Part shown: piece after piece, positions 1 through 64,000 of the stretch
How the letters are laid out: every line of letters begins with the position of its first letter
Numbering within the stretch: position 1 is the first letter of the stretch
Assembly (NCBI GenBank): GCA_036703195.1
Contig: DATNPN010000018.1
Span: forward strand, 52,631 to 116,630
Length of the DNA: 64,000 bases
Origin: Planktothrix sp.
Lineage (GTDB): Bacteria; Cyanobacteriota; Vampirovibrionia; Obscuribacterales; Obscuribacteraceae
Reading direction: 5' to 3'
Notes under the pieces: generated by a model
Databases searched by the model: none
The model's input: the letters and a program-made list of their open reading frames with translations, nothing else
What the model was told of the DNA's origin: nothing
Made by a program: the position numbers and the translations under genes

Positions 1-11
1 CTCTTCCCATC

Positions 12-1253
12 GTGCAGTCGCTGCCGAGCCTATCTCCACACAATCCAATGTTGGACCAGCGTCTTATAGAGGCGCCTGTCTCGCTTGTTCCAACCATCCA
101 GCCGGCGCAAGCCGCCGTTCCTGAAAGCGGCGACATCGCCAAGACCCCGGTGCTGCAATTGCTGCAAATGATCACGAGCGCAAAGTTGACTGGCAAATTG
201 GAAGTGAGAAGTGATAACTCAACTGGACTGGTTTACATTCAGGACGGGCGGCTTGTTGATGCCACCACATCTGGTGTGGAAGGGGATGAAGGGATAATAG
301 AATTGCTGACATGGAATGAAGGGCAGTTCATATTTGAGAAACGCGTGTTGCGCAACAGTCCCACCGTTTCCCAGAATATCGATACGCTGGTGGCGCAAAG
401 CAAGCTTCTTTCAGAACATCAGCAATACCTGAAAGAGAAGGGCATACAACCGAATTCGCTGGTTCAGCCCGTGCATAAGGATATTTCGGAGACTGAACTT
501 CTGCAAAGACTTGAGCGGGTGCCGCTCAATATCGTCGAATTGTGCCAACTGTTCAGAACCCTGGACGGCAATCAAACATTCGATGAGATAGCGGGCTCGA
601 ATTCCATCTCTCGAATTCAGCTCGTGCACATGCTTTATCACCTCATGGTCAATGACTTGATCAGACTGACCAGCAAACCTACCGCGAAAACGAAGCTGAA
701 GATGCAGCATAAGGTCATTGACACTGCCGCCATTCAGAGTGTCATGTTGAAGTTGCGGCGCGCCGATACGGGAATGTTTCTCTATCCCGCTTTTCTCTAC
801 TTCCTCGAGCAAGAGTATTTGCGTTGTTATCGCGCACGCAGCCCGCTCTCTGTGATAACGTTTGAGATGCGCGCGCTGGCAGCAAATTCGGATCGGCAAG
901 TGTTGCCGACGCCGGCGGTTTTGGAAGCGGCTCTGCGCATCAGTAAACTAAAGCGCCATGTCGATTTGATCGCTCATTACGACGCCTTCGACTATGCGAT
1001 CTTACTGCCGAATACAAAGGTGAGTGGTGCCGAGATCTTCGCGAACCGCGTGGTCAAAGCCTTGACTGCCAGCCCCTTGAGCGCAGATATGCCGGAAGGC
1101 ACCCTCTCGCTGGCCCTTGGCTGTGCGTCGATTCCTGAGGACTTCATCGAGCTGAGCGCCTTACTGGGAGCGGCGGACCTGGCTATGACTCAAGCAAGAG
1201 ATTCGAAAAAACCTCTAATTATGTATCGCGATATCAAACACATGGTCAGTTGA
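12..1253 (+). CDS. DUF4388-like N-terminal domain protein with a degenerate GGDEF-like (diguanylate-cyclase fold) C-terminal region
   Basis: The N-terminus (…VLQLLQMITSAKLTGKLEV…GLVYIQDGRLVDA…) resembles DUF4388. The C-terminal half (…SVITFEMRAL…HYDAFDYAILLPNT…LSLALGCASIP…) resembles a GGDEF fold but lacks a GG(D/E)EF signature. The ORF starts at GTG (12); an in-frame ATG lies at 48. Confidence 0.5.
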   Translation: MQSLPSLSPHNPMLDQRLIEAPVSLVPTIQPAQAAVPESGDIAKTPVLQLLQMITSAKLTGKLEVRSDNSTGLVYIQDGRLVDATTSGVEGDEGIIELLTWNEGQFIFEKRVLRNSPTVSQNIDTLVAQSKLLSEHQQYLKEKGIQPNSLVQPVHKDISETELLQRLERVPLNIVELCQLFRTLDGNQTFDEIAGSNSISRIQLVHMLYHLMVNDLIRLTSKPTAKTKLKMQHKVIDTAAIQSVMLKLRRADTGMFLYPAFLYFLEQEYLRCYRARSPLSVITFEMRALAANSDRQVLPTPAVLEAALRISKLKRHVDLIAHYDAFDYAILLPNTKVSGAEIFANRVVKALTASPLSADMPEGTLSLALGCASIPEDFIELSALLGAADLAMTQARDSKKPLIMYRDIKHMVS

Positions 1254-1664
1254 TCGCGATGTTTCTTGCGGCGTTATTACGTCCAATTCCTGTAAAAATG
1301 CGCCTCTAGCGATAACTTGCGTGAGTCAAGTCGTGCGGTTATTACTAATGAGGGCCAATATCTGATCTTCATGAAGAAATTAGTAGAAAGAGCGAGGTAG
1401 CCTCGGCGCACGCGAAAAGCTTAGACGAGTGCTTTACCATTTCTTTGTCATAACGAAGAGATTGGACGTACCGTGAAGGCGTAACTCTATTTCTCGTTTT
1501 GAAGTTCGGAATGCACTAACTCGTCTAGCAAACCTTGAAAAATTTTCTTGGCAGTTCTGCTTCGACTGTGACCGACCTTCTCAACAAAAGTGTGCAGGCG
1601 ATCTCTGCAACGATAACTGCTCATCCAAAATAGCTTCTGACTTTCAGAAGAACTGGAGTGAACC

Positions 1665-2825
1665 ATGGCTGAAATAATCAACGACAAGATTCGCAGCATT
1701 GTCGCGCGAATCGAAGCAGCGCAAGTGATTTCGCCCGAGACGGATATACTCCTCGCGGAGCTGCTGGCGGAAGTGAAGACAAACTGCTCGCATCCGGATA
1801 TCGTCGCGCGCATCGCTGCATACGCGGAGGCGCCCGGTCAGGTTCTTCCCGTCAAGATGGACAGTGACGGTTATGCGCCTGCCTTCGACGTTCTCACTGA
1901 GGAAGCGGAGTTCGTCGATTTCTGGCAACGCAACGGCATTGTTGTCAGCAAGAACGTCGTTTCCAATGCGGTGCGCGAGCGTGCTATCGCCAGGGTGTAC
2001 GAGCTGACTGGCACGATGAGCAACGGCGCCTGCGATCTCACCAAGCCGGAGACCTGGCAGCACATGCCCGTCGACGCGGCAGGAACTCCGCTTCTCTCTC
2101 GCGGCTTTTTCGAGGTGTATCACGACGATACGCTGGCAGCGCTCCGGCAGTCGATTCGGATCTATCTGCACTACGTGCTGATCTGGTCACGATTCGATCT
2201 GTGGACCACGTTCGATCGCATCGGCGTCAAGCTTCCCGGGCACGGCGACGCTAAGGGTCTGCCGCTGCACGTCGATCAGAATCCGAAGGTGCACCCCAAC
2301 TTCCGCACAGTTCAGGGCGTGCTCGCTCTCAGCGACTGCCCAGCCGAGCGTGGAACCTATGTGGGCATTGCCGGCTCCAAGTGCATGTTTCACCGATATT
2401 ACACGCCCAAAGACGAGTATGTCGGTGAGTATGTGGAGCTCGATGTGCGCCGGCCCGACGCCTTGCCGCTTGTAGATCGCGCTCAGCTCTTTCCTCTGCG
2501 TGCCGGCGACCTGGTCAGCTGGGACTCCCGCACAACGCACGCGAATAGCGCCAATCTGTCGAACGATACTCGTATCGTCGCCTACATCGCCGCCGGCTTG
2601 GCGCGCGAGTCGTCGCCAGATGCGGTTCGTGAGCGGGAAGCGGCGTTTCTCACTGGTTTGGGCAGCAATGTTCGCGACGCTTACATGCACGCCAGCATGC
2701 GCCCTCGCTTTACCAATCCCGAGACGATCGCTCGCACTCGCGCTGCCGAACGTCTAACCCTTTTGGGGAGGCTTATCTATGGCAAACAAAGCTACGGCGA
2801 CATCGCCGCTCCGGCTGCTTCTTAA
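1665..2825 (+). CDS. PhyH-family Fe(II)/2-oxoglutarate-dependent dioxygenase
   Basis: It carries an HxD iron-binding motif (LPLHVDQNP) and the distal His in a PhyH-like context (WDSRTTHANSANLS). A GGAG Shine-Dalgarno precedes the ATG at 1665. Confidence 0.7.
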   Translation: MAEIINDKIRSIVARIEAAQVISPETDILLAELLAEVKTNCSHPDIVARIAAYAEAPGQVLPVKMDSDGYAPAFDVLTEEAEFVDFWQRNGIVVSKNVVSNAVRERAIARVYELTGTMSNGACDLTKPETWQHMPVDAAGTPLLSRGFFEVYHDDTLAALRQSIRIYLHYVLIWSRFDLWTTFDRIGVKLPGHGDAKGLPLHVDQNPKVHPNFRTVQGVLALSDCPAERGTYVGIAGSKCMFHRYYTPKDEYVGEYVELDVRRPDALPLVDRAQLFPLRAGDLVSWDSRTTHANSANLSNDTRIVAYIAAGLARESSPDAVREREAAFLTGLGSNVRDAYMHASMRPRFTNPETIARTRAAERLTLLGRLIYGKQSYGDIAAPAAS

Positions 2826-4830
2826 CGCCGAACCGTTCGGGTTCGGTCCTGCCGCCGCAATCGCTGACTGTTTCCCCCATCTGCGCAAATCGTTCGCTCG
2901 CCTCGCCTACGTTGGCAGTGGGCATACGCTCGATCTGCAGCGGCGTCTGCCGTACGATGCGGTGCATGAGGTGAAACCCGGCGATGACGGGGCGCTCGAA
3001 AGCATCTTCAGTCAATACGACTTGATGCTGACAGCGCTCGACTTCGGCATGGCCGCTGCGGCCGAGAAAGCCGGTCTGCCTGTCTGCATCTACGATCCGC
3101 TCACCTGGTACTGGAAAGAGATCCATCCGGCGGCTTCGCGTTGCCGCTTGTACATCGCACAGGACTTCTACGGCGTCAAAGAACGCTTGCACTCCGAAGC
3201 GGAAAAATTCGCTGCACCGCAGGTGGTGCAACCGCTTCTGCCCAGCACGGTGCCCTGGCGCGGCAAACGTGAGCACGTCCTTCTCAACCTGGGCGGGCTC
3301 TCCAATCCGCTCTGGGGCAATGAGGAGACGGTCGGGTACGCCCGTTTGATTGTCTCCTCCTTCTGCCAGGCAATCGACGGCAGGGAGAAAGTAATCATCG
3401 CCGGCAATTCGCTTCTGGCCAGAGAACTGAAAGAGTTCGGTGCCACCAACTTCAGCCGCGAAGAGATGCAGGAGATCCTGCACAAGGCGAAGTATGCACT
3501 GATGACTCCGGGTCTGGGCAACATCTACGATGCGGCCCGCTTCTCTACGCCCACGATATGGCTGCCTCCCGCCAACGACAGCCAGGCACAACAGCGCATC
3601 TTGCTGGGTGTTCATGACCGCTCTGATGGCTCACTCGATTGGAGTCAGTTCGTAACCGGCGCTGAGATCGATTATCACGGCGAACAAAGTGTCATTCTCT
3701 CTCAGATTGCTGCCGCGGTGAAGCGTGCGAACGCAAGCCAACGCAGTAAGAAGCAACTGGTCGGGCTCATGGCGCAACTGGTGAAGAGCATCGACACGAA
3801 AGTGGTTGGAGCGGCTGCCGGTCTGCTTTACGACTTCGGCTGGGATGGCGCCAAACAGGTGGCTGAGCTGGTGGTGCAGCAAGCGCAGCGCCTGTCCGTT
3901 CCGAAGTCGCGAACGAGCCCATACATTGACCTGGGGTTGCCTGGCGATCTGCGGGTGCGCGTCAAACATCCGCAGAAGATCTTCGCTTCGGAGGCGACCA
4001 GGCTGCTGGCTGGCGCATATGTGCCGGGTTTTTCCCTCCATACTTCGGGCTACGCACGGGAGAAGGCGGATCTGACGATCTCCTTCCACGAGAGTCGCGC
4101 CAAGCGCCTCAAAGTGGAGGGCAAGCAGATCGAGCTGCACGACCGTTGGAGCGGCGACGGCTCTACGCTGGACCTGTTGCACTTGATTCACAGCGCTGCC
4201 AGATTGCACTGGCTTCGTCGGGGCTTGTACTCGGTGCATTCGTCCTGCGTCGGCAACGACTCAGGGCATGCGCTCATCGTCGGACACTCCGGCGTGGGCA
4301 AAACCTCGATTGCCCTGGAACTGGTGAAGCGCGGTATGAAGCTGTACTCCGGCAACAAAACACTGGTGTCGGTCTCGGCGGATGGCGCTATCACCGCACA
4401 TGGTGGCACGCGGACGATCACCACGCGGGCTCAGGATGTCACCCGGCATGAGGCGGCTGCAGATGGAGTCGGTTATTCGGAGCGTTGTGCGTTCCTCCTG
4501 GATCCCGACCAATACAGCGCTGATGCAACGGTGAACATCAAGCTCATCGTTTTAGCGAAGCTCAATCCGGGCACCGACGACTTCACTCGCCAGGCCCCGG
4601 GCGGTGCTTTGCACCGGCTGTATCCGTACTTCCTCGACACTGTGAACGCGGACACGGTGTTGTGCGATGGGCACGAAGTCTTCTCCGGCAGCCCCCCTAC
4701 GGGCTGTCAGCGGAGGCTGAGCACAACTTTATCGGTGGCTCTCGGCAAAATTCCGGTATATTCGATGACCGGCAGCATGGAGTACATCACCGCAACGTTG
4801 GAGCGTGAATTATGCCCGACAGGAAAATAG
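2779..4830 (+). CDS. Fusion protein: degenerate GT-B glycosyltransferase-like N-terminal domain plus HPr-kinase/phosphorylase-like P-loop kinase C-terminal domain
   Basis: The C-terminal motif LIVGHSGVGKTSIALELVKRGMKLYSGNKTLV matches the HprK Walker-A/ALEL signature (GDSGVGKSE-ALEL-KRGH-LVADD). The N-terminal about 300 aa parallel the N-terminus of the downstream GT1 gene (…FGFGPAAAIADCFPHL… versus …GIGRGHTIRQVPIVEHF…). The gene overlaps the upstream gene by 47 nt and the downstream gene by 19 nt. GGGGAGG lies 7 nt before the ATG. Confidence 0.65.
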   Translation: MANKATATSPLRLLLNAEPFGFGPAAAIADCFPHLRKSFARLAYVGSGHTLDLQRRLPYDAVHEVKPGDDGALESIFSQYDLMLTALDFGMAAAAEKAGLPVCIYDPLTWYWKEIHPAASRCRLYIAQDFYGVKERLHSEAEKFAAPQVVQPLLPSTVPWRGKREHVLLNLGGLSNPLWGNEETVGYARLIVSSFCQAIDGREKVIIAGNSLLARELKEFGATNFSREEMQEILHKAKYALMTPGLGNIYDAARFSTPTIWLPPANDSQAQQRILLGVHDRSDGSLDWSQFVTGAEIDYHGEQSVILSQIAAAVKRANASQRSKKQLVGLMAQLVKSIDTKVVGAAAGLLYDFGWDGAKQVAELVVQQAQRLSVPKSRTSPYIDLGLPGDLRVRVKHPQKIFASEATRLLAGAYVPGFSLHTSGYAREKADLTISFHESRAKRLKVEGKQIELHDRWSGDGSTLDLLHLIHSAARLHWLRRGLYSVHSSCVGNDSGHALIVGHSGVGKTSIALELVKRGMKLYSGNKTLVSVSADGAITAHGGTRTITTRAQDVTRHEAAADGVGYSERCAFLLDPDQYSADATVNIKLIVLAKLNPGTDDFTRQAPGGALHRLYPYFLDTVNADTVLCDGHEVFSGSPPTGCQRRLSTTLSVALGKIPVYSMTGSMEYITATLERELCPTGK

Positions 4831-5933
4831 TCTACGGCATATGCGGCATCGGCAGGGGTCACACCATCCGCCAGGTGCCGATTGTCGAGCACTTCGCGCG
4901 CCAGAGTCGCCTGGTGATCTTCGCTTACGGCGAAAGTCACAAGTTCTACAGCGACCGTTATCGGGGGCACTCCTCGATAACGGTCGAGCGCGTCTCGGTG
5001 CCGTTTATGGCAGGCGATGCCAACGGACTCGACTTCGCAGCCAGTCTCAGACGGCATGAGCAAGGCGGTGTCGATCACTTCAGCGTCAACTGCAACGCGA
5101 TGGCGCGGGCACAGGCGATTCTGGGGCGACCGGATCTCGTGATCAGTGATTACGAACCGGTCTGTGCCCAATACGCATACGCGTCGGATGCACCATTGGT
5201 GACCATCGACCAGCAGAGCAAATACCTCGTCGGTGACTTTCCCGCGGTCCTGGGCGGGCAGACATATGTCGACGAGATCGCTCGTCTGCGCATGTTTTTC
5301 CCGCGTGCCCAAGCCCGTTTTGCTTGCTCGTTCTTCAACGTGCCACGAGCAGCTGCAGGCCGTGAGGTTGTCGATGTGTGCGCACCAGTGCTCAAGGACT
5401 CCATCTTGAGCATGAAGCGCACGCCCGCGAAAGGTCGCCAATCGATTGTGGTGTACATCTCATCGCAACGCGACTTTGTGCAGGACTTGGGTGAAGTGGC
5501 AGAGATCTGCGCCAAGCAGAAAAGCTGCGACTTTCACTTCTTCGTTCCGGCTGATGTCGCGGCGCGACTGGAAGAGAAGCAAGCGGTGTCTGTGTACAAA
5601 CACGGCGACGCGCGTTTTTCCAGCTTGCTCGAACAGTGCTCAGGGCTGGTGACGACGGGCGGTCACTCGCTTCTGTCGGAAGCCATGCATCTGGGTATGC
5701 CGGCGTACGTGATACCGCTGGCAGTGTACGAGCAGCACATGAATGCTCACGTCATCGATCGTCACGGTTTCGGCGTCAGCCGCCCGTGCGTCGAGTCCCA
5801 GGCGCTGGCGGAGTTCATCGAAGAGCTGCCGGCTTTTGCTCGAGCGATTGAATCAGACAAGGAAGTTCTTCTGCGCGGCTCTGGCGAAGATCACATCATC
5901 GCCAGCCTGGAGCGGCAGTTCTTCCTTCGGTGA
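4812..5933 (+). CDS. GT1-family (MGT/MurG-like) UDP-glycosyltransferase
   Basis: It has the C-terminal nucleotide-sugar signature …GLVTTGGHSLLSEAMHLGMPAYVIPLAVYEQHMNAHVIDRHGFG… and an N-terminal Gly-rich acceptor-domain motif YGICGIGRGH. Confidence 0.65.
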   Translation: MPDRKIVYGICGIGRGHTIRQVPIVEHFARQSRLVIFAYGESHKFYSDRYRGHSSITVERVSVPFMAGDANGLDFAASLRRHEQGGVDHFSVNCNAMARAQAILGRPDLVISDYEPVCAQYAYASDAPLVTIDQQSKYLVGDFPAVLGGQTYVDEIARLRMFFPRAQARFACSFFNVPRAAAGREVVDVCAPVLKDSILSMKRTPAKGRQSIVVYISSQRDFVQDLGEVAEICAKQKSCDFHFFVPADVAARLEEKQAVSVYKHGDARFSSLLEQCSGLVTTGGHSLLSEAMHLGMPAYVIPLAVYEQHMNAHVIDRHGFGVSRPCVESQALAEFIEELPAFARAIESDKEVLLRGSGEDHIIASLERQFFLR

Positions 5934-6007
5934 TAACCTTTAACCCGGTCCAAGAACGCGCGTGCGCAAGCATGCGCATCTTTGACTTCTCTTGAAAGGC
6001 GCGAAAT

Positions 6008-7303
6008 ATGCCAACTTTACGTGAACGGATGGCGAATCTGCTCGCGCGATTGAATATCGGGAGTGTGACCATGAGCTTTACCAAAGATGACGCGACGCGT
6101 GAGCTGGAGCAGTACGCGTCTGATGTGGCGGCGGTGCGAGCAAAGGCGATGGCCTTTCCGAACGGCATCGCTACTGCCGATGCCTGCCTGACGGTTGCCG
6201 ACACCTACTTCTCGTCTGCCAACACGAGTTTTGCCGGCGGACGATGGCAGCAAGCCGTCGACAATCTGACGAGCGGGCGATTCTACCTCGACCTGGCCAC
6301 GGAAGTGGTGGAGGAGTATCAGGCGCAGACTCAGTTCTTCGCGGCTGAAGCGGCGACAAAACTAAAACTGCCCGAGTATCCTGAGCCCAACTACTGCGAC
6401 GGCGATCAGGAGTCGAACAACTACGAGTGGCGCGGACTGGCTCTGCTGCTGGCAAAGGCGGAGGCATCGGTGGACCAGTTCATCCCTGATGACGAGCACG
6501 CTTTGTGGTGCATCGATCAGGCGCTCGACTATCTCAACGAGCTGTACGACACCGATGATTGGGACAACGTCGCGCCGTACTCCCGCGACGGACGCCTCTA
6601 TGCCAATCTGGCGATCGAACTGGTGCGGCAGTTTCTCCAGGCGCGCGATGACCAATCGGCGCTGGCGAAGCTGAAGGACGCGGAGGAAAACTACCTTCTC
6701 GAATTGAGCGAGGAAGACGACGACGACACCAGCGCTGCCGCCGATTGGCTGTGGTCTGCGGTCACCGAAACGCACAAGGGATATCTCGAGTGCCAGCGCG
6801 ATTGCCCCAACACCAAGCTGGTGGCAACGCACATCGAGGAGGCCATCGCTTTTCGCGATGCCGCTCGAGACAAATACTGGGACGAAGAGTGGAACGACGC
6901 CGGTTGGCAGGCATGCGAGGCGGTGTTTCTCGGCAAGCTCGCAGTCGAGATGAGCAGCACGTACGCGCGCGAGGTCCGGTTGTTGGTTGAGGGTCCCGGG
7001 ACGTACGAAGCTGACATCGACGAGGCGGACTACACCGAGGACAGCGACGATAGCGATCGGCAGGATGCTCTCGAGCAGTGGCGTCAAGTCGCCATTCGCG
7101 GAGTCAAAGCGCAGGCGTACCTCGACAGCAAAGCCTCAGGCTTTACGGCTGGCGAAGGCTTCCTGCAAACTGCCATCGGTTACATCGACAACGTCAAGCA
7201 AGCTGATGATTGGGATGATGTGAGCGACCCGCTGCGCGATGCGAAGTACTACTTCAATCTCGCGGTGCAGAAGGCTCGGAGCTTCGTGGCGAATAACCGC
7301 TAA
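6008..7303 (+). CDS. Acidic, Trp-rich hypothetical protein with 3-4 internal repeats of an about 35-aa helical motif
   Basis: Internal repeats are W…DNL…GRFYLDLATEVV, DDWDNVAPYSRDGRLYANLAIELVRQF and DDWDDVSDPLRDAKYYFNLAVQKARSF. There is no signal peptide. A strong terminator follows the gene. Confidence 0.5.
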   Translation: MPTLRERMANLLARLNIGSVTMSFTKDDATRELEQYASDVAAVRAKAMAFPNGIATADACLTVADTYFSSANTSFAGGRWQQAVDNLTSGRFYLDLATEVVEEYQAQTQFFAAEAATKLKLPEYPEPNYCDGDQESNNYEWRGLALLLAKAEASVDQFIPDDEHALWCIDQALDYLNELYDTDDWDNVAPYSRDGRLYANLAIELVRQFLQARDDQSALAKLKDAEENYLLELSEEDDDDTSAAADWLWSAVTETHKGYLECQRDCPNTKLVATHIEEAIAFRDAARDKYWDEEWNDAGWQACEAVFLGKLAVEMSSTYAREVRLLVEGPGTYEADIDEADYTEDSDDSDRQDALEQWRQVAIRGVKAQAYLDSKASGFTAGEGFLQTAIGYIDNVKQADDWDDVSDPLRDAKYYFNLAVQKARSFVANNR

Positions 7304-7313
7304 GTGCGATTAA

Positions 7314-7358
7314 GGGCCGGGGGACTGCAACTTTTGCCGTCCCCCGGCTTCTTTTTTC
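7314..7358 (+). terminator. Rho-independent terminator
   Basis: The stem GGCCGGGGGAC / GTCCCCCGGC is followed by TTCTTTTTTCT, immediately after the stop codon at 7303. Confidence 0.6.
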
Positions 7359-7622
7359 TGCTCGCACATACTATCTGTTGTAGCATAATTGCCAAGGCTC
7401 CGAAGACAATCCTAAAGAGCTGTTGACAAAACACGGGCTGTCCGCGACCCCTTGATTTTCTCTGCATGCCCTTCGCCTGGCGCATTTGCAACCTTTTCAA
7501 AATTAGTCGATGACGGGGCTTCTTATAGAGCTCGTCATCTGCTAACGTTTTTCTCTGAAAATCATCGTAAGCTAAGACCGTTTTGCCGGTATCAACCCCC
7601 GCCGTTTCGGAAAGGAAAAACC

Positions 7623-8288
7623 ATGAAAGTCAATGCGTTGTTGCTTGGTGCCGTGCTCTCCTGCACCACACTGGCTGCCTACAGCTTTGAGAAGACCCAG
7701 CTTTTTCACTATGGGCAGAATGAGATGCACAGCGGCACCGCGATAGTTCGCGAGACCGGTCACGTAGACGCCTACGGCACGACGCAGGTTCAAGCTTACG
7801 ACCAGAGTGAGATCAAAGCGTACGACAAGGCGCAGGTCGAAGCGTATGGACACACGGTCGTATACGCCAATGCCGAGTCGAAAGTTACTGCTTTCGACAA
7901 TACCCGCGTTTTTGCCTCAGACCACGCTGAGATTGACGCTACTGGCTCGTCGACAGTACAAGCGGGCGGCAACTCCAATGTCATTGCTCACGGCAACGTC
8001 GCCATCGTCGCTAAGGACCACGCTACCATCAAAGCTTACGACCACTGCACCGTCTTCGCGGCAGACAATTGCAAAATCGAGGCGCATGGCGATGTTACGG
8101 TAATGTCGCTGGGCAACGTCAATGTGACGGCTTCCGACAACGTCAACGTTCGTGCCTACGGCAGCTGTGTCATTGATGCTACCGACAATGCCGTCATCGA
8201 CGCCAACGACAAAACCACCGTGCAAGCAACTAAAACAGTAAAAGTCGAATTGCACGACGCCGCCAAACAGATTCTCGCTAAAGGCTAA
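7623..8288 (+). CDS. Secreted protein composed of about 20 tandem octapeptide repeats (predicted beta-solenoid)
   Basis: It has a signal peptide (MKVNALLLGAVLSCTTLAAYS). After that comes a period-8 repeat (V/I)-x-A-x-(D/G)-x-x-x, for example VQAYDQSE / IKAYDKAQ / VEAYGHTV / VTAFDNTR / VFASDHAE / IDATGSST / IVAKDHAT / IKAYDHCT …. AAAGGA lies 8 nt upstream of the ATG at 7623. Confidence 0.6.
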   Translation: MKVNALLLGAVLSCTTLAAYSFEKTQLFHYGQNEMHSGTAIVRETGHVDAYGTTQVQAYDQSEIKAYDKAQVEAYGHTVVYANAESKVTAFDNTRVFASDHAEIDATGSSTVQAGGNSNVIAHGNVAIVAKDHATIKAYDHCTVFAADNCKIEAHGDVTVMSLGNVNVTASDNVNVRAYGSCVIDATDNAVIDANDKTTVQATKTVKVELHDAAKQILAKG

Positions 8289-8328
8289 GCCTCGACTGCG
8301 GCAGACCGGCAAATCAAAACAATCGATA

Positions 8329-8368
8329 GTGCGGCGCCACCATATTTGGTGGCGCCGCACTCATTTGT
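8329..8368 (+). terminator. Perfect 14-bp inverted repeat hairpin (probable terminator of the repeat-protein gene)
   Basis: GTGCGGCGCCACCA-TATT-TGGTGGCGCCGCAC is followed by TCATTTGTTG. Confidence 0.45.
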
Positions 8369-8673
8369 TGCGGGGTTGTTACGTCAAACGTATTGGTAAG
8401 GCGCAAACCAACCAGCGATAGCTAGCAATAGTCGGTGTCGGTGGAAAACACGAATGACATCCGCAGTTTTTCTCTCTTTTTTTGATCTCTGTAAGGCAGG
8501 GTAGGGATATCCATCCGTACACACTTTCATAGACCCAGGAGCAGAGCACACACAGTACTGCTTTTGTACACGAGGCAAACGAACGCCTATTCAACCGCAA
8601 TTCGGCGGTGAATTGGAATGTGTCGCGGATGTCAAATCGCGCAAGCGATCAATCCAGTATCAGGAGAAAAATC

Positions 8674-8940
8674 ATGTTTACCAACGAAACTGAATCGCGC
8701 TCTGAACAGCCGTCCAAGAAGCCCGACACCAACTTTGTAGCCTATGTCGGACCGATGGGCAACCTCCGTCAGGTCTCGCTGGAGCCGGGCACCTACTCGG
8801 TCCAGAAGATTCTCGACACCGCTGGAATGGTAATCAAGCCCGGCTACGAAGCTCGCGTCGATGGTGAGACTGTCTCGCCCTCCACGATCGTCGAGACCGG
8901 CGCCACCGTCTACCTGCTCAAGTCGGTCGCCGGCAACTAA
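8674..8940 (+). CDS. Small ubiquitin-like (beta-grasp) protein, Ubl component of a conjugation-type operon
   Basis: The 88-aa protein has an N-terminal polar tail followed by a beta-grasp-like core (…FVAYVGPMGNLRQVSLEPGTYSVQKILDTAGMVIKPGYEARVDGETVSPSTIVETGATVYLLKSVAGN). AGGAG lies 7 nt upstream. It is the first gene of an operon that also encodes JAB and E1-like proteins. Confidence 0.6.
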   Translation: MFTNETESRSEQPSKKPDTNFVAYVGPMGNLRQVSLEPGTYSVQKILDTAGMVIKPGYEARVDGETVSPSTIVETGATVYLLKSVAGN

Positions 8941-8962
8941 TAGTTGTCGCTCAGCCACTGCC

Positions 8963-8997
8963 GCAAGCAGCCTTCGCTTTACTGGGAGGCTGCTTGC
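8963..8997 (+). promoter_or_regulatory. Intercistronic stem-loop between the Ubl gene and the downstream large gene
   Basis: There is a perfect 10-bp stem GCAAGCAGCC / GGCTGCTTGC with a 15-nt loop and no U-tract. It lies 22 nt after the Ubl stop and 28 nt before the next start. Confidence 0.35.
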
Positions 8998-9025
8998 AAT
9001 GGCCGCAAATGGAAAAGGAGGAAGC

Positions 9026-11068
9026 ATGCATCACCATCGCCTTATTATTCTTCTAGTCTTTTTGATTGTTTCGGCCATCGTGGCTTTGACGCCCGGGTTG
9101 CGGCAAATCTTCATTGACTACTACGTCGCCTTGAGGAGGCGTTTCGGACCCCTGAGCGTCAGCCCGGCTGAGGTGAGGAGCTTTATGCCGCGTGTGCTCA
9201 AGGCTTTGAGCGACCGGTCTTCACTGGCACTCTCGCAGGACAGCGCCGGCACCGTAGCTTTCGAAGGTTTCAACGACTGTTACCGGGCGATCTTCCAGCC
9301 GCTCGTGGCTGCGATACTGGCGCCCGAAGTCGGCGCCTGTCGCGTGAAAAACTGCAACGGCATAGCACAAAGCGCTCCTGCCGACGCAGCGTTTCATATC
9401 CTCGTTTACAGCGCTGCGTCAGGAGTTGCTCAATGTCTCGCACCGGCGCGATACCAGAGAGACGACACTGAGACGATGTTCGCTCCAACCGGTCTTGGCG
9501 TACCGCTTATTGACGATGCTGGTTTTATCGTCGCGGAGTTGGTGGACAACTGCCTTTACGTGTTGGTGAATCCTTTCGTCAACGGCAATCTATCGGAAGC
9601 TCAGTCTTTCGGCGAGGTGCTTCTCAAGGCGAAAGAGGCTCTGCGTCAGTTGAAGAGCGCTGAAAGCGATAGCCTCAGATTCGAGACTGTTGCTGCTGCA
9701 CCAGCGCTTGGACGGTTCTGCGACACCGGCTACGTCGATCGTCAGCGCGAACAGCTGCGCAGCTTACACCGCCAACAGCATGAGCTGTTGTCTTACGAAG
9801 CAGCCGGCAATGGTGCTCCCGAGCGAGAGTTCGAGCAAATTTGCCGCAACTCCAAGGTGCTCAGTGTGAAGGTGACGTATAGAGCAATCATTGTCAGAAC
9901 AGACGTGCTCTACTGCGATAGCAGCTACAACTCGCAGCTGTACGAGATTGGTGCCTTTCGCATCCGCATTCCTTTCTCACCCAGAGGGAACGTGTCCTGG
10001 AGAAACACCACCCGGTTGGTGAGAGCGTATTACGAAAGGCGCTTCCACGCTCCGCACGTGCCGTTCTTTCACAAACCTTGCCTTGGTTCGGCAAAGCACA
10101 CATTCCCCAAGTTGATCCGCGATCGTCAGTTTGCTGCTGCCGTCGACCTGGCCATTGCCTTTGTGCAGTCGGCCAATGAAAACGACCCATGGGGGCGACA
10201 TGTGGTTGATTGGCCAATCGCTCATGTTCGTCATAAGACGAAATACAGGGCGACGAGCTACACATACCTCTTGCCCGTCTCTTGCCGTGAGAAGCTTCGC
10301 GATATCCGATTTAGCGAAGATGGCAATTACCTGGTGGTTGAGGGGCAGGAGTTACAGGCTGCCCTAATCGCCATCGGCAGCGACGCCTACGAGGACGGCA
10401 CGGATCGCGGAAGAGTCGTTCTCAAGCTGACGACGCCCAAGCAAAAGCCTGCTGTTGTTGCAATAGCGGGTGCACGCGAACGATACCTCAGGGCTTGCCG
10501 CGGTCGAGAGGAAGGCGCCAGTGAAGAACTGGTTCGGCAGATTCACGCCTCCACAGTCACTCTGCGTTCATACGAAGAACAGCTCTTCTGGCAGATCCGC
10601 GATCAATTCTGCCGAGAGAGTTCGGACGATGAGCGCGCTGCTAACGCGAAAGAACAGTGGCAGCGGCTGACTCAACATCGCAAGATCGAGCGGGTGCGCG
10701 TGGTCAACGGCACAATCTTGATCGATACGAAAACTCTGTTCGGCAAAAGCCGCAAAACAAAAGAGCTGCACGAGCTGGGAGCGTTCACGATCGCAATCGG
10801 CGCCAACAGCGGCAAGTTCGGCGTGCGCTGGTTTAACCGGACCCGGCGCTCACCCCTGATCGGGATGAATGCCGCCAATGTCTTTGCAGACGGCACACCC
10901 GTTTGCGAGGAGGTGCTCGCCACCCTGCTCGAACTCGGCGCTCGCTGCGAATTCGGTGATGTCGCCAATCTCGCCATTCAATTCGTCGAGGCCGTCAGCG
11001 AGACGTCCGCGGGGTATCTGGATGGATGGCCGAAAGCCCAGGAGGTGAAAGTCCATGCAAACGCCTAA
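9026..11068 (+). CDS. Large operon component: N-terminal TM helix plus two tandem copies of an about 120-aa Cys-containing domain (candidate E2-like/transferase module)
   Basis: The start at 9026 (MHHHRLIILLVFLIVSAIVALTPGL) is preceded by AGGAGG. The internal duplication is …VKVTYRAIIVRTDVLYC…LYEIGAFRIRIPF…HAPHVPFFHKPCLGS…DLAIAFVQSANENDPWG versus …VRVVNGTILIDTKTLFG…LHELGAFTIAIGA…NAANVFADGTPVCEE…NLAIQFVEAVSETSAGYLDGWP. The beta-meander followed by an H-x-P-H…C stretch resembles the UBC fold (HPN…C). The gene overlaps the JAB gene by 14 nt. Confidence 0.5.
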   Translation: MHHHRLIILLVFLIVSAIVALTPGLRQIFIDYYVALRRRFGPLSVSPAEVRSFMPRVLKALSDRSSLALSQDSAGTVAFEGFNDCYRAIFQPLVAAILAPEVGACRVKNCNGIAQSAPADAAFHILVYSAASGVAQCLAPARYQRDDTETMFAPTGLGVPLIDDAGFIVAELVDNCLYVLVNPFVNGNLSEAQSFGEVLLKAKEALRQLKSAESDSLRFETVAAAPALGRFCDTGYVDRQREQLRSLHRQQHELLSYEAAGNGAPEREFEQICRNSKVLSVKVTYRAIIVRTDVLYCDSSYNSQLYEIGAFRIRIPFSPRGNVSWRNTTRLVRAYYERRFHAPHVPFFHKPCLGSAKHTFPKLIRDRQFAAAVDLAIAFVQSANENDPWGRHVVDWPIAHVRHKTKYRATSYTYLLPVSCREKLRDIRFSEDGNYLVVEGQELQAALIAIGSDAYEDGTDRGRVVLKLTTPKQKPAVVAIAGARERYLRACRGREEGASEELVRQIHASTVTLRSYEEQLFWQIRDQFCRESSDDERAANAKEQWQRLTQHRKIERVRVVNGTILIDTKTLFGKSRKTKELHELGAFTIAIGANSGKFGVRWFNRTRRSPLIGMNAANVFADGTPVCEEVLATLLELGARCEFGDVANLAIQFVEAVSETSAGYLDGWPKAQEVKVHANA

Positions 11069-12167
11069 GCCAGAAAAGGCAAAAGCTTCGTCCAAAGACG
11101 AAGAGAGCGGGTTTTTCCAGAAGATGCTGTCGCTGCGTTCGGCCGTGCCGGACGGTGAGACGGTTTTGGTTGAGCCGCCCGTCCTGCCGAAACCCCCCTC
11201 CGCTAACAACAAGCCCAGTGCCAATCCTGCTCCTCTGGGGCTGGGCATCGCCACTCCTCCTCCTCCTTTCGCAAGCGTTTCACCGCTCAGCGATCTACCA
11301 CTGATGCTGCACGATTACCATCCGCGCGCGGAGCTGATTGAGAGACCGCCGGCAGTGTTTCTCACTCCTGAGACATACAAGCGAATCTCTCTATTCATTC
11401 ACGTCGGCAAGCGTGAGGTTGGCTGGATGGGCACCGTAACAAAATCAGAGCAGGGTGACTATTTAATCGATCAAGTCTTCCTGCTGCACCAGAACGTCTC
11501 CGATGTCGAAACTGAGATAACTCGAGATGGGCTGGCCAAGCTCGGTATGGAGCTGCAGCGCCAATACGGCGCCGACACGATCAAGCACGTGAATCGCCTG
11601 CACTTCTGGGGGCATTCGCATGTGCGCATGGGGACGGGACCATCCCCCCGCGACGAAAACACTTCCCTGCGATTCGGCTGGAACGACGACTTTCAACTGC
11701 TCATTCGCGGCATCTTCAACAAGCGCGGACGAGCGGAGTTTGCCATCTATCGTTTCGACAAGGGCATTCGCATCCTCGATGTGCCGTGGGGAATCTATGA
11801 TCCGGCTACAAAATCGGTTCTCTATCTGCGCCAAAAAGAAAAACCGTTTTTCTTCGCCAATGGACCGGCGTACAGCCAGATGCAACCTCCATCGACTGTG
11901 GCAAGCGCCGTCACGGCTTCAACGCAGAAGTTGAAAACGGCGGTGGTGAATGAGGTGAGACAGTCCGTCGACAGTGTCACCGCCATGTTCGATAAAGAGC
12001 TGACGCTGGAGCAGAAGTTCGCTGGGCTGCCTGAGCTGCTCCGCCCCACCCAGGCAGAGTTGCAAGCAGTGCAGAGCGAATACGACGAAAAAGTAGTCGA
12101 GCATATCGTGCCCGGCTTCACCAAAGTGCGCGAGTGGGTGGGTGCGCTGAAACGGAGCATAAAATGA
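11055..12167 (+). CDS. JAB/MPN+ (JAMM) metallopeptidase with a Pro-rich N-terminal extension
   Basis: It has a perfect JAMM motif: Glu (KREVGWMG) followed by HFWGHSHVRMGTGPSPRD, which is H-x-H-x7-S-x2-D. AGGAGG lies upstream. Its stop overlaps the E1 start in the sequence AATGA. Confidence 0.75.
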   Translation: MQTPKPEKAKASSKDEESGFFQKMLSLRSAVPDGETVLVEPPVLPKPPSANNKPSANPAPLGLGIATPPPPFASVSPLSDLPLMLHDYHPRAELIERPPAVFLTPETYKRISLFIHVGKREVGWMGTVTKSEQGDYLIDQVFLLHQNVSDVETEITRDGLAKLGMELQRQYGADTIKHVNRLHFWGHSHVRMGTGPSPRDENTSLRFGWNDDFQLLIRGIFNKRGRAEFAIYRFDKGIRILDVPWGIYDPATKSVLYLRQKEKPFFFANGPAYSQMQPPSTVASAVTASTQKLKTAVVNEVRQSVDSVTAMFDKELTLEQKFAGLPELLRPTQAELQAVQSEYDEKVVEHIVPGFTKVREWVGALKRSIK

Positions 12168-12871
12168 ATCAGAATCCGATTAACACGTCTCGCCTGGTTG
12201 AGGTTTTCTCGGCGGAGGCTTTCGACAACCGGCGTATCGATGTGATTGGAGCCGGCGCTACAGGGAGCAAAGTGGTTCTGGAGCTGGCAAAAGCCGGGCT
12301 GGACGATATTCACGTCTACGACTTCGACACCGTCGCGCACGAGAACATCGGCAATCAGGCGTACCGTCGTGAACGCGACATCGACCAACTCAAGGTAGAT
12401 GCGCTTCAAAACCTGGTCTACGAGGCCACCGGTCTGAAGGTCAATACTCACGCAGAACGAGTAGACGGCTCGCAAGAGCTGGGAGACATCGTCTTCCTGC
12501 TGACAGACCGCATGGACTCTCGCAAACAGATCTTCGAGAGCTCCATCAAATACAACATGAACGTCCAACTGATGATCGAGACGCGCATGGGCGTAGACCA
12601 GGGGCGCGTGTACGCAGTCAATCCGAATGACTCCGTACACGTTCGTGCCTGGACGAAAACACTGTGCGACGATGTGGTCACCGAAACTTCCGCTTGCGGT
12701 ACCAAAATCAGCGTCGGCCCCACAGCCGGCATCATCGCCAATTATGCGATGTGGGCACTGTTTCGTTGGTCTGCTCTGCAAATCAACCCGGACGGCGAAG
12801 ACAAGCTGGAAAATGAGTTGATCGTCAGTCTGCGCCCGCCGGCGCTGATGACGCGCTTCTTCAACCGGTAA
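12164..12871 (+). CDS. Minimal E1-like (ThiF/MoeB/HesA superfamily) adenylyltransferase
   Basis: It has a Rossmann GxGxxG motif (IDVIGAGATGSKVVLELAKAGL) and a ThiF-type motif YDFDTVAHENIGNQ (compare D-x-D-x-V-x-x-S-N-L-N-R-Q). A candidate catalytic Cys lies in ETSACGT. The protein is 235 aa. Confidence 0.8.
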   Translation: MNQNPINTSRLVEVFSAEAFDNRRIDVIGAGATGSKVVLELAKAGLDDIHVYDFDTVAHENIGNQAYRRERDIDQLKVDALQNLVYEATGLKVNTHAERVDGSQELGDIVFLLTDRMDSRKQIFESSIKYNMNVQLMIETRMGVDQGRVYAVNPNDSVHVRAWTKTLCDDVVTETSACGTKISVGPTAGIIANYAMWALFRWSALQINPDGEDKLENELIVSLRPPALMTRFFNR

Positions 12872-12879
12872 GATGGAGT

Positions 12880-12920
12880 GGGCAACGGTCTATGGCCGTT
12901 GCCCCTCTCTCACTTTTGAC
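12880..12920 (+). terminator. Candidate terminator of the Ubl operon
   Basis: A 9-bp stem GGGCAACGG / CCGTTGCCC with a 7-nt loop is followed by CTCTCTCACTTTTG. Confidence 0.4.
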
Positions 12921-13088
12921 ATTGCAACCGCTGCCAGCACCACATATGGTGCAGGTCGGCGATTTACTCTTTTGCCCCGAGCTACTACTACATGTCGCAT
13001 GTGTTATACATTGAGTCATCCTGCCCATATGCACAACAGCCGGCTTTGACACCGGCTGTGTTTTCAATTCGATAAGTTGAAACCGCTC

Positions 13089-14153
13089 TTAGGCGACGGT
13101 GACGTCGGGACAGAGGTAGACATCCTGAATGGCGTTGAGCAGTTGGACGCCTTCTTTCATCGGACGTTGAAACGCTTTGCGTCCGGAGATCAGTCCGGTG
13201 CCGCCGGCGCGCTTATTGATCACTGCTGTTTGCACGGCTTCTTCGAAGTCGTGTTTGCCGGAGGCGCCTCCGGAGTTGATTAATCCTGCGCGTCCCATGT
13301 AGCAGTTCATCACCTGATAACGAGTCAGGTCGATCGGATGGTCGGTCGTCAACTGGCTGTACACGCGCTCATCCGTCTTGCCGAATTTGAGGGCGTTGTA
13401 GCCGCCGTTGCACTCGGGCAGTTTTTGTTTGATGATGTCGGCTTCGATCGTGACGCCGAGATGGTTGGCTTGACCGGTGAGATCCGCAGCCAAATGGTAG
13501 TCGGTGTCGCCTACCTTGAAAGCAGCGTTGCGCAGGTAGCACCAGAGAATGGTGGCCATGCCTAATTCATGTGCTTGATGAAAGGCTTGTGCCACTTCTT
13601 GAATCTGGCGTGTCGATTCAGCCGAGCCGAAGTAGATGGTAGCTCCGACAGCCACTGCACCCATCTCCCACGCTTCTTTCACATTGCCGAACATGATCTG
13701 ATCGTACTTGTTCGGATAGGTGAGAAACTCGTTGTGGTTGATTTTGACGATGAACGGAATCTTGTGAGCATACTTGCGTGCTACAGAGCCGAGCACGCCG
13801 AATGTAGAAGCAACGGCATTGCAGCCTCCTTCGATTGCCAGCTTGACGATATTTTCGCCGTCGAAATAGATCGGATTTTTCGCGAACGACGCACCGGCTG
13901 AGTGCTCGATGCCCTGGTCCACTGGCAGAATCGACATGTAGCCGGTGTTGCCTAAGCGTCCGGTGCCGTACAGAGATTGCAAGCTCCGCAGTACGCGCGG
14001 GTTGCGGTCGCTGTGCGCCCAAGTGCGGTCGATGAAATCGGGACCGGGCAAGTGAAGATCATCTTTGGAGATGGTTTTGCATTTGTGCTCCAAGAAATAC
14101 GAGGCCTTGTCTCCAAGGGCTTTTTCAATATTCGAGACTGCTGCAACTGGCAT
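13089..14153 (-). CDS. Class I fructose-bisphosphate aldolase (DhnA/FbaB archaeal-type aldolase family)
   Basis: The length (354 aa) and motifs (…[13 protein letters not shown]…IVKINHNE…) fit the DeoC/FbaB TIM-barrel aldolase family. Confidence 0.7.
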
Positions 14154-14301
14154 TTTCGTGCTCCTGGTTGGTCAAATCATACGCGGCCAGACGCCTGCTT
14201 GGTCTGGGCGCGATAGTGCTGCACCCATTTGGCGGCCTGGACAAAGTATGGCGAAAATGGCTGAAACATTCAATCTCTGGCGAAAAAAGCAGTGAGGTTG
14301 C

Positions 14302-14757
14302 TTAATCTGCCTGAGGATGAGCGGCCGGCTGAGAGAGTTCAAGAAGCACACCGCCAGTGCTCTTGGGGTGCACAAAGGCAATTTTTGCTCCCGACGCGCC
14401 CATTTTAGGTTTCTCATCGATGAGCCTGGTGCCTGAATTTTTCAGCACATCTATCTGCTCGAGGATGTCATCAACACCGACGCACATGTGATGCAGACCT
14501 GGTCCGCGAGCTTTGAGAAACTTACCCACCGGGGTGTTCTCATTGAGCGGCTCGAGCAGCTCGATATGGGTGTTGCCAATATCCAATTTGGCAACGCGAA
14601 CGCCTTGCTCCTCGACAACCTCTGTCTCGATATGATCCAGCCCGAGCTGATCGCGCCAGACTTTGAGCGCCGCGTCCAGGTCGTCGACGGCGACGGCAAT
14701 ATGATCCAGGCGGATTCCTTTGCTGCCGGAAGAGCTCATGGTCCGTATCCCGACCAC
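14302..14757 (-). CDS. mce: Methylmalonyl-CoA epimerase-like VOC (glyoxalase-fold) protein
   Basis: It carries a VOC-fold metal-ligand pattern: RLDHIAVAV…HIELLEP…GPGLHHMCVGVDD…AFVHPKSTGGVLLEL. An alternative ATG start at 14739 is possible. Confidence 0.6.
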   Translation of the reverse strand: MVGIRTMSSSGSKGIRLDHIAVAVDDLDAALKVWRDQLGLDHIETEVVEEQGVRVAKLDIGNTHIELLEPLNENTPVGKFLKARGPGLHHMCVGVDDILEQIDVLKNSGTRLIDEKPKMGASGAKIAFVHPKSTGGVLLELSQPAAHPQAD

Positions 14758-15197
14758 TTTTCCCAGAACTTATGCCAGCCGTTCAGCACCCTCAACTGGC
14801 TGAACTCGTCATACTCACGCCATGTCGCCATCATGCGGCAGGCGCGCTCGATGTTGGCGCACTGGTCGAACGGCGTCCACTGCTCGCCGCGCCATTTAGG
14901 ATTGTAGTAAAAGGCGTTGAGAGCCGCTGTCAGATTGACGGTGCGATCCACATTCAGTACATACGGTTGACCATCTGCGCGAATCGGATAGAAGCTCTCT
15001 TCGCCTGGTGGTGTGATCAATTGATCGTGCTGCGGCTCGGGAGCCGGCGGGTAGGTGATGGGCACCTTGCGTCCAATAAGAAGATGGTCCGGAATCGTAT
15101 CTTTAGCGGTAACGGCGTTAGACAGCACGACACAGCCGAGCGCCACCACGCACGATGTCAATATGCCAATACGTTTGCTCATGATTGCGGTTCCCAA
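14736..15197 (-). CDS. Small secreted hypothetical protein
   Basis: It has a signal peptide (MSKRIGILTSCVVALGCVVLSNAVTA) and Trp-rich motifs (YYNPKWRGEQWTPFDQ). The alternative start at 15182 is preferred. Confidence 0.4.
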   Translation of the reverse strand: MGTAIMSKRIGILTSCVVALGCVVLSNAVTAKDTIPDHLLIGRKVPITYPPAPEPQHDQLITPPGEESFYPIRADGQPYVLNVDRTVNLTAALNAFYYNPKWRGEQWTPFDQCANIERACRMMATWREYDEFSQLRVLNGWHKFWEKWSGYGP

Positions 15198-15527
15198 GAG
15201 GCGCTGCGTTTATGTTTCGGGACTGAGAGGTTTCCAATAAATATTAGCTAACTCAGTATATGGGTTGGCTGCCAAATAGGCTCCCTCGCTCAGTTAATTA
15301 TAGCCAGATGGTCGCTGGTTTCAGCCTCATATGATGGATCAGGCTTAAATTAAGCGGCGCTTCCAGATTGCAACTTAAAGCGATCGCGCTGTTTGACAAT
15401 GTGCGCCGTGAAGTAAACTAAGCCGTCCAAGTCGCCCCAGGGCTAGATTTAGACCAAATCCATTCTGAGGGCGGTCTAAGGGAACTCTTGCAGCGAGCGC
15501 GAGTTACTAACGGAGAAGAATAGAAAG

Positions 15528-17180
15528 ATGTCTGAAAAACATACGACGAGATTGCACGGCAGGCGGTTGATTGTTGCCGTCACCGCATTTGCCGGTATCG
15601 CATTTGGTGCGCAGACAGTATTGAGTGCTGCTGCCGCAGACGGCACGCCTGCGCCGCTGCCGATTAGAAGCATCAGCGTTGACCCGCAGAAAGATCTTGT
15701 CGTCAAGTTCACAACACACGCAGGCATCTTTCCCACAGTGCCTCACTTGCTCGATCTGCCCGGTCCGAATCACAGAGTCGTTCTCGACTTCTCGAATGCC
15801 TCCATCGAAAAAGGTGCCATAGCCAATCAGGAAGACTTGAGCAAGGAGATCGCTCAGTCGATTCCCTGCATCAAGGACGTGCGCTACTCCAATCTCACCA
15901 GCGCTCAAAAACCGACTGCTCGCGTCGTTGTTGATCTGCCGGAAACAGTTGCTGCCGATCCGCGCGTAGTCAAACTAGACGAAAACTCCATCATCATCAG
16001 TCTCGGTGAGGCGGTTGCTGTAGCTCCCGCTCCGGCTCCCGCTGCCGCCAGCAACGGCGGTCCGGTCGACAGTCAGGATGCGGCGCCCGTCGCCTCAGCG
16101 CCTGTTGCCGCAGTCGCCTCCGCGCCTGTTGTGCAAGAGACAAGTGCCCCGGCGCCGGAGGCAGCCAGTGCACCGGCACCCGCTTCGACAAGCGCACCAG
16201 CATTTGCTGAAACCAGCGCTCCAGCAACTGTCGCTACTGTTGCTCAGAATGCCTCCACTGGCGGCAAATGGGATTGGTCCGGTTCGGCTGCCAACCCGAC
16301 TGTCACCCCCAACGAGGGGCTGACGCCGCAAGAAGCGAAGCAAACTGCCCCTGTTGCCGCCAACAATCTTGACGGCGTGGCAGCGGCGACCCAAGCGACT
16401 CAAATCGCAGCCCAACCTGATGCCGCCGCCGAGCTGAAGCCGGCTATTCCGGCTGGAGACTCGTCTGCTGCATCGTCAACCAGCGATGCCGCCGCTTCCG
16501 CACCGGTAAGCGACACACCGCTCTCTTCCTCTCCTCCTCCAGTGCCACAAGCCGCACCTGCGAAAGCTGCCGCTCCCGAAGCCTCTGAAGTTGGACATGC
16601 CGCCGCCGTGAAGCTGTACAACAGCGCCGTCAAAAATCACTTGAGCGGAAATCTGACGCAAGCGATCGCTGACTACAAAGGTGCCATCGCTGCTGACGGC
16701 GGACTGGCCGAAGCGCACAGCAACCTCGGTTTGATCTACAACCAACAGCATGATTATGCCAATGCTCTCTCCGAGTTTCGCAAGGCGCTGGCGATCAACC
16801 CCAGAGACGCCATCACCTACAACGGTATCGGTGCAGCCCTGCGTGCCGAGCACGATCTGTCCGGTGCGATTAAGAACTGGCAGACAGCAGTGTCGCTCGA
16901 TCCACACCTGGCTACTGCTCACTACAATCTGGGCACCGCCTATGAATTGCAGAAAGACCCGGATCGCGCCCTGGTTAGCTACCAGGAAGCCGTCAAAAAC
17001 GACTATCGACTTGGCGAAGCCTATTACCGCATGGGCTTGATTCTGCAGGGTAAAGGCAAGAAGGAAGACGCTGCCGAGCAGTTCCAAAAGGCTCTCAAAG
17101 CGCAAAACAACGCCGAATACTCCGAAGACGCTCGCAAGAAGCTGGCGTCGCTGAATGTCACGCCTGCGCCTAAGAAGTAA
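15528..17180 (+). CDS. AMIN-domain plus TPR-repeat protein with an Ala/Pro-rich linker
   Basis: It has an N-terminal signal/TM and an AMIN-like beta-sandwich (…VVKFTTHAG…HRVVLDFSNASIEK…ARVVVDLPE…). A long low-complexity A/P/S linker follows, then C-terminal TPRs (AEAHSNLGLIYNQQHDYANALSEFRKALAINP…). Confidence 0.65.
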   Translation: MSEKHTTRLHGRRLIVAVTAFAGIAFGAQTVLSAAAADGTPAPLPIRSISVDPQKDLVVKFTTHAGIFPTVPHLLDLPGPNHRVVLDFSNASIEKGAIANQEDLSKEIAQSIPCIKDVRYSNLTSAQKPTARVVVDLPETVAADPRVVKLDENSIIISLGEAVAVAPAPAPAAASNGGPVDSQDAAPVASAPVAAVASAPVVQETSAPAPEAASAPAPASTSAPAFAETSAPATVATVAQNASTGGKWDWSGSAANPTVTPNEGLTPQEAKQTAPVAANNLDGVAAATQATQIAAQPDAAAELKPAIPAGDSSAASSTSDAAASAPVSDTPLSSSPPPVPQAAPAKAAAPEASEVGHAAAVKLYNSAVKNHLSGNLTQAIADYKGAIAADGGLAEAHSNLGLIYNQQHDYANALSEFRKALAINPRDAITYNGIGAALRAEHDLSGAIKNWQTAVSLDPHLATAHYNLGTAYELQKDPDRALVSYQEAVKNDYRLGEAYYRMGLILQGKGKKEDAAEQFQKALKAQNNAEYSEDARKKLASLNVTPAPKK

Positions 17181-17206
17181 TCGTTCCAACCAGGCAAAAT
17201 CTACAA

Positions 17207-17240
17207 GGGCTGGCAATTGATGTGCCAGCCCTTTCATTTG
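17207..17240 (+). terminator. Rho-independent terminator
   Basis: The stem GGGCTGGCA-ATTGATG-TGCCAGCCC is followed by TTTCATTTG. Confidence 0.5.
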
Positions 17241-17337
17241 CAACGTAGCAGCCTCGCCAATTCCAGGCTGATCGTACCTGTGATTTCTTCTGCTCGGAGA
17301 TAATTCCAAGCAACGTCCAAGCCGCATCAACACTGGA

Positions 17338-17835
17338 TTAATTCGATGATTTACTCGGAACGATGTACGTGTAGGGAAAAGTTTGTTGGGTGGACAAAGT
17401 GACACCACCCGGCATGAATTGCTTGATGAGAAACGGCGGAATTACATCGACGGTAGTTTGAACTGTCACATCACCATCAATAGGACCGCCTAATGCTGCT
17501 GATGGAATGGGGCTGGTGAGTCGTTCTGTGACAACGCAATCGGGATGAATGACAACGCGTCCCAGAACATTGTATTTTTTCACAGTCGCTTCATCATAAA
17601 CATTGTGGATCACTCCTTCAGCTCGACTGCGCGGCGAGCGCGACATTAAAGCGTCTGGTGGTCCGCTTGCCGCAGCCCGCGCGGCATCCGCACACATCCT
17701 GTTATTTAGCGAGTAGCCGCTGTAGATCGAAACCAGATCAATTGCTAACAAAACAATCGGTACCAGTACGACAAGTCCGCACAAGAACTCGACCATCGAG
17801 CTACCGATTTTTCTGTTCGCGATGCTGATTTTCAT
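17338..17835 (-). CDS. TadE-like pseudopilin (Flp/Tad pilus assembly)
   Basis: The N-terminus MKISIANRKIGSSMVEFLCGLVVLVPIVLLAIDL matches the TadE-like signature (…VEF…hydrophobic helix). The start is placed at the in-frame ATG at 17835 rather than at the track start 17934. Confidence 0.55.
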   Translation of the reverse strand: MKISIANRKIGSSMVEFLCGLVVLVPIVLLAIDLVSIYSGYSLNNRMCADAARAAASGPPDALMSRSPRSRAEGVIHNVYDEATVKKYNVLGRVVIHPDCVVTERLTSPIPSAALGGPIDGDVTVQTTVDVIPPFLIKQFMPGGVTLSTQQTFPYTYIVPSKSSN

Positions 17836-17893
17836 TGGGGAGAGCAAACGATTGGTACCGCTATTATGCCGCAGAGCATGGAAGAACAGCGTG

Positions 17894-18811
17894 TCAAGGG
17901 CGAGGACTACCGCCGTTGGTTGCCGCGGTGGCACCGATCGCCATGGGCTGCGAGACCTTCTTGTCGAGACCCTGTAAATTGATGACCACTTGCAGCTTTG
18001 CTGCAGTAGGCAGTTGAGGGCTGGCGCCAGGCTGCTGTTTGCCGTTTTTTACCATAGTAAAAAAGTCTTGAAATTTGCGCTCAGCGGCCAATCGGGCCGG
18101 GGCGATTGTGCCTTTTACAGGCGCCGGCAGAGAGCAGATTTTGAAGTGCAAATCGCTGTCAGGTTCAGGCAAGGTCAAGGTGACATTGCCGTCGTACAGG
18201 TGCGTGTTTTCGTTGAGACATTTTTGTGAAATGTCGTAGTCATACAGGTCGGGAAAATTTTCTGATGACTGAACATTTGAATCGGTGCCTTGCAAATATC
18301 CCACCTGTAGATCGGTGAGAGCGGGCAAATCGGTGCCGATCCAATAAATCCCGGGCAGACTAAATCCGCGCTCTGAAGTGTCATGATTGCACTGCGCAAC
18401 AAACTGCGCCAGATCAGAAGAAGTCAACTTCGCGATCGTGTCGCGCTCATCTATCATCATTTGTGCCCCCTCTCTCGATTGATCGAGCAGACTTTTGGCG
18501 AAAGGCTGGAGCGAAGGATTGTTTTCGAGAACATAGTTATATGTCACTCTGTCTGCAAAAACCAACTCTCGAGAAGCGATCAGCATATTGTTGATTTCTC
18601 CGGCTCGATCGCCGGTGTTCATGATGCGAGCAGCCACCATGGCAGCCTTGTCCGCTCGTTCGCTCATGCGCTGTTGGGTGAATATGCCGGAAAAGACGAC
18701 CAATCCGAGTGTGATGAGAAAGAGAACAAGCGCCACCACCCCGACCGTGAGGAGGGTGTTGCCCGACCTTTTGCGAACCTCAAACAGAACCTGCTTTTGG
18801 GAAGCTCTCAT
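17894..18811 (-). CDS. TadG/TadE-like membrane-anchored pilus-assembly protein
   Basis: It has an N-terminal TM (…NTLLTVGVVALVLFLITLGLVVFS…) typical of TadG-like proteins. The position between two TadE-like genes supports the call. The ATG at 18811 is preferred over the GTG at 18877. Confidence 0.45.
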   Translation of the reverse strand: MRASQKQVLFEVRKRSGNTLLTVGVVALVLFLITLGLVVFSGIFTQQRMSERADKAAMVAARIMNTGDRAGEINNMLIASRELVFADRVTYNYVLENNPSLQPFAKSLLDQSREGAQMMIDERDTIAKLTSSDLAQFVAQCNHDTSERGFSLPGIYWIGTDLPALTDLQVGYLQGTDSNVQSSENFPDLYDYDISQKCLNENTHLYDGNVTLTLPEPDSDLHFKICSLPAPVKGTIAPARLAAERKFQDFFTMVKNGKQQPGASPQLPTAAKLQVVINLQGLDKKVSQPMAIGATAATNGGSPRP

Positions 18812-18859
18812 GTTCTCTCTATCGCTCTTACATGAGCGACAATAACGCAGTGTGAAATA

Positions 18860-19426
18860 ATGTGTAAGCAGATGCACAAGAAGCGTTCACAATCTCAACA
18901 AGGTCAGCAGATCGTAGAAATCGCTGCTGTCCTTTTAATTCTAGTACTCATTCTCGTTCCTGTGATCAGTATCGGTGTAGTACCTCTGCGGTTTGAGCTT
19001 GCTCGGCGGGGGGTGAACGCGGTTGTGCACAAACTGGCCGTTAACGACAAATTCAGTGACGCTGTCGTTGAACTGCAGAAAGAGCAAGAACTGCCGAGCG
19101 CGTTGGCATCGATCGGCGGAGTGCGCATTCGCTCCACTGTCTTGTCAATGCAAGTGACGAGTCAAAAAGCAAACAACCTGTCGGCCTCAGTCACTCGCCC
19201 CGGCGAGCTGGCAGCGGCATGGCTTCCTGACGGAGCGAATGCGCCTTGCGATTACTTTCTGCATCTTAAGGTGCAGACGGACATCGATCCGCTGATCACC
19301 GCTAAGGTCGCAGGACAGAGCGCCGCAGGTCTAAATGCGCCCATTACGATGACAATCGAGGAAATGGCTCACTGGGAAAGTTTGGGACGCGATCCGGCAA
19401 GCGGAAAATTCTATCTGGCGGAGTGA
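18860..19426 (+). CDS. TadE-like pseudopilin
   Basis: The N-terminus MHKKRSQSQQGQQIVEIAAVLLILVLILVPVISIG fits the TadE-like signature. Confidence 0.5.
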   Translation: MCKQMHKKRSQSQQGQQIVEIAAVLLILVLILVPVISIGVVPLRFELARRGVNAVVHKLAVNDKFSDAVVELQKEQELPSALASIGGVRIRSTVLSMQVTSQKANNLSASVTRPGELAAAWLPDGANAPCDYFLHLKVQTDIDPLITAKVAGQSAAGLNAPITMTIEEMAHWESLGRDPASGKFYLAE

Positions 19427-19443
19427 TTTTCTCCGGTGCGGTG

Positions 19444-20037
19444 CTATCTCAAGACTTCTTGCAGATCACCTGGTGGATCTGATACCACCGTCAATATAAA
19501 TGCCGCTTCCGTACCCTGTGCTTTGCGTTCAGGGACCGGCGGGGCCATGCGAAAACCTTGATTGCACATGGCATTCACGATGCCGCTGAATGAGTTGCGT
19601 GGGACCACTACTTCTTTTGTCGTGCATTTCTGCAGAAAAAGATCCAGGAAGACACGACCGATCGCATTAGCGGCCGCGTAATTTTGATCGCTGTCTGAAT
19701 TCATCACTCGGATGACGCCCCCGACTCCCGGTGTGACATCGAGCGTGGAGACGCGGCGGACACCCAGAACATGACTGGTCGTGTAATAAAGATCCTCGTA
19801 GCTTGCCGCCTGCGCCTTCGCCGGTTGAGCGTACGACACAGTCGCTTTGATTAACTTGGAGACGGGAGAACCTTGATGATCGAGATACGGCGAGTATGTT
19901 TGCAGAGCGATGTTGACTTGCCAATCTTCCATCAGATCGGTGCTTTGAGCAGCAGCTCGGCGACAGCAAATTACCGTCAGTGAAAGTGCAAGCAGCGCGC
20001 AATGTATCACTGGCGTCGCGATCTTAAGGAGGCTCAT
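19444..20037 (-). CDS. Secreted hypothetical protein
   Basis: It has a signal peptide (MSLLKIATPVIHCALLALSLTVICCRRAAAQ). No recognisable domain was found. Confidence 0.4.
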   Translation of the reverse strand: MSLLKIATPVIHCALLALSLTVICCRRAAAQSTDLMEDWQVNIALQTYSPYLDHQGSPVSKLIKATVSYAQPAKAQAASYEDLYYTTSHVLGVRRVSTLDVTPGVGGVIRVMNSDSDQNYAAANAIGRVFLDLFLQKCTTKEVVVPRNSFSGIVNAMCNQGFRMAPPVPERKAQGTEAAFILTVVSDPPGDLQEVLR

Positions 20038-20428
20038 TAAATCAAATCGGATCGGAGACGACCTTCGCAGTCTATCACCTAAGTCGAATCACCGCTGTAA
20101 CAAAGGTTTTGAGCGGTTTACGGAGCAATCCTAAGACGCCGCTCGCTTGCGCCAGGTAAATACAATTTTTACATTTCTCTGGTATTCAATGAATTGGGAG
20201 TGACCATTAGTGCGAACCGAAAACAGATGAATTCCGTCATTGCAAAACATTGGCGATACCTAATCTAAACGCTAACAAACTGCGGTTATTTATCGGCAGA
20301 TCAGGGAAAAAAGTAAAAAGTAGAAGGCGACATTCCGCATTCTTTCTTGCTTACCAGGAATTCCAGGCGTCACCAGTTACGACCGGAATCCGTTTATACT
20401 ACGCGAACAAGTTACCTGTGAGGTCATA

Positions 20429-21916
20429 ATGAGATCAGGAAACCATAGAGCTGCATACAAGTATCTGCTGGCCTCGCTTTTGCTCGCCAGTTCTGTCAGC
20501 GCCGCATCTGCGAGATCTTCGCATTTAGCGGACGATACGCTCATTGTGGTGACTAAACCTGGTCAGGATACGACACAGCTCAAAGCAGATCTCTATAGCG
20601 TGGCCAAAGCGCAGTGGGTTACCGAATTGCATGCCAATCGCGATAATTGGTCGATCTTTTTAGTTACTCCGCCCAATGGACAACGCGAAGCGACGCTGGC
20701 CAAATTGGCTGCCATGTCGGGCTCCCATCCCGAGATCAAAGGTTTTGAGCGCAACTACGCTAACAATCGCTGGGCAGCGGTAGGACCGTTCAAGAGCAAA
20801 CAATGGCCTCCTGCGCCTCCTCCTCATAGCGGCGGTGGTGGTAGCGGTGGCGGCGGCAGCGGCGGTGGCAGCGGCGGGGGCGGCACAACGACGTATCCCA
20901 GTCCTCCCAATGACACCGATTACTCGCAGCAATGGACACTGCCGTGTATGAATTGGACGGTAGCCCAGGCTAACGATATGAGTCTGCAGAAAGCTGCTGC
21001 GCACATAACTATTCTCGCCACCGGAGTCGAGCCGAACACGACAGACAACGAGTTAGGAGCGTACATCACTCAGTACAATGCCACCGGCAAAACTGTCGTC
21101 AAGGAGTCTTTAAGCGACGTCGACGATAACACTCTGGGGCGAAATACCCCGGGCGAGGGCTCAATTGACTGCCAGATGAGTGGTTCGTTGACTGACAACA
21201 AAACAGCACTATCAGGGGCCGCCAGTTTCGGACCGTACCCCGCCGATCTGATTATGCTGCGAATCGCTAGCGCGCAAAATCCGGATTCGGCATCGGAATC
21301 CGCAATCGACACCGCCTTGATGTGGGCGCTCAATAACCAGACAACTCGTGGAGGAGAAGGTCCGATCAACCTCAGTTATGGAACCGACGTGCAAGAGAAG
21401 GGGGCGACGCCGCTTTGGTCCGGCTCCGATATCGTTTCATTGTGCCAGAGCTTTGCCAATCAAGGCGACGTCCTTGTCGTGTCGAGCGGCGATGCACCCG
21501 GCACTTGGACCGGCAGCAATGCCACTATTCCGACCGGTTGTATAGTGGCCCAGGGGAGCGACAAAAATAATGCACTGGTAAACACACTGCCATCAAGTAC
21601 TTACGGTTCGGGAGCTGGATTGACGACCGTTTACAATGACCCGATCGCCGCTCCAGGCACGCTTCAACCGTGCATGGCTCCGAACGGAACATTGATTCCC
21701 GGTTCGATTTACGGAACGTCGTTCTCGTCGCCCTTTATCTGCTCTGCCATCGCAATGATGCGTACGGTTAACTCGAACTTGACTTGCGCACAGTGCTACA
21801 GCCTGCTCGTCTCGACCGGCACCACTGCTGGTGCGCCCAGTCCGGCTATCTCGCCGTCCTGGACGGTAGTTGTGCCCAACTTCCATGCGGCCCTGACGGC
21901 AGCGGCTGCGCAGTAA
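20429..21916 (+). CDS. Secreted subtilase (S8)-like protein with a Gly/Ser linker; catalytic Asp/His apparently not conserved
   Basis: It has a signal peptide, a (GGGGS)-like linker (GGGGSGGGGSGGGSGGGG), an oxyanion-region-like INLSYGTD, and a Ser-motif-like GTSFSSPFICSAIAMM (compare GTSMAAP). The DTG motif is replaced by ILATGVE, and no HGTH motif was found. Confidence 0.45.
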   Translation: MRSGNHRAAYKYLLASLLLASSVSAASARSSHLADDTLIVVTKPGQDTTQLKADLYSVAKAQWVTELHANRDNWSIFLVTPPNGQREATLAKLAAMSGSHPEIKGFERNYANNRWAAVGPFKSKQWPPAPPPHSGGGGSGGGGSGGGSGGGGTTTYPSPPNDTDYSQQWTLPCMNWTVAQANDMSLQKAAAHITILATGVEPNTTDNELGAYITQYNATGKTVVKESLSDVDDNTLGRNTPGEGSIDCQMSGSLTDNKTALSGAASFGPYPADLIMLRIASAQNPDSASESAIDTALMWALNNQTTRGGEGPINLSYGTDVQEKGATPLWSGSDIVSLCQSFANQGDVLVVSSGDAPGTWTGSNATIPTGCIVAQGSDKNNALVNTLPSSTYGSGAGLTTVYNDPIAAPGTLQPCMAPNGTLIPGSIYGTSFSSPFICSAIAMMRTVNSNLTCAQCYSLLVSTGTTAGAPSPAISPSWTVVVPNFHAALTAAAAQ

Positions 21917-21973
21917 ATCGAGCCGGCCACTGGCACAGCAAAACCGTAAAAGACGGTCTTAAAGGTACTAAAG

Positions 21974-22008
21974 CGGAAGAGAGCCCAGGCTCTCTTCCGC
22001 TCTCTTTA
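21974..22008 (+). terminator. Candidate terminator
   Basis: GGAAGAGAGCC-CA-GGCTCTCTTCC is followed by GCTCTCTTT. Further hairpins (ACCATATATGGT plus a T7 run; AAGCAGCGGAG/CTCCGCTGCTT) lie at 22036-22116 between the convergent genes. Confidence 0.35.
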
Positions 22009-22123
22009 ACGCCTGCGTGAACTCTGCTCGGTGTGATACCATATATGGTGCCACTTCAGGCAAATTTTTTTGTCTAGAAGCAGCGGAGCAGCTTTGTTAC
22101 AGCGACTCCGCTGCTTGGTGATG

Positions 22124-22447
22124 TTATCTTTTCTTTGTCGTGATGTTAGCTGCACGCCCGAGCGCATCGAAGCTGATGAGCGCGGACAGTATGGCTAAAG
22201 CCAATACCCATCCCGCGTCTTCCAACCCGCGATGAAAATACCAGGCTGCTCCGGATGCCGCCGCGATGATGACGCCAGCTGCCGCGACCAAACCGCGCTT
22301 GCGGATGGAGTCAAGCAAGCTGAGCGAGCCGACGAAAGCAACGAACAGAATCCAGCCCGAGCCTTCAGCTGGGGCAATGTAGAACCAGGCGGCCAGAGCC
22401 GCTAAGCTGATTACCGTTCCGACAACGGTGGTGACAATTCCTCTCAT
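22124..22447 (-). CDS. Small integral membrane protein (3 TM), hypothetical
   Basis: It is highly hydrophobic, with segments such as VVGTVISLAALAAWFYI…WILFVAFVGSLSLL…VAAAGVIIAAASGAAWYF…. Confidence 0.4.
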   Translation of the reverse strand: MRGIVTTVVGTVISLAALAAWFYIAPAEGSGWILFVAFVGSLSLLDSIRKRGLVAAAGVIIAAASGAAWYFHRGLEDAGWVLALAILSALISFDALGRAANITTKKR

Positions 22448-22602
22448 GACATACTCCTCTGCAACATTTGTGGGCGCGGTCGTTGATGCTCGACTGCGAC
22501 GTTATCGGTTTTCCGCCGGATGGCGGCTGTCAATGAATGAGCGATGCCAGAGGCAGCAGACCGGTGAGATAACCACCGGTCTGCATGCCTTTACGGCTAA
22601 AT

Positions 22603-23742
22603 TCAGGCTGCCTTCAGCTGTTTTTCGCGCACCAGCTTCAAGATCTTGCCGCACTTTTGCTTGTGCGTGGAGTTGCACTCGTCTCCGGGCACCAGTCCGT
22701 ACAACCGGGCGCGTTGCTCCTTGATGTTGGCGGAGCACGTCGCAGCCTTGACGATCTGTTTTCTGATGCGCTCGGCTTTGCCGCGCACATCAGCGGAGAG
22801 GTCTGCGAATTTGCTCTCGTACGTGCCGTTGATCAAGCTGTTCATCACGTAGCCGACGGAGAGCTTGGCGCCGATCCAGCGACTGATGTACGACTTGAAC
22901 TTGTACTTGACGCGCTCGCCATCGTCGAAGCGAACAACGAAGCCCTCCTGATTGAGATAGCGGCTCTTGCGCACGTAGCTATCGAGCACCTCCAGCGACT
23001 CGACCTTGAACTCCTCCGCCAGCTTGACGCCCAGCTTCTTGCTGAGCGCGACGAGCTCCTTATCGGAGAAGTCGTGGAACGTGTTGCGGTCGAAGGCGCC
23101 CAGAAGGATAAAGCCTTCTTTGTCGTAATCGACGATGACATGCGTCGTCGGGTGAATCACCTCGAGCAAAACTGTGACGTCGTCCGGCATTGAGGTTGCC
23201 CACTTCTGGCGGAATACATCAAGCATCTTATCGGCCACCTTGGACGTGTGGCTGATGAAACTGCCGCGCGTGGTGCCGACAATCTCACCTTGATACTTGA
23301 AGGTGATGAGCAGGTGTCCGTCGTACTTGCGGCGCACGACGAACTTGCCGCCAGGGAGCGGCTTGGTGATCTGCTTCTCTTCGCCGAAGTTGAAGAACTT
23401 CGGGAAGGGAAACGCCACCAGGTTAACATCGCGGTCGAAGATGATGCCGCGACACAAGCACAACGTGGGCGTCCAGCCGTTCTCGAAGGCGTGCAGGGTA
23501 AACTGCGCAATCTCCGAGTAGTTGAGACCAATCAGCGGTAAAGTCGGGTGGAAAAACGGCTTCACCAGGTTGGTGATGGACGGCATGCCCAGACCTTGTT
23601 CATAGCCGAACCATTTGCGCATGCGCTCCGCATTTTCTGCGTTGTCGCGCCAGGCCTTCCACGTCGTCCAGTCATTGACGCCGGCTTCAACGAGCGCGCC
23701 GACGAATTGGCGCAGATTCTGCACCGCATTCTTTGTCTTCAT
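22603..23742 (-). CDS. ATP-dependent RNA ligase (Rnl-type covalent nucleotidyltransferase)
   Basis: It has nucleotidyltransferase motif I KYDGH (KxDG), motif III-like FILLGAF, motif IV EGFVVRFDDG and motif V VKYKFKSY. The C-terminal region is Cys-containing. The length of about 380 aa fits the Rnl3/Pab1020-like or Rnl5-like families. Confidence 0.7.
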   Translation of the reverse strand: MKTKNAVQNLRQFVGALVEAGVNDWTTWKAWRDNAENAERMRKWFGYEQGLGMPSITNLVKPFFHPTLPLIGLNYSEIAQFTLHAFENGWTPTLCLCRGIIFDRDVNLVAFPFPKFFNFGEEKQITKPLPGGKFVVRRKYDGHLLITFKYQGEIVGTTRGSFISHTSKVADKMLDVFRQKWATSMPDDVTVLLEVIHPTTHVIVDYDKEGFILLGAFDRNTFHDFSDKELVALSKKLGVKLAEEFKVESLEVLDSYVRKSRYLNQEGFVVRFDDGERVKYKFKSYISRWIGAKLSVGYVMNSLINGTYESKFADLSADVRGKAERIRKQIVKAATCSANIKEQRARLYGLVPGDECNSTHKQKCGKILKLVREKQLKAA

Positions 23743-23872
23743 TTCAAGCTCCTGGAGAGTCGACGGCTTCGCGCTGGCGGCAGCCGTCGGGTTTAAATCA
23801 GTGAGGTGCCGCCTGGTGTTCGCACTAATGTGTCGAACTTTCGAGCGGCTAAACAGAACCAGATTCGGCGAG

Positions 23873-24796
23873 CTAGTGGATAAGCTCGGTGAGAATGCCG
23901 CCCAGTATTACCAGGACGATGCCGACCAGCCGCATTTTGCTCAGCTTCTCTTTCAGGAAGACGAGCGCGCAGATGTACAGCACGAGCGGATAACACGCGG
24001 TGATGACGATGGCGTAACTGGCGGACTGCGTTTTCATTAGCTGCAAGATGCAGTAGTTGCCGACTGCGACGCACAGCGCCGACAGCCAGGCGAAGCGCCA
24101 GATGCGCGCATTGCTGAAGTCGAATTTGAGACCCTGCTTCTTGAAGATGAGCCAGGCGATACCGGCGAACACCAGCTCCCAGGCGGTCTCTGCGAAATAA
24201 CCTTCGAGCGCGTTGCCGTAGCTGACGGCTTTCTTCTCGAATACTCCGACACCGCCCCACGACAACGCTGCGCCAAGCACGCAGAAGAGCACAATGCGCA
24301 AGTCACGAGCGCTCAGCTTCTGCTGTGACGCCGAAGCAGTAGTGCCGATTAGACCGACTCCCAAACTGACCAGCGTGGCAGATGCGAGTTTGGGCAGCGA
24401 GAGCGCTTCTCCCAGTATGGGCGCGGCTAAAAGGCTGCTGATGACGGGATATGCTGCCGTTATGCCGAGAACGTAGGATGCATCCGTGCGTGACAGAGCG
24501 CTGTAGTACAGCAGCATTGCCAGCACACCACCACCCGCTCCCAGCGACGACCAAAGCCACATCTGTGTCGAGAATGACCAGTGCATCGCGGTGAAAAACG
24601 AGATAACCAGCAGCCCTGACAGCAAGACGAAGTTGAACAGGTGAAACAGCAAGAACACCGTTTGGTTGGTGCTCGCTGCCACTGCCTTCTTGTCGAAAAC
24701 ACCCGCTATGCCCCAGACAAGGAGGGTGATGAGAACGAGTATGTGAATCATGTTGAACTCCCGCGGCTTGCCGCGATTCGCAAATGCGCGTGGCAA
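23873..24796 (-). CDS. DMT-superfamily (EamA-like) transporter
   Basis: It has ten predicted TM helices in two EamA-like halves. Confidence 0.65.
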   Translation of the reverse strand: MPRAFANRGKPREFNMIHILVLITLLVWGIAGVFDKKAVAASTNQTVFLLFHLFNFVLLSGLLVISFFTAMHWSFSTQMWLWSSLGAGGGVLAMLLYYSALSRTDASYVLGITAAYPVISSLLAAPILGEALSLPKLASATLVSLGVGLIGTTASASQQKLSARDLRIVLFCVLGAALSWGGVGVFEKKAVSYGNALEGYFAETAWELVFAGIAWLIFKKQGLKFDFSNARIWRFAWLSALCVAVGNYCILQLMKTQSASYAIVITACYPLVLYICALVFLKEKLSKMRLVGIVLVILGGILTELIH

Positions 24797-24814
24797 GCAG
24801 CTAGAGCACCGGGG

Positions 24815-25003
24815 CTATTCCCAGCCGCCCTTATCGATGATTTTGCCCATCAGTCCGAGCACGGTGAGAAAGCAGAGAATGCCGATCATCACGAAGACAC
24901 CAGCGAGTGTCTGGTTTTTGCAGTGATAGCCGGCGATGAAAAATTCGAACATAAGCACTATACAGAAAAGACCGATTTTCCGGTCTCTGTCTAGCTTTTT
25001 CAT
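24815..25003 (-). CDS. Small membrane protein (62 aa), hypothetical
   Basis: It has two hydrophobic segments and lies immediately upstream of the DMT transporter. Confidence 0.3.
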   Translation of the reverse strand: MKKLDRDRKIGLFCIVLMFEFFIAGYHCKNQTLAGVFVMIGILCFLTVLGLMGKIIDKGGWE

Positions 25004-25455
25004 TGGGGTAGACCTTTCGAAGGCTGAGCGCTTTCTATCAACCGTGCTCGATCATCCTCTCGGGAGAAGTGTTCGAAGCTGCACATGTTTCTATTGCATT
25101 GGGCGATTGAACGGGACGCTTAAATCTCTAAGATAGAAAAACGTCTTGAGGCTATTCGTAAACTGGCTCTCTATGCAAACGATTGTTGTGAACAGGAAAT
25201 AGTCAGCCTCTAATGCAGTCATGAAGTAAGCCCGGCAAAACTAAGCTCCTGGGGCAAAGGCAGATCGAGCAGCTCCGGGTTTGCCAACTTCATTGGAACG
25301 ATTTCACGCATTTGGAGGCGCCCACCGCTTAGCGCGGCTTGTGCTAAACCGTGCCGGAGCCACCAAACTATTTCTCGATTCACTAGTATTTCCCGTGTTG
25401 CGCTCAGACCGGCTCGTGCATACAGTGCTTTTGTTCGTCCCAATATACCGTTTGC

Positions 25456-26661
25456 ATGAAAGAACAGAACGCCGAGAGCGCTGTTGCGAAGCAGCCACAG
25501 TCGAGCGATGGCGCCTCCAATAAAGGGGCGCAGGAGCTGTCGTCGAGCGTCTGGCACTCGATGATCAGTGTAGAGTTTCAAAATCTGGAAGAGAAAGAGG
25601 ACAAGGGCGATTTCGTAATCAGCGCCTCCGGCCAGATTTTCACGCCGGGCAGCGGCGCATCCGCTCAGCCCAAAGTCTTGCTCGAGCGCCAGCCCGGGCA
25701 AGTGGCTCCGACGCAGATCGAGTTAGCGGCGGCCAACCGATTGGTCTCAGAACTTGCTGAAGAGGCGCGACGCTCCCATCCGAAGAGTGACAACGCGACA
25801 ATCGAATTGACGGATTCATCAGGAGTGATCTCCGCCAGTGTACGTAAAGATGAGCATCTTGTCGCAGACGCCCCCTCTTCCCACCTGGGAAACCCTGCCA
25901 CCACAGGTAGAGCCAAGCGAGACCAGGTGTCCATCGATTCCGCCGCCAAGGAAGCTGTTGCTCTTGCCACTGGAAGCGATGCTTCCGCCTCATACGCCAC
26001 TGTGCACAAATGGCCTGACGGACAACAGCGTGCCGGTAAATATCTGCTCAGCGCTCACGACATCGGTGGATTTCTGCTGGATATGGGATTGCCGCCTGAA
26101 AAAGACGATGTCGATAAACTCGTTCAGGCAGGAAAATTGCCGGAAAAATTTGGCGAAGCGTATCTTAACCCTGATTACAGGCAACAATTCCAGCAGTTTT
26201 TGAAAGATCTCCATCACGGTCGCGCCACCGCCGGTGATGTGGAAAAGTTTCTTCCTTCCGATCTGCAGGATATGATTGCCTCATCACTCGTGGACAAAAT
26301 CGAGGCTAACGGTGAGCACGCAAAACTAATCAAAGAAGCGTTGCAGTATGCACATGTGCCCACGAAAGACCACTACGTCTCACTGGTCAATACGATTGTA
26401 GAGTGGGAGAGCGACTGGCACGCGGCCATAACGAACAACTGGGACTCGAACGCTCGCGCCGGACATCCATCGAGTGGACTGATGCAGTGTATTCCGGAAA
26501 CTTTCCAAAAATATCGTCTGGCAAACCTGAGCGCCGACATAGACAATCCGCTTTCTAACGTGGTCGCCGGCATCAGATACGCAATCGCTAGATACGGTTC
26601 GCTGGACCGTGTACCAGGCATCGTCTCACTGAAAGTGAATCGGCATTATCGCGGCTATTAG
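25456..26661 (+). CDS. Lytic transglycosylase (SLT-domain) protein
   Basis: The C-terminal region …VEWESDWHAAITNNWDSNARAGHPSSGLMQCIPETF… matches the SLT catalytic-Glu and GLMQ motifs. The N-terminal region is low-complexity. Confidence 0.6.
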   Translation: MKEQNAESAVAKQPQSSDGASNKGAQELSSSVWHSMISVEFQNLEEKEDKGDFVISASGQIFTPGSGASAQPKVLLERQPGQVAPTQIELAAANRLVSELAEEARRSHPKSDNATIELTDSSGVISASVRKDEHLVADAPSSHLGNPATTGRAKRDQVSIDSAAKEAVALATGSDASASYATVHKWPDGQQRAGKYLLSAHDIGGFLLDMGLPPEKDDVDKLVQAGKLPEKFGEAYLNPDYRQQFQQFLKDLHHGRATAGDVEKFLPSDLQDMIASSLVDKIEANGEHAKLIKEALQYAHVPTKDHYVSLVNTIVEWESDWHAAITNNWDSNARAGHPSSGLMQCIPETFQKYRLANLSADIDNPLSNVVAGIRYAIARYGSLDRVPGIVSLKVNRHYRGY

Positions 26662-26898
26662 CCTGAGTCTCCGGCTAACGGGCGTTGGACGTCCTGATCC
26701 TTCACGCTAGGTGTCGATACCGTGTTTACCTCCCTGAGGAGGAACCCTCGGTTGAGCTGCTCCGATCAGATCGGCTTTACTGAGATGTTCAACATCTCTT
26801 CTCTCTTTCAACAAGAACTCCAAACTATCGCCGACTAAAACGCCAGAGGAAAGATTAAACAAGCATGACGCGATGCTTCGCTCCATGCCGCCTTCCAA

Positions 26899-27591
26899 TT
26901 GTGTAAGTCGTACTTCCTGTTACAGAACGGAGCCAAAGCCATGACACTGACGAAGAAGCTTTACCACGCGCGCGATATGGGGCGCAGGGCTTTCGAGCAC
27001 CTCATCGCCCCTCACTTTTTGCCCAGCGAACAGCGCCAAATCATGCGCGCCTATCGATTGGCAAAGTACGGACATCAAAGCCAGAGACGAGAAGGCGGAC
27101 AACGGTATTTCGAGCACGTCAAGGCTGTTGCCGCGATGCTCGTCATCATCGGTGTCCGAGATGCCAATGTCATCTGTGCGGCTTTGCTGCACGATGTGAT
27201 CGAAGACACCTTCATTCTCTTTTTCGAGGACATCGAAGAGTGGTTCGGCAAAGATGTTTGCCATCCGGTGAACATGGTGACTAAGCGGAAGGGCATCTCC
27301 AAGAGGCTGTACTTCAGCCGTCTTTCGGGAGATTCGGCGCCTTCATGGCTGGTCAAATGTGCCGACCGTACGCACAACATGTCGACGCTCGTCGACGGCG
27401 ACGAACAATCTCGCGCCAAGTACCTCGCCAAAAAGAAGAAGCAGGTCATCGAGACCCGCAAGCACATCATTCCGCTCGCCGAGAAGCTGGCGCAAACGCC
27501 CGGCTACGAGGAGATCGGCGCCTGGTTCGTGCATCAGCTCACGGGCTGGTCCGACCTGCGCGAACAAGAAGTGCATGCTGCCGCTGCCTGA
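26899..27591 (+). CDS. HD-domain (p)ppGpp-hydrolase-like protein (RelA/SpoT-type HD, small alarmone hydrolase-like)
   Basis: It carries the SpoT HD signature: H…KYGHQSQRREGGQRYFEHV…AALLHDVIEDT. The probable start is the ATG at 26941 (MTLTKK…). Confidence 0.7.
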   Translation: MCKSYFLLQNGAKAMTLTKKLYHARDMGRRAFEHLIAPHFLPSEQRQIMRAYRLAKYGHQSQRREGGQRYFEHVKAVAAMLVIIGVRDANVICAALLHDVIEDTFILFFEDIEEWFGKDVCHPVNMVTKRKGISKRLYFSRLSGDSAPSWLVKCADRTHNMSTLVDGDEQSRAKYLAKKKKQVIETRKHIIPLAEKLAQTPGYEEIGAWFVHQLTGWSDLREQEVHAAAA

Positions 27592-27597
27592 CAGGAA

Positions 27598-27640
27598 GGG
27601 GGCGTTCGTTAACAACACGAACGCCCTCTCCTCTTTTTTG
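27598..27640 (+). terminator. Rho-independent terminator
   Basis: The stem GGGCGTTCG-TTAACAACA-CGAACGCCC is followed by TCTCCTCTTTTTTG. Confidence 0.55.
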
Positions 27641-27933
27641 CCGTCCCCTATGCCACCATATACGGTGGCACAAACGCAGCGTGATAAGTTTGCAAGCTGT
27701 TTGCTGGGCGCATATAGCACCCCGTACGGAGAAGTAACAGCTGCGCAAGCCTGAAAAGCACGCTGGCAGCCGCTGTGTGTGACGTTAATTGGCTTTTTCA
27801 CTACGGCGATCCGCCCGCGATTCCGCAATGCCCTATTGTTGGTGGACTTTCTACAGGCATATTTTTTAAGTTTTCTCAGTCTGGTTGGCTGCGAAATCTC
27901 GTATAAACCGTATTGCCCGTTAGTAATGCATAG

Positions 27934-28275
27934 ATGACGATAGAGAAAGGACAGCAACTCAGCGTTCAGGCAATTGTGTTTATGTTTGCGATAGAAGCTC
28001 CAGCTCCAAACCGAATTCCGAAAATTCTCAGCTGGCGGAAATTACTGATCCTTGTACCAGTGGTTTTAACCGTATTGTACGGCGCAATTTGGTTGGCAGC
28101 AGAACCAATTTGCTGGCATTGTTTTCATCATGGAGGCTCCATCACCCGGTGGAATGATAAATGTGAAGTTACGGAGTATTGGTGTTCAAAATGCGATCGA
28201 CGATGGACACCACTCCTGAATCTGCATCGGGGGAAATACTTAAGCGAATGCGGACTCATGTATCTCTATTACTGA
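27934..28275 (+). CDS. Cys-rich small protein with an N-terminal TM, inside a low-GC islet
   Basis: It has a Cys/His cluster (CWHCFHHGG…CEVTEYWCSKCDRRW) suggestive of a zinc ribbon. Local GC content is markedly lower than the flanking sequence. Confidence 0.35.
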   Translation: MTIEKGQQLSVQAIVFMFAIEAPAPNRIPKILSWRKLLILVPVVLTVLYGAIWLAAEPICWHCFHHGGSITRWNDKCEVTEYWCSKCDRRWTPLLNLHRGKYLSECGLMYLYY

Positions 28276-28497
28276 GTCTCAGACTAGAACAGAGGGACCC
28301 GATCGGGTGATCACGCGAATTGCGGATCGCTGGCGGTGGTACGGGCAAGTCCGAGAAAAAGTCCGCTGTGTGTACAACAACCCTTGGCTGTTGACAGCCA
28401 GCTCCTCAGTTCACGGTACAAATTCGCGACCAATGGTTGGCTGAAACAATTTGTTGGAAGCGGCGCAGGAAGGCACACAATGCGCCTTACACCAGAA

Positions 28498-30201
28498 TTA
28501 GACTTGCGCCGTGGTGTCTTGCTCCAGTTTTTCCAGCACTGATTTTTGCAAGGCTTGGGCCGTTTTGCGGATTGATTGAATCGTGGCGGTGGCTTGCTTG
28601 AGAGAGTCTCGGCGCAATGTGCCCTCCTGCCCTTCTTGCCCCAGCCCGCCCGCATTGATCAGCACGTTGAAGTAAGCTCCCTCCGCCGCTGCGACAGCGT
28701 TGAGAACGGCGCAGCCGGAGTCGCTCAGCGAGTTGGGATTGCCATGCTCTATGACTGTGGAAGCGATGTCTAAAGCTTCAGTGCAAGCTTTTAAGACCGA
28801 CATCGGCACGTCAATCGCTTCTTTGTTGGCGGCGAAGATCGCCTGGTCGCGATCAGCGATTTCATCGGCAGTGGACTTAGCCATACGCCGCGCTTCGATG
28901 ATGCGGTTGAATGCTTGCGTGTCCGCATCGATGGCGGTAATGAATCTGGCTTTCAGCGCCTGCCCTTTCACGCCTGTTTCTTCCAGCAACTTTTTCTGTT
29001 TTTCGAAACCCTTTTTCTCAAAGGTGAGATTGGCAACCATAGCCGAAAGACTGGCGGACAGGGCGCCACAGAGTGCCGCCACGCTGCCGCCGCCGGGGGC
29101 GGGTGACTCGCTCGCCAATTCGTCGAGAAAGTCGGAGACTGTTTTGTCCTTGAGCAGTGGCTCCTTCGCTTTCACCTTGTACTCGATGATCTTTTGTTCT
29201 GGGTCGAACGGTGTCAGATCCGTCAATCCCAGAGACTGCACTGCAACGGTGATGAGCTCTTTGTCCGACACTGCTGTTGAACGTCCCTGCTTTTTCAGAT
29301 AGTGGCGTCCTGCCAGAATCATCGGCTCCAACGGCACCATGCCTACAATCTCGCTTCCGGTAACGCGCAGTCCAAGCTGCTGTGCAAGCTTGCAACTTTC
29401 GTCGAAGGCGTGTTCCAGCGAAGTGATTTTATAGTCAATCAAGTTGATCGAGATCTGTGCCCGTTCATATTCAGCCACGTACCAGCCGACGGCCCGACAG
29501 GCTTTCAGCAGCCCGGGCTCTTTGATCGGTTTGCCTTGCGCATCTTTTACTGATTTTCCTTCCGCATCTTTTTTCGCTTTCCCCGCTTCACGAATGTCGA
29601 GGGCAATCTGGTGGGCAAGCTTCTTCGAGCGCGTATTCAGGTTGACGTTGTAGGCGATGAGAAAGGGCCGCGCACCAATTACGGTGGCACCGCAGCGTTC
29701 GTTGAACACTGCCGGTCCGAAATCCGGTTTAAACCAATCTTCTTTGATCTTCTCGGGCAGCGCTTCGTATTCGCCTTTGCGAATATCGGCCAGGCTTTCA
29801 CGGTCCGGACGTTTAGCCGCGTTGGCGTACAGGTAGACGGGAATTTTCAGCTCCTCTCCTACTCGTTTGCCCAGACGCTCAGCCAACTGTGCGCACTCCT
29901 CCATCGTCATGCCAGATACCGGAATGAAGGGGCAAACGTCTGTGGCGCCCATTCTCGGGTGTTCGCCTTTGTGTTTGCGCATGTCGATCAGCTGCGACGC
30001 CATAGCGATCGCTTGAAACGCGGCTTCTACAGCGGCATCTGGCTCACCGACGAAGGTGACGACTGTGCGATTGGTGCTCCAGCCCGGATCGACATCCAAC
30101 AAGCTAACGCCCTCTACGCCCTTGATTGCGTCAGTGATGGCATTGATTACACGTTCGTTGCGACCGTCGCTGAAATTGGGAACACACTCGACCAGACGCA
30201 T
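28498..30201 (-). CDS. ftcD: Bifunctional glutamate formimidoyltransferase / formiminotetrahydrofolate cyclodeaminase
   Basis: It has an N-terminal formiminotransferase domain (MRLVECVPNFSDGRN…) and a C-terminal cyclodeaminase domain. The 567-aa length matches FTCD. Confidence 0.8.
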   Translation of the reverse strand: MRLVECVPNFSDGRNERVINAITDAIKGVEGVSLLDVDPGWSTNRTVVTFVGEPDAAVEAAFQAIAMASQLIDMRKHKGEHPRMGATDVCPFIPVSGMTMEECAQLAERLGKRVGEELKIPVYLYANAAKRPDRESLADIRKGEYEALPEKIKEDWFKPDFGPAVFNERCGATVIGARPFLIAYNVNLNTRSKKLAHQIALDIREAGKAKKDAEGKSVKDAQGKPIKEPGLLKACRAVGWYVAEYERAQISINLIDYKITSLEHAFDESCKLAQQLGLRVTGSEIVGMVPLEPMILAGRHYLKKQGRSTAVSDKELITVAVQSLGLTDLTPFDPEQKIIEYKVKAKEPLLKDKTVSDFLDELASESPAPGGGSVAALCGALSASLSAMVANLTFEKKGFEKQKKLLEETGVKGQALKARFITAIDADTQAFNRIIEARRMAKSTADEIADRDQAIFAANKEAIDVPMSVLKACTEALDIASTVIEHGNPNSLSDSGCAVLNAVAAAEGAYFNVLINAGGLGQEGQEGTLRRDSLKQATATIQSIRKTAQALQKSVLEKLEQDTTAQV

Positions 30202-30248
30202 GGCAACTCCTCATGAGCTGTGGGAATCAGAGTAAATAGGGTACCAGC

Positions 30249-30749
30249 TTAATGTTCGATCTGTTTCGCCATTTTCTGGACGAGCCCAGTCGTGCTGCGC
30301 CCGGGCACCAGTTCGATTATGTGGACTCTGCCGCCGAAAGACTCGACAACCGGTGTCTCTGCCAGTTGAGAAGGAGAGTAATCGCCGCCTTTGGCGTGCA
30401 CGTTCGGCTTGACCGCCTTGATGAATTCGACGGGCGTGTCTTCGTCGAAAATATGCACGTAGTCGACGCAAGCCAGGCTGGCAAGGATCTCTGCCCGGTC
30501 ATCCTGGCAGTTCAACGGCCGGGATGAACCTTTGAGGCGGCGCACCGAATCATCGGAGTTGAGCCCGACGACAAGGACATCTCCCAACTCGCGTGCTGAT
30601 TTGAGAGAGCGAACGTGACCGACGTGGAGCAAGTCGAAACAGCCGTTGGTAGTGACGACGCGCTTTTTCTGCCCGCGCAGTCGCTCCATCTCTTTCGCCA
30701 ATTCGTCTCGCCTCAAAACGGTTCCCACACCAAACTCCTCTCGATTCAA
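30249..30749 (-). CDS. Cytidylyltransferase-like adenylyltransferase (RfaE domain II / heptose-1-phosphate adenylyltransferase-like)
   Basis: It has the (H/T)xGH nucleotidyltransferase motif GCFDLLHVGH. The 166-aa size matches stand-alone HldC-like proteins. Confidence 0.7.
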   Translation of the reverse strand: MNREEFGVGTVLRRDELAKEMERLRGQKKRVVTTNGCFDLLHVGHVRSLKSARELGDVLVVGLNSDDSVRRLKGSSRPLNCQDDRAEILASLACVDYVHIFDEDTPVEFIKAVKPNVHAKGGDYSPSQLAETPVVESFGGRVHIIELVPGRSTTGLVQKMAKQIEH

Positions 30750-30960
30750 CCCCTTAAGATTACGGCATATTGCCTCGATCCGCTAGCCGCGCTAGACGCC
30801 CGGTTGTGGGCGCAGCGAGCATCTGCGCCCTTCAACCCTATTAGCTTGGCAACTTCTCAGCTTAGCAGCTCCTCTCGGCTCACCTCTTGAGGGTAGATTC
30901 TGGTGTTTCTCAAGCTTCTTTCTGCACAGTGATTTAAAAGCCCAGTTCTCTCAGCTATTC

Positions 30961-31500
30961 ATGAGTTTTTATCGCGACAAGCTCGCAGCGAACTGGCACT
31001 TCTCGGGCGCGCAATCCTTTCGCCGCTCACCGTTTTCCACAACCACTGGAGTCTCTATGACGACAAACCTCGACAAAGTAACTGCAGTTCAAACTCGCAT
31101 TTCCGCACTCTCCGCCCGCGTCACGACAGTGTTGCAGCACGCAAACAGCTCCGAGTGGCCGTATTCCGCACTGACCGCCGAAGTTCGTCTCTTCGCTCAC
31201 GAGATGGCAGAGACCGCCAACTCGATGCTTTCGCGCGCCGCTCACTCTGTCGGCGTCACCGTGCACGACTGCGACGGGCCGCTCAGCGCAGAGAGGACGG
31301 CGTTCATCAGCAAGCGCTTCGAAGCGCTCTCCGCTGCGAAGAACTCCTCCGTGGAGGCGCTCAGCTCGGCGTCCTTCGCCTCGGCAGACTGTTTTCTCGA
31401 CCTGGCCAATACCTTGCTGAATCGCGCCGAGCAGTGCATCGATGGTTATGAAACCATCTACGGCACTAAGATTTCGCGCGGTCCGCTCTGGGAGAAGTAA
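30961..31500 (+). CDS. Hypothetical helical protein
   Basis: It is an ORF with no recognisable motifs. The probable start is the internal ATG near 31057 (MTTNLDKV…). Confidence 0.35.
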   Translation: MSFYRDKLAANWHFSGAQSFRRSPFSTTTGVSMTTNLDKVTAVQTRISALSARVTTVLQHANSSEWPYSALTAEVRLFAHEMAETANSMLSRAAHSVGVTVHDCDGPLSAERTAFISKRFEALSAAKNSSVEALSSASFASADCFLDLANTLLNRAEQCIDGYETIYGTKISRGPLWEK

Positions 31501-31676
31501 GCGGTCAACAACTCGCAACGTAGGGACGAAGCCATTCGTCTGCAGCCGCGAGAATTTTCCCAGGTGAATAACGGCAACTGGCTGCGGGTGCTAAGCGCAT
31601 CTCTACGAGCCGCCGTTTTTCTCTTCCGACGTTGTAGTCCACGTCACAAATACTCGAGTTTTTACTCGGAAGAAAG

Positions 31677-32471
31677 ATGAATCTCATGAGATTGCAATTT
31701 ATCGGTGTCGGTGCAGCGTTTGCCTTTGACAATTTTCAAAGCAATATGGTGCTCGAAGTCGACGGCAAGCGCCTCTTGATCGATGCCGGCGGTGACGCGC
31801 GGCATGCCTTGCGGGCGCAGAATTTGAGCCATCGCAGCCTGGATGCCGTGTACGTCAGCCACCTGCATGGCGACCACGTGCATGGCATGGAATGGCTGGC
31901 GCTGGCGACATATTTCGATCCCGAGTTCAAACATGGCGACGGCAACAAGAAAAAGTTGCAGCTGTTTCTCTCCAACAAACTGAAGCGCGACATCTGGGAG
32001 CACTCGATGCGCGCCGGATGTGCCACGCTGCAAGGTGTGCGCAACACGCTCGAGACTTACTTCGACGTGAAGGGTGTTGGGCGCAACGGCAAGTTCGAAT
32101 TTGCCGGTACGTCTTTCCGCCTCGTGCAGACGGTGCACTACGTCGATGACCGCGAGATCGTGCCTTCTTACGGGTTGTTCTGGACGGCGCCCAACGGACA
32201 GGTCGTTTTCCTGACGACCGACACGCAGTTTGCGCCCGCCAGTATCAAAACGTTCATCAACAAAGCGGACGTGGTCTTTCACGACTGCGAGGTGGCGCGC
32301 TTTCCTTCCGGTATTCATGCTCACTACAGCGAGCTGAAGACCCTTCCGGCGGAGATGAAACGCAAGATGTGGCTCTATCACTACCAGGATGGAGAGAAGC
32401 CGGACTGCACCGCAGACGGCTTCGCCGGCTGGGTGACGCAGGGACAAGTCTTCGACTTCAGCGCCAAATAA
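31677..32471 (+). CDS. Metallo-beta-lactamase-fold hydrolase
   Basis: It has an HxHxDH motif (SHLHGDHVHG), an Asp in LLIDAGGD, and later His ligands. Confidence 0.65.
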   Translation: MNLMRLQFIGVGAAFAFDNFQSNMVLEVDGKRLLIDAGGDARHALRAQNLSHRSLDAVYVSHLHGDHVHGMEWLALATYFDPEFKHGDGNKKKLQLFLSNKLKRDIWEHSMRAGCATLQGVRNTLETYFDVKGVGRNGKFEFAGTSFRLVQTVHYVDDREIVPSYGLFWTAPNGQVVFLTTDTQFAPASIKTFINKADVVFHDCEVARFPSGIHAHYSELKTLPAEMKRKMWLYHYQDGEKPDCTADGFAGWVTQGQVFDFSAK

Positions 32472-32603
32472 TGCGAAAGTGGCAGCAGTGCCGGATAGGG
32501 CTGCTGTCATTTTCTTTGTTGCTCGATACTATGCTATATCGTGGATGTGGCGAAAGGCGCCGGAGCTGACAGTTTTGCTGCGCTGCTATTCGGTGTAGTT
32601 GCT

Positions 32604-33302
32604 TTAGTGCGCTTCCAGTCCGGCCATCAGCTCAGGAACGTAGAACCGATAACCAACCGACGTGGTCTCGATCAGCGGCAAGCCATTGCGATCGCCTAAT
32701 TTCTGACGCAATCGTTTAACGCACTGCCTGACCGTGTCTCCTCCGAGGTTTTCGCTCGATTGCCAAACGCGTTGCAACAGCTCGGCAGACGAGTAGGAGC
32801 AGTTGGGATGGCGGATGAGAAAGTCCGTCAGGGAGAACTCTTGCGCGGTTAGTTTGACTTCGGCACCATATTTGGTGACAGTCCTGTGCGTGAGATCGAC
32901 CGCGACGTCTGCCAGTTGGAGAATGTTGGCTGCATATCCTGCCTCTCGGCGGATTAGCGCTTTGACGCGGCAAGACAGCTCTTTCATATGAAACGGCTTG
33001 GTCATGTAATCATCAGCGCCCGACTCCAGACACTCCACTTTCGATTCGATTGTGTGCCGTCCCGAAACTACAATGATGGGCGTCTTTCTGCCACGATGCC
33101 GAACGTTTTCCAAAACATTGACGCCGTCAATTTTCGGCAGTCCCAGATCTAAGATCACCAGATCGTATTCGTTGGCGAGCAGCAGTTTAACGGCATCGCT
33201 GCCGTCATGCGCTACGTCGACATTGTGATGATCGTGATGCATCCACTCAAGCATGACTTGAACTAAATCCATTTCGTCATCGACTATCAAGAGTTTCGCC
33301 AT
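32604..33302 (-). CDS. OmpR/PhoB-family response regulator (orphan)
   Basis: It has a receiver domain (LIVDDEMDLV…DLVILDLGLP…) and a winged-helix output domain (…LIETTSVGYRF). No adjacent histidine kinase gene is present. Confidence 0.8.
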   Translation of the reverse strand: MAKLLIVDDEMDLVQVMLEWMHHDHHNVDVAHDGSDAVKLLLANEYDLVILDLGLPKIDGVNVLENVRHRGRKTPIIVVSGRHTIESKVECLESGADDYMTKPFHMKELSCRVKALIRREAGYAANILQLADVAVDLTHRTVTKYGAEVKLTAQEFSLTDFLIRHPNCSYSSAELLQRVWQSSENLGGDTVRQCVKRLRQKLGDRNGLPLIETTSVGYRFYVPELMAGLEAH

Positions 33303-33439
33303 GTCGTTTCAGCTCCGCTAGAAACTTCGCGCACTGGTTTTGCACTTCATGCGCTTACCTATACTTGGCGCCGCATCATTCGGTTTCTCCGCTAAAAACT
33401 TGTGTGAGGAGACCGTGACGGCGCTTGCCGAGCCTGCCA

Positions 33440-33525
33440 GCTACGTGACACTTTTGCTCTGACGCAGCAAACGTTATCTGTTTAACGTGACAGCAACGTG
33501 ACTAAACTCACAGTTCACGTCAGAC
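33440..33525. promoter_or_regulatory. Cluster of ACGTGAC-type direct/inverted repeats in the 520-bp region upstream of the orphan response regulator
   Basis: CTACGTGACAC (33441), AACGTGACA (33484) and AACGTGACT (33495) are spaced 11 bp apart, and the inverted copy TCACGTCAG lies at 33515. Confidence 0.3.
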
Positions 33526-33825
33526 TAAATTGCTCTTTGATTTGAGTTGTCACTAGTGTTTATACGCTCGGTCAAAGATTTGAAACCCTCTATTTGCTTG
33601 CCTCTTGCTCTTTCTCTATGAGAGAACAAGTCACTCTTATTCGCTCTTTTCTCCACGGTATTCGCACTCAGATCTCACCTCAGGCGCAGTAATCAAAGCT
33701 CTCATGTGCCGTCACAGGCGCAGTGAAGCCGTATTGCCGCTGAAAGTCGCTCTGAGTTAGCCAATTCCGCCGGTACGACTGGTGCGAACGAGGCCCATTT
33801 CACCATTCTCACAATAGGAATAGTT

Positions 33826-34368
33826 ATGAAATCAAAACTTTGTGGTTTCTTCTTGGGCTTGGCTTTCGTCATTCCCGCCGTCTGTCTGGCGCGCTGGAAT
33901 CCGGCGGTGCAGAATATCTTCTTCGAAGAACTCGAGAAGGCTCTGCCGTCGCAACAGCCGCCTCCACTCGCCTCTGCCGGCGGAACCATCTCCGTGGTTT
34001 CCTATCCGGGATTGGCTTGGGCTGTGGATAACGTCAAGAATAGTCACCGTCCGCTCATCATCTCGTTCAACTCCGTGTCCAGCGACTGCATCAGGTGGAA
34101 CGTCAATCACGTCGATGACTGCCCGGCGCAATCGACTGCGGATGTCGATATCGCCAACCATTACGCTGGCACTGTCGATGTCGTCGTATTCAACGTTCAA
34201 CTGCATCCGCAGGTGATGAACGGACCGGATGTGCAGGCCCTGCCGTCGCATATCTTCATCGCCGACTACACGGACAGCCAGCACTACACCGCCATCAAGG
34301 TGTGGGGACTGATGGACGAACAGGGGCTGGAGCAGACGATCCAGCAGACCTTCAACATCGCTCCGTAG
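33826..34368 (+). CDS. Secreted hypothetical protein
   Basis: It has a signal peptide (MKSKLCGFFLGLAFVIPAVCLA). No recognised motif was found. Confidence 0.45.
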   Translation: MKSKLCGFFLGLAFVIPAVCLARWNPAVQNIFFEELEKALPSQQPPPLASAGGTISVVSYPGLAWAVDNVKNSHRPLIISFNSVSSDCIRWNVNHVDDCPAQSTADVDIANHYAGTVDVVVFNVQLHPQVMNGPDVQALPSHIFIADYTDSQHYTAIKVWGLMDEQGLEQTIQQTFNIAP

Positions 34369-34467
34369 CGTTAGCCGCGCAGCCGTTCGCGATGCGAATC
34401 GGTTTGAGCGGTTGCGCACGTTCGCCTGAGGAAGGCGAGGAGCGGTCTACCATGGGAAATAACTATC

Positions 34468-36495
34468 ATGGGACCTAAGACTAAATGGATAAGCACTTGG
34501 TTGCCGATTATCCTGGCTATGGTGGCTGCGAACATTGGCACTGCCATACTGCTCCAGCATCTGAACAAGATGGAGCCACCGCGTGACACTGCAGTCGTCA
34601 CGCACCCGGCGGGCAAGTTGCCCCCTACTGGCACGCCGACCGCACCGGTATCCACTCCGGGCTCTGCCGCAGCACCACCAGCCGCTGTGGCGCCTGCCAC
34701 ACCGTCATGGGACGAGCGGCCTTTAACGATGAGCCAGGTTCTCTGGGAGCTGGTCAAGTCGTACGGTGCAGTTGTGATTCTCTTCGGCTTTGGCATCGCG
34801 TTCACCATCATCATGCTCCGTAAAAGCCAGAGGGAACAACGGCAGAGCGGGAAGCAGCGCATAGAGCCGAAGATGGAGAATCTGCCCGAAACGAATAAGG
34901 ACGAGGGAATCGGCGGCAGCAGAAACAACCCTCTTCTGGCACACAACAAGTCGAAAGCGACGCGCTTCGATCCTAACGGACCGAACCGCAAGCTTTTCAG
35001 AGACCTTGCCGTCGAGCAGCATGTAATGGTGACCCTGCTGGAGCTGAAAGACAACATCCTTGACGCGGCGCTATGCAAGCTCTACGGCTCCAAACCGCTG
35101 CAGAACTTAATGCTCATTGGCGGTCCAGGAACCGGCAAGACTGCAATAGTACGGGCTCTGGCGACGGAGTCCGGACTAGTTGCTTTCTTTACGGCTGGCT
35201 CCGAATTCACCGAGAGCTATGTCGGTGTCGGTGCCGCGCGAGTCCGCGATACATTTGCTCAGGCGCGTGCAGAGTATCTGCTCACCATGAGGCCGGTGAT
35301 CATCTTCATCGATGAGGTCGATGCCGTGGCTGGTGAGCGTGGGCGTGCCAGCAACACTGAGCAAGAGCAAGCTCTCAATCAGTTGCTGGTCGAGATGGAC
35401 GGTGGGCGCGACAACACTGGCATCATCGTCATCGTTGCCACCAACCGCCCCGAGATGTTGGACGCTGCCTTCAAACGGTCTAAGCGTTTTGACACCAGAC
35501 TGGTGATTGACCTGCCGGACCGTGAGCTGCGCACGAGGATTTTCCAGATTTATCTGCGCAACAAGCCCATCTCCAATGACATCGACTACGATTTTCTGGC
35601 CCGTCGATGCCCTGGATTTTCGGGAGCCGATATCGAAGCCTCCTGTGAAAAGGCGGCAGAGATAGCAAGACGGCGTCACAAAGAGATTGCCCGTCAGCTC
35701 GCTCGAGCTGGTGGTAGTCAGGTCGGTGGGTCGACGGTTCATATGATTTCTGTAGTAGGCGCCGGCAAGAAACGCCTCTTCGGCAGTAAGAGGGTGCCGG
35801 TAGCAGTGGTTCACGAGCCGGAGATTCCGCTGCTGACGACGATCACGCTCAAGGATGTCGACGAAGGCATCTCACAGGTCGAGATGGGCGATGCCCGAGA
35901 AAATCGCAAACGCTCGATGACAAAACATGACCAGGTGCAGATTTCGGTGCACGAGGCCTGCCATGCTGCAGTCATCAAAGCGAAGAAAATGTCTCCCATC
36001 GGCAAGATCACCAATCTGCCCAGGGGACAGGCGCTCGGATTCGTGCAGTGGGCTCCTGATACTGAGAGCTACCTGAAGAAGGACACTCAGATTCTGGCTG
36101 AAATAAGTGTGTTGCTCGCTGGTCGCATCGGTCAGCAGCTGTTTCTCAAGACCACGGATACCGGAGCGTCCAACGACTTCGAGCGGGCCGAAGATCTGGC
36201 TCGCTCCATGGTGACGCGCTACGGTATGTCCCGGAAGATAGGCGTCATCGGTCTGGCGGCTCACAATGCAGCTCGAAACGGCAGGCGCATCAGCGATAAA
36301 CTGGCCGGCGATATCGACGACGAAGTCTCTCGGATCTTGCAAGAGTGCGCTCAGGACACCATCGAGATTCTCAAGGAGAACAAACAGCGCATCGCCCGTG
36401 TCGTCAAAGTGCTGATACGGGAAGAAACCATCCTCGGACCGGATTTCGACCGGCTGTGGGAGGGCGAAAGCATTGTTGCGGTGACAAAGGCTTGA
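34468..36495 (+). CDS. FtsH-family AAA+ zinc metalloprotease (divergent paralog)
   Basis: It has two TM segments flanking a Pro-rich region, an AAA Walker A motif (GGPGTGKT), IIFIDEVDAV, TNRPEMLDAAFKRSKRFD, an M41 HExxH motif (HEACH), and a downstream SNDFERAEDLARSMVTRYGMS. Confidence 0.8.
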   Translation: MGPKTKWISTWLPIILAMVAANIGTAILLQHLNKMEPPRDTAVVTHPAGKLPPTGTPTAPVSTPGSAAAPPAAVAPATPSWDERPLTMSQVLWELVKSYGAVVILFGFGIAFTIIMLRKSQREQRQSGKQRIEPKMENLPETNKDEGIGGSRNNPLLAHNKSKATRFDPNGPNRKLFRDLAVEQHVMVTLLELKDNILDAALCKLYGSKPLQNLMLIGGPGTGKTAIVRALATESGLVAFFTAGSEFTESYVGVGAARVRDTFAQARAEYLLTMRPVIIFIDEVDAVAGERGRASNTEQEQALNQLLVEMDGGRDNTGIIVIVATNRPEMLDAAFKRSKRFDTRLVIDLPDRELRTRIFQIYLRNKPISNDIDYDFLARRCPGFSGADIEASCEKAAEIARRRHKEIARQLARAGGSQVGGSTVHMISVVGAGKKRLFGSKRVPVAVVHEPEIPLLTTITLKDVDEGISQVEMGDARENRKRSMTKHDQVQISVHEACHAAVIKAKKMSPIGKITNLPRGQALGFVQWAPDTESYLKKDTQILAEISVLLAGRIGQQLFLKTTDTGASNDFERAEDLARSMVTRYGMSRKIGVIGLAAHNAARNGRRISDKLAGDIDDEVSRILQECAQDTIEILKENKQRIARVVKVLIREETILGPDFDRLWEGESIVAVTKA

Positions 36496-36511
36496 TTGAA
36501 GGAGTGATTAC

Positions 36512-36691
36512 ATGCGTGAAGTGATTATTCTGACGGTGGCGAACAAGCCGCGTCTGCCCGTGCCGGCCAACTGCACGGCGCAGGACATTCGGCTCATGGT
36601 CGCTCGCCTCTACGGTTGGGTGTGCATTGGCGTGCAGCATTCATGGTGCGTGCCGATGAAGCCCAGTGCAATCAACAACTCGATTCAGTAA
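36512..36691 (+). CDS. Unannotated 59-aa ORF (below the ORF-track length cutoff)
   Basis: AAGGAG lies 7 nt upstream of the ATG at 36512. The translation is MREVIILTVANKPRLPVPANCTAQDIRLMVARLYGWVCIGVQHSWCVPMKPSAINNSIQ. The ORF sits 16 nt after the FtsH stop, and the next ORF starts 3 nt after its stop. Confidence 0.35.
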   Translation: MREVIILTVANKPRLPVPANCTAQDIRLMVARLYGWVCIGVQHSWCVPMKPSAINNSIQ

Positions 36692-36694
36692 AGG

Positions 36695-37021
36695 ATGTTC
36701 ATGAACGTAGCAAACAGTGATTTCGCTCGACAGACGGCGCTCGCATTCGTCAAACAGGCGTTCTTGCAAAACTATCTCAGCTGTCCGTTTCGCGACAGGT
36801 TCGAGTCCATTATCGACTCGGATTCGCACGCCGAAGGCGGCAAGCTCATCTCGCTGATCGCCAAGCGGCAGCCGCAGATTCTGCAGTCCGCCATCGATTC
36901 ATTCAACGAAGAGCAGGAAGTGGAGAACAACTGGCTTTGGCAGGCGAAGGTCGAAAACGGTCGCATCGTTTTCGTGCGTGACCCCGTCAAATGCGCGGGA
37001 AGCTCCTGCTCCTGCTGCTGA
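36695..37021 (+). CDS. Small protein with a Cys-rich C-terminus (…KCAGSSCSCC)
   Basis: It is a 108-aa ORF directly following the 59-aa ORF. It has no signal peptide and a terminal CxxxxCxCC cluster. Confidence 0.4.
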   Translation: MFMNVANSDFARQTALAFVKQAFLQNYLSCPFRDRFESIIDSDSHAEGGKLISLIAKRQPQILQSAIDSFNEEQEVENNWLWQAKVENGRIVFVRDPVKCAGSSCSCC

Positions 37022-37031
37022 GGAGGTTAAT

Positions 37032-37217
37032 ATGGTTCGCCCACCGACATGGAAACGGAGATTCATCGCCTTGAGCCTGGTGGCACTGATGTTCTTCGCT
37101 GGCTGGGTTGCCCAACATGTGCGGACGGACACACTCAAGGCTGAGTGGATCGCCGTCCTGGTTCTGTCCCTGCTGAGCGTTCTCGGCATGGTTTTCGAGA
37201 ACGCAGACGGGCAGTAA
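37032..37217 (+). CDS. Small two-TM membrane protein (61 aa)
   Basis: The translation is MVRPPTWKRRFIALSLVALMFFAGWVAQHV…WIAVLVLSLLSVLGMVF. It lies 10 nt after the previous stop. Confidence 0.3.
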   Translation: MVRPPTWKRRFIALSLVALMFFAGWVAQHVRTDTLKAEWIAVLVLSLLSVLGMVFENADGQ

Positions 37218-37283
37218 TGCCTGATTTGTTCATGCAATTTCGCATTGCAAGCGGCGCCGCTAGCGCGTCGCAAGGAGAAGCAA

Positions 37284-37955
37284 ATGTATATCAATACGCG
37301 GCGCAACACCGTTGCCAACCGCGTGAACATGGCGAAGATTTTCTTGATTGCAGCATGTTTGTTGCTGTTCAAACCGGCGTTCGCCCAACAGTCCACGACG
37401 CACGCGGATCACGATTATTTCGTGCACCGCTGCGTCGAGCGGGCTGTGACGGAAGCGCCCGGTGAATCTGCGGCTCAATCGACCGCTCGCTGCGAGCGGT
37501 TGCAGAGTGCGATCGATGCCACCTTCGGGACGTATCGATTGACTGAGAGTTGGAGGTTGGCGGCGCCTTGTGACAAAGGTGTCTCCGGTTGTAAGTCCGA
37601 TGACTTTGACGCCCACGGAGTGTCGACCAACCGCAGATGGTTGAACTCCTATGCCGACGACGCCGGCTTCGCTCGAATCTTCGATCATAAGTTGGCGAGC
37701 GATTGCATCGGGCTTGGCTGCATGAGCGACCGAGTGCCATCGATGAACCAGTACGATCAGTACGAGTGGCAGCGCCAATTCAGGTATGCCACTGTCAGCG
37801 GTACGGACTACTTTGCTGACTTGATTCATCCTGGATTGGGACGGTGGGAACGCCATAATAACGACATTGACTATCGACTCGACTTCTTCAATCCACGTCG
37901 TTGCAGCAGCAAGGGTCCGAAAGTCGGTCTCTGCTTCTCGATGACCATGCCTTGA
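37284..37955 (+). CDS. Secreted hypothetical protein with paired Cys
   Basis: AAGGAG lies upstream of the ATG at 37284. The signal peptide is MAKIFLIAACLLLFKPAFAQ. Confidence 0.45.
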   Translation: MYINTRRNTVANRVNMAKIFLIAACLLLFKPAFAQQSTTHADHDYFVHRCVERAVTEAPGESAAQSTARCERLQSAIDATFGTYRLTESWRLAAPCDKGVSGCKSDDFDAHGVSTNRRWLNSYADDAGFARIFDHKLASDCIGLGCMSDRVPSMNQYDQYEWQRQFRYATVSGTDYFADLIHPGLGRWERHNNDIDYRLDFFNPRRCSSKGPKVGLCFSMTMP

Positions 37956-38126
37956 CGAAGATACGCAGAGGCGCGGTCGCAAGACCGCGCGCGCCTTTTC
38001 TTAAGCGCTCCGTCGCTTCGGTACCCTCGCTCCTCCGCGCGCAAAAGCGCTGCGCTCCGCACGCCTCAATCGGCGCGCTGCGCTTCGCTGACTACGCCGG
38101 CTGGCGCTAGCTGTTTCAAAAACTAG

Positions 38127-39185
38127 TTGGTCCAACGGACCTCAGGAATGTTTATGAACGCACGAAATCTCGTTCTTTCGCCGCATCGTCAGCGCTCGCT
38201 CATGATGCAGCTGTTCATGCTGATGGCACTGCTGGTGGTGGCGGCTACCGCGCACTCGCAGGAAGTGACTGTGCTCGCGGGAAAAACGCTCACGACCGGG
38301 CAGCCTTCCACCTATGCGTTTGGCGTCGAGTATCTGGAGCAGCTCACGGATCACTGGGATTACAGCTTCCGCTACGACAACGATGGCCACTTCAACAATC
38401 ACCACCGGGACGGACTGGCCCTGGATGGGTGGTGGCGGCAGAATGTGCTGACGCCCAACCTGTTCTTCCAGGTCGGCGCCGGTCCCTACTTCTATGCCGA
38501 CACGGTTGAATCGATCGATCACGACGTGCACGGTGTGGCCGCAGACCTCGATGCTGCGCTCATCTATCAGACGCCGTGGAATCTGGCAGTGCAGCTGCGA
38601 TTTGATGACAAGGAAGCCTTTGGGCACAGCCTGACCACGCGCCAGCTGGAGCTCGGATTCACGTACAAGCTGAACGAAACCCAATCTTCGCTCGACCGTG
38701 ACTGGCGCTCGCCCTTCAATGGCCCCACCGGCGAGCCGCGAGATTCATGGTCAGTGCTCGGCGGTCGCACGGTCGTCAACATCCGTACTAACGGACGGGC
38801 GATTGGCGAGGAGTTCGAGTGGCGCCATGAGCTGTCGAGCTGGGTCGATGTCACTGTTGGCGCCATCAACGAGGGCAAGAGCGATGCGGCACAGCGCATC
38901 GGACTGGCTCCCGAGCTGTGGCTGAAGCGGGAGTTCTACAACGGACGTCTGTCGATGGGTGTGGGCACGGGTGTTTATGCCGGTCACGAGCGTCTGGACG
39001 TTCCGAACGAGAGCCCGGTCAACGGTGCCTTCGTCTCCGGCATTGTCTCGGCGACCGTTTCGTACAGGCTGTTTGACCACCTGAGCGCTCAGGCAATCTG
39101 GCATCGCCCGGTCACTGGCAACAACTCTGACTCGGATATGTGGTTCTTCGGTTTGAAGACCGACAAACCGCTGTTCTGGCAGTAA
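38127..39185 (+). CDS. Putative outer-membrane beta-barrel protein
   Basis: It has a signal peptide, an alternating amphipathic pattern, and a C-terminal aromatic residue (…WFFGLKTDKPLFWQ). Confidence 0.45.
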   Translation: MVQRTSGMFMNARNLVLSPHRQRSLMMQLFMLMALLVVAATAHSQEVTVLAGKTLTTGQPSTYAFGVEYLEQLTDHWDYSFRYDNDGHFNNHHRDGLALDGWWRQNVLTPNLFFQVGAGPYFYADTVESIDHDVHGVAADLDAALIYQTPWNLAVQLRFDDKEAFGHSLTTRQLELGFTYKLNETQSSLDRDWRSPFNGPTGEPRDSWSVLGGRTVVNIRTNGRAIGEEFEWRHELSSWVDVTVGAINEGKSDAAQRIGLAPELWLKREFYNGRLSMGVGTGVYAGHERLDVPNESPVNGAFVSGIVSATVSYRLFDHLSAQAIWHRPVTGNNSDSDMWFFGLKTDKPLFWQ

Positions 39186-39273
39186 AGGTGCAATCGCAGC
39201 CGGTGCCGTCCTGGGCACCGGCAAGCGATGCGTCCGGAGAACTGATTTATCAACTTCGACTTAGGAGATCGAC

Positions 39274-39585
39274 ATGGTTATTCCATTCGAACTTGTTGCG
39301 TCTGTCTTAGCCGCAGCTCTGGGACTCGTTTTTGGGCTGCGGCGCTGTGCGAAAGATTGGGCCAAAGATTCGCCCATCAGCTTGGGAGATGTCTTTCTCA
39401 AGCAGCTCCTTCTGTTCTGCGGGTTTGGCGCGCTCGGCTGGCTGTGTTGGCAGTCGCTAACGACAGGTTTTCTCAGCGCCGGCAGTGACGTTCTGGTGAC
39501 TCTGAAAGTGGTGCTGGTCTCTGCTGCCGCCTCGATTTGCTGCTACTGCAGCGGCAATCGGCTGGCGTACCTGATCAGGATGTAA
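39274..39585 (+). CDS. Small membrane protein, hypothetical
   Basis: It has three hydrophobic segments. Confidence 0.3.
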   Translation: MVIPFELVASVLAAALGLVFGLRRCAKDWAKDSPISLGDVFLKQLLLFCGFGALGWLCWQSLTTGFLSAGSDVLVTLKVVLVSAAASICCYCSGNRLAYLIRM

Positions 39586-39709
39586 GATTCGCTCACCGGG
39601 GATTGATTTTGTTTGTCACATAGCGGCCGCAATCTCAAGCGGCCTTTAAAAGAGCCGTTTGAAATTGCGGCTGTGTCATTTCTCACGTCGGTTTTAAAAG
39701 GAGACTCAA

Positions 39710-39937
39710 ATGCGTTATCTACTTGCAGCTATTGCCGTGGCTCTCGCTGTTCCGTTCGCTTTGTCTTGCGCGGCTGATTGCGATCGCCGCGATCGACGCG
39801 TATCGGCGCGCAGGCGCACGCAGATGCGCAAGAGCGATTTCCGCAATTACCACGCGGCAAAGCGCTCGGTGCGCGGTTACCTTCCCATCAACGACGCCCT
39901 CGTCTACTCCCATCTGGCCTCGCGTTCGACACATTGA
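39710..39937 (+). CDS. Small secreted Arg-rich protein, hypothetical
   Basis: It has a signal peptide (MRYLLAAIAVALAVPFALSCAA). Confidence 0.25.
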   Translation: MRYLLAAIAVALAVPFALSCAADCDRRDRRVSARRRTQMRKSDFRNYHAAKRSVRGYLPINDALVYSHLASRSTH

Positions 39938-39973
39938 TTCGATCGCATCGATTCCTATGGTAAAAGGCAAAAC

Positions 39974-40198
39974 ATGATTCAAACTATCGCTATCTCAGTG
40001 TTTATCGGTGTACTCATTGCCTACTTCACGAAGGGCATGAACGCCGGTCAGGGCGCTTTCGGCATAACTGCTGCTGTCTTGGCGGCGGGCGCGAGCGCTT
40101 TGGTCGGACACAACTTCCACGACCTGCAGATACACAGCATAGTGGGCGGCTGCGCAGGCGCGATGTTCTTCTGGATTGGGCGCAAAGCTTTGTGCTGA
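39974..40198 (+). CDS. GlsB/YeaQ/YmgE-family (transglycosylase-associated) small membrane protein
   Basis: The 74-aa protein has the Gly-rich pattern (GxxGAxxG…VGGxAGA) characteristic of the family. Confidence 0.55.
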   Translation: MIQTIAISVFIGVLIAYFTKGMNAGQGAFGITAAVLAAGASALVGHNFHDLQIHSIVGGCAGAMFFWIGRKALC

Positions 40199-40274
40199 TC
40201 GCAACTGCTTTGCGAGCCGCGCGCTTGCGCAGGTTTTCCGTCATCTAAATCAATCATTGTTCGAGGAGAATACT

Positions 40275-40562
40275 ATGTTTCTCGCATTCGTTCTTTCGTT
40301 CATCATCGGTCGTTTCTTTGCCAAACTCGCCGAGCCGTTCGGCATCCACCACGTCATCGTCGGCTGGGTGATGATCATCTGCGCGATTGTCAGTGCAGCC
40401 TGCGGGTTGTCTTCCGGCAATCTGGAAGGCGCGCTCTGGTTGGGTGTCGGCACTGGCACGGTCGTCTTTCTCACGACGGGTCAGCAGCGCCGGCGCGCCA
40501 TGAAGAACTGCATGCAGTTCGCTGACGCGGCCGACCGGGCGGTCCTGCGCCGCGGACGATAA
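40275..40562 (+). CDS. Small membrane protein, hypothetical
   Basis: GAGGAG lies upstream of the ATG at 40275. The N-terminus is MFLAFVLSFIIGRFF…. Confidence 0.3.
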   Translation: MFLAFVLSFIIGRFFAKLAEPFGIHHVIVGWVMIICAIVSAACGLSSGNLEGALWLGVGTGTVVFLTTGQQRRRAMKNCMQFADAADRAVLRRGR

Positions 40563-40664
40563 TCCCGGCTGCTGGTCATCTGAAGGAGAGGCCATCACGC
40601 CTCTCCTTCATGATGTTGTTGCAACTCTCTACTGATGGTCGCGATTTGCGACTGAGGAAATGGA

Positions 40665-41327
40665 ATGGCATCTTCATTAACCACGGCCGTCGCTTGCCGA
40701 AATTGTGCAAATTCGGGCAGGCTTCCTGTGGTCGACAGGAAGCTGTTCGGAAGCGCTAACGCGAACAGAGAAGTGGGCGAGCTCAATCTCAGTGTGCGGG
40801 GAAAAAACTTCTGTACCAAGTGCGGTGCGCCGATCGAGTCGCAATCATTCGAGCTGCCCGATGAAGTTGGAGCGGTTGTTCTGATGCTCATCAGGCACTG
40901 CCAGTTTTGTTTGCGTTCGATTGAACTCGAAAGCGGCGAGCCTTCAGTTTGGCTGCAACACAATCACTCCGCTGCGAACTTCAAAAGCAGGGTGCGCTGG
41001 CGTTATTATCCGCTTGCTGTGGGCGCTCCGACGTTGGGGCGCCAAGATCAGCTTCCGCCCGACGAAGTTGGGCAGACCCACTATGTCCTGAGCGACAGAG
41101 GGTTTGTGCTGGGCAACCTCATGCAGCGGACGGATCAACGGTGGCAGTCCAACTTGATTCTGGAAACAACTGAGGCGCTCAGTCCGGACGATATGTCCTG
41201 GTACAAAACTGCGCGCGAGCAGGATGACCTCAACAATCCTAAGCGGTCTCTCTGGATTGGTGTGACGTTGCAGTGGCAGCAAGCGCCCCGCCTGCCTGTC
41301 ACTGATACAGAACCGGCACAGAGCTAG
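40665..41327 (+). CDS. Hypothetical protein with an N-terminal CxxC…CxxC zinc-ribbon-like motif
   Basis: The motifs are CRNC…FCTKCG. Confidence 0.4.
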   Translation: MASSLTTAVACRNCANSGRLPVVDRKLFGSANANREVGELNLSVRGKNFCTKCGAPIESQSFELPDEVGAVVLMLIRHCQFCLRSIELESGEPSVWLQHNHSAANFKSRVRWRYYPLAVGAPTLGRQDQLPPDEVGQTHYVLSDRGFVLGNLMQRTDQRWQSNLILETTEALSPDDMSWYKTAREQDDLNNPKRSLWIGVTLQWQQAPRLPVTDTEPAQS

Positions 41328-41654
41328 TAATTGCCCCGCTTTCAGCGGAGATGCCCATGCAATTGGGTATCTCCGCTGGGCTGGCCGGAAAAATCTTTGA
41401 TGATCTTTTTTGATTTCGGTTGCTATTAGGCGATATAGTTAGAAATGGCTCAATGACTAGGAGCCGGTCGTCGAGCGCATCCGGCGCTCTCCTGGATGGC
41501 TCGGCACCGTATGTGGTGCCTCGTCGGGAAAAAATATTTTGCAAAATCGAAGGGAACCGCCGGAAGGGAATCGCAAAACGACTCCCGACCGGCATTCCGA
41601 TAATCATGTCGGACCCATACACGCTGACGTGGATCGATCCGGCACTCAGGAAGG

Positions 41655-42671
41655 TTACTTCCTGGTGATCAAGTCAGTGAGCGAACCCTGCGGCGCAGCA
41701 GCGGCAGCCGGCGCGGCAGTCAGCGCTGCGGCGGGCAGTGCAGCCGGTTCGGAGGCGGTAGCGCGAGCGCCAACCGTGCGCACTGCGAGACCTTCCATGA
41801 TCTCCTGGCGGAACGAGCCGATGCCGGCCGGAGTGCCAGGGACGAAGATGGTGTTGGTGCCGCCGCTCTTGGAGAGAACCTGCAGCGTCTCGAAGTACTG
41901 AGTCATCATCAGCATGTTGATGATGGTGGCTTCGTCGACCGTCGGATAGGCAGACTTGAGGTCTTCCACCGACTTCTTCATGCCGTCGATAATGGCAAGG
42001 CGCTGCTGGGCGATACCTTCACCGTACAGCTTGTCGCTGTCGCGCTTCGCTTCCGCGGCCTTGACCTGCAACGTCTTGGCGGCTTCACCGCGGGAGTTGG
42101 CAGCTTCCTGCTCGCGTTGAGCGGCGTTGATGTCGTTCATGGCAGCCTTGACCTTGGCGTCGGGCTCGACTTCGGTGACGCTGACTTTGACGATCTGATA
42201 GCCGAATTCGGACATATCCGCTTCCAGCTCTTTCGTCACGGCCAGGGCGACGGCGTCTTTGGAATCGAACACCTCGTCCAGCGTCTGTTTCGGAACCTGA
42301 GAACGGACGACGTCAAACACGAACGTCTCGATCTGAGTTTCCGGCTTGCCCAGCTTGTAGTAAGCGTCTGCTTCCTTGCCGCCCTTCACCTGGTAGTTGA
42401 CGGCGACGGAGATGCGCACCGAAACCTTGTCCTTGGTGATAGTGTCGACGGCAACCGGGTGCTGCTGCACCTGCAGGTTGATGGTGTCACGCACGCTGTC
42501 GACGTAGGGGATCTTGAAGTTCAAGCCGGCATGCGCAGTCTTGTTGTACTTGCCGAAGCGCTCGATGATCTTGGCAGACTGGTTGCGGACGCTGAACAGA
42601 CCGAGTTTGAGGGTGATTATCACTGCGATGACGATAATACCCGGGACGATGAAGCTCAATAAACCTTCCAT
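41655..42671 (-). CDS. SPFH/band-7 (stomatin/prohibitin-like) membrane protein
   Basis: It has an N-terminal TM followed by an SPFH domain (…IIERFGKYNKTAHAGLNFKIPYVDSV…) and a coiled-coil, Ala-rich tail. Confidence 0.75.
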   Translation of the reverse strand: MEGLLSFIVPGIIVIAVIITLKLGLFSVRNQSAKIIERFGKYNKTAHAGLNFKIPYVDSVRDTINLQVQQHPVAVDTITKDKVSVRISVAVNYQVKGGKEADAYYKLGKPETQIETFVFDVVRSQVPKQTLDEVFDSKDAVALAVTKELEADMSEFGYQIVKVSVTEVEPDAKVKAAMNDINAAQREQEAANSRGEAAKTLQVKAAEAKRDSDKLYGEGIAQQRLAIIDGMKKSVEDLKSAYPTVDEATIINMLMMTQYFETLQVLSKSGGTNTIFVPGTPAGIGSFRQEIMEGLAVRTVGARATASEPAALPAAALTAAPAAAAAPQGSLTDLITRK

Positions 42672-43306
42672 TTGGATGCTCCTTGGTACCGCATGATGCG
42701 GTGGTTAACGATTGAAGTTCAGAAGTCAGTTTCGTTTTTCGGCAGAGTTGAATCCGGTGACACGAACGAGTACTCCAATCGCTCCGCTGGGCGGAGGGGA
42801 GAAACTGCTGGAAAGGTCGCGGGAAATGAACTCTGGTGAGTGAGAACCGGAAAAAGAAACTTGAAAACTGACAGTTGACAATAGTAGCCCGGTGCTCTTG
42901 AGAGCAAATGTTGCGTAACGCCGGCGACATGGGCGCTCTGGCTGCCCGGCAGGGCGTTTGCGGCAGAGTGGCACGGTTTTAAACCACATCTCATCGCCCA
43001 GCCGGAAATCCGCAACTGGTGCGGCTTGCGCGAGGACATTGTCAAGATAAAAACGCGGTTGTGAAGAGTTGAGATGTCAGGTTGACTTGGATGCGTCAGG
43101 TGTGACGCGGGGTGAATGCGCTCAGGCACTCGATTCGCGCTCAATTCTGACAAGTGACATTGCTAGAATTCCGGCACTTTATCTTCTTCCTCATCTCATA
43201 ACAAAAACAAACCAAACAGGTCTTCACACGTTTTTTGCACTTAAGAGAGCCACACGGAGCGCTTATAGCATCCGCACGGACTCTCTCAACTTGAGCAGGT
43301 CATTAT

Positions 43307-44359
43307 ATGGAGAAAGAAACAAAACAATCTCTTGCTGACTGGCCCAATCGCAGGTTGCATGCTGTTTTCGGCAGCGGTGGAACCAAGGCGGTTTTAGCTG
43401 GTACGGGCGCAGTCCTCGCATTTTCTGTTGCTAAGTTGCCCTGGGACTCGATCGGCGGCGCTTCTGGCGGTTCTATCCCCGCGGGCGTTCTGGCGCATGG
43501 CGCTGCGCCCAGAGAGTTTCTCCGGCACGTCGTCGACTCCGATTTCCAACGCCTGCTTCTGCCCCAGACAGGCTTTGTCGGACGACTGCTGGCACTTTTG
43601 CGCAAGTACCACTACGAGTCCACTCGCCCGCGCAAAGGAGCCTACGGCACCCGCTTATTGCGGCGTTTTGTCAACGGCATCGTGCCTTGCTGGCCGAACA
43701 ACTTCTGGACTGTGGCGACTTGCGATCACGGACAGGTACTTTTCACCAAACGCGGCGTATTTAAATACGCTGCAGGCGAGACAGTGGGCAGATTGATGGC
43801 GCCGGAACCCCCCTCGGTCGGTCGGGCAGTGTGCGCTTCCTGCGCCATTCCCGGCATTCTCGACGGCGTCCCGTATGCAGACGAGATTCTCTTCGACGGC
43901 GCTCTCAGCGGTGATGGAGAGGTCCCTGTCGGCGTCGTTGCCCGTCACTTCCAGGCCTACACAGCCACGATTGTTGCGGTCGACGTCGGTGAGGAACCCC
44001 TCAAACAGGCGCGCTGGCTTCGTTTTCTCTGGAACGTTTTCTGCGGTGGCAAATGCGATACGTCGTTCGACGGCGTGCACCCGGAAGAGCGCGATGGACT
44101 TATCATCATCAAACCTGAACTGAAGGGCTTTCATGCGTTAGAGTTTGAGTTGAAGCGTGAGACTAAGTGGGCTGCTGTCGTGTCCGGATTTCTCGCCACT
44201 GCAAAATCGATCGACAAACACGCTCTGGTGGCTCCATCAGATGCACTCAAATTGCGCAACCTTGTCGTGCTTCTAAACGAAGTGGAGATGAGCGGTCTCA
44301 AAGGCAAGCAGTATGTCGCGGCAGTCGAGAGCGTCTTGCAGAAGCAAGGCTTGCTCTAA
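43307..44359 (+). CDS. Patatin-like phospholipase
   Basis: It has the oxyanion motif GSGGTKAV (GGxK/R), a serine hydrolase motif GASGGS (GxSxG), and an Asp in the DGA/DGG-like motif (LFDGALSGD). Confidence 0.7.
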   Translation: MEKETKQSLADWPNRRLHAVFGSGGTKAVLAGTGAVLAFSVAKLPWDSIGGASGGSIPAGVLAHGAAPREFLRHVVDSDFQRLLLPQTGFVGRLLALLRKYHYESTRPRKGAYGTRLLRRFVNGIVPCWPNNFWTVATCDHGQVLFTKRGVFKYAAGETVGRLMAPEPPSVGRAVCASCAIPGILDGVPYADEILFDGALSGDGEVPVGVVARHFQAYTATIVAVDVGEEPLKQARWLRFLWNVFCGGKCDTSFDGVHPEERDGLIIIKPELKGFHALEFELKRETKWAAVVSGFLATAKSIDKHALVAPSDALKLRNLVVLLNEVEMSGLKGKQYVAAVESVLQKQGLL

Positions 44360-44377
44360 GTTGGAGGGTGCAAACCT

Positions 44378-45361
44378 ATGGCATTTAAACAAAAACTGGT
44401 TCGCTTCTTCACCTTTCCCTTGCTCTGGCGCTGCATCCACATGCCGGGCAAGAGTCACAAAGGACCGCTGCCCGCGATGGGGACGAGCGAGCGTGAGGTG
44501 CAAGCCAACGTCGAAAAGAGTGTGAAAATGCTCGCCGATGTTTTCGGTGAGCGTAACGCGAAGAACTATGCAGGCTTGCAAGCCGCAGCTGCCTACATCG
44601 AGCAGTCCTTCAAAGCTCTCAATTACACAGTCGGCAAGCAGGCGTTTCAGTTCGACGGTGTGGAGATGCACAACGTCGAAGCTGAGATTCGCGGCAAAGA
44701 TCGTGCCGACGAGATTATCGTAATTGGTGCGCACTATGACACCGTATACGGTTCACCGGGTGCGGACGACAACGCGACCGGGGTGGCTGCTCTGCTCGAA
44801 ATCGCCAGACTAATGGCTGATTCCGTGCAAGGTCGGACGTTGCGACTGGTGGCGTTCGCCAATGAGGAAAACCCTGGCGGAGCTGCCTGGGAGACCATGG
44901 GCAGTTATGCTTATGCCAAACGGTGCAAAGAGCGCAATGAAAACGTCGTGGGCATGATTTCACTCGAGATGCTGGGTGTTTATTTTGATGAGCACGGCAG
45001 TCAGAAGTACCCCACTCCGTTCAATTGGTTCTATCCCGAAGTAGGCAATTTCATCGCCTTCGTAGGCGATATTCCTTCGCGCGACTTTGTCACTCGCTGC
45101 ATCGGTCTTTTCCGCCACTTCTGCCAGTTTCCGTCAGAGGGTGTGGCTGCGCCTCCCTTCTTCCGCGACGTCAATCGCTCTGATCACTGGTCATTCTGGC
45201 AGTTCGGCTATCCGGCGCTCATGCTCACTGATACATCGAACTTCCGCAACACGCTGTATCACACCAAGAAAGACGTACCGGCAATCATTAACTTCGAAGG
45301 TCTTGCCCGAGTCACTAACGGCATGGCTCTCGTGGTGAACGATCTGGTCAATCACGATTGA
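44378..45361 (+). CDS. M28-family zinc aminopeptidase
   Basis: It has the motif …IIVIGAHYDTVYGSPGADDNATGVAALLEIAR… (HxD…D…NxSG-like metal ligands). It lies 18 nt downstream of the patatin gene. Confidence 0.7.
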   Translation: MAFKQKLVRFFTFPLLWRCIHMPGKSHKGPLPAMGTSEREVQANVEKSVKMLADVFGERNAKNYAGLQAAAAYIEQSFKALNYTVGKQAFQFDGVEMHNVEAEIRGKDRADEIIVIGAHYDTVYGSPGADDNATGVAALLEIARLMADSVQGRTLRLVAFANEENPGGAAWETMGSYAYAKRCKERNENVVGMISLEMLGVYFDEHGSQKYPTPFNWFYPEVGNFIAFVGDIPSRDFVTRCIGLFRHFCQFPSEGVAAPPFFRDVNRSDHWSFWQFGYPALMLTDTSNFRNTLYHTKKDVPAIINFEGLARVTNGMALVVNDLVNHD

Positions 45362-45551
45362 TCGTGCCTCCAATTGGGGGGAGATTCGCTACATCGGATC
45401 TCCCTCCAATTTTTCTTCGCTTTCGCCGGCCAGAAACCTTACAATTTTGGGGTATATTACGATAACATATAGCAAGTCGGTGATGAGAAAAAAATGGAGC
45501 GAAAGGATGACCGGGTAAGGTTGCCTTTCGCTCCATCTCGGTAAATTGTCG

Positions 45552-46274
45552 TCAGCCCAACGCGACGAATTCGCCCTTGTTCTCGTTGTAATGAAACACG
45601 GTCGCCAGCCCGACGTCGAAGTACATCGCCGCCAAGCTGAGCGTTCCTTCCTTCACCTTCTCGGCAATGGTTGGATGCGAGCGCAGCTGCTCGAGCTGAT
45701 AGAGCGCGTTCTCCTTCACCGCCGCATTGACGAGGTGGGTGCCCGTCAGATGCCCATGCTTGCACATGGTGATGCGACGCACCGGCTCACCCAACTTGAC
45801 CCAGCGCTTGAGCGAAGGCGTCTTGTCGAAGTTTGCCTTTCGGTTCATCACGGCGCCGCAGTAGCCGCAGTCCGTGTGACCCAAAACGACGATGCATCGT
45901 ATCGGCAGGTGATTGAGCGCGAACTCAATCGTCGACCATTCACCTTGCGCGCCGCGCTTCTTCAGCGGTGGCAGAAGATTGCCGGCGTTCTGAACAGCGA
46001 AAATCTCACCGGGTTGCGATGAGAAAATCCGCATATCCAGCCGCGAATCGCTGCAGTGAAGGACGAGTATTTCCGGCTTCTGCCCGCGGGCGAGGTCGCT
46101 ATAGACCTTTTGTTCATGGGCGTCTCGGGACAGCTTTTCCCGGAAACGCCGGTGGCCCCTGGCCAACTCTTCAACCATAAGACCTCCTAACGCAGCCGGA
46201 ATCGGCTGAAATGAGAAAAAACGCTGGAAGCGCGAGACAGAACAGGTTTGTTCTGTCCCGCGCCACAGGCTCAT
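45552..46274 (-). CDS. Beta-class carbonic anhydrase
   Basis: It has the zinc-ligand motifs CSDSR and HTDCGYCGA. The probable start is an internal ATG (MVEELARG…). Confidence 0.75.
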   Translation of the reverse strand: MSLWRGTEQTCSVSRFQRFFSFQPIPAALGGLMVEELARGHRRFREKLSRDAHEQKVYSDLARGQKPEILVLHCSDSRLDMRIFSSQPGEIFAVQNAGNLLPPLKKRGAQGEWSTIEFALNHLPIRCIVVLGHTDCGYCGAVMNRKANFDKTPSLKRWVKLGEPVRRITMCKHGHLTGTHLVNAAVKENALYQLEQLRSHPTIAEKVKEGTLSLAAMYFDVGLATVFHYNENKGEFVALG

Positions 46275-46322
46275 ATAGGGCGGTTATGCCTTAGACAAGA
46301 CTGTTTTCCAGACGTTGTTGCC

Positions 46323-48482
46323 TTAAGCCTTGGTCTGACCCTTGTCGTCACCGGTTGCCGGTGCCGCTTCGGGAGCAGGAGCCGCAGCCGCGGGCGTTGT
46401 GGTGATGCCGCTTTCCGCAACGAGCCGGGGCAGCATCAGAGCCGCGACGAGGTTGGACATGCTTGCGCCGCCCTCTTCGCCGCCGCCATTGCCGAGGTTG
46501 ATGGCCGGGACCAGCGGGACGTGGACGTCCTTGAGCGCACGAGTGACCTCGAGACGCGCCAGGTTGTCCTTGCCGATCGCCTGAGCCTTACGCTCGTAGG
46601 CCTGACCTTCCGCTTCACCCGTCTTCAGGATGACGTCGGCTTGCGCAGTACCGGTTGCCCGGGTTGCGGTTGCCGTCGCTTCACCGACCGCGACGATTTG
46701 AGCAGCTTCACCAGCCGCGCGCTTCTTCTGGGCTTCAGCCTGGTTTTCCGCGATCTTGATCTCGGTCTCTGCCTGACGGAGCGACTTCTGCTGGTCGGCT
46801 TCTGCGCTCTTGTTCTCGTAGGCGATACGAGCGTTCTGGGCACCTTCCTTCGCCTTCCACATATCAGTTTCCTGAGATGCGAGAGACTTCTCCGACAGCA
46901 GCTTGGTGAGCTGCTCCGGCGGAATCAGATCGGTGATCAGCAGGCCGGTGACTTCGACGCGATACGGCGCCAGTTCCTTCTTCGCCGCCTCCAAAGCCTC
47001 TTCCACTTCCTTGGCCCGGTTCTGGACGTAGTTGATGGCCGGCGACTTGGTGACCTGGTTGCGGAAGATGTTCTCGACGTGCGGGTGGATGACACCAGCT
47101 TCGAGCGAATCGAGCGAACCGAGGTTGCGGATGACGAACGGAACGTCTTCCGCCAGGACGCGGTAGTTGAGCCGGACGTCGACCTTCATCTTCTGACCGT
47201 CATTCGAGTCGATCTCGAAGCGGTTGAAGTAGTTGGTGTTTTCGTCCTTCGCCTGGGGGTTCGCCCATTCGATGGTGCGAACCGTGATGGGCCACGGAAT
47301 CAGCCGTTCTGCATACCTATTGAAGGCATACCGGCCGGGAGCCAGAACCTTCTTCTGCAGACCACGCTCGCCTTCGTTGACGATGGTGACCGAGGTCACA
47401 CCGCTGTTGAGGTGCGTCTCCGCCGGATCGGTGGCGGAAGGGCTGAGAGAGCCATCAACTTCGGGCGTTGCCGTGTAACGGGGCTCGGCGCCGATGTAGC
47501 TGATGCGGGCTGCGACGAAGCCGGGCTGGACTTCGTAGAGGTCCTCGAGGACGTGGTCGAATGCCAGCGGGTTGATGTAATACACGCCGGCGCCGAGAGT
47601 GCGGTGCTGGGGACCCTGAAAACCGCCCGCGGTGATGAACTTCTGCGCGTCGCTGAAGTCGGCGGCGTCAGGGGTGACGGCGCATACTTCCTGCTTCGGC
47701 AGAGGCTGACCGATCTTGGCGACGAGGATGGCGATCTTGCCCTGCGGAACTACGAGGGCATCGACTTCCTGAACGTCGAACATCTCGCGGTTGATGTTGT
47801 AGACGCCAGGTGAGAGGACTTCGATCTGCGGACCGATTTGACCGCCCTTGACGATGAAGTTCGCCGCGTCCTGGTAGCTGTCGTGACCGTCGACCTTGCT
47901 GCCCAGAATCTGGCCGTTGAGCGGCTTGCCGTCACGCGCGGAGACGATACCGACTCGGCCGGTAGCGATGCGCGTGCGTTGCATCTCGGTGACCGTGAAC
48001 AGATCGGGGTGGATGAAGTGCGGACCAGCCGTGAGAAGACGCAGCTGCGGGCCGCGGATACCACCGTGGTCGTAGAAGCCGTCCGGATCCTGGAACTTGT
48101 TGTGGAAGTCCTGGTTGGGATCCTTGATGTTGCCGGCCGGGTCATCAGCGAACTTGCGGTCGGGAGAGAGCTGGGCGCCGTCATGCGCGACGACGAAGCC
48201 GAGTTCTTGGACGACGAAGACCGGTACCAACTTCTTCACCCTGCGCATGGGGAACGGAACGCCGTGCCAGCCTTGCTTCAGGTAATGACGGAGCGTACCC
48301 ATTTCATTGTCGCGAGCAAGAATGCGACCGGTTTCGATGGGCTTGCCTTTGAGGACGTTCTCCAGGATGGCGATTTTGCCGTCGGAGACCTTCACGAGGT
48401 ACAGCTTGAAGAACAGACCGACGAGGATGAGAAATCCTATCGTTCCGCCCACCAGACCGAGGTGATTCAGCAGAAAACTCAT
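46323..48482 (-). CDS. Flotillin-like (YqiK-type) SPFH-domain protein
   Basis: The 719-aa protein has an N-terminal TM, an SPFH domain, a long coiled-coil, and an Ala/Pro-rich C-terminus. Confidence 0.7.
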   Translation of the reverse strand: MSFLLNHLGLVGGTIGFLILVGLFFKLYLVKVSDGKIAILENVLKGKPIETGRILARDNEMGTLRHYLKQGWHGVPFPMRRVKKLVPVFVVQELGFVVAHDGAQLSPDRKFADDPAGNIKDPNQDFHNKFQDPDGFYDHGGIRGPQLRLLTAGPHFIHPDLFTVTEMQRTRIATGRVGIVSARDGKPLNGQILGSKVDGHDSYQDAANFIVKGGQIGPQIEVLSPGVYNINREMFDVQEVDALVVPQGKIAILVAKIGQPLPKQEVCAVTPDAADFSDAQKFITAGGFQGPQHRTLGAGVYYINPLAFDHVLEDLYEVQPGFVAARISYIGAEPRYTATPEVDGSLSPSATDPAETHLNSGVTSVTIVNEGERGLQKKVLAPGRYAFNRYAERLIPWPITVRTIEWANPQAKDENTNYFNRFEIDSNDGQKMKVDVRLNYRVLAEDVPFVIRNLGSLDSLEAGVIHPHVENIFRNQVTKSPAINYVQNRAKEVEEALEAAKKELAPYRVEVTGLLITDLIPPEQLTKLLSEKSLASQETDMWKAKEGAQNARIAYENKSAEADQQKSLRQAETEIKIAENQAEAQKKRAAGEAAQIVAVGEATATATRATGTAQADVILKTGEAEGQAYERKAQAIGKDNLARLEVTRALKDVHVPLVPAINLGNGGGEEGGASMSNLVAALMLPRLVAESGITTTPAAAAPAPEAAPATGDDKGQTKA

Positions 48483-49011
48483 TTAAAGCTCCTTTGTTAG
48501 ACAGTTACGGGCGTTCAGCAGACACGCCCAGATAGCAGGGCAAATCAGAAATCACGCCAACACATGCCCAGTGCGTTTGCGCTAACGATGCTGAAGCGTG
48601 ACAAGGCTCCAGTTGCCCTTCTTTCACCCACCCAGCCAAGACGAATTTCCACCCCCGCACGATTGCGAAAGTTGGAAGGAAGTTTCGTCGGAAGGAATGG
48701 TTGGTTTAGACGTTGGCTGCGGTGAGGGGAAAGTAGATTGCTCAATCAACATCGCAAACCGACAGAGTGAATGCCAAGAAAAGGTTGCGGCATAAGTAAA
48801 GTTAGCGAAGCCGGGCGGGCGCCTGTTATAGCATCATTGGCTGCATTGCGTGCCCGGCAGTAATACGTGAAAACCGCAGAGTCTGCGAGGGTTCAAGCGC
48901 TAGCGCAGCTAAATAAGCGTCCATTAATATGGTGTTTTGCGGGCGCCCACTGCCGATATCGAAACTCCGCTACCTACCGAAGCAGATGCGGCAATTCATC
49001 AAGTGGTACGC

Positions 49012-52000
49012 CTACTTCCTGAATTTGCTCGACGCCAGAATATAGCTGAGTGAGTCAGGGGTTCCGTGATCCTTCACCCAATTAAAATGGTCGGCAGCCT
49101 GATTTGGCGACCCTTCCAACTGTGCATTGAAACCAAGCCATGTGTGGGCGTCGGTGAGAAACGGATTGTTGTCGGCTGCCGCCGTCATAACATCGGATTC
49201 TGATCCGACCCGGCGCAAGAAAGAAAGCACAGGCGCCGGCCACACTTCGGTCGGCAGATGCGCGGCCGCGCTGTCCAACTGTTTGGTCGCGGCGGAGCGC
49301 TGACTGTCCAGGCCATATCCCAGCCACTCGAGGAGCGCTGCGGTGCCCGAGTTTTGAAACTTCCAGCCGCTGAGAGCAAGATATCTTTGCCCGTCACTGG
49401 CAGCCTTCTCTCCCTGCCCCAGCGCATTATAGGCGACGGATCTCTCCAGGTGTGCCATGGCGATGTGGTCTGACACTTCTGGGTCAAAGCTCTTCTGGGC
49501 GCGATCGATGTAGGCCGAATAGTCGTCGGCAGCCTGTTGAAACTTGCCGTCGTGCAGATTAGCCCGAGCCCTGAAATAGTATGGATCGAGAGCGCCTGGA
49601 CTGGCCGCTATGGCAGCGGTTTCGCTCTGCACGGCTTGAGCATACTGTTTTGCAGCCATTTGCGTTTCGCCTTGCACCTGCAAACAGTAGACGTCTCGTG
49701 GCTTCAGCTGAACGGCCTTATCTGCCAGATCCGTTGCTTGGGCGGTCTGACCAAGTGCCATCGCTGCCAGAGCCGCGGTCGCTAGTTCATGTGCATCGCT
49801 GCTCTTGCCAAATTTTTTCACTGTGGCGGCAGCAACCGATTTCAAATTATTGGCCGCCAATGCAAACTGAGGATCGATCTCCAACGCTGCCATGAAATCT
49901 CTCAGAGCTTGAGCTTTATTGCCTAATTCAGAAACGGTGAATCCTCTGTCGTTAAAACAGTCTGGACGACCCGGCATTATGCGCAACGAAGCTGAGTAGG
50001 CCCTTTCTGCTTCCGCTTTCCGGCCAAGCTTTCGCAGCGCCGTCGCCTTATCGAAGTATGTAACAGCTGAATTAGGCTGCAGCCGCAAGGCTTGGTCGGC
50101 GGCATTCACTGACGCTGTGTAATCTCCCAGTGAGAAGTAGATTGCAGAGAGGTCTCTAAACGCGTCGGCGTACGAAGGATCCAGTTGGGTGGCCTTGCGC
50201 AGATCGGGGAGCGAATTCTTGTACTGCTTCATGCGCGAGTATGCCAGTGCTCTCCCGAAGTATGCCTGTTTGTTGTTCGAGTCGCCTTTGATGATTTTGC
50301 TGTAGTCCGCAATCGCTTTGTTGTACTCCTTCAGCCATACCAGCGCCGCGGCGCGGTCCAACAGTACTTTTGCGTTGTCCGGGTCGAGACGCAAGGCGTT
50401 GTCGTAATCATCGGCTGCTTGCCTGTACTGTTGCAACGCGTAAGCGCAATTTCCCCGACTGTGATAAAGCTCCGGGTCGCTCGGGTCGGCGGCGATGGCT
50501 TCATCATAATGCTCCATCGCTTCCGTCCAGCGCCCTTGCGAACGAGCGGTGTCGGCTTGCTCGGCCGCGTTGCCGCCGGCTCCGCCAATCTTGGTGATGT
50601 CGAGACCACCCTTGCCGTGTCCCAGCATGTTGTATACGACGGCACCGGTGCCGATGCACAGTGCCACAGCGACGCAGGCGCCAATGATAAGTTTGGCCGG
50701 TCCTTTGGAAGCGCGCTTTTGCTGCGGTAAATCGGCAGCCGATCCTTCCAGCAGATGCGCATAGCGATTGGCAAGATTAGGATCGCGCGGAGCACGTGAC
50801 TCCTCCTGCGGTCTGCGAGACGGGGACGTCTCACTGCCACCGCCAGGAGTGCGAGCGGGCGGGCTCGGATCTGCCGATGGCATACTTTGACCCGTGCGCA
50901 TCAGCGGCTTTTCTGGCGCTGCCGGTATGGTCACCCGTGCTTTCTGTTGCGATGAGGTGTCCGAGTCGTCGGTTATGACCGTGTCGGAAGGAGTGTTCAT
51001 CTGCACGGGCGAGGGTACGGACGCAGACGCCGGCTCCGCCGGCGGCACGAAGTTCTGTGCTCGAGAATCCGGCATTTGAGACAGTTGAGGCTGTCCGGCG
51101 AACGAGGCGTTGCCATCCTCGTCATAAGTGGGTGCACCTGTTCCGAAAGGCGACAGATTAGCCGGCTTCACTGGAGCAGGGGGTTCGCCTGGAAGTCCGA
51201 ACGGGGAGAGGTTGGCCGCGAGCGGCTCTGGTTGTGGCGGCGGAAAAGATGGAGTGGTTGGGGGCGGCGCACTCATTTGCGGCGGAAATGGAGGCGCCGG
51301 AAACGGCGACTGACCACCGGCGAGAGGCTGCATCGGTTGGGCCGCCGGCTGATTGGTCATCGATTGCCTGGGCGTGGCAGGCTGCTGTGCCGGCAGCGAC
51401 TGCGATGTCGACGGGCGAGGTCCGAAGCGAGTGCTGGGCGATGCTCCCGTGATGCCGAAAAAGCCTGTCTCTTCAGCCAGCTTGTGAACGTCGGAGGTCG
51501 TGTTGTGGCTCGGATCGATAAATTTCGTCTCCGGCGGCAACACAGGCAAAGGGCTATTTAGATTGACGGACTTTGTGAAATCGCGGGTCGGCTTCTCTTG
51601 ATCCGGTTTTGCTTCTGCCACCTCCTGCGGTGGCGTCGTCGGAAGATTCATGGTCGCTTCGCCGCTTGACTCTTGGCTCACCGGTTCTTTGCGAGATGGC
51701 GGCAGAATCGAGCGCAAACTGGGCAATCCTGAGCGGGTGGTCTCGTTGTATTTCTCGCTTTTTGCATCCTCTTCCAGGCGAGCGAGCTTTTCATTAAAGC
51801 CGATCCCTTCCGTCGGCATCTTGATGTGCGTCTCTTGATCGCTTGCCGCAACGCCCCACTGCGCGTTTTCCGGCAGGCGAGGACGAGGACCGGTATCGGT
51901 CATGAGCTTCTCTGATGGTGGTATCGCACGTAGTGGCATTTTTGGCGTCAGGTCCGGATTGAAATCCGGATTGAGCGGCTCTCTGTCATTCACCGAACGG

Positions 52001-53937
52001 TTGGATTGAACGATTGTTATCTTGGGTTGACCCCCGCTGCTCTCGGAGTTGAACGACCCTCCCGGGTGATGTGCGTTGGGAAGTTCGGTGTGAGATTCCT
52101 GTCGTTCGCGTTCGCCGGTCTTCTGCTCCAACTGTTGCAATGCGTTTTGCGCTGGTTGATTGACCTGTGTTTTGTCGTCCTGCTCATCTTCGATGCGATA
52201 CGACCAGTCGCCAGGTATCTCTTTGTTGCGCGATCTGTCCAGCATTGATGCGGCCTGCTCGAGCTGCGAGCCGAGATTGGCCGGCTCACCTTGCGCACCT
52301 ATCTGCGTGGGCTCTCCGACGGGTTTGCCCGGGTCACCAGGCATGACCGGAGCAAAACCTGTGCCTGTGCCGAGAGCGTCCGTGACTTTGCGGTGCCGAC
52401 CAGGCTCATCCCAGGAAAGCGAATCACCTTCGAAGCGCTTTTCGATCGGCATGCTCGTCTGACTGGCTGTCGGTTCGAGCCGCTCTTGCACGCCCGGTTC
52501 GCCCCAACCGTCAACAGGTGCGAAAGCAGGCAATTCCAACGTTTTCGTCCCGACCGGGTCTTGCGGTTTGTTGCCACCAGGTATGATTTCTGGTTGAGGC
52601 GGTGCGGTCGGCGGCGAGGGCGGAGCGTACTCCCAAGCCCCTTGAGGCATTGGCGCATTAGCATTGGGCACGGGCATGCCCGGCGCCGTTTGTGCCTGTG
52701 GTGGCGCCGGCGGTTGCACTGATTGCACCCTCTGCGGCATCAGCGGCGGAGTTTGCAACTGCGGGGGAGTTTGCAGCTGCGGCGGCGCCGGCGGTTGAAC
52801 GGACTGCAACTGCGGTGGCATCAGCGGCGCTTGGGCAGTTGCAGGCTGCGGCTGCCCGGGCTGAACGATTTGCTGATTACTAAGCGGCTGCTGGGATGGC
52901 ATGCCGGCTGGGGGCTGCCCGGGCGGTGGCATGGCATTAGGCTGCTGCCAGAGTGGCGCTTGAGGCGCAGCTGCTTGGGCCCCGGGAGCAGGAAGGGGCG
53001 GTTGAAGATAGGGATTCGGAGGAGGTTGTTGTGGCTGAGCCCCGGACTGAGTCTGTCGCGGATCGGCTTGTGGGCTGGGTGAAGAGGGCCAACCAGCGTT
53101 TTGTTGTGGCTGCGGTGGCGACGCGGGCTGCTGGGGAGGCAGCGGACGAGAAGGGCCGCCCTGTGGAATTTGCGGCGGAGTGTTGGGCATCCATGCCAAT
53201 TGCTGCGCGGGAATGGCCGATTGTGTTGGAGGAGCGGGACGTGCTGGCGGCTGAGGGGGCTGGATTGATTGTTGTGGCGGCTGCAGCGGTTGCTGTTGCT
53301 GCAGCGCTTGCTGTTGTTGCAGCGGTTGCTGTTGTTGCAGCGGTTGCTGTTGCTGCAGCGGTTGCTGTTGTTGCAGCGGTTGCTGTTGTTGCAGCGGTTG
53401 CTGTTGTTGCGGCGGTTGCTGTTGCTGCAGCGGTTGCTGTTGTTGCAGCGGTTGCTGTTGTTGCAGCGCTTGCTGTTGTTGCAGCGGTTGCTGTTGCTGC
53501 AGCGCTTGCTGTTGTTGCGGTAGTGCGGGTTGATGTTGCTGCGGTATCGGTGCGGGCTGCTGCTGCTGCTGCGACGATTGCTGGGCGTTTGTGAGCGACT
53601 GTTGTACACGGTTGACTGCCCCCTTCAGGTCCGGCGTGCCGGAAAATGAGGCGGGTCGAGGCAGAGCGTCGGTCGGATTGCTGAAGCTGCCAAGCATCGG
53701 GCCGCCGTCTCGACGCATCGGAATGATTGTCGGTGGCGGCAGCTCTTCCCGATTTTCCATCGGTGGCGGTCCGGTAATAGGTTCGTCGTCCGGTGTGTTG
53801 CTGTCGTCTGAGTAGGGCATGCCGGCTTCTTCAGCAGAAAGCGGCTCGTCGCTATCGCCGAGATTGTTTTTGCCGTCGGAGCGCCTTCGCCTCCGATTTT
53901 GTGCAGCGTCGTCGTTTGCTGCCATAGTTCCGCACAC
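49012..53937 (-). CDS. Giant (1641 aa) Pro/Gln-rich low-complexity protein with one TM helix and a C-terminal TPR array
   Basis: The N-terminal about 1000 aa are P/Q-rich and include a (QQQQPL)n run. A TM helix follows (AKLIIGACVAVALCIGTGAVVYNML), then about 15 TPR-like repeats. Confidence 0.7.
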   Translation of the reverse strand: MCGTMAANDDAAQNRRRRRSDGKNNLGDSDEPLSAEEAGMPYSDDSNTPDDEPITGPPPMENREELPPPTIIPMRRDGGPMLGSFSNPTDALPRPASFSGTPDLKGAVNRVQQSLTNAQQSSQQQQQPAPIPQQHQPALPQQQQALQQQQPLQQQQALQQQQPLQQQQPLQQQQPPQQQQPLQQQQPLQQQQPLQQQQPLQQQQPLQQQQALQQQQPLQPPQQSIQPPQPPARPAPPTQSAIPAQQLAWMPNTPPQIPQGGPSRPLPPQQPASPPQPQQNAGWPSSPSPQADPRQTQSGAQPQQPPPNPYLQPPLPAPGAQAAAPQAPLWQQPNAMPPPGQPPAGMPSQQPLSNQQIVQPGQPQPATAQAPLMPPQLQSVQPPAPPQLQTPPQLQTPPLMPQRVQSVQPPAPPQAQTAPGMPVPNANAPMPQGAWEYAPPSPPTAPPQPEIIPGGNKPQDPVGTKTLELPAFAPVDGWGEPGVQERLEPTASQTSMPIEKRFEGDSLSWDEPGRHRKVTDALGTGTGFAPVMPGDPGKPVGEPTQIGAQGEPANLGSQLEQAASMLDRSRNKEIPGDWSYRIEDEQDDKTQVNQPAQNALQQLEQKTGERERQESHTELPNAHHPGGSFNSESSGGQPKITIVQSNRSVNDREPLNPDFNPDLTPKMPLRAIPPSEKLMTDTGPRPRLPENAQWGVAASDQETHIKMPTEGIGFNEKLARLEEDAKSEKYNETTRSGLPSLRSILPPSRKEPVSQESSGEATMNLPTTPPQEVAEAKPDQEKPTRDFTKSVNLNSPLPVLPPETKFIDPSHNTTSDVHKLAEETGFFGITGASPSTRFGPRPSTSQSLPAQQPATPRQSMTNQPAAQPMQPLAGGQSPFPAPPFPPQMSAPPPTTPSFPPPQPEPLAANLSPFGLPGEPPAPVKPANLSPFGTGAPTYDEDGNASFAGQPQLSQMPDSRAQNFVPPAEPASASVPSPVQMNTPSDTVITDDSDTSSQQKARVTIPAAPEKPLMRTGQSMPSADPSPPARTPGGGSETSPSRRPQEESRAPRDPNLANRYAHLLEGSAADLPQQKRASKGPAKLIIGACVAVALCIGTGAVVYNMLGHGKGGLDITKIGGAGGNAAEQADTARSQGRWTEAMEHYDEAIAADPSDPELYHSRGNCAYALQQYRQAADDYDNALRLDPDNAKVLLDRAAALVWLKEYNKAIADYSKIIKGDSNNKQAYFGRALAYSRMKQYKNSLPDLRKATQLDPSYADAFRDLSAIYFSLGDYTASVNAADQALRLQPNSAVTYFDKATALRKLGRKAEAERAYSASLRIMPGRPDCFNDRGFTVSELGNKAQALRDFMAALEIDPQFALAANNLKSVAAATVKKFGKSSDAHELATAALAAMALGQTAQATDLADKAVQLKPRDVYCLQVQGETQMAAKQYAQAVQSETAAIAASPGALDPYYFRARANLHDGKFQQAADDYSAYIDRAQKSFDPEVSDHIAMAHLERSVAYNALGQGEKAASDGQRYLALSGWKFQNSGTAALLEWLGYGLDSQRSAATKQLDSAAAHLPTEVWPAPVLSFLRRVGSESDVMTAAADNNPFLTDAHTWLGFNAQLEGSPNQAADHFNWVKDHGTPDSLSYILASSKFRK
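53279..53520. repeat. In-frame 18-bp tandem repeat array (about 13 copies of CAGCGGTTGCTGTTGTTG and variants) within the giant gene
   Basis: This is direct reading of the sequence. On the coding (minus) strand it encodes (QQQQPL)n with Ala substitutions. Confidence 0.85.
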
Positions 53938-54580
53938 TCCGGTCCCAGCAGTCTTATACCAACGGATAAGTACTAGTTAAACCAGTTAAAGGGGGCGAGC
54001 AGAAGGAATTTTTTTGGCGAGGCTGCAAAATCGAGTTATCAGACAGCGATTTGCGCACCGCGGCTGGTGGCAACGACGGCGTGAAAAGAATGGACAAGAA
54101 GTGTTGAGGAGGTGGGCCGCACGCGAGCCCGCTTGTCATGAGGCTCTTGGATGTCATGCACCGATCTCGTGTTGCTATCGAGGTTGCGCTAATTGCGGAT
54201 CTCTTATTCCGAAAGCCTCTTGGCAGGCTGGGCTGACGGTGTTTCGCTAACTGAGAAGTGCGCGCCGGTGTTCTCTTTTCTCTCTCCCCCGACGAGAGCG
54301 CGGCACAGCATCGTCTGCGTCATTGGCGAGATTTCAAGATCTGATCATTGCTTTTAGCTACACGTCGCGTTTAGTTTCTCACTGCTCTTTAGTTTCTTAA
54401 TTTCCTCCTCAAAGCTTTTATCCCGCGACCACTCTCTTTTCCCTCTCCACTCCAATCCGTCAGCGCGTTATTCGTTCTAAGAACGTGCGGAGGGTGACAC
54501 TGTATTTGGTGCGGGTGACCGTTCGCTATCTCGAATTGTTTTAAGCGCAACTAAGCGCAAATGAGATAAGGAGCTGTCTT

Positions 54581-55645
54581 ATGTCAAGACATCGCGTTGT
54601 CCCGTTCGATGATCCGTCGCTCAAGAACACCAAGCGCCGCCTTCTCGAAACGTGGCTCAAGACCATCGCCGGCTATCTCGCCATGGGTGGTCTCATCTTC
54701 GCAGCGTTAAAAATCGTCGGCGCATCGTATCACTTCCAGCTCGGTTGGGGGCTGTTCTACATCATCTTCCCCTTCGTCAGCTGGTGGTTTAGCGCCAAGA
54801 TCTCGCTGATGATGACCAAATCCGTTCCTGCCGATCCGAACATTCCGGAGCACAAGCGGCTCATCGACATCGTGCACAAGACGTGGACGAAGACCGGGTT
54901 GAAGTACGAGCCGCCCGTCTACATCTCGGATAATCCGCTGCCGAACGCCTTCGCTACCGGACCGATTCACAGCAAGGCTGTGGTGGCGGCCACGAAGGGT
55001 CTGTTCTTAATCGGGCTCACCGACCAAGAGATCGAAGCTGTCTTCTCGCACGAGTTCGGACACGTCTACCACTACGACGTGGGCATCAACTCCTTCCTGG
55101 GAATGCTCTCATCGTTCTTCTTTCTCATCGTCAACGCCGGCGTGAACGCTCTTCTGGGGTCGATCAACATCTTCCGCCGGCCGTTCAAGTTGAAGCCTCT
55201 GCGCGCCGACCGGCGTGAGCAGTACGGCTTTATCGGCAACATCATCAATTACGTCGCTTTCTACATCGTGTTTCAGCTCACCGGTCAGCTCACCAAGCTG
55301 ATTCAGATGTTCGTGGTGCGCTCGCGCGAATCCGCTGCCGACGCTTACGGTGCGTACATAACGAAAAATCCGTGCGCTCTGGCGACGGCTCTGGAGAAGC
55401 TGGTGGCGTATGTGGAAAACCATCGTCCGCAGGGACAGCAGCGTGAATTCTGGCGCGCTCTTCGTCCGATGATGACCATCGACCCGTTGTACGATGCAGT
55501 GGCTGAGGCGCCCAAGCCGCAGACGCTCTGGCAGAAAATCCGGGCTTTCTATCAGTGGCTCATGCTCACGCATCCGACGGTACCCGATCGCGTGCACCAG
55601 CTAGAACGCATGAACGGCGGAGCTTGCCCGAAGATTTCGAGCTAA
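54581..55645 (+). CDS. M48-family (HtpX-like) membrane zinc metalloprotease
   Basis: It has the HExxH motif HEFGHVYHYD and multiple TM segments. AAGGAG is the upstream ribosome-binding site. Confidence 0.75.
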   Translation: MSRHRVVPFDDPSLKNTKRRLLETWLKTIAGYLAMGGLIFAALKIVGASYHFQLGWGLFYIIFPFVSWWFSAKISLMMTKSVPADPNIPEHKRLIDIVHKTWTKTGLKYEPPVYISDNPLPNAFATGPIHSKAVVAATKGLFLIGLTDQEIEAVFSHEFGHVYHYDVGINSFLGMLSSFFFLIVNAGVNALLGSINIFRRPFKLKPLRADRREQYGFIGNIINYVAFYIVFQLTGQLTKLIQMFVVRSRESAADAYGAYITKNPCALATALEKLVAYVENHRPQGQQREFWRALRPMMTIDPLYDAVAEAPKPQTLWQKIRAFYQWLMLTHPTVPDRVHQLERMNGGACPKISS

Positions 55646-55870
55646 GCGCCGCCCAGATCAAGTCGGTAGCCGCCTGGCTGTCGTCGCCGCTTCGTTGCGC
55701 GAGCACGGGGCGGTGACGTACAGTCGGCGAATTTTTTGCGCCGACTTCGACTAACCTCTCGACAAACTCTTGTCTCAACTTCCGATGCCGAGGCTGAGCC
55801 GCTGCGCGTTCACGCAATGGTGCGCTGAACGCGACAGCTGCTAAGCATCACATCGACAGGGAAACTGAAA

Positions 55871-57697
55871 ATGAAGCTGACAACTGTTCTTAAAAAGTCT
55901 ATTGTCGGACTGACGGCGGCTCTGCTCATGGCGGCGCTCTGCTCATGGCTGTACGATCTGAGCGTCGGAGCGATACCGCGCACTACCGTTCTCGACGGCA
56001 ATACACCTTCTGTTTTGTATCAAGCTCAATACGTGGGTCGATCGCAGCCACAGCAGACACTGCAAGTAGTGGTCGGATTGAAGCTGCGAAATGGCGCCGC
56101 ATTGGATGCATTGATCGCACAACAGTCTGACCCGAACTCGCCGCAGTTCAGGCACTATCTCACTCCGCAACAGTTCATGCAGCAGTTCGGGCCGACCCAG
56201 GTGGACGTCGATACTGCCGTGCAATACTTCACTTCGCAGGGACTGAAAGTGGTGCAGGTGGCGCCGAATAACGTGGTCATCGAACTGGAAGGCACTACCG
56301 CTCAGGTGGAAAAAGCGTTCAACGTGCACCTGAATCGTTATAGCCTGCAGGGTGTCGCCAGCTTGCCCAACGGCATGTACATGAGCAACAACCAGGACCC
56401 GTCTGTGCCTTCGTCGCTGGCCGATATCGTGCAATCTGTGAGCGGGTTGAATGACTTTAGCCAGTTGCACAGCCGCATGCTGAAAAGCGGTAAGCAACCG
56501 GCCAAACCGAATGTCCCTGAAGGCTATACGCCGCAAGACATCGCCGGCGCCTACAACTTCCCCAACGCCAACAACTGGCAGTCCTCGGTGAAGTACTCCG
56601 GAAAAGGGCACACCGTCGCAATCGCCACGGTTTACGGCTATCTGCAGTCTGATGTAGACGGTTATTGGAAACAGTTTGGCGTGGCGCGAACTGGGACGAT
56701 TACGAACGTCCCGATAAACGGCAAGACCAAGAAAATCGACGGTGAGAGTACGCTTGATCTGGAGACCGTCGGTGCCCAGGCGCCGGGTGCGGACATTCGC
56801 ATGTACATCGGCTCCAACCCGGCGTTTAAAACCTTTACTCTCATCTTCAACCAGATCGTGGTGGATGACAAAGCCGATGTCGTGTCGGTTAGCTGGGGAT
56901 CGTGCGAGAGCCATACCGGCACGGCGCAGATTCAGACCGAGTCGTCCATCTTCAAACAGGCGGCAGCGCAAGGCATCGCGGTTTTCTCCTCTTCCGGGGA
57001 CGACGGCGCCTACGATTGCGCTGAGAAGAAGAATCCCCGCTATGCGGTTGATTATCCGTCATCAGATGTGAATGTCACCGCAGTTGGTGGCACGCAGCTG
57101 TGGCTGCTGGGAACCTTTCGCTTGTTCGAAAGTGCTTGGAGCGACTCGGGTGGCGGTACCTCGACCACCTTCGCCCGGCCGGCCTGGCAGAGTGGTGCGG
57201 GAGTTACTGCCGGCGCCATGCGCAACACTGCCGATGTCTCGATGGATGCCGACCCGGAGACGGGCTACGCATTTTTCAGCAACGGTAAGTGGGTGCAGTT
57301 AGGTGGCACCAGCGTCTCCACTCCTGACTGGGCGTCACTGTGGATTCTCGCAGTGGATGCTACGGGAAGCCGGATGGGTCCTGCCAATCCGTCAATTTAT
57401 CGCATCGCCAACTCCGCCGATTATGCCAAGGTGTTCATCGACATTACGCGCGGTGACAACGGACGTAGTGCCAAAGATCCTGGCTTCAACGCAGGCCTTG
57501 GCTACGACAATCCGACGGGATGGGGCGTGCCGAATGGTACTGCCCTCGTGCAGTGGTTGATGCAGTGGCAGCGCGCAGTGCCAGCTCCAACCGGTCAAGC
57601 TCCGCTTACGGCCGGCACGGACAAGTCGCCTGCTAAACCGCTGCCTCCTCAAGTGATCGGTCCGGACCTGCATGACGGCAAGGCAAAACCAAGGTAA
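55871..57697 (+). CDS. S53 (sedolisin/kumamolisin-like) serine peptidase with a pro-domain
   Basis: It has a signal peptide, a pro-kumamolisin-like activation region, and C-terminal motifs SGDDGAYDC… and GGTSVSTPDWASL (catalytic Ser). Confidence 0.7.
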   Translation: MKLTTVLKKSIVGLTAALLMAALCSWLYDLSVGAIPRTTVLDGNTPSVLYQAQYVGRSQPQQTLQVVVGLKLRNGAALDALIAQQSDPNSPQFRHYLTPQQFMQQFGPTQVDVDTAVQYFTSQGLKVVQVAPNNVVIELEGTTAQVEKAFNVHLNRYSLQGVASLPNGMYMSNNQDPSVPSSLADIVQSVSGLNDFSQLHSRMLKSGKQPAKPNVPEGYTPQDIAGAYNFPNANNWQSSVKYSGKGHTVAIATVYGYLQSDVDGYWKQFGVARTGTITNVPINGKTKKIDGESTLDLETVGAQAPGADIRMYIGSNPAFKTFTLIFNQIVVDDKADVVSVSWGSCESHTGTAQIQTESSIFKQAAAQGIAVFSSSGDDGAYDCAEKKNPRYAVDYPSSDVNVTAVGGTQLWLLGTFRLFESAWSDSGGGTSTTFARPAWQSGAGVTAGAMRNTADVSMDADPETGYAFFSNGKWVQLGGTSVSTPDWASLWILAVDATGSRMGPANPSIYRIANSADYAKVFIDITRGDNGRSAKDPGFNAGLGYDNPTGWGVPNGTALVQWLMQWQRAVPAPTGQAPLTAGTDKSPAKPLPPQVIGPDLHDGKAKPR

Positions 57698-57711
57698 CTA
57701 CTGAATTTTCT

Positions 57712-57765
57712 CGGGGCCGGCAAGTTCTAAACTTGGAATTTGGCCGGCCCCGTCTTTTTCATTCC
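57712..57765 (+). terminator. Rho-independent terminator
   Basis: CGGGGCCGGC…GCCGGCCCCG has a 21-nt loop (itself a mini-hairpin) and is followed by TCTTTTTC. Confidence 0.5.
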
Positions 57766-58061
57766 GATACTATATTCGGTGCATATATTATAATAAATAG
57801 TAAGTTTGAACGAAATGTCATCTCACCACTTTTGCTCTGCGCATCTCGGGCGAACCGTGAAGATGCGTGGCTTGGAGCAGGCTTGGCGGAATTAGGTGTG
57901 GTTTTTCGGCGGGGAAGATGCGAAAGGAGCATTCGTCCGCCTGATAAACCCCCGATCGGGGCAGGGCTGATTCCCGGAAACCAAACCTGGTTTGACGATA
58001 GAGCGTTTGCCCTCGAGCTGGGTACATTTGTACTAGTTGAGTTCGGCCGTCCCAAAAACTG

Positions 58062-59603
58062 ATGCCTGAGATAATAGAGCAGAGCAAAGTGTGCATGAAA
58101 TGCGGCAAGGCATTTGATGCTGAACTCGTTCTTTGCCCGGATGACGGCGGCGTGCTGTTGACCAACTCCAAGCTCGCCGACCCGATGCTTGGCACCACTT
58201 TGATGGACAGGTACGAAATAATGGACGTCGCCGGAAAGGGCGGCATGGGTGTTGTCTACCGAGCTCGACACACAGGGCTCGATCGCGTCGTCGCCGTCAA
58301 AGTGCTGAAGGCGGACCTGATTTACGACGAAAAGAGTTCGCTGCGATTCCAAGTCGAAGCACTGGCCGCCAGCCGGCTTAAACATCCAAACGTCATCTCC
58401 GTTTATGACTATGGGGTTTCACCTTCGGGACAACCTTTTCTGGTGATGGACCTGATCGAAGGCGAGAGTCTGACACAGTTCATCACGCCAGAAACTCTGA
58501 TGGATTACAAACGAGCGGTTCCCATCTTTATGCAGACCTGCAGCGCGTTAGAACATGCGCATCGCAACGAGATCATTCACCGCGACGTAAAACCGAGCAA
58601 CATTATTCTCGTCGACCTGGAAGGACAGCGAGATCACGTGCTCATCGTCGACTTCGGCATCGCGCAGTTGGGTCTGTTGGCTGATGATGGTTTGCGTTTG
58701 ACGCAGACGGGCGAGATCTTCGGCAGTCCGCTCTACATGAGTCCTGAGCAATGCATGGGTGAAAAAATCGATAAGCGCACCGACGTCTACTCGCTCGGTG
58801 CAGTCATGTACGAGGTTCTGACCGGTGTTCCGCCGCTCATGGGCAAAACTTCGGTCGACACCATTCGCCGAAAACTGTCGGAGAATGCAAAACCGTTCAA
58901 GATTGCCCGACCGCAAGTAAATGTGCCGGAGCCTCTGGAAGGAGTCGTGCTCAAAGCTCTTGCAATCGAGCCCAAGCATCGTTTTCAAAGCATGGACGAA
59001 CTGCGCTCTGCCATCGAGGCGGCCATGCGCGGCGACACGGTGGTGGCGCTCAACACCTCTACTGGTCTGCCGGAAATCGGCAAGACTGATTTCTCGAACA
59101 TCGATCAGCAGCTCGAATTAGAGTCCGAAAAAAAGACGATGTCGGTCGACAAAATCAAGGCGCGGGCGAAGGCGGAAGCGTTTCTCGGCGTAGAGAAAGA
59201 GAGAGCTGAAGAAGGCAGCGCCGTTAATCTCGAGATCTTGAAGGATATCGACGATGTCAAAAAGAAACCGTTGCCGAACTTCCTGGCGCCACTCGCCGGC
59301 GCGATCATACTGATAGCGGTCGGGTGCTGGTTTTTCCTTTTCGGCGGCAAGCAGCTGCTCATGCCTGAACACACCAACTCAAAGAGTGAGAGCGCTAAAG
59401 TCACCGGCAAGATCGAGAAGCTTATGGTCAGAGGCAAGAAGCGCACTCTCACTGTGGAATCGAAGACCGGGTGGGTTTCGCTCAGTGCTGATGGAGGCAC
59501 CGTCATAAACGGCACGTTGAGAAATGGCGTCGTCGCCACTGTTGTGTACTGGAACAAAAACGGCAATAACCATGCCGTCAAAATTACGGTTCAGACTCGC
59601 TAA
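58062..59603 (+). CDS. Hanks-type Ser/Thr protein kinase with an N-terminal zinc ribbon and a C-terminal TM plus extracytoplasmic tail
   Basis: It has CMKCGK…C at the N-terminus, GKGGMGVVYRA, VAVKVLK, HRDVKPSNIIL, DFGIA and SPE motifs, and a TM (LAPLAGAIILIAVGCWFFLF). Confidence 0.85.
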   Translation: MPEIIEQSKVCMKCGKAFDAELVLCPDDGGVLLTNSKLADPMLGTTLMDRYEIMDVAGKGGMGVVYRARHTGLDRVVAVKVLKADLIYDEKSSLRFQVEALAASRLKHPNVISVYDYGVSPSGQPFLVMDLIEGESLTQFITPETLMDYKRAVPIFMQTCSALEHAHRNEIIHRDVKPSNIILVDLEGQRDHVLIVDFGIAQLGLLADDGLRLTQTGEIFGSPLYMSPEQCMGEKIDKRTDVYSLGAVMYEVLTGVPPLMGKTSVDTIRRKLSENAKPFKIARPQVNVPEPLEGVVLKALAIEPKHRFQSMDELRSAIEAAMRGDTVVALNTSTGLPEIGKTDFSNIDQQLELESEKKTMSVDKIKARAKAEAFLGVEKERAEEGSAVNLEILKDIDDVKKKPLPNFLAPLAGAIILIAVGCWFFLFGGKQLLMPEHTNSKSESAKVTGKIEKLMVRGKKRTLTVESKTGWVSLSADGGTVINGTLRNGVVATVVYWNKNGNNHAVKITVQTR

Positions 59604-59647
59604 GTGATACAAATCGTGCCGCGCCAGTCATTCGGGAAAGCCAGTGG

Positions 59648-60217
59648 TCATTGTCCGCGATCTGCTTTCAGCCGTTCTCTGGCCTTGTTCAAGGACTCGT
59701 CATACAGCTCGTCCAGTGCATTGCAGTGTCCGCGCAAACCGTGCACTACTTTCTCTGTCCAATCCAGATATTCGCCCCGGCGGTCGAGCGACCAGTCAGA
59801 TGGAGGCAGTGAAGCCATCGCTGACACGTTGCTGATTTTGTCTGCCATCTTCACGAGTTTGGCTTGACCGGATTTGTGTGGCGCTGTCTCAATTTGCGCT
59901 CGCTTGCGATCTTGCTTGCCCAGTGTTTTATCATCCGTGCACTCCATCACGATCTTGCGGATGTCGCTGCCGAATTCGTTCTCTATCTCTTCCGGTGTCG
60001 TGTCAGTGTCTTCGACGGTGTCATGCAGTATGGCAGCTGCCAATGTGCTGGCATCTTGCACCGATCCTACCGTACTCAAAATCGTGGCTACTTCGATAGG
60101 ATGATTGATGTACGGGATGTCGCTGCTGCCCTTGCGTCTTTGCTTTGTGTGCTTAATCGAGGCAAACTTGAGGGCGCGAAAAAGTAGCTGCATGTCTTTC
60201 TGTTCGTTCATCTTCAC
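59648..60217 (-). CDS. HD-domain (p)ppGpp-hydrolase-like protein (second SpoT-type HD paralog)
   Basis: It has the motifs …AAILHDTVEDT…KLVKMADKISN…. Confidence 0.7.
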   Translation of the reverse strand: MKMNEQKDMQLLFRALKFASIKHTKQRRKGSSDIPYINHPIEVATILSTVGSVQDASTLAAAILHDTVEDTDTTPEEIENEFGSDIRKIVMECTDDKTLGKQDRKRAQIETAPHKSGQAKLVKMADKISNVSAMASLPPSDWSLDRRGEYLDWTEKVVHGLRGHCNALDELYDESLNKARERLKADRGQ

Positions 60218-60682
60218 TCTCTGCTTTAGCTTTTATCTTCCCCCTCAGTATAGAACGTTTCCCGCGCACAGCTCTTGCCGCATGCTGCATGGTACCTGCA
60301 GCGGGCGGGCGAATGGGACCCGATCCCTCGCGAACTGGTGCGAACGTTGCAACAAATGTTTTCACTTTAGAGCGACGAGATGCCACGTCATTGCAGCGCC
60401 GAGATCGGTTGCTGCTCGACCCATCGCTTCACGCACACGTGCTTCATATTCTTCGCTCCCTGATTGATCGTCGGGCCCGAGTTTATCTAGGGTGAGGCTT
60501 TGCACTTTCGTTCTCACAAATTTCTGAATTCGAGAAATTAACTAGCCGCTGAATTTATAAGCCTTAGCGATAGAACGGAGCGGAAAACCGCTTCGTGTGT
60601 GTGAACTGCAACAGTTGATTGATTGGCTCGCCAAGCGAGACTTCATTCGACTGAGATGCTAACTTTTTCAAGGAGGTGCCTT

Positions 60683-61264
60683 ATGGCCGCAAAACTAATT
60701 GTCGGTCTGGGCAACCCAGAACCGCAGTTTGCCTGGACCCGCCACAACGCAGGGTTTCACGTTCTCTCCAGTCTGGCGGCGATCGATGTCTTCGCGTCGA
60801 TAGAAACCGCCGATTGTGCTGTCATCACCATTGCTTCGGCGGAGGTGGTTTTGGCGCGTCCGGTGACTGGAATGAACTCCACCGGTAAGGCTGTCAAAGC
60901 TTTGCTGCAATCATGGTCGTTTTCGCCGAGCGACTTGCTTATCGTGCAAGATGACGTATCGCTGCCCATGGGTAGGATGCGCTTTCAACACGGTGGCGGT
61001 GCCGGCGGTCATCACGGAATCGAGTCGACCATTCAAGAACTCAATGGTGAGAGTGGTTTCGATAGACTAAAGCTGGGTGTTGGTCCGGATGTCCGCGGTG
61101 ATTTGCGCGCGCAGTTTTTGCTAGGACCAATCGCCGACGATGTGACCGAGTTGTACAACCAATCCGTAGCGACTGCTGCAGATGCCGTCAAACATTGGGT
61201 CGAATCCGGTGTGCAATCTGCGATGTCACGTTTTAACGGCGTCAATCTGGCTAAGAGAAGCTAA
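60683..61264 (+). CDS. pth: Peptidyl-tRNA hydrolase
   Basis: It has the motifs MAAKLIVGLGNPEPQFAWTRHNAGF and …HGGGAGGHHGIESTI…. AAGGAGG lies upstream of the ATG at 60683. Confidence 0.75.
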   Translation: MAAKLIVGLGNPEPQFAWTRHNAGFHVLSSLAAIDVFASIETADCAVITIASAEVVLARPVTGMNSTGKAVKALLQSWSFSPSDLLIVQDDVSLPMGRMRFQHGGGAGGHHGIESTIQELNGESGFDRLKLGVGPDVRGDLRAQFLLGPIADDVTELYNQSVATAADAVKHWVESGVQSAMSRFNGVNLAKRS

Positions 61265-61336
61265 CGACGCGTGCGTTAAACCAGTCCGTGTGCGCGCAGC
61301 GCATGCTGTTTTTCACCGAATAGAAAGGAATTTCGC

Positions 61337-62293
61337 ATGTCTCAAATCTATCTGGATACAACCGTCGTGGACAACTTCCCTGGTTTTCCTACGACCAAAT
61401 CGGGCACCGATGAAACCGTCGCCAGCGACGGCAAAAATTACAAAGCTGTCGTCACCGGTCCGGGAACCTTCAAGGTGCTGATCGCTGGCGCCGTAGTCAA
61501 GTCGCAAGTGGTGCCGGCAGCGCGAGTGGACATTCTGCTCGACGACATCACACCGTTCAACGCGCCAGAGGGCGCCGGTATCGGGGTCGAGTTCGTCGTC
61601 AGCCCGCCGGAAGGCAACAGCGAGCAGAAGGAAGAAGTGCTGCGCTACCGTTTTGTGCGGGGCGAAGACTTCTTTACTTTCGAAGATGCCTACCGTAGCC
61701 GCCAGGAAAATCTGCGCCTGAAGCAAGAGGCAGAACGTGGTGGCGCTAACTCTCTGCGCGTGGCTGCCAGCCGCGCCCTGTCCGTCACCAGTGGTGATGC
61801 CAGCGAGAACATTAAAGGGTTCATCAACTCTGTCGGCGCCCTCCCTTATATCAGGCTCGCCAGCGTGCTCTCGGGCAACGGTGAGTATGCAGTGACAGAG
61901 GCGATGGCCGCTTTCGACGTGCTCTTCGAAAAGGCCGCCAAGGGCATTCTCTTCACTTTGCCGAACGAAACCTGGTTTCACCGGGTGGTAGTGGCAGCTG
62001 CCAGCCGTCAGTCCGAGCCTTTGCCGCTTCGACGGGAGTCTGTCGAGGCGTTTGTGCAGGAGTTGAGAGACTCGCCCGCCGGTCAAATCCTGGCAGCGAA
62101 GACGAAGGAGTTCGGCGGCAAGCCGTTTACAGGGCGAGAGCTCGTTCTTCTCGTGCGTGCCGGCGCCATCGTCCAAGACCCACCCCATGCCGACGGCAGG
62201 CTCGGACGCATCAGGGTCAACCGTGCGTTCATGGCGGCTGGACACGAGGAAAGCCTCAACTACTTCCTGCGGCTAACTCCGTACGACAAATAA
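61337..62293 (+). CDS. Hypothetical protein
   Basis: The plus-strand ORF with upstream AAAGGA is preferred over the fully overlapping minus-strand ORF 61313..62245. Confidence 0.4.
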   Translation: MSQIYLDTTVVDNFPGFPTTKSGTDETVASDGKNYKAVVTGPGTFKVLIAGAVVKSQVVPAARVDILLDDITPFNAPEGAGIGVEFVVSPPEGNSEQKEEVLRYRFVRGEDFFTFEDAYRSRQENLRLKQEAERGGANSLRVAASRALSVTSGDASENIKGFINSVGALPYIRLASVLSGNGEYAVTEAMAAFDVLFEKAAKGILFTLPNETWFHRVVVAAASRQSEPLPLRRESVEAFVQELRDSPAGQILAAKTKEFGGKPFTGRELVLLVRAGAIVQDPPHADGRLGRIRVNRAFMAAGHEESLNYFLRLTPYDK

Positions 62294-62348
62294 ACGGTAC
62301 GCAGATCTAGCAAACCTTCGGGCTACTCGCCCGATATGGAGGTTTCAT

Positions 62349-63134
62349 ATGGCATCGAAAAATGCCTCCCCAAAGCGGTTTTCGCAGGGAGGCTCGTTGG
62401 CTTTGCTTCTCGGTTTGAACATCGGGCTGTTCGCTCTGACAGTGTTGGTTCCGTTGGCAGCGCTCATCCTGATTCCGCTCAACACGCTGGTTACGACCCT
62501 GCATGAGCTCGGTCACGCTCTCGCCTGCCTCGCCACCGGCGGTAGTGTCAGTGCCATGACCATCGTCTCTGATGGTCAGGGTCACGGCGGGCTCACCTGG
62601 ACCCGCGGCGGCATCGCTCCCATTGTCGATTCCGCCGGCTATCTGGGCGCCGCGTTCTTCGGTTGTCTCTTCATTTTCCTCGGTCGCCACCAGGAAAATG
62701 CGAAGAAGGTGCTCGTCGGTCTGGGTGTGCTGATTGGACTGGCAGCGGTGTTTCTCGTCGGTCGTGGGCTGATTCAGCCGCCACCCGACGCGAACACAGT
62801 GCAGATCCTGAAAAGCCTCGGCGTTTGCCTGAGCATGTCGGCCGCACTGATCTTCCTCGGTACCAAACTCAACCAGGCTGTAGCGCACGTCCTTTTGCTC
62901 GTCATCGCCGGCCAAACGGCACTGAATGCGCTTATGGACACGCTCGGGTTGATCATGATCCATCTGCATCTGGTGCCCTACGGCGGTGAATTCACCGACG
63001 CCACCAACATGGCCGCGGCGACGCACTTGCCGGCCGGCTTGTGGAGCATTGTCTGGGGGCTGACGGCGCTCGGCATGCTCATCGTCACGCTGAAGCTGTC
63101 CTACGGCAGCAAGGCTGCTAAAAGCAAGTCCTAA
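62349..63134 (+). CDS. Membrane metalloprotease-like protein (M50B-like) with HExxH in a TM helix
   Basis: HELGHALACLATGG lies within a hydrophobic segment. It has six or more TM helices. Confidence 0.5.
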   Translation: MASKNASPKRFSQGGSLALLLGLNIGLFALTVLVPLAALILIPLNTLVTTLHELGHALACLATGGSVSAMTIVSDGQGHGGLTWTRGGIAPIVDSAGYLGAAFFGCLFIFLGRHQENAKKVLVGLGVLIGLAAVFLVGRGLIQPPPDANTVQILKSLGVCLSMSAALIFLGTKLNQAVAHVLLLVIAGQTALNALMDTLGLIMIHLHLVPYGGEFTDATNMAAATHLPAGLWSIVWGLTALGMLIVTLKLSYGSKAAKSKS

Positions 63135-63204
63135 TTCACATAGCTGCTAGAAGGCGGACGGCTTCCATGCTGTCCGCCTTCGCGCTGTGAAGAAATGAGG
63201 AAGT

Positions 63205-63762
63205 ATGAGAAAGGCGCGTTTAATTCTCGTCTTTGCTGGCTCGGTGTTAGTTGCCGGCAGTGCTGTTGCCCAAACATCTGCGATCTCGGTCAAGGACCTT
63301 TGTACATCGTTGCCGTCGACCGCTCAATTGCCGGCTTGCTCGGGCAAAAGCGATTCCCCTTCGAAGTCTGTGAAACACGAGTTTGACGCTCAGGTGAAAA
63401 GCGCGACCGGCGATCGCAAAATGCAGCTCAAAGAGTTGGAGCGATATCAGAGTGCTCTGGGCGAAGTCGAGTACGCTCTCACCCAAGCGGCTGCACACAA
63501 GGGCGCGGGTGATTGGGCCGTGCTTCAACTCGGCAAGCATGACCTGACCATCAACCGAGGCACTCAGCCTGTCATCATCAGCTCCGTGCGGGAAGACTGG
63601 ACTGCTGGTGCCAGACTGACTGCCGATAGCCCAGTTTGGCTCTGGCAATATCTCCAGGGCAAAGGTTTGAAAGTGACAGTTGAAAAGCGACTGCGCCAGG
63701 AGAAGAGCATCCACAGCTGGTGGTACGACGAGTACTGGGCTCTGGTTGTCTCTTGGAGCTAA
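63205..63762 (+). CDS. Secreted hypothetical protein
   Basis: It has a signal peptide (MRKARLILVFAGSVLVAGSAVAQ). Confidence 0.4.
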   Translation: MRKARLILVFAGSVLVAGSAVAQTSAISVKDLCTSLPSTAQLPACSGKSDSPSKSVKHEFDAQVKSATGDRKMQLKELERYQSALGEVEYALTQAAAHKGAGDWAVLQLGKHDLTINRGTQPVIISSVREDWTAGARLTADSPVWLWQYLQGKGLKVTVEKRLRQEKSIHSWWYDEYWALVVSWS

Positions 63763-64000
63763 CTCCAGAATAGCCAAGGCTTGCCAGAAGGCAGTGACCA
63801 TGAGCAGAAGCTGCCCCGGCGATCGCCGTCTGCAGCTTTTGTTCATGCTCATCAAAAAAGGTAAGTATTCGGCCAAGACAGGTAGGGCAAATCGGCTGTA
63901 AATCCAGCTTGCTCTGGCGCTTTTTGCGATTTTCTGACCTTTTTGCGCTTTAAATATCGTTACCCTGGGCGCTTGTATGAGGCTGGGAGCTTGAACTGTT

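Follow-up and report, generated by a model that had tools for sequence, protein, structure and literature searches.

A conserved four-enzyme cassette of a PhyH dioxygenase, two GT-B glycosyltransferases and an HprK-like P-loop protein in distantly related microbes

Extension of an enzymatically made hydroxyl by glycosyltransferases is known from several systems. In base J synthesis (JBP/JGT), and in the glycosylation of Skp1 hydroxyproline and collagen hydroxylysine, a 2-oxoglutarate (2OG) oxygenase makes or modifies a hydroxyl that glycosyltransferases then extend. SnoK and SnoN, PhyH-family 2OG oxygenases of nogalamycin biosynthesis, use the sugar of a glycoside as substrate, and most PhyH-family enzymes whose substrates are known act on small molecules; PhyH proper hydroxylates an acyl-CoA. 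Among glycosyltransferases of the GT-B fold, which include the T4 hydroxymethylcytosine (hmC) glucosyltransferases, cytosylglucuronate (CGA) synthase N-glycosylates free cytosine. This family (TIGR04467), the BlsD/MilC type of peptidyl-nucleoside antibiotic pathways, has as partners in nucleoside-antibiotic pathways a CMP hydrolase and a hydroxymethylase, as well as radical-SAM and aminotransferase genes. Kinases related to HprK phosphorylate lasso peptides, and an HprK-related kinase B forms the GAK system together with ATP-grasp and amphi-Trp proteins.

Here we describe an operon at positions 1665-5933 of a 64,000-nucleotide stretch of DNA, the whole of which is called the window below. The operon is one copy of a conserved, self-contained cassette of four enzymes: a PhyH dioxygenase, a GT-B glycosyltransferase (GTx), a P-loop protein and a second GT-B glycosyltransferase (GT1_3). 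A search of the literature returned no description of this four-gene combination. The cassette resembles the base J, Skp1 and collagen systems in joining a 2OG oxygenase to glycosyltransferases, but its oxygenase is PhyH rather than TET/JBP or P4H, its glycosyltransferases are GT1-like GT-B enzymes rather than GT-A or other types, and it has an enzyme of HprK/PEPCK fold, which those systems are not known to include.

The operon and its catalytic domains

Three genes lie on the forward strand, as do all features given below: gene 1 (1665..2825, 386 aa), gene 2 (2779..4830, 683 aa) and gene 3 (4812..5933, 373 aa). Genes 1 and 2 overlap by 47 nt (2779..2825) and genes 2 and 3 by 19 nt (4812..4830), the open reading frames and overlaps being exactly those given in an earlier note on this DNA. 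Both internal starts come with a Shine-Dalgarno site of their own, read from the sequence: GGGAGG at 2765..2770, within gene 1 and 8 nt upstream of ATG2779, and GGAG at 4800..4803, within gene 2 and 8 nt upstream of ATG4812. The N-termini of homologues agree with both starts, and the first junction also overlaps at homologous loci (29 nt in L004, for instance). These observations support a translationally coupled operon, in keeping with the co-translation claimed before, for an Fe/2OG dioxygenase, two GT-B glycosyltransferases and an HprK-like P-loop domain. All cassette proteins of the window lack a hydrophobic segment, so a cytoplasmic location is likely. Recent horizontal acquisition was rejected on composition, as the GC content of the cassette (0.59-0.60) is no outlier against the window mean of 0.56 (SD 0.03).

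Gene 1 matches the Pfam family PhyH (PF05721) over profile positions 1-212 of 213, with an E-value of 1e-11 and 46 bits against a cut-off of 22, which confirms its earlier assignment as a PhyH-family Fe(II)/2OG dioxygenase. Extensions of about 85 aa at the N-terminus and about 80 aa at the C-terminus flank the Pfam core. The HxD of the iron-binding facial triad is H202-V-D204 (2268..2276); among 30-38 homologues D204 never varies and H202 is retained in at least 90%. The stretch 2538..2573 runs from H292, the presumed distal iron ligand within WDSRTTH, to R303, presumed from the PhyH family to bind 2OG, and both residues are invariant in the same homologues. Since the Asp of the triad is kept, the enzyme is predicted to be an oxygenase rather than of the halogenase type. 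With a profile of 30 cassette homologues, the best solved relatives were SnoK (E 1.4e-8) and SnoN (E 1e-3), whose iron-binding triad is conserved in the cassette enzyme. However, the likeness spans just about 100 residues in the C-terminal half, the cassette dioxygenase is about 100 aa longer, with conserved extensions at both ends, and it has no polyketide context.

The earlier call of a GT1 glycosyltransferase for gene 3 is upheld by its match over the whole of the model Glyco_trans_1_3 (PF13528; E 2e-33, 116 bits against a cut-off of 25), a family related to MJ1255/VC2487. The model of the latter (TIGR00661) is likewise matched over its full length, at 116 bits and below its cut-off of 195.9; we found no functional study of that family in a literature search. 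The gene 3 family has 44 residues invariant across 49 homologues and a conserved donor-site motif, TGGHSLLSE (5655-5681), and its best solved relative by sequence is YjiC.

Gene 2 encodes two domains. Its N-terminal half, GTx (residues 1 to ~385; 2779..3933), had been described as a degenerate second GT-B domain, yet proves to be an intact GT-B glycosyltransferase that lacks a Pfam model. It has the GT-B fold and a conserved donor-site motif in its C-domain, MTPGLGNIYDAARFSTPTIWLPPANDSQAQQ (3502..3594), in which homologues show little or no variation at G245, L246, P263 and Q272. By its position, compared with MurG and GT1 enzymes, this motif is the predicted nucleotide-sugar-binding region of a GT1/GT28-type enzyme; a sequence search of GTx against solved structures gave no match. 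The only model matched by residues 72-366 is that of CGA synthase (E 1.6e-19), whose product is, by model name, (hydroxymethyl)cytosylglucuronate. CGA synthase is also the sole named family matched by all 50 GTx homologues examined, over almost the whole model and with E-values down to 4e-24; other models are matched, weakly, by two of the 50.

The two families share the GT-B fold, but the window's GTx scores 70-73 bits, far under the 300-bit equivalog cut-off. Their carriers differ too: CGA synthase is carried by actinomycete producers and GTx mostly by uncultured organisms known from metagenome-assembled genomes (MAGs). Neither a CMP hydrolase nor a hydroxymethylase is present in the window or among the listed 25 families that recur most often in the 132 immediate neighbours of cassettes, and no radical-SAM or aminotransferase gene was seen in either. 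In Streptomyces, Pseudomonas and Kofleriaceae, matches are to GTx alone and in a different subfamily context, the Pseudomonas gene being paired with a GT4-like gene.

The C-terminal half of gene 2 (residues 386-683; 3934..4830) is a P-loop phosphotransferase-like domain of PEPCK/HprK fold, which most relatives encode as a protein of its own, about 295 aa long. Two models, Hpr_kinase_C and HprK_rel_B, are matched below threshold by residues 498-532; the domain scores 25.1 bits with PF07475 (threshold 33.3), 23-25 with TIGR00679 (threshold 240) and 22-24 with HprK_rel_B (threshold 200). Its Walker A, GHSGVGKT (residues 502-509; 4282..4305), aligns with GDSGIGKS of HprK, and G117, G122 and K123 (C-domain numbering) are invariant among homologues. 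The segment that combines the Walker A, GxSGxGK[ST], with an ALELxxRG helix, GHSGVGKTSIALELVKRG, was aligned by HMMER to the HprK structure 1ko7, so that the geometry on which the earlier note made its HprK-like kinase stand or fall is present. The same alignment places S-G-N-K-T (4348..4362) where HprK has A-D-D-N-V with its catalytic, metal-binding Asp pair: the two Asp of LVADD, after the helix, are replaced by Gly-Asn, the aligned residues being L-Y-S-G-N-K. S139, K142 and T143 show no variation in one or both of two P-loop alignments, and the conservation of N141 is 90% or more. Thus the HprK-like assignment holds for the fold, the Walker A and the ALEL helix and fails for the Asp-Asp pair, which PEPCK shares with HprK. 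Lacking this pair, the domain may not be a conventional kinase; that it is a kinase at all we infer.

Among named families, the P-loop domain is closest to HprK/P, the HprK-related kinases A and B, and ScmC. These are protein or peptide kinases, HprK/P itself being a protein kinase, and they would favour a protein or peptide target. With a logic like that of Skp1 hydroxyproline or collagen hydroxylysine glycosylation, the dioxygenase would then hydroxylate a side chain, the two GT-B enzymes would build an O-linked disaccharide, and the HprK-like enzyme would phosphorylate Ser/Thr or the glycan, on either a widely conserved protein or, as the earlier note proposed, the downstream Trp-rich or repeat protein. 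The alignment of the Walker A and ALEL helix with HprK agrees with such a reading. We nevertheless hold it to be unlikely, if not negligibly so: the catalytic Asp, by which HprK deprotonates Ser46 of HPr, is here an Asn, both glycosyltransferases resemble GT1/GT28 enzymes for small molecules or lipids and not known protein glycosyltransferases, and the known substrates of PhyH enzymes are mostly small molecules. Searched by sequence against solved structures, the P-loop profile gave P-loop-level matches only, and it retrieved at least one locus from a metagenome scan. Comparison with the GAK system ends at the HprK-related kinase, for which the cassette domain is far below threshold (22-24 against 200 bits): no ATP-grasp gene lies near the cassette, and the Trp-rich neighbour in the window matches no NCBIfam model, which to our knowledge include one for amphi-Trp.

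Spread and fusions of the cassette

The order PhyH / GTx / P-loop / GT1_3, with all genes unfused, was found in 29 species-representative genomes, and rearranged or fused versions in about 20 more, a total of some 50 loci in distantly related microbes. The fusions comprise GTx::P-loop, P-loop::GT13, GT13::GTx, P-loop::GT13::X::GTx, PhyH::GTx and GTx::P-loop::GT13, and are mutual Rosetta-stone fusions. The glycosyltransferase/HprK fusion of gene 2, which had been singled out as unusual in itself, is no special architecture: it joins two adjacent cassette genes, the second and third, in one of at least six fusion patterns. For domain X of type II cassettes, alternating invariant charged residues suggested a CYTH/triphosphate-tunnel enzyme, an idea that drew no support from Pfam, a PDB profile search or hhalign against E. 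coli YgiF.

Carriers are labelled Obscuribacterales, Patescibacteria (Saccharibacteria and other CPR), Nanoarchaeia, Bdellovibrionales, Micavibrio, Chlamydiae, TM6 and Endozoicomonas, lineages that for the most part rely on other cells, many of them being symbionts, predators or intracellular parasites. Although rare, with about 200-340 clusters in a set of 1.84 billion representative proteins, the cassette has proteins that are 40-60% identical across phyla, and it is horizontally spread. Type I cassette proteins have no membrane segment. In Chlamydiae and TM6, every cassette protein inspected has a signal-peptide-like N-terminus, including the dioxygenase, the P-loop::GT fusion and the GTx protein. 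A phage or defence origin was set aside: IMG/VR, with 2.9 million viral contigs, holds no relative of GTx or the P-loop protein, and PADLOC gave no defence-system match except a weak one of the P-loop segment to mad8 (E 6.6e-4).

Another reading, close to the small-molecule inactivation that the earlier note gave as an alternative, is that the cassette inactivates exogenous toxins or antibiotics in a phase I/II manner: hydroxylation would come first, followed by one glycosylation, a phosphorylation and another glycosylation. Antibiotics are known to be inactivated by both sugar and phosphate transfer, the closest structural relatives of the glycosyltransferases are the promiscuous GT1 enzymes YojK, YjiC and the CalG proteins, and 12 of 63 P-loop homologues weakly match the model of the fosfomycin-resistance kinase FomB. 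However, the fixed gene order, the 40-60% identity and the repeated fusions suggest one defined pathway and not opportunistic resistance; among the neighbour families listed, linkage to efflux pumps or resistance regulators goes no further than two MFS genes; and exported versions in intracellular bacteria fit poorly. Detoxification thus appears very doubtful to us.

Gene neighbourhoods

The flanks of the cassette are otherwise unrelated between the ~50 loci. The earlier note had seen the operon as tailoring enzymes of a larger natural-product or RiPP cluster, a view at odds with the recurrence of the same four enzymes, self-contained, in unrelated surroundings; no BGC context was found. Its remark that no precursor peptide, transporter or core biosynthetic enzyme lies near the genes was borne out. 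As to a RiPP precursor, 1254-1664 contains only short TTG-started open reading frames (at least 20 aa) that lack homologues, the gap 5934-6007 is too short for one, and small open reading frames flanking more than 40 cassettes are conserved among close relatives only and never across phyla; this candidate was accordingly dropped. Nor does any neighbour in the window recur at another cassette locus; this holds for the downstream Trp-rich protein (6008-7303) and the octapeptide-repeat protein (7623-8288), each put forward as a possible substrate, and the former is an ORFan, of which a search of 5.8 billion proteins found only itself. The absence of recurrent neighbours of this kind and of any small open reading frame conserved across phyla speaks further against protein modification, whereas one cassette inserted between rplA and rplJ, inside a ribosomal-protein operon, and the signal-peptide-like N-termini of Chlamydiae and TM6, as in secreted host-modifying effectors, speak for it.

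A second group of targets, in line with the cell-envelope glycoconjugate that the earlier note offered as an alternative, would be lipid-linked or membrane acceptors, to which MurG/MGD-like GT-B enzymes might add two sugars, along with acyl or head-group hydroxylation and phosphorylation. The acyl-CoA hydroxylation by PhyH proper would fit such an envelope glycoconjugate, as would the reduced lipid biosynthesis of many lineages that carry the cassette. Against it, the 25 most recurrent neighbour families include none for LPS, capsule or other polysaccharides, flippases or polyprenyl-phosphate enzymes, so the LPS or capsule context that the earlier note had named as fatal to its own view is not seen here either. 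Moreover, type I proteins lack membrane segments, and the cassette is also found in MAGs labelled as archaea, whose envelopes differ from those of bacteria. We give this reading little credence.

The commonest neighbour family is NTPase_I-T (YjjX type), found at eight loci, where it may lie on the same strand, divergently or convergently, and twice present as a tandem pair. NUDIX genes adjoin the cassette at two loci, and in P0179 and P0222 NUDIX and the P-loop protein are fused. NUDIX and NTPase_I-T take the same slot, directly 5' of the P-loop gene, in two variant cassettes, L091 and L093. Both families have been grouped as 'house-cleaning' hydrolases of non-canonical nucleotides (PMC3899018). 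In all, 11-12 of about 55 loci, some of shared ancestry, have one or the other; the window itself has neither.

This linkage would suit the hypermodification of bases in RNA or DNA, in which the dioxygenase would hydroxylate a base or its methyl group, glycosylation would fall to the GT-B enzymes, and activation or phosphorylation to the P-loop enzyme; NTPase_I-T or NUDIX would clear the modified nucleotides that turnover sets free. By model name, the family closest to GTx produces a cytosine or hydroxymethylcytosine glycoside; base J (JBP and JGT) offers one analogue, and the glucosylation of hydroxymethylcytosine in T-even phages another, the T4 enzymes having the same GT-B fold; and a universal target would explain the spread over bacteria and archaea. 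On the other hand, the dioxygenase is PhyH and not TET/JBP or AlkB, no restriction-modification genes or nucleic-acid-binding domains occur among the 25 neighbour families, and the lack of viral relatives and of any PADLOC match beyond the weak one to mad8, both reported above, counts against it as well. On balance, base hypermodification seems improbable.

Possible product and biological role

We favour, tentatively and at somewhat below even confidence, a pathway in the cytoplasm that builds an oxidised diglycoside bearing phosphate on a small acceptor, one probably derived from a nucleotide. The acceptor would be soluble and cytoplasmic, most likely a nucleobase, nucleoside or nucleotide. 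GTx would first transfer a sugar to it from an NDP-sugar, the dioxygenase would hydroxylate or otherwise oxidise the sugar or the aglycone, the P-loop enzyme would phosphorylate a hydroxyl with ATP or PPi as donor, and GT1_3 would add the second sugar, giving the phosphorylated, oxidised diglycoside. The data show the gene structure, the folds, the conserved catalytic motifs, how conserved and modular the cassette is, and that it is repeatedly linked to nucleotide phosphohydrolases; we infer the substrate class, the order of steps and the donors, each chemical step being read from family resemblance. A small-molecule acceptor is suggested by the CGA-synthase matches of GTx, the SnoK/SnoN relatives of the dioxygenase and an MFS transporter fused to GTx in one Chlamydiales; the nucleotide link is suggested by the NTPase_I-T and NUDIX neighbours and fusions. 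Catalytic residues are retained in the window, namely H202, D204, H292 and R303 of the dioxygenase and the Walker A of the P-loop domain. The ribosomal-operon locus and the exported-looking versions of Chlamydiae and TM6 tell against a small molecule, as they fit a macromolecular target too. Further points against are the protein and peptide kinases nearest to the P-loop domain and its missing Asp pair, the low CGA-synthase scores, the lack of a CMP hydrolase or hydroxymethylase among the 25 neighbour families, and the modest share of loci with NTPase_I-T or NUDIX.

More speculatively, and with a rather small chance of being right, the cassette could be a portable 'effector pathway' of microbes that depend on a host or prey, which would start from a universal metabolite of nucleotide type and end in a phosphorylated diglycoside private to the microbe. 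This product might serve either as an antimetabolite or, like opines, as a reserved nutrient or signal. Melainabacteria, CPR, DPANN and predatory bacteria would run the cassette in their own cytoplasm, and the signal-bearing enzymes of Chlamydiae and TM6 would be delivered jointly to the host cytosol.

All four enzymes belong to known superfamilies, and two of them form sharply delimited subfamilies without a Pfam match above threshold: a CGA-synthase-like GT-B and a protein of HprK/PEPCK fold without the Asp pair. Together they make up an uncharacterised, conserved module, rare yet 40-60% identical across dependent lineages. Identification of its product would assign a function to four 'hypothetical' families at once, and could bring to light a new metabolite, a nucleoside or glycoside, with a part in symbiosis or predation. 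If the signal-bearing proteins of Chlamydiae and TM6 are indeed exported together, they would constitute an unusual secreted multi-enzyme pathway.

Gene layout and domain identities

Three plus-strand genes, at 1665-2825 (gene 1, 386 aa), 2779-4830 (gene 2, 683 aa) and 4812-5933 (gene 3, 373 aa), make up the operon, with overlaps of 47 nt and 19 nt as first described. The internal starts ATG2779 and ATG4812 agree with the N-termini of homologues, and each follows, by 8 nt, a Shine-Dalgarno sequence located in the preceding gene: GGGAGG within gene 1 and GGAG within gene 2. The same junctions also overlap at homologous loci. Since these Shine-Dalgarno sites sit inside the upstream genes at overlapping starts, translational coupling is plausible, a more reserved grading than the near certainty of co-translation claimed in the earlier note. 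The GC content of the operon shows no anomaly in the window.

The initial PhyH and glycosyltransferase calls hold. Gene 1 encodes a PhyH-family Fe(II)/2OG dioxygenase (PF05721, E 1e-11) in which H202-x-D204, H292 and R303 are conserved (30-38 homologues), and the solved proteins ranked highest by a family profile search are SnoK (E 1.4e-8) and SnoN. Gene 3 encodes a GT-B enzyme of the Glyco_trans_1_3 type (GT1_3 or GT13; PF13528, E 2e-33), with a score under the MJ1255/VC2487 cut-off. Gene 2 is a fusion. Its N-terminal half, GTx (residues 1 to about 385), matched no Pfam model and aligns with the CGA synthase model TIGR04467 at 70 bits, for a cut-off of 300; this model was matched by all 50 aligned GTx homologues, other models weakly and in 2 of the 50. 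This half had been taken for a degenerate glycosyltransferase, a view contradicted by dozens of invariant residues. In the C-terminal half, an HprK/PEPCK-fold domain hereafter called P-loop, the segment GHSGVGKTSIALELVKRGMKLYSGNK aligns with HprK (HMMER), so that both the Walker A motif and the 'ALEL' helix, the features on which the HprK-like assignment had been made to depend, are present. At the position of the HprK Asp-Asp pair, which provides metal binding and the catalytic base and is also carried by PEPCK, the domain has Gly-Asn and then an invariant Lys. P-loop homologues weakly match HprK_rel_B in 37 of 63 cases, and also HprK_rel_A, hpr-ser, FomB and ScmC.

The cassette components are members of known superfamilies, the closest named families being CGA synthase, HprK/P and HprK-related kinases, SnoK/SnoN and MJ1255/VC2487. 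The scores place the proteins outside each specific family, and for HprK the missing catalytic Asp pair does so as well. No account of these four enzymes together turned up in the literature that could be searched.

Order, fusions and spread of the cassette

Most homologues of the N-terminal half of gene 2 are separate proteins about 380 aa long; those of the C-terminal half are separate too, at about 295 aa. In Obscuribacterales the four functions are unfused, the PhyH gene being followed by those for GTx, P-loop and GT1_3. A cassette scan of one genome per species, in which the four components were tabulated per locus, yielded 79 loci (L numbers below), 29 of them with this canonical, type I order. 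Other loci have GTx, P-loop and GT13 without PhyH, or divergent halves; at type II loci, a P-loop::GT13 fusion precedes GTx, with PhyH on either side. The GTx::P-loop fusion is present in the window, L001 and L002; identity to the window protein is 40% for the fused L001 and L002 proteins and 57-60% for unfused Obscuribacterales GTx. Further fusions, from all sources, are GTx::P-loop::GT13 (about 1070-1100 aa), P-loop::GT13::X::GTx (1125-1443 aa, X being an extra type II domain), P-loop::GT13, GT13::GTx and PhyH::GTx. Because such fusions recur, the window architecture, previously considered unusual, is one of several independent fusions of cassette genes.

Bacterial carriers comprise Obscuribacterales, other Melainabacteria, several Patescibacteria classes, Micavibrio, Bdellovibrionales, uncultured Alpha- and Gammaproteobacteria, Chlamydiae, TM6, Endozoicomonas and Kistimonas; one Nanoarchaeia MAG and one MAG labelled Methanosarcinales represent the Archaea. 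Most carrier lineages seem to depend on other cells. GTx occurs without the rest of the cassette in Streptomyces, Pseudomonas and Kofleriaceae. Relatives of the P-loop protein are few and clearly set apart: among 1.84 billion representatives, 213 clusters are reached at E<=1e-30 and 340 when the limit is relaxed to E<=1e-10. We rate the module as a self-contained glycosylation, phosphorylation and oxidation cassette, mobile between phyla. The MAG of origin bears the name Planktothrix sp. (protein V6C81_12995), a label made doubtful by the 56% GC of the window and by its closest cassette homologues, which are from Obscuribacterales and Melainabacteria.

Several loci have individual features. 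In one uncultured lineage (L002:6856-9962 and L003), GT1_3 and GTx::P-loop are inserted in a ribosomal-protein cluster, between rplA and rplJ. PhyH and GT1_3 are each split into two ORFs in an Alphaproteobacteria MAG (L032:8894-13132), which points to a cassette in decay or to frameshifts from sequencing. In Pseudomonas alliivorans, P. viridiflava and P. cerasi (L078, L079 and L089, around 9980-12150), GTx overlaps a downstream gene that is GT4-like by eye; earP- and efp-like ORFs located about 5 kb from GTx in two of these three loci are probably coincidental synteny.

Genomic neighbours and candidate substrates

The commonest neighbour family is NTPase_I-T (YjjX type), found at 8 loci in same-strand, divergent or convergent orientation; two occurrences are tandem pairs, and in L038 and L093 the gene forms the 5' end of a cassette without PhyH. 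NUDIX adjoins the cassette at two loci and is fused to the P-loop N-terminus in two homologous proteins (P0179 and P0222). Variant cassettes at L091 (2922-7835), L092 and L093 (3231-6839) lack PhyH and consist of NUDIX (fused) or NTPase_I-T, P-loop, GT1_3 and a classical UDPGT-type GT1 that replaces GTx; NUDIX in L091 and NTPase_I-T in L093 occupy the same slot, directly 5' of the P-loop gene. Both families have been grouped as 'house-cleaning' hydrolases of non-canonical nucleotides (PMC3899018). SAM methyltransferases adjoin the cassette at 4 loci, and a His_Phos_1 phosphatase lies 3' of it in one Obscuribacterales clade. Ahead of the L091 variant lie a SAM methyltransferase and a 235-aa protein of no known kind, and a Bro-N gene is nearby. 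One Chlamydiales ORF (L083:9995-11818) combines a shortened GTx (residues 3-311) with an MFS_1 transporter that has seven hydrophobic segments, which may be a genuine fusion or else result from misassembly or pseudogene formation.

A small acceptor is suggested by the likeness of the dioxygenase to SnoK, by the MFS fusion and by the GT1/CGA-synthase traits that both glycosyltransferases show; NTPase_I-T/NUDIX linkage and CGA-synthase kinship argue for one of nucleobase, nucleoside or nucleotide type. From these clues we tentatively propose, at somewhat less than even chances, a cytoplasmic pathway in which GTx would glycosylate a small cytoplasmic acceptor, PhyH would perform an oxidation, P-loop a phosphoryl transfer and GT1_3 a second glycosylation; we infer the order, donors and acceptor. 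Hypermodification of nucleic-acid bases appears rather improbable; neither IMG/VR viral contigs nor PADLOC contain the cassette.

The main rival to the small-acceptor pathway is modification of a protein or peptide, an unlikely reading; in its favour are the protein or peptide kinases that, among named families, come closest to the P-loop domain, and the one cassette that lies between rplA and rplJ. The downstream Trp-rich and repeat proteins had been put forward as substrates; neither adjoins the cassette elsewhere. Indeed, the window neighbours, namely a DUF4388 and GGDEF protein upstream of the operon (12-1253), the Trp-rich protein (6008-7303), the repeat protein, a 735-aa protein (8861-11068) and a 370-aa protein (11055-12167), are found at no other cassette locus, and a T4-type RNA ligase homologue further downstream (22603-23742, minus strand) is not cassette-linked elsewhere. 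The Trp-rich acidic protein, with about four helical repeats by eye, is an ORFan that matched only itself among 5.8 billion proteins and matched no NCBIfam model; NCBI places its start later, giving 410 aa, and its GC and GC3 are those of the cassette. The search for a RiPP precursor in the upstream gap of the window found nothing convincing, and no small ORF beside the cassette is conserved across phyla.

Among 132 immediate neighbours from about 50 loci, the 25 most recurrent families listed include no polysaccharide, LPS, NRPS/PKS or RiPP family. The LPS or capsule setting that would have contradicted the earlier note is thus absent from this list, and so is the secondary-metabolite context that it had expected. 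Envelope or lipid glycosylation by the cassette is improbable, as is, to the same degree, xenobiotic inactivation.

A separate operon of the window (8608-12871) resembles a ubiquitin-like conjugation system. It comprises a 110-aa ORF (8608-8940), the 735-aa protein, with two apparent internal repeats by eye, the 370-aa protein, with an exact JAMM motif HSHVRMGTGPSPRD (H-x-H-x7-S-x2-D), and a ThiF/E1-like gene (12134-12871); PADLOC gave no match for two of its proteins.

Signal-like N-termini in Chlamydiae and TM6

Domain X (about 290 aa), the fifth domain conserved in type II cassettes, is fused to the N-terminus of GTx or lies between GT13 and GTx: in the N-terminal ~300 aa of proteins P0101-P0120, at L009:8001-8850, at L046:9110-10000 and in residues 729-1059 of L059 ORF 6821-11152. 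Neither Pfam nor the PDB yielded a match to it, and it displays alternating invariant charges (K37, E112, R114, K176, E180, E202, D204). These charges are reminiscent of triphosphate-tunnel (CYTH) enzymes, a kinship that received no support from hhalign against E. coli YgiF.

At the type II loci of Chlamydiae and TM6 (L009, L046, L053, L051 and L050), all cassette proteins, namely PhyH, P-loop::GT13 and [X::]GTx (P0101-P0120, P0259, P0261, P0274 and P0276), start with a signal-peptide-like hydrophobic N-terminus, which is bilobed, with two helices, in the P-loop::GT13 protein P0261. By a hydrophobicity criterion applied before the homology start, 10 of 15 Chlamydiae/TM6 proteins are positive, versus 2 of 189 type I and GTx-alone proteins and none of 16 Endozoicomonas-type proteins; the window's cassette proteins have no such segments. 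This pattern suggests that the whole Chlamydiae/TM6 pathway may be exported, presumably to the host cytosol. The needs for ATP, NDP-sugar and 2-oxoglutarate, as deduced from the enzyme families, would restrict the enzymes to cytosolic work, so that, if exported by obligate intracellular bacteria, they would presumably act in the host cytosol. Their substrate would then be one present in both bacteria and eukaryotes.

What the first reader, a model, noticed from the sequence alone, without database searches (positions are those of the whole stretch)
8674..12871. Compact four-gene ubiquitin-like conjugation operon (Ubl, tandem-domain large protein, JAB/MPN+ peptidase, minimal E1)
Four co-oriented genes are translationally coupled: a 14-nt overlap at 11055-11068, and the JAB stop and E1 start share the sequence AATGA at 12164-12167.
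- The first is an 88-aa beta-grasp Ubl.
- The second is a roughly 680-aa protein with an N-terminal TM helix and an internal tandem duplication.
- The third is a JAB protein with a textbook E…HxHx7Sx2D motif (HFWGHSHVRMGTGPSPRD).
- The fourth is a 235-aa ThiF/MoeB-type E1 (GAGATGSK Rossmann, YDFDTV…NIGNQ).

Operons combining Ubl, E1, E2 and JAB were catalogued computationally in bacteria, and several classes (Bil, Bub, and CBASS Cap2/Cap3 accessory modules) are now known to act in antiphage defense.

Here the canonical about 150-aa E2 is replaced by a membrane-anchored 680-aa protein with two copies of a Cys-bearing domain. The E1 is of the minimal type and the Ubl is single-domain. I am not aware of a characterised system with this combination. 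The flanking genes (a secreted repeat protein, a tailoring-like operon, and convergent housekeeping genes) and the operon's own terminator at 12880-12920 are consistent with an independently acquired cassette.
Basis: partly seen in the sequence, partly recalled or inferred. Interest (0 to 1): 0.85.

Follow-up and report, generated by a model that had tools for sequence, protein, structure and literature searches.

The report
Uncatalogued ubiquitin-like conjugation cassette
This four-gene operon encodes a ubiquitin-like tag, an activating enzyme, a trimming protease and a membrane-anchored protein made of two diverged E2 domains; it belongs to a large family found in Melainabacteria, CPR bacteria and many phages that the protein-family libraries searched here do not describe.

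Summary
Four co-oriented, coupled genes (8674-12871) encode:
- a SAMP2/ThiS-like Ubl;
- a 680-aa TM-anchored protein;
- a JAMM/MPN+ peptidase;
- a minimal ThiF-type E1.

The 680-aa protein does not replace an E2. It is a fusion of two diverged UBC-fold E2 domains.
- The first keeps an invariant His/Cys pair (H344, C352).
- The second is of a paralogous, catalytically degenerate, UEV-like type.
- In most relatives the two halves are separate adjacent genes.

The cassette is not an orphan.
- Ubl, E2-like, JAB and E1 genes are syntenic in 56 genome loci, mostly Obscuribacterales/Melainabacteria with some Saccharibacteria.
- Relatives of the JAB lie on 239 viral contigs. All 80 fetched carry a JAB, 78 have an E1 beside it, and two checked carry terminase or portal genes.
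- The E2-like family has about 2,500 clusters at 50% identity.
- Only the E1 matches Pfam, NCBIfam, PADLOC or PHROGs.

The Ubl tail is unusual: Gly is invariant and is followed by Asn in 107 of 118 domains (GN in place of GG). Tandem poly-Ubl precursors are common.

A defence role or recent acquisition is not supported by context or composition. Function and targets remain inferred.

The parts
8328..8361 (+). Strong intrinsic-terminator-like hairpin of the upstream gene. It marks the 5' boundary of the cassette's transcription unit, and a 312-nt leader (8362-8673) follows.
   Evidence: 15-bp stem, 11 GC pairs, T-rich tail. Leader fold z = -2.65. No Rfam family.
8674..8940 (+). Ubl gene (88 aa). 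About 19 aa of N-terminal extension, then a 67-aa ThiS/SAMP2-like beta-grasp (8731-8937). It ends ...SVAG87-N88-stop.
   Evidence: Family profile against PDB: SAMP2 at E=7e-5 to 4e-4, then MoaD, RnfH, ThiS and TtuB. Pfam ThiS hits in 17/36 and SAMP2 in 9/36 family members. Tail statistics.
8932..8937 (+). Gly87-Asn88 tail codons. Gly is invariant in 118/118 family domains. The next residue is Asn in 107, Ala in 10 and Glu in 1.
   Evidence: The tail aligns position-for-position with the KGG tail of SAMP2.
9026..11068 (+). 680-aa fusion protein: TM anchor, GATase1-like N-domain, coiled linker, E2-like domain 1 (A-type), linker region, E2-like domain 2 (B-type).
9041..9097 (+). N-terminal transmembrane or signal-anchor helix (aa 6-24, LIILLVFLIVSAIVALTPG).
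   Evidence: KD19 = 2.76. 39 of 72 long A-like representatives have an equivalent segment. Predicted helix.
9248..9655 (+). N-domain (about aa 75-210). An alpha/beta domain with weak class-I glutamine-amidotransferase-like fold similarity and no conserved catalytic Cys. It is repeated several times in longer relatives. Presumed binding or target-recognition module (inferred).
9827..10222 (+). E2-like (UBC-fold) domain 1, A-type, aa 268-399. Motif H341-A-P-H344-V-x6-P-C352-L-G354.
10079..10081 (+). Codon of Cys352, the predicted catalytic (thioester) cysteine of E2-like domain 1.
   Evidence: Invariant in 107/107 A-like sequences. Aligned with the catalytic Cys of UBE2A and UBE2D2.
10655..11038 (+). 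E2-like domain 2, B-type, aa 544-671. The motif is degenerate (A616-A-N618-V...T-P-V-C627): His is replaced, and Cys lies one position off the family's Cys column.
   Evidence: HMM domain 2 at 94 bits. B-type statistics: only 2/31 keep His plus Cys, and Cys is lost in 14/31. Residue numbering.
11055..12167 (+). JAMM/MPN+ metallopeptidase (370 aa). Pro-rich N-terminal region, catalytic core aa 91-262 (11325-11840), and a C-terminal helical tail with conserved K346/V347.
   Evidence: Motif invariant. Core profile against PDB: Rpn11 at E=1.8e-4, plus BRCC36, CSN5 and archaeal JAMM1; 37/39 hits are JAMM proteins. Weak Prok-JAB hits in 19/29 members.
11613..11654 (+). H187-S-H189-x7-S197-x2-D200 zinc-binding motif of the JAB.
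12164..12871 (+). Minimal single-domain ThiF/MoeB-type E1 (235 aa). It has the GxGxxG loop, D53, N61, Q65, K77, D115, R120 and R141. Cys178 (12695-12697) is 99% conserved and aligns with the crossover-loop Cys of E. coli MoeB. There is no C-terminal CxxC zinc site.
   Evidence: Pfam ThiF at 69 bits. NCBIfam and PADLOC give only sub-threshold hits to ThiF, MoeB, PRTRC_ThiF and Cap2. Conservation over 125 sequences.
12872..12911 (+). GC-rich hairpin directly after the E1 stop; probable terminator of the cassette.
   Evidence: dG -27.6 kcal/mol, z = -4.6, 0/200 shuffles as stable. The T-tract is weak and the site was not called.

Best explanation
The cassette is a complete ubiquitin-like protein-conjugation system of a lineage that the four libraries searched do not describe.

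Proposed steps:
1. The 88-aa SAMP2/ThiS-like Ubl is made with an invariant Gly followed by Asn. In relatives it often carries extra residues or occurs as a tandem poly-Ubl precursor. The JAMM peptidase generates the free reactive C-terminus and probably also reverses conjugates.
2. The minimal ThiF-type E1 adenylates that C-terminus. It probably takes the Ubl onto its conserved crossover-loop Cys178.
3. The Ubl passes to Cys352 of the first UBC-fold domain of the 680-aa protein.
4. The second, catalytically degenerate UBC-fold domain acts as a UEV-like partner, comparable to Mms2 with Ubc13. Here it is fused in cis; in most relatives it is a separate adjacent gene.
5. The N-terminal TM helix holds the E2 module at the cytoplasmic face of the membrane. 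The GATase1-like N-domain is the likely substrate or partner-binding element. The Ubl is then transferred to target lysines without a dedicated E3.

Shown by computation: the identity of the four folds and families, conservation of the catalytic residues, synteny and distribution.

Inferred: every chemical step, the topology, the UEV-like role and the targets. The biological role is unknown. In Melainabacteria the frequent adjacent Hsp100/ClpB-type AAA+ gene suggests that tagging is coupled to an unfoldase. That gene is absent from this window.
For: Ubl:
- Profile hits to SAMP2, MoaD, ThiS and TtuB.
- Pfam ThiS and SAMP2 hits in family members.
- Gly is invariant in 118/118 domains, and poly-Ubl arrays occur.

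E2-like domains:
- hhalign against human E2s gives 93.7% probability, E=2e-7. 'APHV-x3-G-x-AC' lies on 'HPNV-x3-G-x-IC', and the following helix lies on the E2 alpha2/PNP region.
- 9 of 14 weak PDB profile hits are E2s with the same register.
- His344 and Cys352 are invariant in 107 sequences.
- A-type domains keep His plus Cys in 27/27 cases; B-type domains do so in only 2/31.

JAB: the motif is invariant. The profile hits Rpn11, BRCC36, CSN5 and JAMM1.

E1: Pfam ThiF. All adenylation residues and Cys178 are conserved.

Synteny:
- JAB and E1 are adjacent in nearly all 146 loci.
- The E2-like domain is present in 115/146 loci.
- The Ubl is found beside the cassette in most of the 146 loci.
- The genes are translationally coupled in the window.
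Against: - There is no biochemical evidence for any step.
- No Pfam E2 model matches any of 40 domain sequences. Membership of the UBC superfamily therefore rests on profile-profile and fold evidence.
- The Ubl ends in Gly-Asn, not Gly-Gly. Whether an E1 can activate a C-terminal Asn, or whether Asn must first be removed, is unknown.
- The second domain in this window retains a Cys one residue away from the canonical column, plus an Asn at the HPN-like position. It may therefore not be inactive.
- No target, E3 or effector is identifiable.
- The AAA+ gene found beside 23 of 37 related loci is missing here.
Confidence: 0.7

Rival explanations
1. Antiphage defence system working like Bil. The Ubl would be conjugated to phage structural proteins to block assembly, and the cassette would be a mobile defence module.
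For: The component set (Ubl, E2, JAB, E1) is the same as in Bil operons as defined in PMC11601596. The E1 gives weak PADLOC hits to CBASS E1-E2 models. Relatives occur in phage genomes, which often carry defence or counter-defence genes.
Against: - No PADLOC model is matched by the Ubl, the E2-like protein or the JAB.
- Neighbours in the window are ordinary chromosomal genes, and composition is uniform.
- The cassette is lineage-typical for Obscuribacterales, with several MAGs carrying two loci.
- In phages it lies among replication and packaging genes.
- The E1 is a 235-aa single domain, not the IAD-AAD-CYS architecture of BilD.
- No CapW/BrxR or CapH/CapP-like regulator was seen.
Confidence: 0.15
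2. Proteostasis or regulatory tagging pathway. The Ubl would mark (membrane-proximal) proteins for an Hsp100/ClpB-type AAA+ unfoldase, as Pup does for Mpa or SAMP/ubiquitin for Cdc48 and the proteasome. This concerns biological role and is compatible with the best explanation's chemistry.
For: A ClpB-like double-AAA+ gene of about 813 aa follows the E1 on the same strand in 23 of 37 Melainabacteria-type loci that have enough downstream sequence. The cassette is chromosomal and lineage-typical. The Ubl's and JAB's closest solved relatives are the archaeal SAMP2/JAMM1 pair.
Against: The AAA+ gene is absent from this 64-kb window, from all viral loci and from the JAB-E1-A arrangement. Adjacency is not proof of coupling. 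No protease partner was identified.
Confidence: 0.25
3. Sulfur-carrier system of the ThiS/MoaD/CysO/QbsE type. The E1 would adenylate the Ubl, which becomes a thiocarboxylate donor for a cofactor or metabolite, and the JAB would only unmask the C-terminus.
For: The Ubl's sequence relatives are ThiS, MoaD, SAMP2 and TtuB. The E1's best family hits are ThiF and MoeB. JAB-trimmed sulfur carriers are known (Iyer et al. 2006, PMC1779556).
Against: - No rhodanese, cysteine desulfurase, thiazole or molybdopterin synthase, or other biosynthetic gene is conserved nearby.
- All NCBIfam ThiF/MoeB hits fall far below their cutoffs.
- A UBC-fold protein with an invariant Cys is an obligate neighbour.
- Tandem poly-Ubl precursors occur.
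- The cassette occurs in phage genomes.
- The tail is GN, not GG.
Confidence: 0.06
4. MccB-like chemistry on the C-terminal Asn. The E1 would adenylate Asn88, which cyclises to a succinimide, giving a nucleotidylated or otherwise modified Ubl C-terminus instead of a plain thioester relay. The MccB mechanism is recalled from my own knowledge and was not checked here.
For: Asn follows the invariant Gly in 107/118 domains, and 52 of the 118 domains end at that residue. The GN tail is in register with the GG tail of SAMP2, which suggests Asn is the terminal reactive residue. The E1 belongs to the same superfamily as MccB.
Against: Ten family members have Gly-Ala and one has Gly-Glu, so Asn side-chain chemistry cannot be universal. 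The E1 lacks an MccB-type N-terminal peptide-clamp domain; it is 235 aa with ThiF covering aa 19-202. No MccC/D/E-like genes are present. The invariant E2 Cys argues for a thioester relay.
Confidence: 0.06

Closest known systems
Bil (bacterial ISG15-like) operons, Type I/II: BilA Ubl, BilB E2, BilC JAB, BilD E1 (class 6d of Iyer et al. 2006 by my reading of its component list; the mapping was not checked)
   Same: The four-part parts list matches: stand-alone Ubl, UBC-fold E2 with a catalytic Cys, JAMM peptidase and E1. There is no E3. The JAB presumably both matures and deconjugates.
   Different: - The E1 here is a 235-aa single adenylation domain, not IAD-AAD-CYS.
- The E2 is a distinct family (APH...C in place of HPN...C) embedded in a 400-1100-aa multidomain, often TM-anchored protein. 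It is accompanied by a degenerate paralog.
- The Ubl is a single SAMP2/ThiS-like beta-grasp ending in GN, often as a poly-Ubl.
- There is no sequence-level match to any defence model.
- The distribution (Melainabacteria, CPR, phages) and context differ.
Archaeal SAMP / UbaA / JAMM1 sampylation system (and Thermus TtuB/TtuC)
   Same: These are the closest solved relatives of the Ubl (SAMP2, E about 1e-4) and among the JAB hits (JAMM1). The E1 is a minimal MoeB/ThiF type. The tail spacing K-G-X is identical to that of SAMP2.
   Different: Sampylation is E2-independent, whereas a UBC-fold E2 is an obligate syntenic partner here. SAMPs end in GG, not GN. SAMPs double as sulfur carriers, and nothing in this context suggests that.
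Ubc13-Mms2/Uev1a (active E2 plus inactive E2 variant heterodimer) of eukaryotes
   Different: The analogy is inferred from sequence degeneration only. No interaction was tested. In this window the two domains are fused in one TM-anchored chain. The pairing arose independently within this bacterial and viral family.
Bub (6E/DUF6527) operons and Type II CBASS Cap2/Cap3 (6C), 6A-MBL, PRTRC (6B)
   Same: All are prokaryotic E1/E2/JAB-type conjugation modules. BubB and the CdnG-associated E2 appear among the structural matches of the E2-like domain. Poly-Ubl precursors cleaved by a JAB are known in Bub.
   Different: - Bub uses Ser and Tyr oxyesters and has a DUF6527 protease. Here Cys is conserved in both E1 and E2, and no DUF6527 hit was seen among the cassette and flanking proteins scanned.
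- Cap2 is an E2-E1 fusion acting on a CD-NTase; there is no CD-NTase here.
- PRTRC_ThiF scores 38.9 bits against a cutoff of 144.75, and 6A-MBL cap2_3 scores 34 against 320.

Membership tests
UBC/E2 superfamily (fold and active-site level) | alpha/beta UBC fold: N-terminal helix, antiparallel beta-meander, active-site loop, C-terminal helices | tested here: met
UBC/E2 superfamily (fold and active-site level) | Catalytic Cys about 8 residues after an HPN-type motif | tested here: met
   A-P-H344-V-x6-P-C352 aligns with H-P-N-V-x3-G-x-I-C of human E2s (hhalign 93.7%, E=2e-7). Cys and His are invariant in 107 sequences. The Asn of HPN is replaced by His.
Pfam E2 families (UQ_con, Prok-E2_A to E, RWD, UEV) | Match to the family HMM at or near the gathering threshold | tested here: not met
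   No hit at E<=0.1 for the window protein, at E<=0.01 for 10 relatives, or at E<=1 for 40 domain sequences.
JAMM/MPN+ metallopeptidases | E...HxHx7Sx2D zinc and catalytic motif on an MPN fold | tested here: met
   The motif is invariant. The profile hits Rpn11 (E=1.8e-4), BRCC36, CSN5, PSMD14 and JAMM1 with the motif aligned. Pfam Prok-JAB is hit weakly in 19/29 members, but not by the window protein itself. The fold was not modelled.
ThiF/MoeB/E1 adenylating enzymes | Rossmann-type ATP-binding domain with GxGxxG, Arg finger and Mg-binding Asp | tested here: met
   Pfam PF00899 at 69 bits against a cutoff of 28.1.
ThiF / MoeB equivalogs (thiamine or molybdopterin biosynthesis) | NCBIfam equivalog score above cutoff, plus ThiS/MoaD partner and pathway genes nearby | tested here: not met
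   TIGR02356 scores 62 against 275. MoeB models score 33-42 against 266-376. No pathway genes are in the neighbourhood.
Ubiquitin-like beta-grasp, ThiS/MoaD/SAMP clade | Beta-grasp domain with a flexible C-terminal tail ending in a conserved Gly | tested here: met
   Profile against PDB: SAMP2 at E=7e-5. Pfam ThiS in 17/36 and SAMP2 in 9/36 members. Gly is invariant in 118/118 domains. The fold itself was not modelled.
Ubiquitin-like beta-grasp, ThiS/MoaD/SAMP clade | Gly-Gly C-terminus | tested here: not met
   Tails are GN in 107, GA in 10 and GE in 1 of 118 domains, and never GG.
Bil operons | [quoted passage not shown] | tested here: not met
   The E1 is 235 aa with one ThiF domain covering aa 19-202. 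Definition.
Bil operons | Ubl + E2 + JAB + E1 gene set without an E3 | tested here: met
Bub (6E) operons | DUF6527 serine protease; E2 catalytic Ser and E1 catalytic Tyr (oxyester relay) | tested here: not met
   No DUF6527 hit among the cassette proteins and the flanking window ORFs that were scanned. The E2 position is an invariant Cys. The E1 crossover loop has a conserved Cys.
Type II CBASS Cap2/Cap3 | E2-E1 fusion protein with an adjacent CD-NTase and effector | tested here: not met
   E1 and E2 are separate genes. PADLOC E1-E2 hits cover only the Rossmann region at 19-35 bits. No CD-NTase was found among the window proteins scanned.
PRTRC (6B) cassette | PRTRC_ThiF with PRTRC proteins A-F and a ParB-related gene on an ICE or plasmid | tested here: not met
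   TIGR03736 scores 38.9 bits against a cutoff of 144.75. No other PRTRC model was hit.
Known antiphage defence systems (PADLOC-DB 2.0) | Match of system components to PADLOC models | tested here: not met
   Only the E1 matches, weakly, to CBASS E1-E2 models. PADLOC-DB dates from 2023 and may lack Bil and Bub.

The most novel reading that the evidence does not exclude
This is one member of a distinct, previously uncatalogued lineage of ubiquitin-like conjugation systems shared by phages and a few bacterial phyla. The phages possibly include crAss-like phages.
- Its Ubl is activated at a C-terminal Asn (Gly-Asn taking the place of Gly-Gly).
- Its E2 uses a Pro-His...Cys active site together with a UEV-like paralog.
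- In Melainabacteria it feeds an adjacent Hsp100-type unfoldase.

That would make it a bacterial analogue of ubiquitin-plus-segregase tagging that arose outside the known Bil, Bub and CBASS lines.
Probability: 0.25. Interest if true: 0.9.

Novelty: new variant of a known kind. Interest (0 to 1): 0.72.

Why it matters
Bacterial ubiquitin-like conjugation has only recently been shown to exist (Bil, Bub, CBASS Cap2/Cap3), and each characterised line revealed new chemistry.

This cassette represents a further, large family:
- about 2,500 clusters at 50% identity for the E2-like protein alone;
- 56 genome loci;
- relatives on 239 viral contigs.

Three of its four components are invisible to Pfam, NCBIfam, PADLOC and PHROGs.

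It offers several testable features:
1. A Ubl whose conserved tail is Gly-Asn.
2. An E2 with His in place of the catalytic-loop Asn.
3. A natural E2 + E2-variant pair, found both fused and unfused.
4. A minimal E1.
5. Genuine phage-encoded versions sitting beside replication genes.

Knowing what phages and the poorly understood Melainabacteria and Saccharibacteria do with it would extend the picture of how ubiquitin-type signalling evolved. It could also explain the unassigned 'ThiF + metalloprotease' gene pairs annotated in crAss-like phages.

Tried and rejected
- Direct family scans of the four proteins (Pfam, NCBIfam, PADLOC, PHROGs): only the E1 hits.
- Single-sequence and full-length-profile searches of the JAB against PDB: nothing. 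A trimmed core profile was needed.
- The third homolog search, using a profile of domain fragments, returned only 2 short proteins and was effectively wasted.
The first full-length model from 11 sequences was mediocre (pLDDT 62). A 107-sequence alignment of hits from the representative search was accepted and gave pLDDT 87.
- Foldseek against PDB with the good model: no significant match.
- GenBank phages: no JAB match. There were only distant E1 matches in a crAss-like phage and in four Xanthomonas and one Erwinia phage records of about 227-229 kb. My HMMs did not detect the cr85_1 neighbours, so the crAss link rests on motifs read by eye.
- Rfam on the whole window: nothing.
- sigma70 promoter scan of the cassette region: none.
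- Search for a ClpB-like gene or extra cassette copies in the window: none.
- Four literature searches and a reading of Iyer et al. 2006: no description of this cassette.

Rejected ideas:
- 'E2 replaced by a non-E2 protein'.
- 'Recently acquired island'. There is no compositional or contextual support.
- 'Cofactor sulfur transfer'. There are no pathway genes, and an E2 is an obligate partner.

Full report
**1. Observation**

The four ORFs exist exactly as described: Ubl 8674-8940, a 680-aa protein 9026-11068, a 370-aa protein 11055-12167 and a 235-aa protein 12164-12871.
- The first three starts have Shine-Dalgarno-like sequences.
- The 14-nt overlap and the ATGA stop/start overlap are as stated.
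- A strong terminator hairpin of the upstream gene (8328-8361) bounds the unit on one side. A very stable hairpin right after the E1 stop (12872-12911, dG -27.6 kcal/mol, z -4.6) bounds it on the other.
- An independent gene caller on another assembly of the same DNA gives the same 88/680/370-aa products.
- The internal duplication is real (BLASTP E=2e-7; two full-length HMM domains).
- The N-terminal hydrophobic helix is strong.
- G+C does not differ from the flanks.

**2. What standard annotation sees**

Only the E1 is recognised. It hits Pfam ThiF at 69 bits, and all ThiF, MoeB, PRTRC and Cap2 equivalog models fall far below their cutoffs. The Ubl, the large protein and the JAB-like protein have no hit in Pfam, NCBIfam, PADLOC or PHROGs. 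Their identities therefore had to be established from families of relatives.

**3. Relatives and synteny**

The large protein has only 11 word-index homologs and the JAB-like protein has 35, none carrying a Pfam domain.

Scans for the JAB family:
- The genome scan found 56 loci. Most are Candidatus Obscuribacterales/Melainabacteria MAGs, about eight are Saccharibacteria or other CPR, and a few are scattered elsewhere. Several MAGs carry two loci.
- The viral scan found relatives on 239 viral contigs, of which 80 were fetched.
- The viral loci checked are real phages. A portal and a large terminase lie beside the module in L086, and a large terminase in L075. DNA polymerase A, DnaB and a DUF5906 primase-helicase are frequent neighbours.

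Gene order across all 146 loci:
- JAB and E1 are adjacent in nearly every locus.
- A roughly 130-aa domain matching both repeats of the window's large protein is present next to them in 115 loci.
- A Ubl gene is found beside the cassette in most of the 146 loci.
- The usual Melainabacteria order is Ubl - A (about 630 aa) - B (about 290 aa) - JAB - E1.
- A matches the first half of the window protein and B the second. The window protein is therefore an A+B fusion. Other fusions exist in L040, L042, L047 and L048.

An exhaustive HMMER search with the A-type profile found 2,517 clusters at 50% identity with E<=1e-3 and 1,641 with E<=1e-10. Ten sampled members have no Pfam domain that passes its family cut-off; one gave a single sub-threshold hit.

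**4. The repeated domain is a UBC-fold E2**

Its consensus contains (A/H)-P-H-V-x3-G-x-(A/P)-C-x-G. Strand-like segments precede the motif and two helices follow it.

| Test | Result |
|---|---|
| Domain profile against PDB | 9 of 14 weak hits are ubiquitin-conjugating enzymes; the motif is laid on 'FHPNVYADGSICL' of UBE2A |
| Foldseek against PDB | Nothing significant |
| Pfam E2 models on 40 domain sequences | No match |

The assignment is therefore at superfamily level. H344, C352, G354 and P397 are invariant in 107 A-type sequences.

**5. Two kinds of E2-like domain**

- A-type domains keep His and Cys in 27/27 unique sequences.
- B-type domains keep both in only 2/31. His is replaced by R, Y, N, Q or T, and Cys is lost in 14/31.
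- The window's second domain is B-type (AANV...TPVC627), with a Cys one position off the family column.
- By analogy with Ubc13-Mms2, I infer that B is a UEV-like partner. This was not tested.

**6. JAB, E1 and Ubl**

JAB:
- A trimmed 29-sequence core profile hits Rpn11 (E=1.8e-4), BRCC36, CSN5, PSMD14 and archaeal JAMM1. 37 of 39 hits are JAMM proteins.
- E, H, H, S and D are invariant.

E1:
- All adenylation residues are conserved.
- Cys178, aligned with the MoeB crossover-loop Cys, is 99% conserved in 125 sequences.
- The C-terminal zinc CxxC site is absent.

Ubl:
- The family profile hits SAMP2 (E=7e-5 to 4e-4), then MoaD, RnfH, ThiS and TtuB.
- 17/36 members hit Pfam ThiS.
- Among 118 unique Ubl domains the last Gly is invariant. 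The next residue is Asn in 107, Ala in 10 and Glu in 1.
- 52 domains end at that residue, 33 have 1-3 more residues, and 33 are followed by more sequence (another Ubl domain or a fused region). 25 of the Ubl proteins carry two or three Ubl domains.
- The tail K/R-G-N is in register with K-G-G of SAMP2.
- Two readings remain open. Either Asn is the terminal residue that is activated, or it is a cap removed by the JAB. I lean to the former on tail-length grounds, but the GA and GE variants show that Asn side-chain chemistry cannot be essential.

**7. Context and role**

In the window the neighbours are ordinary chromosomal genes:
- a secreted beta-helix repeat protein, class-I aldolase and methylmalonyl-CoA epimerase (the last two assigned by eye from the ORF translations, not tested);
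- TPR proteins, FtsH and SPFH proteins;
- peptidases and a Ser/Thr kinase.

There are no phage or defence hallmarks. In related Melainabacteria loci a ClpB-like double-AAA+ gene follows the E1 in 23 of the 37 loci that have enough downstream sequence. It never does so in phages and is not in this window.

The defence reading therefore has no positive support. A housekeeping or regulatory tagging role in this lineage, and a separate role in phage infection, are the more natural guesses. All roles remain inferred.

**8. Comparison with known systems**

The parts list equals Bil (Ubl, E2, JAB, E1, no E3). The remaining Bil features, and those of the other systems, are not met:

| System | Feature not met here |
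|---|---|
| Bil | BilD-type multidomain E1 |
| Bub | DUF6527 protease and Ser/Tyr oxyester residues |
| CBASS | E2-E1 fusion with a CD-NTase |
| PRTRC and 6A-MBL | Models score far below cutoff |
| Archaeal sampylation | Closest for Ubl and JAB, but has no E2 |

Four literature searches and Iyer et al. 2006 did not describe this cassette. The library lacks most subscription papers, so prior description cannot be excluded.

**9. Verdict**

This is a real, complete Ubl-E1-E2-JAB cassette of a large family that the libraries searched do not describe. Its key interpretive point, 'E2 replaced', should read 'E2 present in a diverged, duplicated, fused and membrane-anchored form'. Its acquisition and defence suggestion is unsupported.

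- Novelty: new variant of a known kind.
- Interest: 0.72.

Noticed in passing
L007, L009, L036 and 20 other related loci (e.g. L036:10466-12907); absent from the window: A ClpB/Hsp100-like double-AAA+ protein of about 813 aa is encoded directly after the E1, on the same strand. This holds in 23 of the 37 Melainabacteria-type loci that have enough downstream sequence, and in none of the viral loci.
   Followed up: partly
L147 (crAss-like phage cr85_1, MT774390.1 78201-82557): The annotated 'metalloprotease' + 'ThiF' pair of this crAss-like phage has a JAMM motif (HSHNLMATFFSGED). The upstream protein has 'HSHI...PCLG'. Before that lies a protein with a Ubl-like N-terminus. This looks like a remote version of the same four-gene module. 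All of this was read by eye; my HMMs did not detect these proteins.
   Followed up: partly
window 9248-9655 (aa ~75-210 of the 680-aa protein): A confidently predicted alpha/beta domain with weak class-I glutamine-amidotransferase-like fold similarity (GH42 middle domain, HisH, PdxT, IFT52). It has no conserved nucleophile. It is repeated 2-4 times in longer relatives such as the 1104-aa P0003.
   Followed up: partly
window 8362-8673: A 312-nt untranslated leader lies between the upstream terminator and the Ubl start. Its predicted fold is somewhat more stable than shuffles (z -2.65). No Rfam family and no sigma70-like promoter were found.
   Followed up: partly
window 6008-7303 and 7620-8288: Two genes lie just upstream. 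One is a 431-aa very acidic protein, apparently with repeated modules by eye, and has no family hit. The other is a 222-aa secreted beta-helix repeat protein with weak similarity to VgrG/gp5 spike and LktA-type tandem repeats. Neither is conserved next to the cassette in relatives.
   Followed up: no
whole window; P0001/P0012 source names: NCBI labels the source MAG 'Planktothrix sp.'. However, G+C is about 56%, and all cellular relatives of the cassette are Obscuribacterales/Melainabacteria or CPR. No photosynthesis gene was seen among the roughly 25 window proteins scanned. The bin label may be wrong.
   Followed up: partly
window 49012-53937 (- strand), especially 51000-54000: A 1641-aa TPR-containing ORF. 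The region has strongly skewed composition (GC skew up to 0.25, AT skew down to -0.37), which suggests a low-complexity or repetitive N-terminal part.
   Followed up: no
L007, L009, L018-L021 (upstream of the main cassette): Many Melainabacteria loci carry a second A'/B' pair of E2-like genes (about 620 + 290 aa) a few kb upstream of the Ubl. In L009 and L010 a TerD/vWA-TerF-like gene lies between them.
   Followed up: no
L075/L129 (16695-19333) and L070 (1136-4527): Some large viral contigs carry extra copies of parts of the module within 10 kb of the first. L075 and L129 have a second, more divergent JAB-E1 pair. L070 has a second E2-like gene and a second E1.
   Followed up: no

What the first reader, a model, noticed from the sequence alone, without database searches (positions are those of the whole stretch)
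9026..11068. Large operon protein carries an internal tandem duplication, each copy with a conserved Cys after a beta-rich segment; possible tandem E2/UEV-like pair on a membrane anchor
The two segments are …KVLSVKVTYRAIIVRTDVLYC…LYEIGAFRIRIPFSPRGNVSWRNTTRLVRAYYERRFHAPHVPFFHKPCLGS…DLAIAFVQSANENDPWG and …KIERVRVVNGTILIDTKTLFG…LHELGAFTIAIGANSGKFGVRWFNRTRRS…PLIGMNAANVFADGTPVCEE…NLAIQFVEAVSETSAGYLDGWP. They align along their full length.

The four-strand meander followed by an H-x-P-H…(about 10 residues)…C stretch is reminiscent of the UBC HPN…C active-site region. The second copy lacks the His pair, as in a UEV.

An active E2 paired with an inactive UEV-like partner on a single chain, preceded by a TM helix (MHHHRLIILLVFLIVSAIVALTPGL), would localise conjugation to the membrane. 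Alternatively the protein could be the substrate or effector that is itself tagged.
Basis: inference. Interest (0 to 1): 0.6.

Follow-up and report, generated by a model that had tools for sequence, protein, structure and literature searches.

The report
Membrane-anchored E2 plus pseudo-E2 fusion protein
This 680-residue membrane-anchored protein fuses two old paralogous domains that resemble ubiquitin-conjugating enzymes (E2), one with an intact Cys/His site and one degenerate; it lies between a ubiquitin-like gene and JAB-peptidase and E1 genes, and belongs to a large, unannotated family of bacterial and phage ubiquitination-like operons.

Summary
Residues 258-399 and 536-671 of the ORF at 9026-11068 are homologous (blastp E 3e-8). 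A profile of foreign copy-1 domains scores the C-terminal half at 61.6 bits, against 7.2 for the best of 1000 shuffles.

It is not a recent internal duplication. In relatives (mostly Melainabacteria/Obscuribacterales MAGs) the two halves are adjacent genes A and B, so this is an A-B gene fusion. The operon is Ubl (8674-8940, ends AGN), A-B, JAB peptidase (11055-12167, EVGW...HSHx7Sx2D) and a minimal ThiF-type E1 (12164-12871).

Copy 1 orthologs keep LYC...APH[VI]xxxGxAC[LMF]G[NST]. Copy 2 orthologs lose the His, the first Cys and N..D, and often the catalytic Cys. An E2/UEV-like pair on an N-terminal TM anchor is therefore supported, by computation only.

No Pfam, NCBIfam, PADLOC or PHROG model matches the E2-like, Ubl or JAB proteins. 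The domain has 2338 cluster representatives.

The parts
8328..8361 (+). Terminator-like hairpin (15-bp stem) after the upstream gene; 5' boundary of the operon
8674..8940 (+). Ubiquitin-like protein of the ThiS/MoaD beta-grasp type, 88 aa, ending ...SVAGN
   Evidence: Homologous to the Ubl genes of related operons. The family profile aligns end to end with ThiS (P 2e-4) and MoaD (P 8e-5), with GN on the terminal GG. There is no Pfam hit above threshold. ThiS/TGS hits for homologs are sub-threshold.
9026..11068 (+). The finding: a 680-aa fusion protein (A-B) with TM anchor, N-module, coiled coil, active-type E2-like domain, junction, B N-terminal region and degenerate E2-like domain
9041..9097 (+). 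N-terminal transmembrane anchor (aa 6-24, LIILLVFLIVSAIVALTPG)
   Evidence: Hydropathy is 2.76, with net +3 charge after the helix and +1 before it. The AF2 model has a helix at aa 2-21. About one third of family representatives have a similar N-terminal segment.
9251..9679 (+). N-module (aa 76-218), a repeatable alpha/beta domain of unknown function (motif FHI..S.P.G..AP...PSG.G.P..D..G..VAEL..NLY)
   Evidence: Present in 1-5 copies in 140 of 159 family representatives. AF2 confidence is moderate, pLDDT about 65-89. hhalign to the E2-like domain (P 0.017) and to E2s (P 0.056) is not significant.
9821..10225 (+). E2-like domain, copy 1 (aa 266-400), active type. Key residues: Cys297 (9914-9916), His344 (10055-10057), Cys352 (10079-10081), Asn384, Asp387
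10226..10261 (+). Fusion junction (aa 401-412, VRHKTKYRATSY). It replaces the stop codon, spacer and start codon that separate genes A and B in relatives.
   Evidence: Homologs of A end at WP.A.. Separate B proteins start M.TY[LI]L, which matches window aa 413 onward. DNA was read; no start codon with an RBS is nearby.
10262..10648 (+). N-terminal region of the B moiety (aa 413-541): a small domain plus helical linker
   Evidence: Aligns with the N-termini of separate B proteins: L003 328 aa, L001 285 aa, L007 286 aa, L008 284 aa. AF2 confidence is low.
10649..11041 (+). E2-like domain, copy 2 (aa 542-672), degenerate (UEV-like). It has AAN instead of APH, Val626 in the catalytic-Cys column, Cys627 one position later (10904-10906), and LFG instead of LYC. 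N..D is lost.
11055..12167 (+). JAB/JAMM metallopeptidase (370 aa). Glu121 lies in EVGW; HSHVRMGTGPSPRD (aa 187-200; 11613-11654) fits HxHx7Sx2D.
   Evidence: The motif is invariant in all complete homologs. Three homologs give sub-threshold Prok-JAB hits, E 0.0025-0.09. The window protein has no Pfam, NCBIfam, PADLOC or PDB-sequence hit.
12164..12871 (+). Minimal ThiF/MoeB-type E1 (235 aa from ATG 12164; the ORF list gives GTG 12134). It has GAGATG and an invariant crossover-loop Cys in SACGT (12695-12697).
   Evidence: Pfam ThiF 5e-19. PDB matches are ThiF, MoeB and the NEDD8 E1. In an alignment with MoeB the Cys aligns with MoeB's 'ALTC' Cys, and there are no CxxC zinc motifs.
13036..13059 (+). 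Terminator-like hairpin after the E1 gene; 3' boundary of the operon. The next gene, a class I FBP aldolase, is convergent.

Best explanation
The 680-aa protein is the E2 component of a four-gene ubiquitination-like operon: Ubl, E2-like, JAB peptidase, E1. It arose by in-frame fusion of two neighbouring, anciently duplicated genes. In relatives these are separate: A (TM anchor, N-module(s), coiled coil, active-type E2-like domain) and B (small N-domain, coiled coil, degenerate E2-like domain).

Proposed mechanism (inferred):
1. The ThiF-type E1 adenylates the C-terminus of the Ubl (...AGN). It probably takes the Ubl onto its invariant crossover-loop Cys.
2. The Ubl passes as a thioester to Cys352 of copy 1. 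Cys352 sits just before a short helix, eight residues after the invariant His344, which occupies the Asn position of the HPN motif. Asn384 and Asp387 lie at the positions of UbcH5 N114 and D117.
3. Copy 2 has lost these residues. It acts as a non-catalytic partner, like a UEV (Mms2 with Ubc13) or an RWD domain, binding Ubl or substrate or stabilising copy 1.
4. The N-terminal anchor (N-out/C-in) holds the machine on the cytoplasmic face of the membrane.
5. The JAB enzyme matures Ubl precursors (poly-Ubl in relatives) and/or removes conjugates.

Shown here: the duplication, the fusion, the operon conservation and the motif patterns. Supported by models: the UBC fold and the Cys equivalence. Inferred only: thioester chemistry, A-B contact, targets and biological role.
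For: - Duplication: blastp E 3e-8; foreign-profile score 61.6 bits against 7.2 or less in shuffles.
- Fusion: A and B are separate adjacent genes in the other Melainabacteria/Obscuribacterales loci. Window aa 413-673 matches B proteins at E 1e-25 to 1e-34. A-B pairs occur twice in one operon in L011-L014 and L016 (L019 holds part of a second pair). Two-domain proteins make up 14 of the 159 proteins held after that search, the window protein included.
- Profile-profile: P 5-7e-5 over 117-122 columns; 0 of 200 column permutations reach the score. It aligns YEIGAF with YEGGxF, APH with HPN, C352 with C85, and N384..D387 with N114..D117.
- Conservation: A-type LYC...APH[VI]xxxGxAC[LMF]G[NST]...SVNxxDxxG holds in every A-type domain of the fetched bacterial loci; B-type copies are degenerate.
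- Context: Ubl - E2L(-E2L) - JAB - E1 recurs in 28 further fetched loci from several phyla and from large viral contigs. The JAMM motif and the E1 Cys are invariant.
- TM anchor.
Against: - Foldseek against the PDB found nothing significant. The best hit was E 0.42, though it was an E2.
- No Pfam, NCBIfam, PADLOC or PHROG E2 model matches, even at E up to 10. No PDB sequence matches.
- A second near-invariant Cys (C297) plus His344 and Asp387 could instead form a metal site or a Cys-His-Asp centre with different chemistry.
- I could not inspect model coordinates.
- The full-length model is poor (pLDDT 62), so nothing is known about A-B contact.
- No experiment exists for any family member.
Confidence: 0.7

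Rival explanations
1. The domain has a UBC-like fold but is not a thioester-forming E2. The co-conserved Cys297, His344, Cys352 and Asp387 would form a metal-binding site or a Cys-His-Asp catalytic centre. The activity could be ligase/E3-like, transpeptidase or peptidase, acting on the Ubl or its C-terminal Asn.
For: Two near-invariant Cys plus one His and one Asp are lost together in the B-type copies. The family escapes every E2 profile. The Ubl ends in Asn rather than Gly, so the chemistry may differ from that of canonical E2s.
Against: hhalign puts Cys352 exactly on the E2 catalytic Cys and His344 on the HPN Asn. The operon has E1, Ubl and JAB but no other E2 candidate. Some distant relatives have Ubls ending GA or GG+2, which points to ordinary C-terminal activation.
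Confidence: 0.15
2. The protein is the target or effector of the pathway, as the CD-NTase is in type II CBASS. A membrane protein would be tagged or activated by the Ubl, and conjugation would be done by the E1 alone.
For: It has a membrane anchor and variable N-modules, like many effectors. The E1 has its own invariant Cys.
Against: The conserved part of the protein is the C-terminal UBC-like domain with an E2-type motif, not the N-terminal region. That domain is kept in soluble, TM-less relatives. It occupies the E2 position of the Bil-type gene order Ubl-E2-JAB-E1 (PMC10557695).
Confidence: 0.07
3. The locus makes a peptide natural product rather than a protein tag. A ThiF-like enzyme would activate a C-terminal Asn as MccB does on microcin C, and the large protein would be a maturation, export or immunity factor. 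Nearby glycosyltransferase and dioxygenase genes would belong to the same cluster.
For: The Ubl ends in Asn in most bacterial loci with a complete Ubl gene (two carry one further residue, Asn or Ser). The E1 is a minimal ThiF-type enzyme. Glycosyltransferases, an HprK-like protein and a PhyH dioxygenase lie upstream at 1665-5933.
Against: The 'peptide' is a 66-aa beta-grasp unit homologous to ThiS and MoaD, often in 2-3 head-to-tail copies. A JAB peptidase is always present. The upstream genes are not conserved in other loci, and a strong hairpin separates them from the operon. The E1 lacks the N-terminal peptide-clamp domain that MccB has (my knowledge; 235 aa, single domain).
Confidence: 0.05
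4. The two-copy architecture is an artefact: a lost stop codon from a sequencing or assembly error in a MAG, or chance similarity.
For: The window comes from a metagenome-assembled genome. Among the 33 fetched loci, only the window has A and B fused.
Against: The identical 680-aa protein is on record from two contigs and two sources, NCBI and Logan. Thirteen other cluster representatives have two E2-like domains in one chain. The junction reads through 12 in-frame codons with no nearby alternative start. The similarity is far beyond chance.
Confidence: 0.03

Closest known systems
BilABCD operons (Type I = '6d', Type II = '6c/CEHH'): bacterial ISG15-like ubiquitination systems
   Same: Same four functions and the same gene order, Ubl-E2-JAB-E1 (PMC10557695). 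The E2 has a catalytic Cys. A JAB enzyme can mature the Ubl. Poly-beta-grasp Ubls occur (PMC11601603).
   Different: - The Bil E1 is multidomain (IAD+AAD+CYS, with a Zn site). This E1 is a single ThiF/MoeB-like domain of 229-245 aa with a crossover-loop Cys and no CxxC.
- Bil E2s have their conserved His C-terminal to the Cys, or the CEHH signature. Here the His is 8 residues N-terminal to the Cys, as in classical HPN.
- The Bil Ubl exposes a C-terminal Gly. Here the Ubl ends GN.
- Bil has no second, degenerate E2 gene, no TM anchor and no N-modules.
- No model-level match.
Ubc13-Mms2/Uev1a (eukaryotic E2 plus UEV heterodimer) and other UEV/RWD pseudo-E2s
   Different: Here the pair is bacterial. 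It is encoded by adjacent genes or fused in one chain, and is membrane-anchored. Heterodimerisation is only inferred from adjacency, pairwise duplication and fusion. In some viral relatives both copies keep the Cys/His motif.
Type II CBASS Cap2 and the stand-alone CBASS E2 (CdnG-E2, PDB 8hsb)
   Different: There is no CD-NTase. The modifier is a beta-grasp Ubl. E1 and E2 are separate proteins. PADLOC E1-E2 models touch only the E1 Rossmann region.
Bub operons ('6e'/DUF6527)
   Different: Bub works through Ser/Tyr oxyesters and has a DUF6527 serine protease. Here Cys is conserved in both E1 and E2, and no DUF6527 gene is present.
Membrane-anchored eukaryotic E2s (Ubc6/UBE2J1/2)
   Different: Those are C-terminal tail anchors on the ER (my knowledge). 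Here the anchor is N-terminal, on a bacterial membrane, with large intervening modules.

Membership tests
UBC/E2 superfamily (ubiquitin-conjugating enzyme fold) | UBC fold: N-terminal helix, antiparallel beta-meander, then C-terminal helices | tested here: met
UBC/E2 superfamily (ubiquitin-conjugating enzyme fold) | Catalytic Cys in the loop after beta4, about 8-10 residues after an HPN-type motif and just before a short helix | tested here: met
   Copy 1: hhalign puts C352 on UbcH5B C85 and A342-P343-H344 on H75-P76-N77 (control). The Cys is conserved in 165/173 domains and the His in 161/173. Copy 2 does not meet this feature.
UBC/E2 superfamily (ubiquitin-conjugating enzyme fold) | Match to curated E2 sequence models (Pfam UQ_con, Prok-E2_A-E, Metal_CEHH) | tested here: not met
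   No hit for the window protein or its domains at E up to 10. No hit for 74 family members at E up to 1.
UBC/E2 superfamily (ubiquitin-conjugating enzyme fold) | Forms an E1-dependent thioester with a Ubl | not testable with these tools
   This needs biochemistry.
UBC/E2 superfamily (ubiquitin-conjugating enzyme fold) | Genomic or functional association with an E1 and a Ubl | tested here: met
   The Ubl - E2L - JAB - E1 operon is found in the window and in 28 further fetched loci.
UEV/RWD-type pseudo-E2 (copy 2) | Homologous to E2 but lacking the catalytic Cys and HPN-type residues | tested here: met
   Copy 2 is homologous to copy 1. It has AAN in place of APH and Val in the Cys column. B-type orthologs carry T/Y/R in place of the His and C/A/G/S/V/L/F/I in the Cys column, and LYC and N..D are lost.
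UEV/RWD-type pseudo-E2 (copy 2) | Physical partnership with an active E2 | not testable with these tools
   Only indirect support: adjacency, duplication of the genes as pairs, and gene fusion.
BilABCD (Type I/II) | Gene set and order Ubl-E2-JAB-E1 | tested here: met
BilABCD (Type I/II) | Multidomain E1 with an inactive adenylation domain and an inserted CYS domain | tested here: not met
   The E1 is a single 229-245-aa ThiF domain that aligns along its whole length with MoeB. The Bil E1 architecture is taken from PMC10557695.
BilABCD (Type I/II) | E2 signature: Cys followed by a conserved His (Type I/II), or CEHH (Type II) | tested here: not met
   Here the conserved His precedes the Cys by 8 residues.
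BilABCD (Type I/II) | Ubl with a conserved reactive C-terminal Gly exposed by the JAB enzyme | tested here: inconclusive
   The Ubl units end [ARKV]GN, with Asn aligned on the last Gly of ThiS and MoaD. Distant relatives end GA or GGCL. The mature end is unknown.
Bub (6e/DUF6527) | DUF6527 serine protease, with Ser/Tyr instead of Cys in E2/E1 | tested here: not met
   No such gene is in the operon. Cys is conserved in both E2L and E1.
Type II CBASS (Cap2/Cap3) | E1-E2 fusion next to a CD-NTase | tested here: not met
   E1 and E2L are separate genes, and no nucleotidyltransferase is in the operon.
Microcin C-type (MccB) pathway | Short precursor peptide ending in Asn, plus an E1 with an N-terminal peptide clamp and mcc accessory genes | tested here: not met
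   The C-terminal Asn is present. However, the precursor is a beta-grasp Ubl, the E1 has no extra domain, and no accessory genes are conserved.

The most novel reading that the evidence does not exclude
This may be a previously undescribed major family of prokaryotic and phage ubiquitination-like systems. Its E2 works as an obligate E2/pseudo-E2 pair (two genes or one fused chain), often on the membrane. Its modifier is made as a polyubiquitin-like precursor that ends in Gly-Asn. In many Melainabacteria the operon is coupled to a ClpB-like AAA+ unfoldase. That would make it a bacterial analogue of Ubc13-Mms2-type chain building feeding a Cdc48-like extraction or degradation step. The C-terminal Asn might also allow succinimide-based chemistry not seen in known Ubl pathways.
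Probability: 0.2. Interest if true: 0.85.

Novelty: new variant of a known kind. Interest (0 to 1): 0.65.

Why it matters
Bacterial ubiquitination-like pathways (CBASS Cap2, Bil, Bub) have only recently been shown to conjugate proteins, and they inform the origin of the eukaryotic system. This family would add three things.

- An E2 whose active-site layout (a His at the HPN Asn position, upstream of the Cys) is closer to classical E2s than the Bil E2s are.
- A prokaryotic E2/UEV-like pair. Gene fusion provides 'Rosetta-stone' evidence that the two work together.
- A membrane-tethered version of the machinery.

The family is large: 2338 cluster representatives at 50% identity. It spans several phyla and large phage contigs, and it is invisible to current annotation models. 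A profile for it would annotate thousands of 'hypothetical proteins'. The window protein is a natural single-chain construct for structural and biochemical work.

Tried and rejected
- Pfam, NCBIfam, PADLOC and PHROG scans of the target, its sub-domains, the Ubl and the JAB found nothing usable. A Pfam scan of 74 family members gave only coiled-coil noise.
- A profile search of PDB sequences gave only spurious SPX-domain hits on the helical linker. A PDB sequence search with the JAB protein gave no hit.
- The search for homologous proteins with the C-terminal half returned nothing, a limit of its word index. The B proteins were recovered from neighbouring genes instead.
- Foldseek on the full-length model (pLDDT 62) and on the domain model gave no significant hits.
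- I tested whether the N-module is a further degenerate UBC domain. hhalign gave P 0.017 and 0.056, so this is not established.
- The plasmid collection has no relative.
- There is no ClpB-like gene and no second copy of the system elsewhere in the window.
- The hairpin between the Ubl gene and the target folds no better than shuffled sequence (z -1.2).
- Literature searches found no description of this family.
Full report
**1. The observation**

The ORF runs from ATG 9026, seven bases after aaaggagga, to the stop at 11066-11068, giving 680 aa. The longer ORF in the mechanical list (8861) overlaps the upstream gene and is not the real start.

The two quoted segments are present. blastp of aa 1-420 against aa 421-680 aligns aa 258-399 with aa 536-671 at 27% identity, E 3e-8.

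To avoid circularity I built an HMM from six copy-1 domains of other organisms. It scores the window's C-terminal half at 61.6 bits (E 3.5e-21). The best of 1000 shuffles scores 7.2 bits. The duplication is real.

The N-terminal segment LIILLVFLIVSAIVALTPG has a 19-residue Kyte-Doolittle mean of 2.76. It is followed by more positive charge than precedes it, which suggests an N-out/C-in anchor.

**2. A gene fusion, not a recent internal duplication**

The first homolog search found only 10 relatives, and all end right after copy 1. Fetching their contigs showed a separate gene of 284-339 aa immediately downstream. That gene is homologous to window aa 413-673, with E 1e-16 to 1e-34. These B proteins start M.TY[LI]L, which matches window aa 413 onward (TYLLPVS).

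In the window, twelve in-frame codons (10226-10261) replace the stop codon, spacer and start codon. No start codon with an RBS lies nearby.

The fused state is not unique. Of the 159 proteins held after the exhaustive profile search, 14 have two such domains, the window protein included. The identical protein is on record from two contigs and two sources.

**3. The operon**

With HMMs built from the neighbours I mapped 28 further fetched loci.

- Melainabacteria/Obscuribacterales MAGs carry [Ubl] - A - B - JAB - E1 - [ClpB-like AAA+]. Several carry two consecutive A-B pairs.
- Thermoanaerobaculia, Flavobacteriaceae and 'Saccharibacteria' bins carry a single E2-like gene - JAB - E1 - Ubl.
- Four IMG/VR contigs of 150-207 kb carry E2L(-E2L) - JAB - E1 and, in three of them, a Ubl gene; three have two E2L genes. 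Some flanking genes on two of them (L030, L031) hit phage helicase, exonuclease and nucleotidyltransferase PHROGs.

In the window the operon is bounded by hairpins at 8328-8361 and 13036-13059. It contains:

- **Ubl, 8674-8940.** The family profile aligns end to end with ThiS (P 2e-4) and MoaD (P 8e-5).
- **The fused A-B protein, 9026-11068.**
- **A JAB peptidase, 11055-12167.** EVGW...HSHVRMGTGPSPRD fits E...HxHx7Sx2D, and the motif is invariant in all complete homologs. Homologs give sub-threshold Prok-JAB hits.
- **A minimal ThiF-type E1, 12164-12871.** Pfam ThiF scores 5e-19. It has GAGATG and an invariant SACG[TA] Cys that aligns with the MoeB crossover-loop Cys. It has no CxxC zinc motifs.

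**4. What the repeated domain is**

No sequence library recognises it.

An AlphaFold2 model of aa 240-400, built from a 12-sequence alignment, reached pLDDT 80.5 and pTM 0.74. Its order of elements is helix, beta-meander, loop, helices.

- Cap2 and BubB;
- the UEVs Mms2 and Tsg101;
- RWD domains (Knl1, FANCL, RNF25, GCN2, Spc24/25).

Foldseek found nothing significant; its best hit, an L. major E2, had E 0.42. The structural evidence is therefore consistent but moderate.

hhalign gave P 5-7e-5 over 117-122 columns. None of 200 column-permuted controls reached the score: 32.5 against a maximum of 22.7.

That alignment puts:

- YEIGAF on the E2 YEGGxF strand;
- A342-P343-H344 on H75-P76-N77;
- Cys352 on the catalytic Cys85;
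- N384..D387 on N114..D117.

In the model Cys352 lies just before a short helix, as in E2s.

**5. Active and degenerate copies**

Across the best representatives, Cys352 is kept in 165/173 domains. His344 is kept in 161, Gly349 in 170, Asn384 in 157 and Asp387 in 161. A second Cys (C297, in LYC) is kept in 161.

Split by gene, every A-type or solo domain in the fetched bacterial loci reads LYC...[HNQ]APH[VI]xxxGxAC[LMF]G[NST]...SVNxxDxxG.

Every B-type domain has lost the LYC Cys, the His (now T/Y/R) and N..D. The catalytic column in B-type domains is C, A, G, S, V, L, F or I.

The window's copy 2 reads LFG...AANV...GTPVCEE. It has Val in the Cys column and a Cys one position later. 'A conserved Cys in each copy' is not correct.

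In two viral contigs both copies keep the motif. The degeneration is therefore lineage-specific.

**6. Mechanism**

See Best explanation. In short, a Ubl-E1-E2 relay runs through Cys352. Copy 2 is a non-catalytic partner, and the whole assembly is tethered to the inner face of the membrane. The JAB enzyme matures and/or removes the Ubl.

Adjacency, duplication of the genes as pairs, and fusion all argue that A and B act together. Whether they touch, and what they modify, is unknown. The N-module (aa 76-218) occurs in 1-5 copies in 140 of 159 representatives. It may recognise targets. Its resemblance to UBC domains is not significant.

**7. Comparison with known systems**

The gene order equals that of Bil (Ubl-E2-JAB-E1). 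However, the E1 is a single MoeB-like domain rather than the multidomain Bil E1. The His lies upstream of the Cys rather than downstream or in a CEHH signature. The Ubl ends GN.

Bub uses oxyesters and a DUF6527 protease. CBASS Cap2 is an E1-E2 fusion that acts on a CD-NTase.

Literature searches found no description of this family. Database names are all 'hypothetical protein'. The domain has 2338 representatives at E 1e-3 or better among 1.84 billion cluster representatives.

**8. Verdict**

I rate the finding a new variant of a known kind, a bacterial ubiquitination-like operon with an unrecognised E2 family and an E2/pseudo-E2 pair. Interest is 0.65.

Noticed in passing
window 8932-8940; L001, L003, L005-L008, L011-L020, L022, L023, L025, L027: Every Ubl unit of the bacterial loci ends [ARKV]-Gly-Asn, followed by 0-1 residue or by the next unit. 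The Asn aligns with the last Gly of ThiS and MoaD. Relatives encode 2-3 head-to-tail units, like polyubiquitin. Distant viral relatives end GA or GGCL. A reactive C-terminal Asn next to a ThiF-type enzyme recalls MccB chemistry.
   Followed up: partly
L001 14618-17224; L007 10253-12694; L008 9623-12325; L018, L021, L022, L028: A ClpB/ClpA-like double-AAA+ protein (807-900 aa) directly follows the E1 gene in many Melainabacteria operons. This hints at coupling of Ubl tagging to unfolding or extraction. It is absent from the 64-kb window.
   Followed up: partly
L029-L032 (IMG/VR UViGs of 150-207 kb): Complete E2L(-E2L)-JAB-E1-Ubl cassettes lie in large viral contigs. The flanking genes hit phage helicase, exonuclease and nucleotidyltransferase PHROGs. 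In L031 and L032 both E2-like copies keep the PH...C motif.
   Followed up: partly
L011-L014, L016, L019: Some Melainabacteria operons carry two successive A-B gene pairs separated by a tri-Ubl gene. The E2/pseudo-E2 pair is duplicated as a unit.
   Followed up: no
window 9251-9679 (aa 76-218); P0002, P0003, P0049, P0141: The N-module is a repeatable domain with up to 5 copies in proteins of about 1100 aa. Its motif order (DGxFHI ... PSGxGxPIxDxxGxxVAEL..NLY) loosely parallels the E2 YEGGxF ... HPNIxxxGxICLDIL pattern, but the statistics are not significant.
   Followed up: partly
window 9914-9916 (Cys297): A second near-invariant Cys (in LYC) is specific to the active-type domain and is always lost in the degenerate copy. 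Its role is unknown; a second thiol, a disulfide or a metal ligand are possible.
   Followed up: no
window 8962-9000: A 14-bp hairpin (GCAAGCAGCCU...AGGCUGCUUGC) lies between the Ubl stop codon and the target's RBS. The region folds no better than shuffled sequence (z -1.2).
   Followed up: yes
window 49012-53937 (- strand): The strong GC/AT-skew anomaly at 50-54 kb comes from a 1641-aa ORF. It has a long Q/P-rich low-complexity region (QQQPLQQQQ repeats), a TM segment and C-terminal TPR-like repeats.
   Followed up: partly
window 7452-8288 and 6008-7303: Two upstream ORFs are not conserved next to the system elsewhere. One is a repetitive beta-helix-like protein with weak DUF2345/VgrG-like hits. 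The other is an acidic 431-aa protein with internal repeats.
   Followed up: no
whole window: NCBI labels the source MAG 'Planktothrix sp.'. The closest relatives of this operon are all in Melainabacteria/Obscuribacterales, and the window's G+C is about 55%, so the taxonomic label may be wrong.
   Followed up: no
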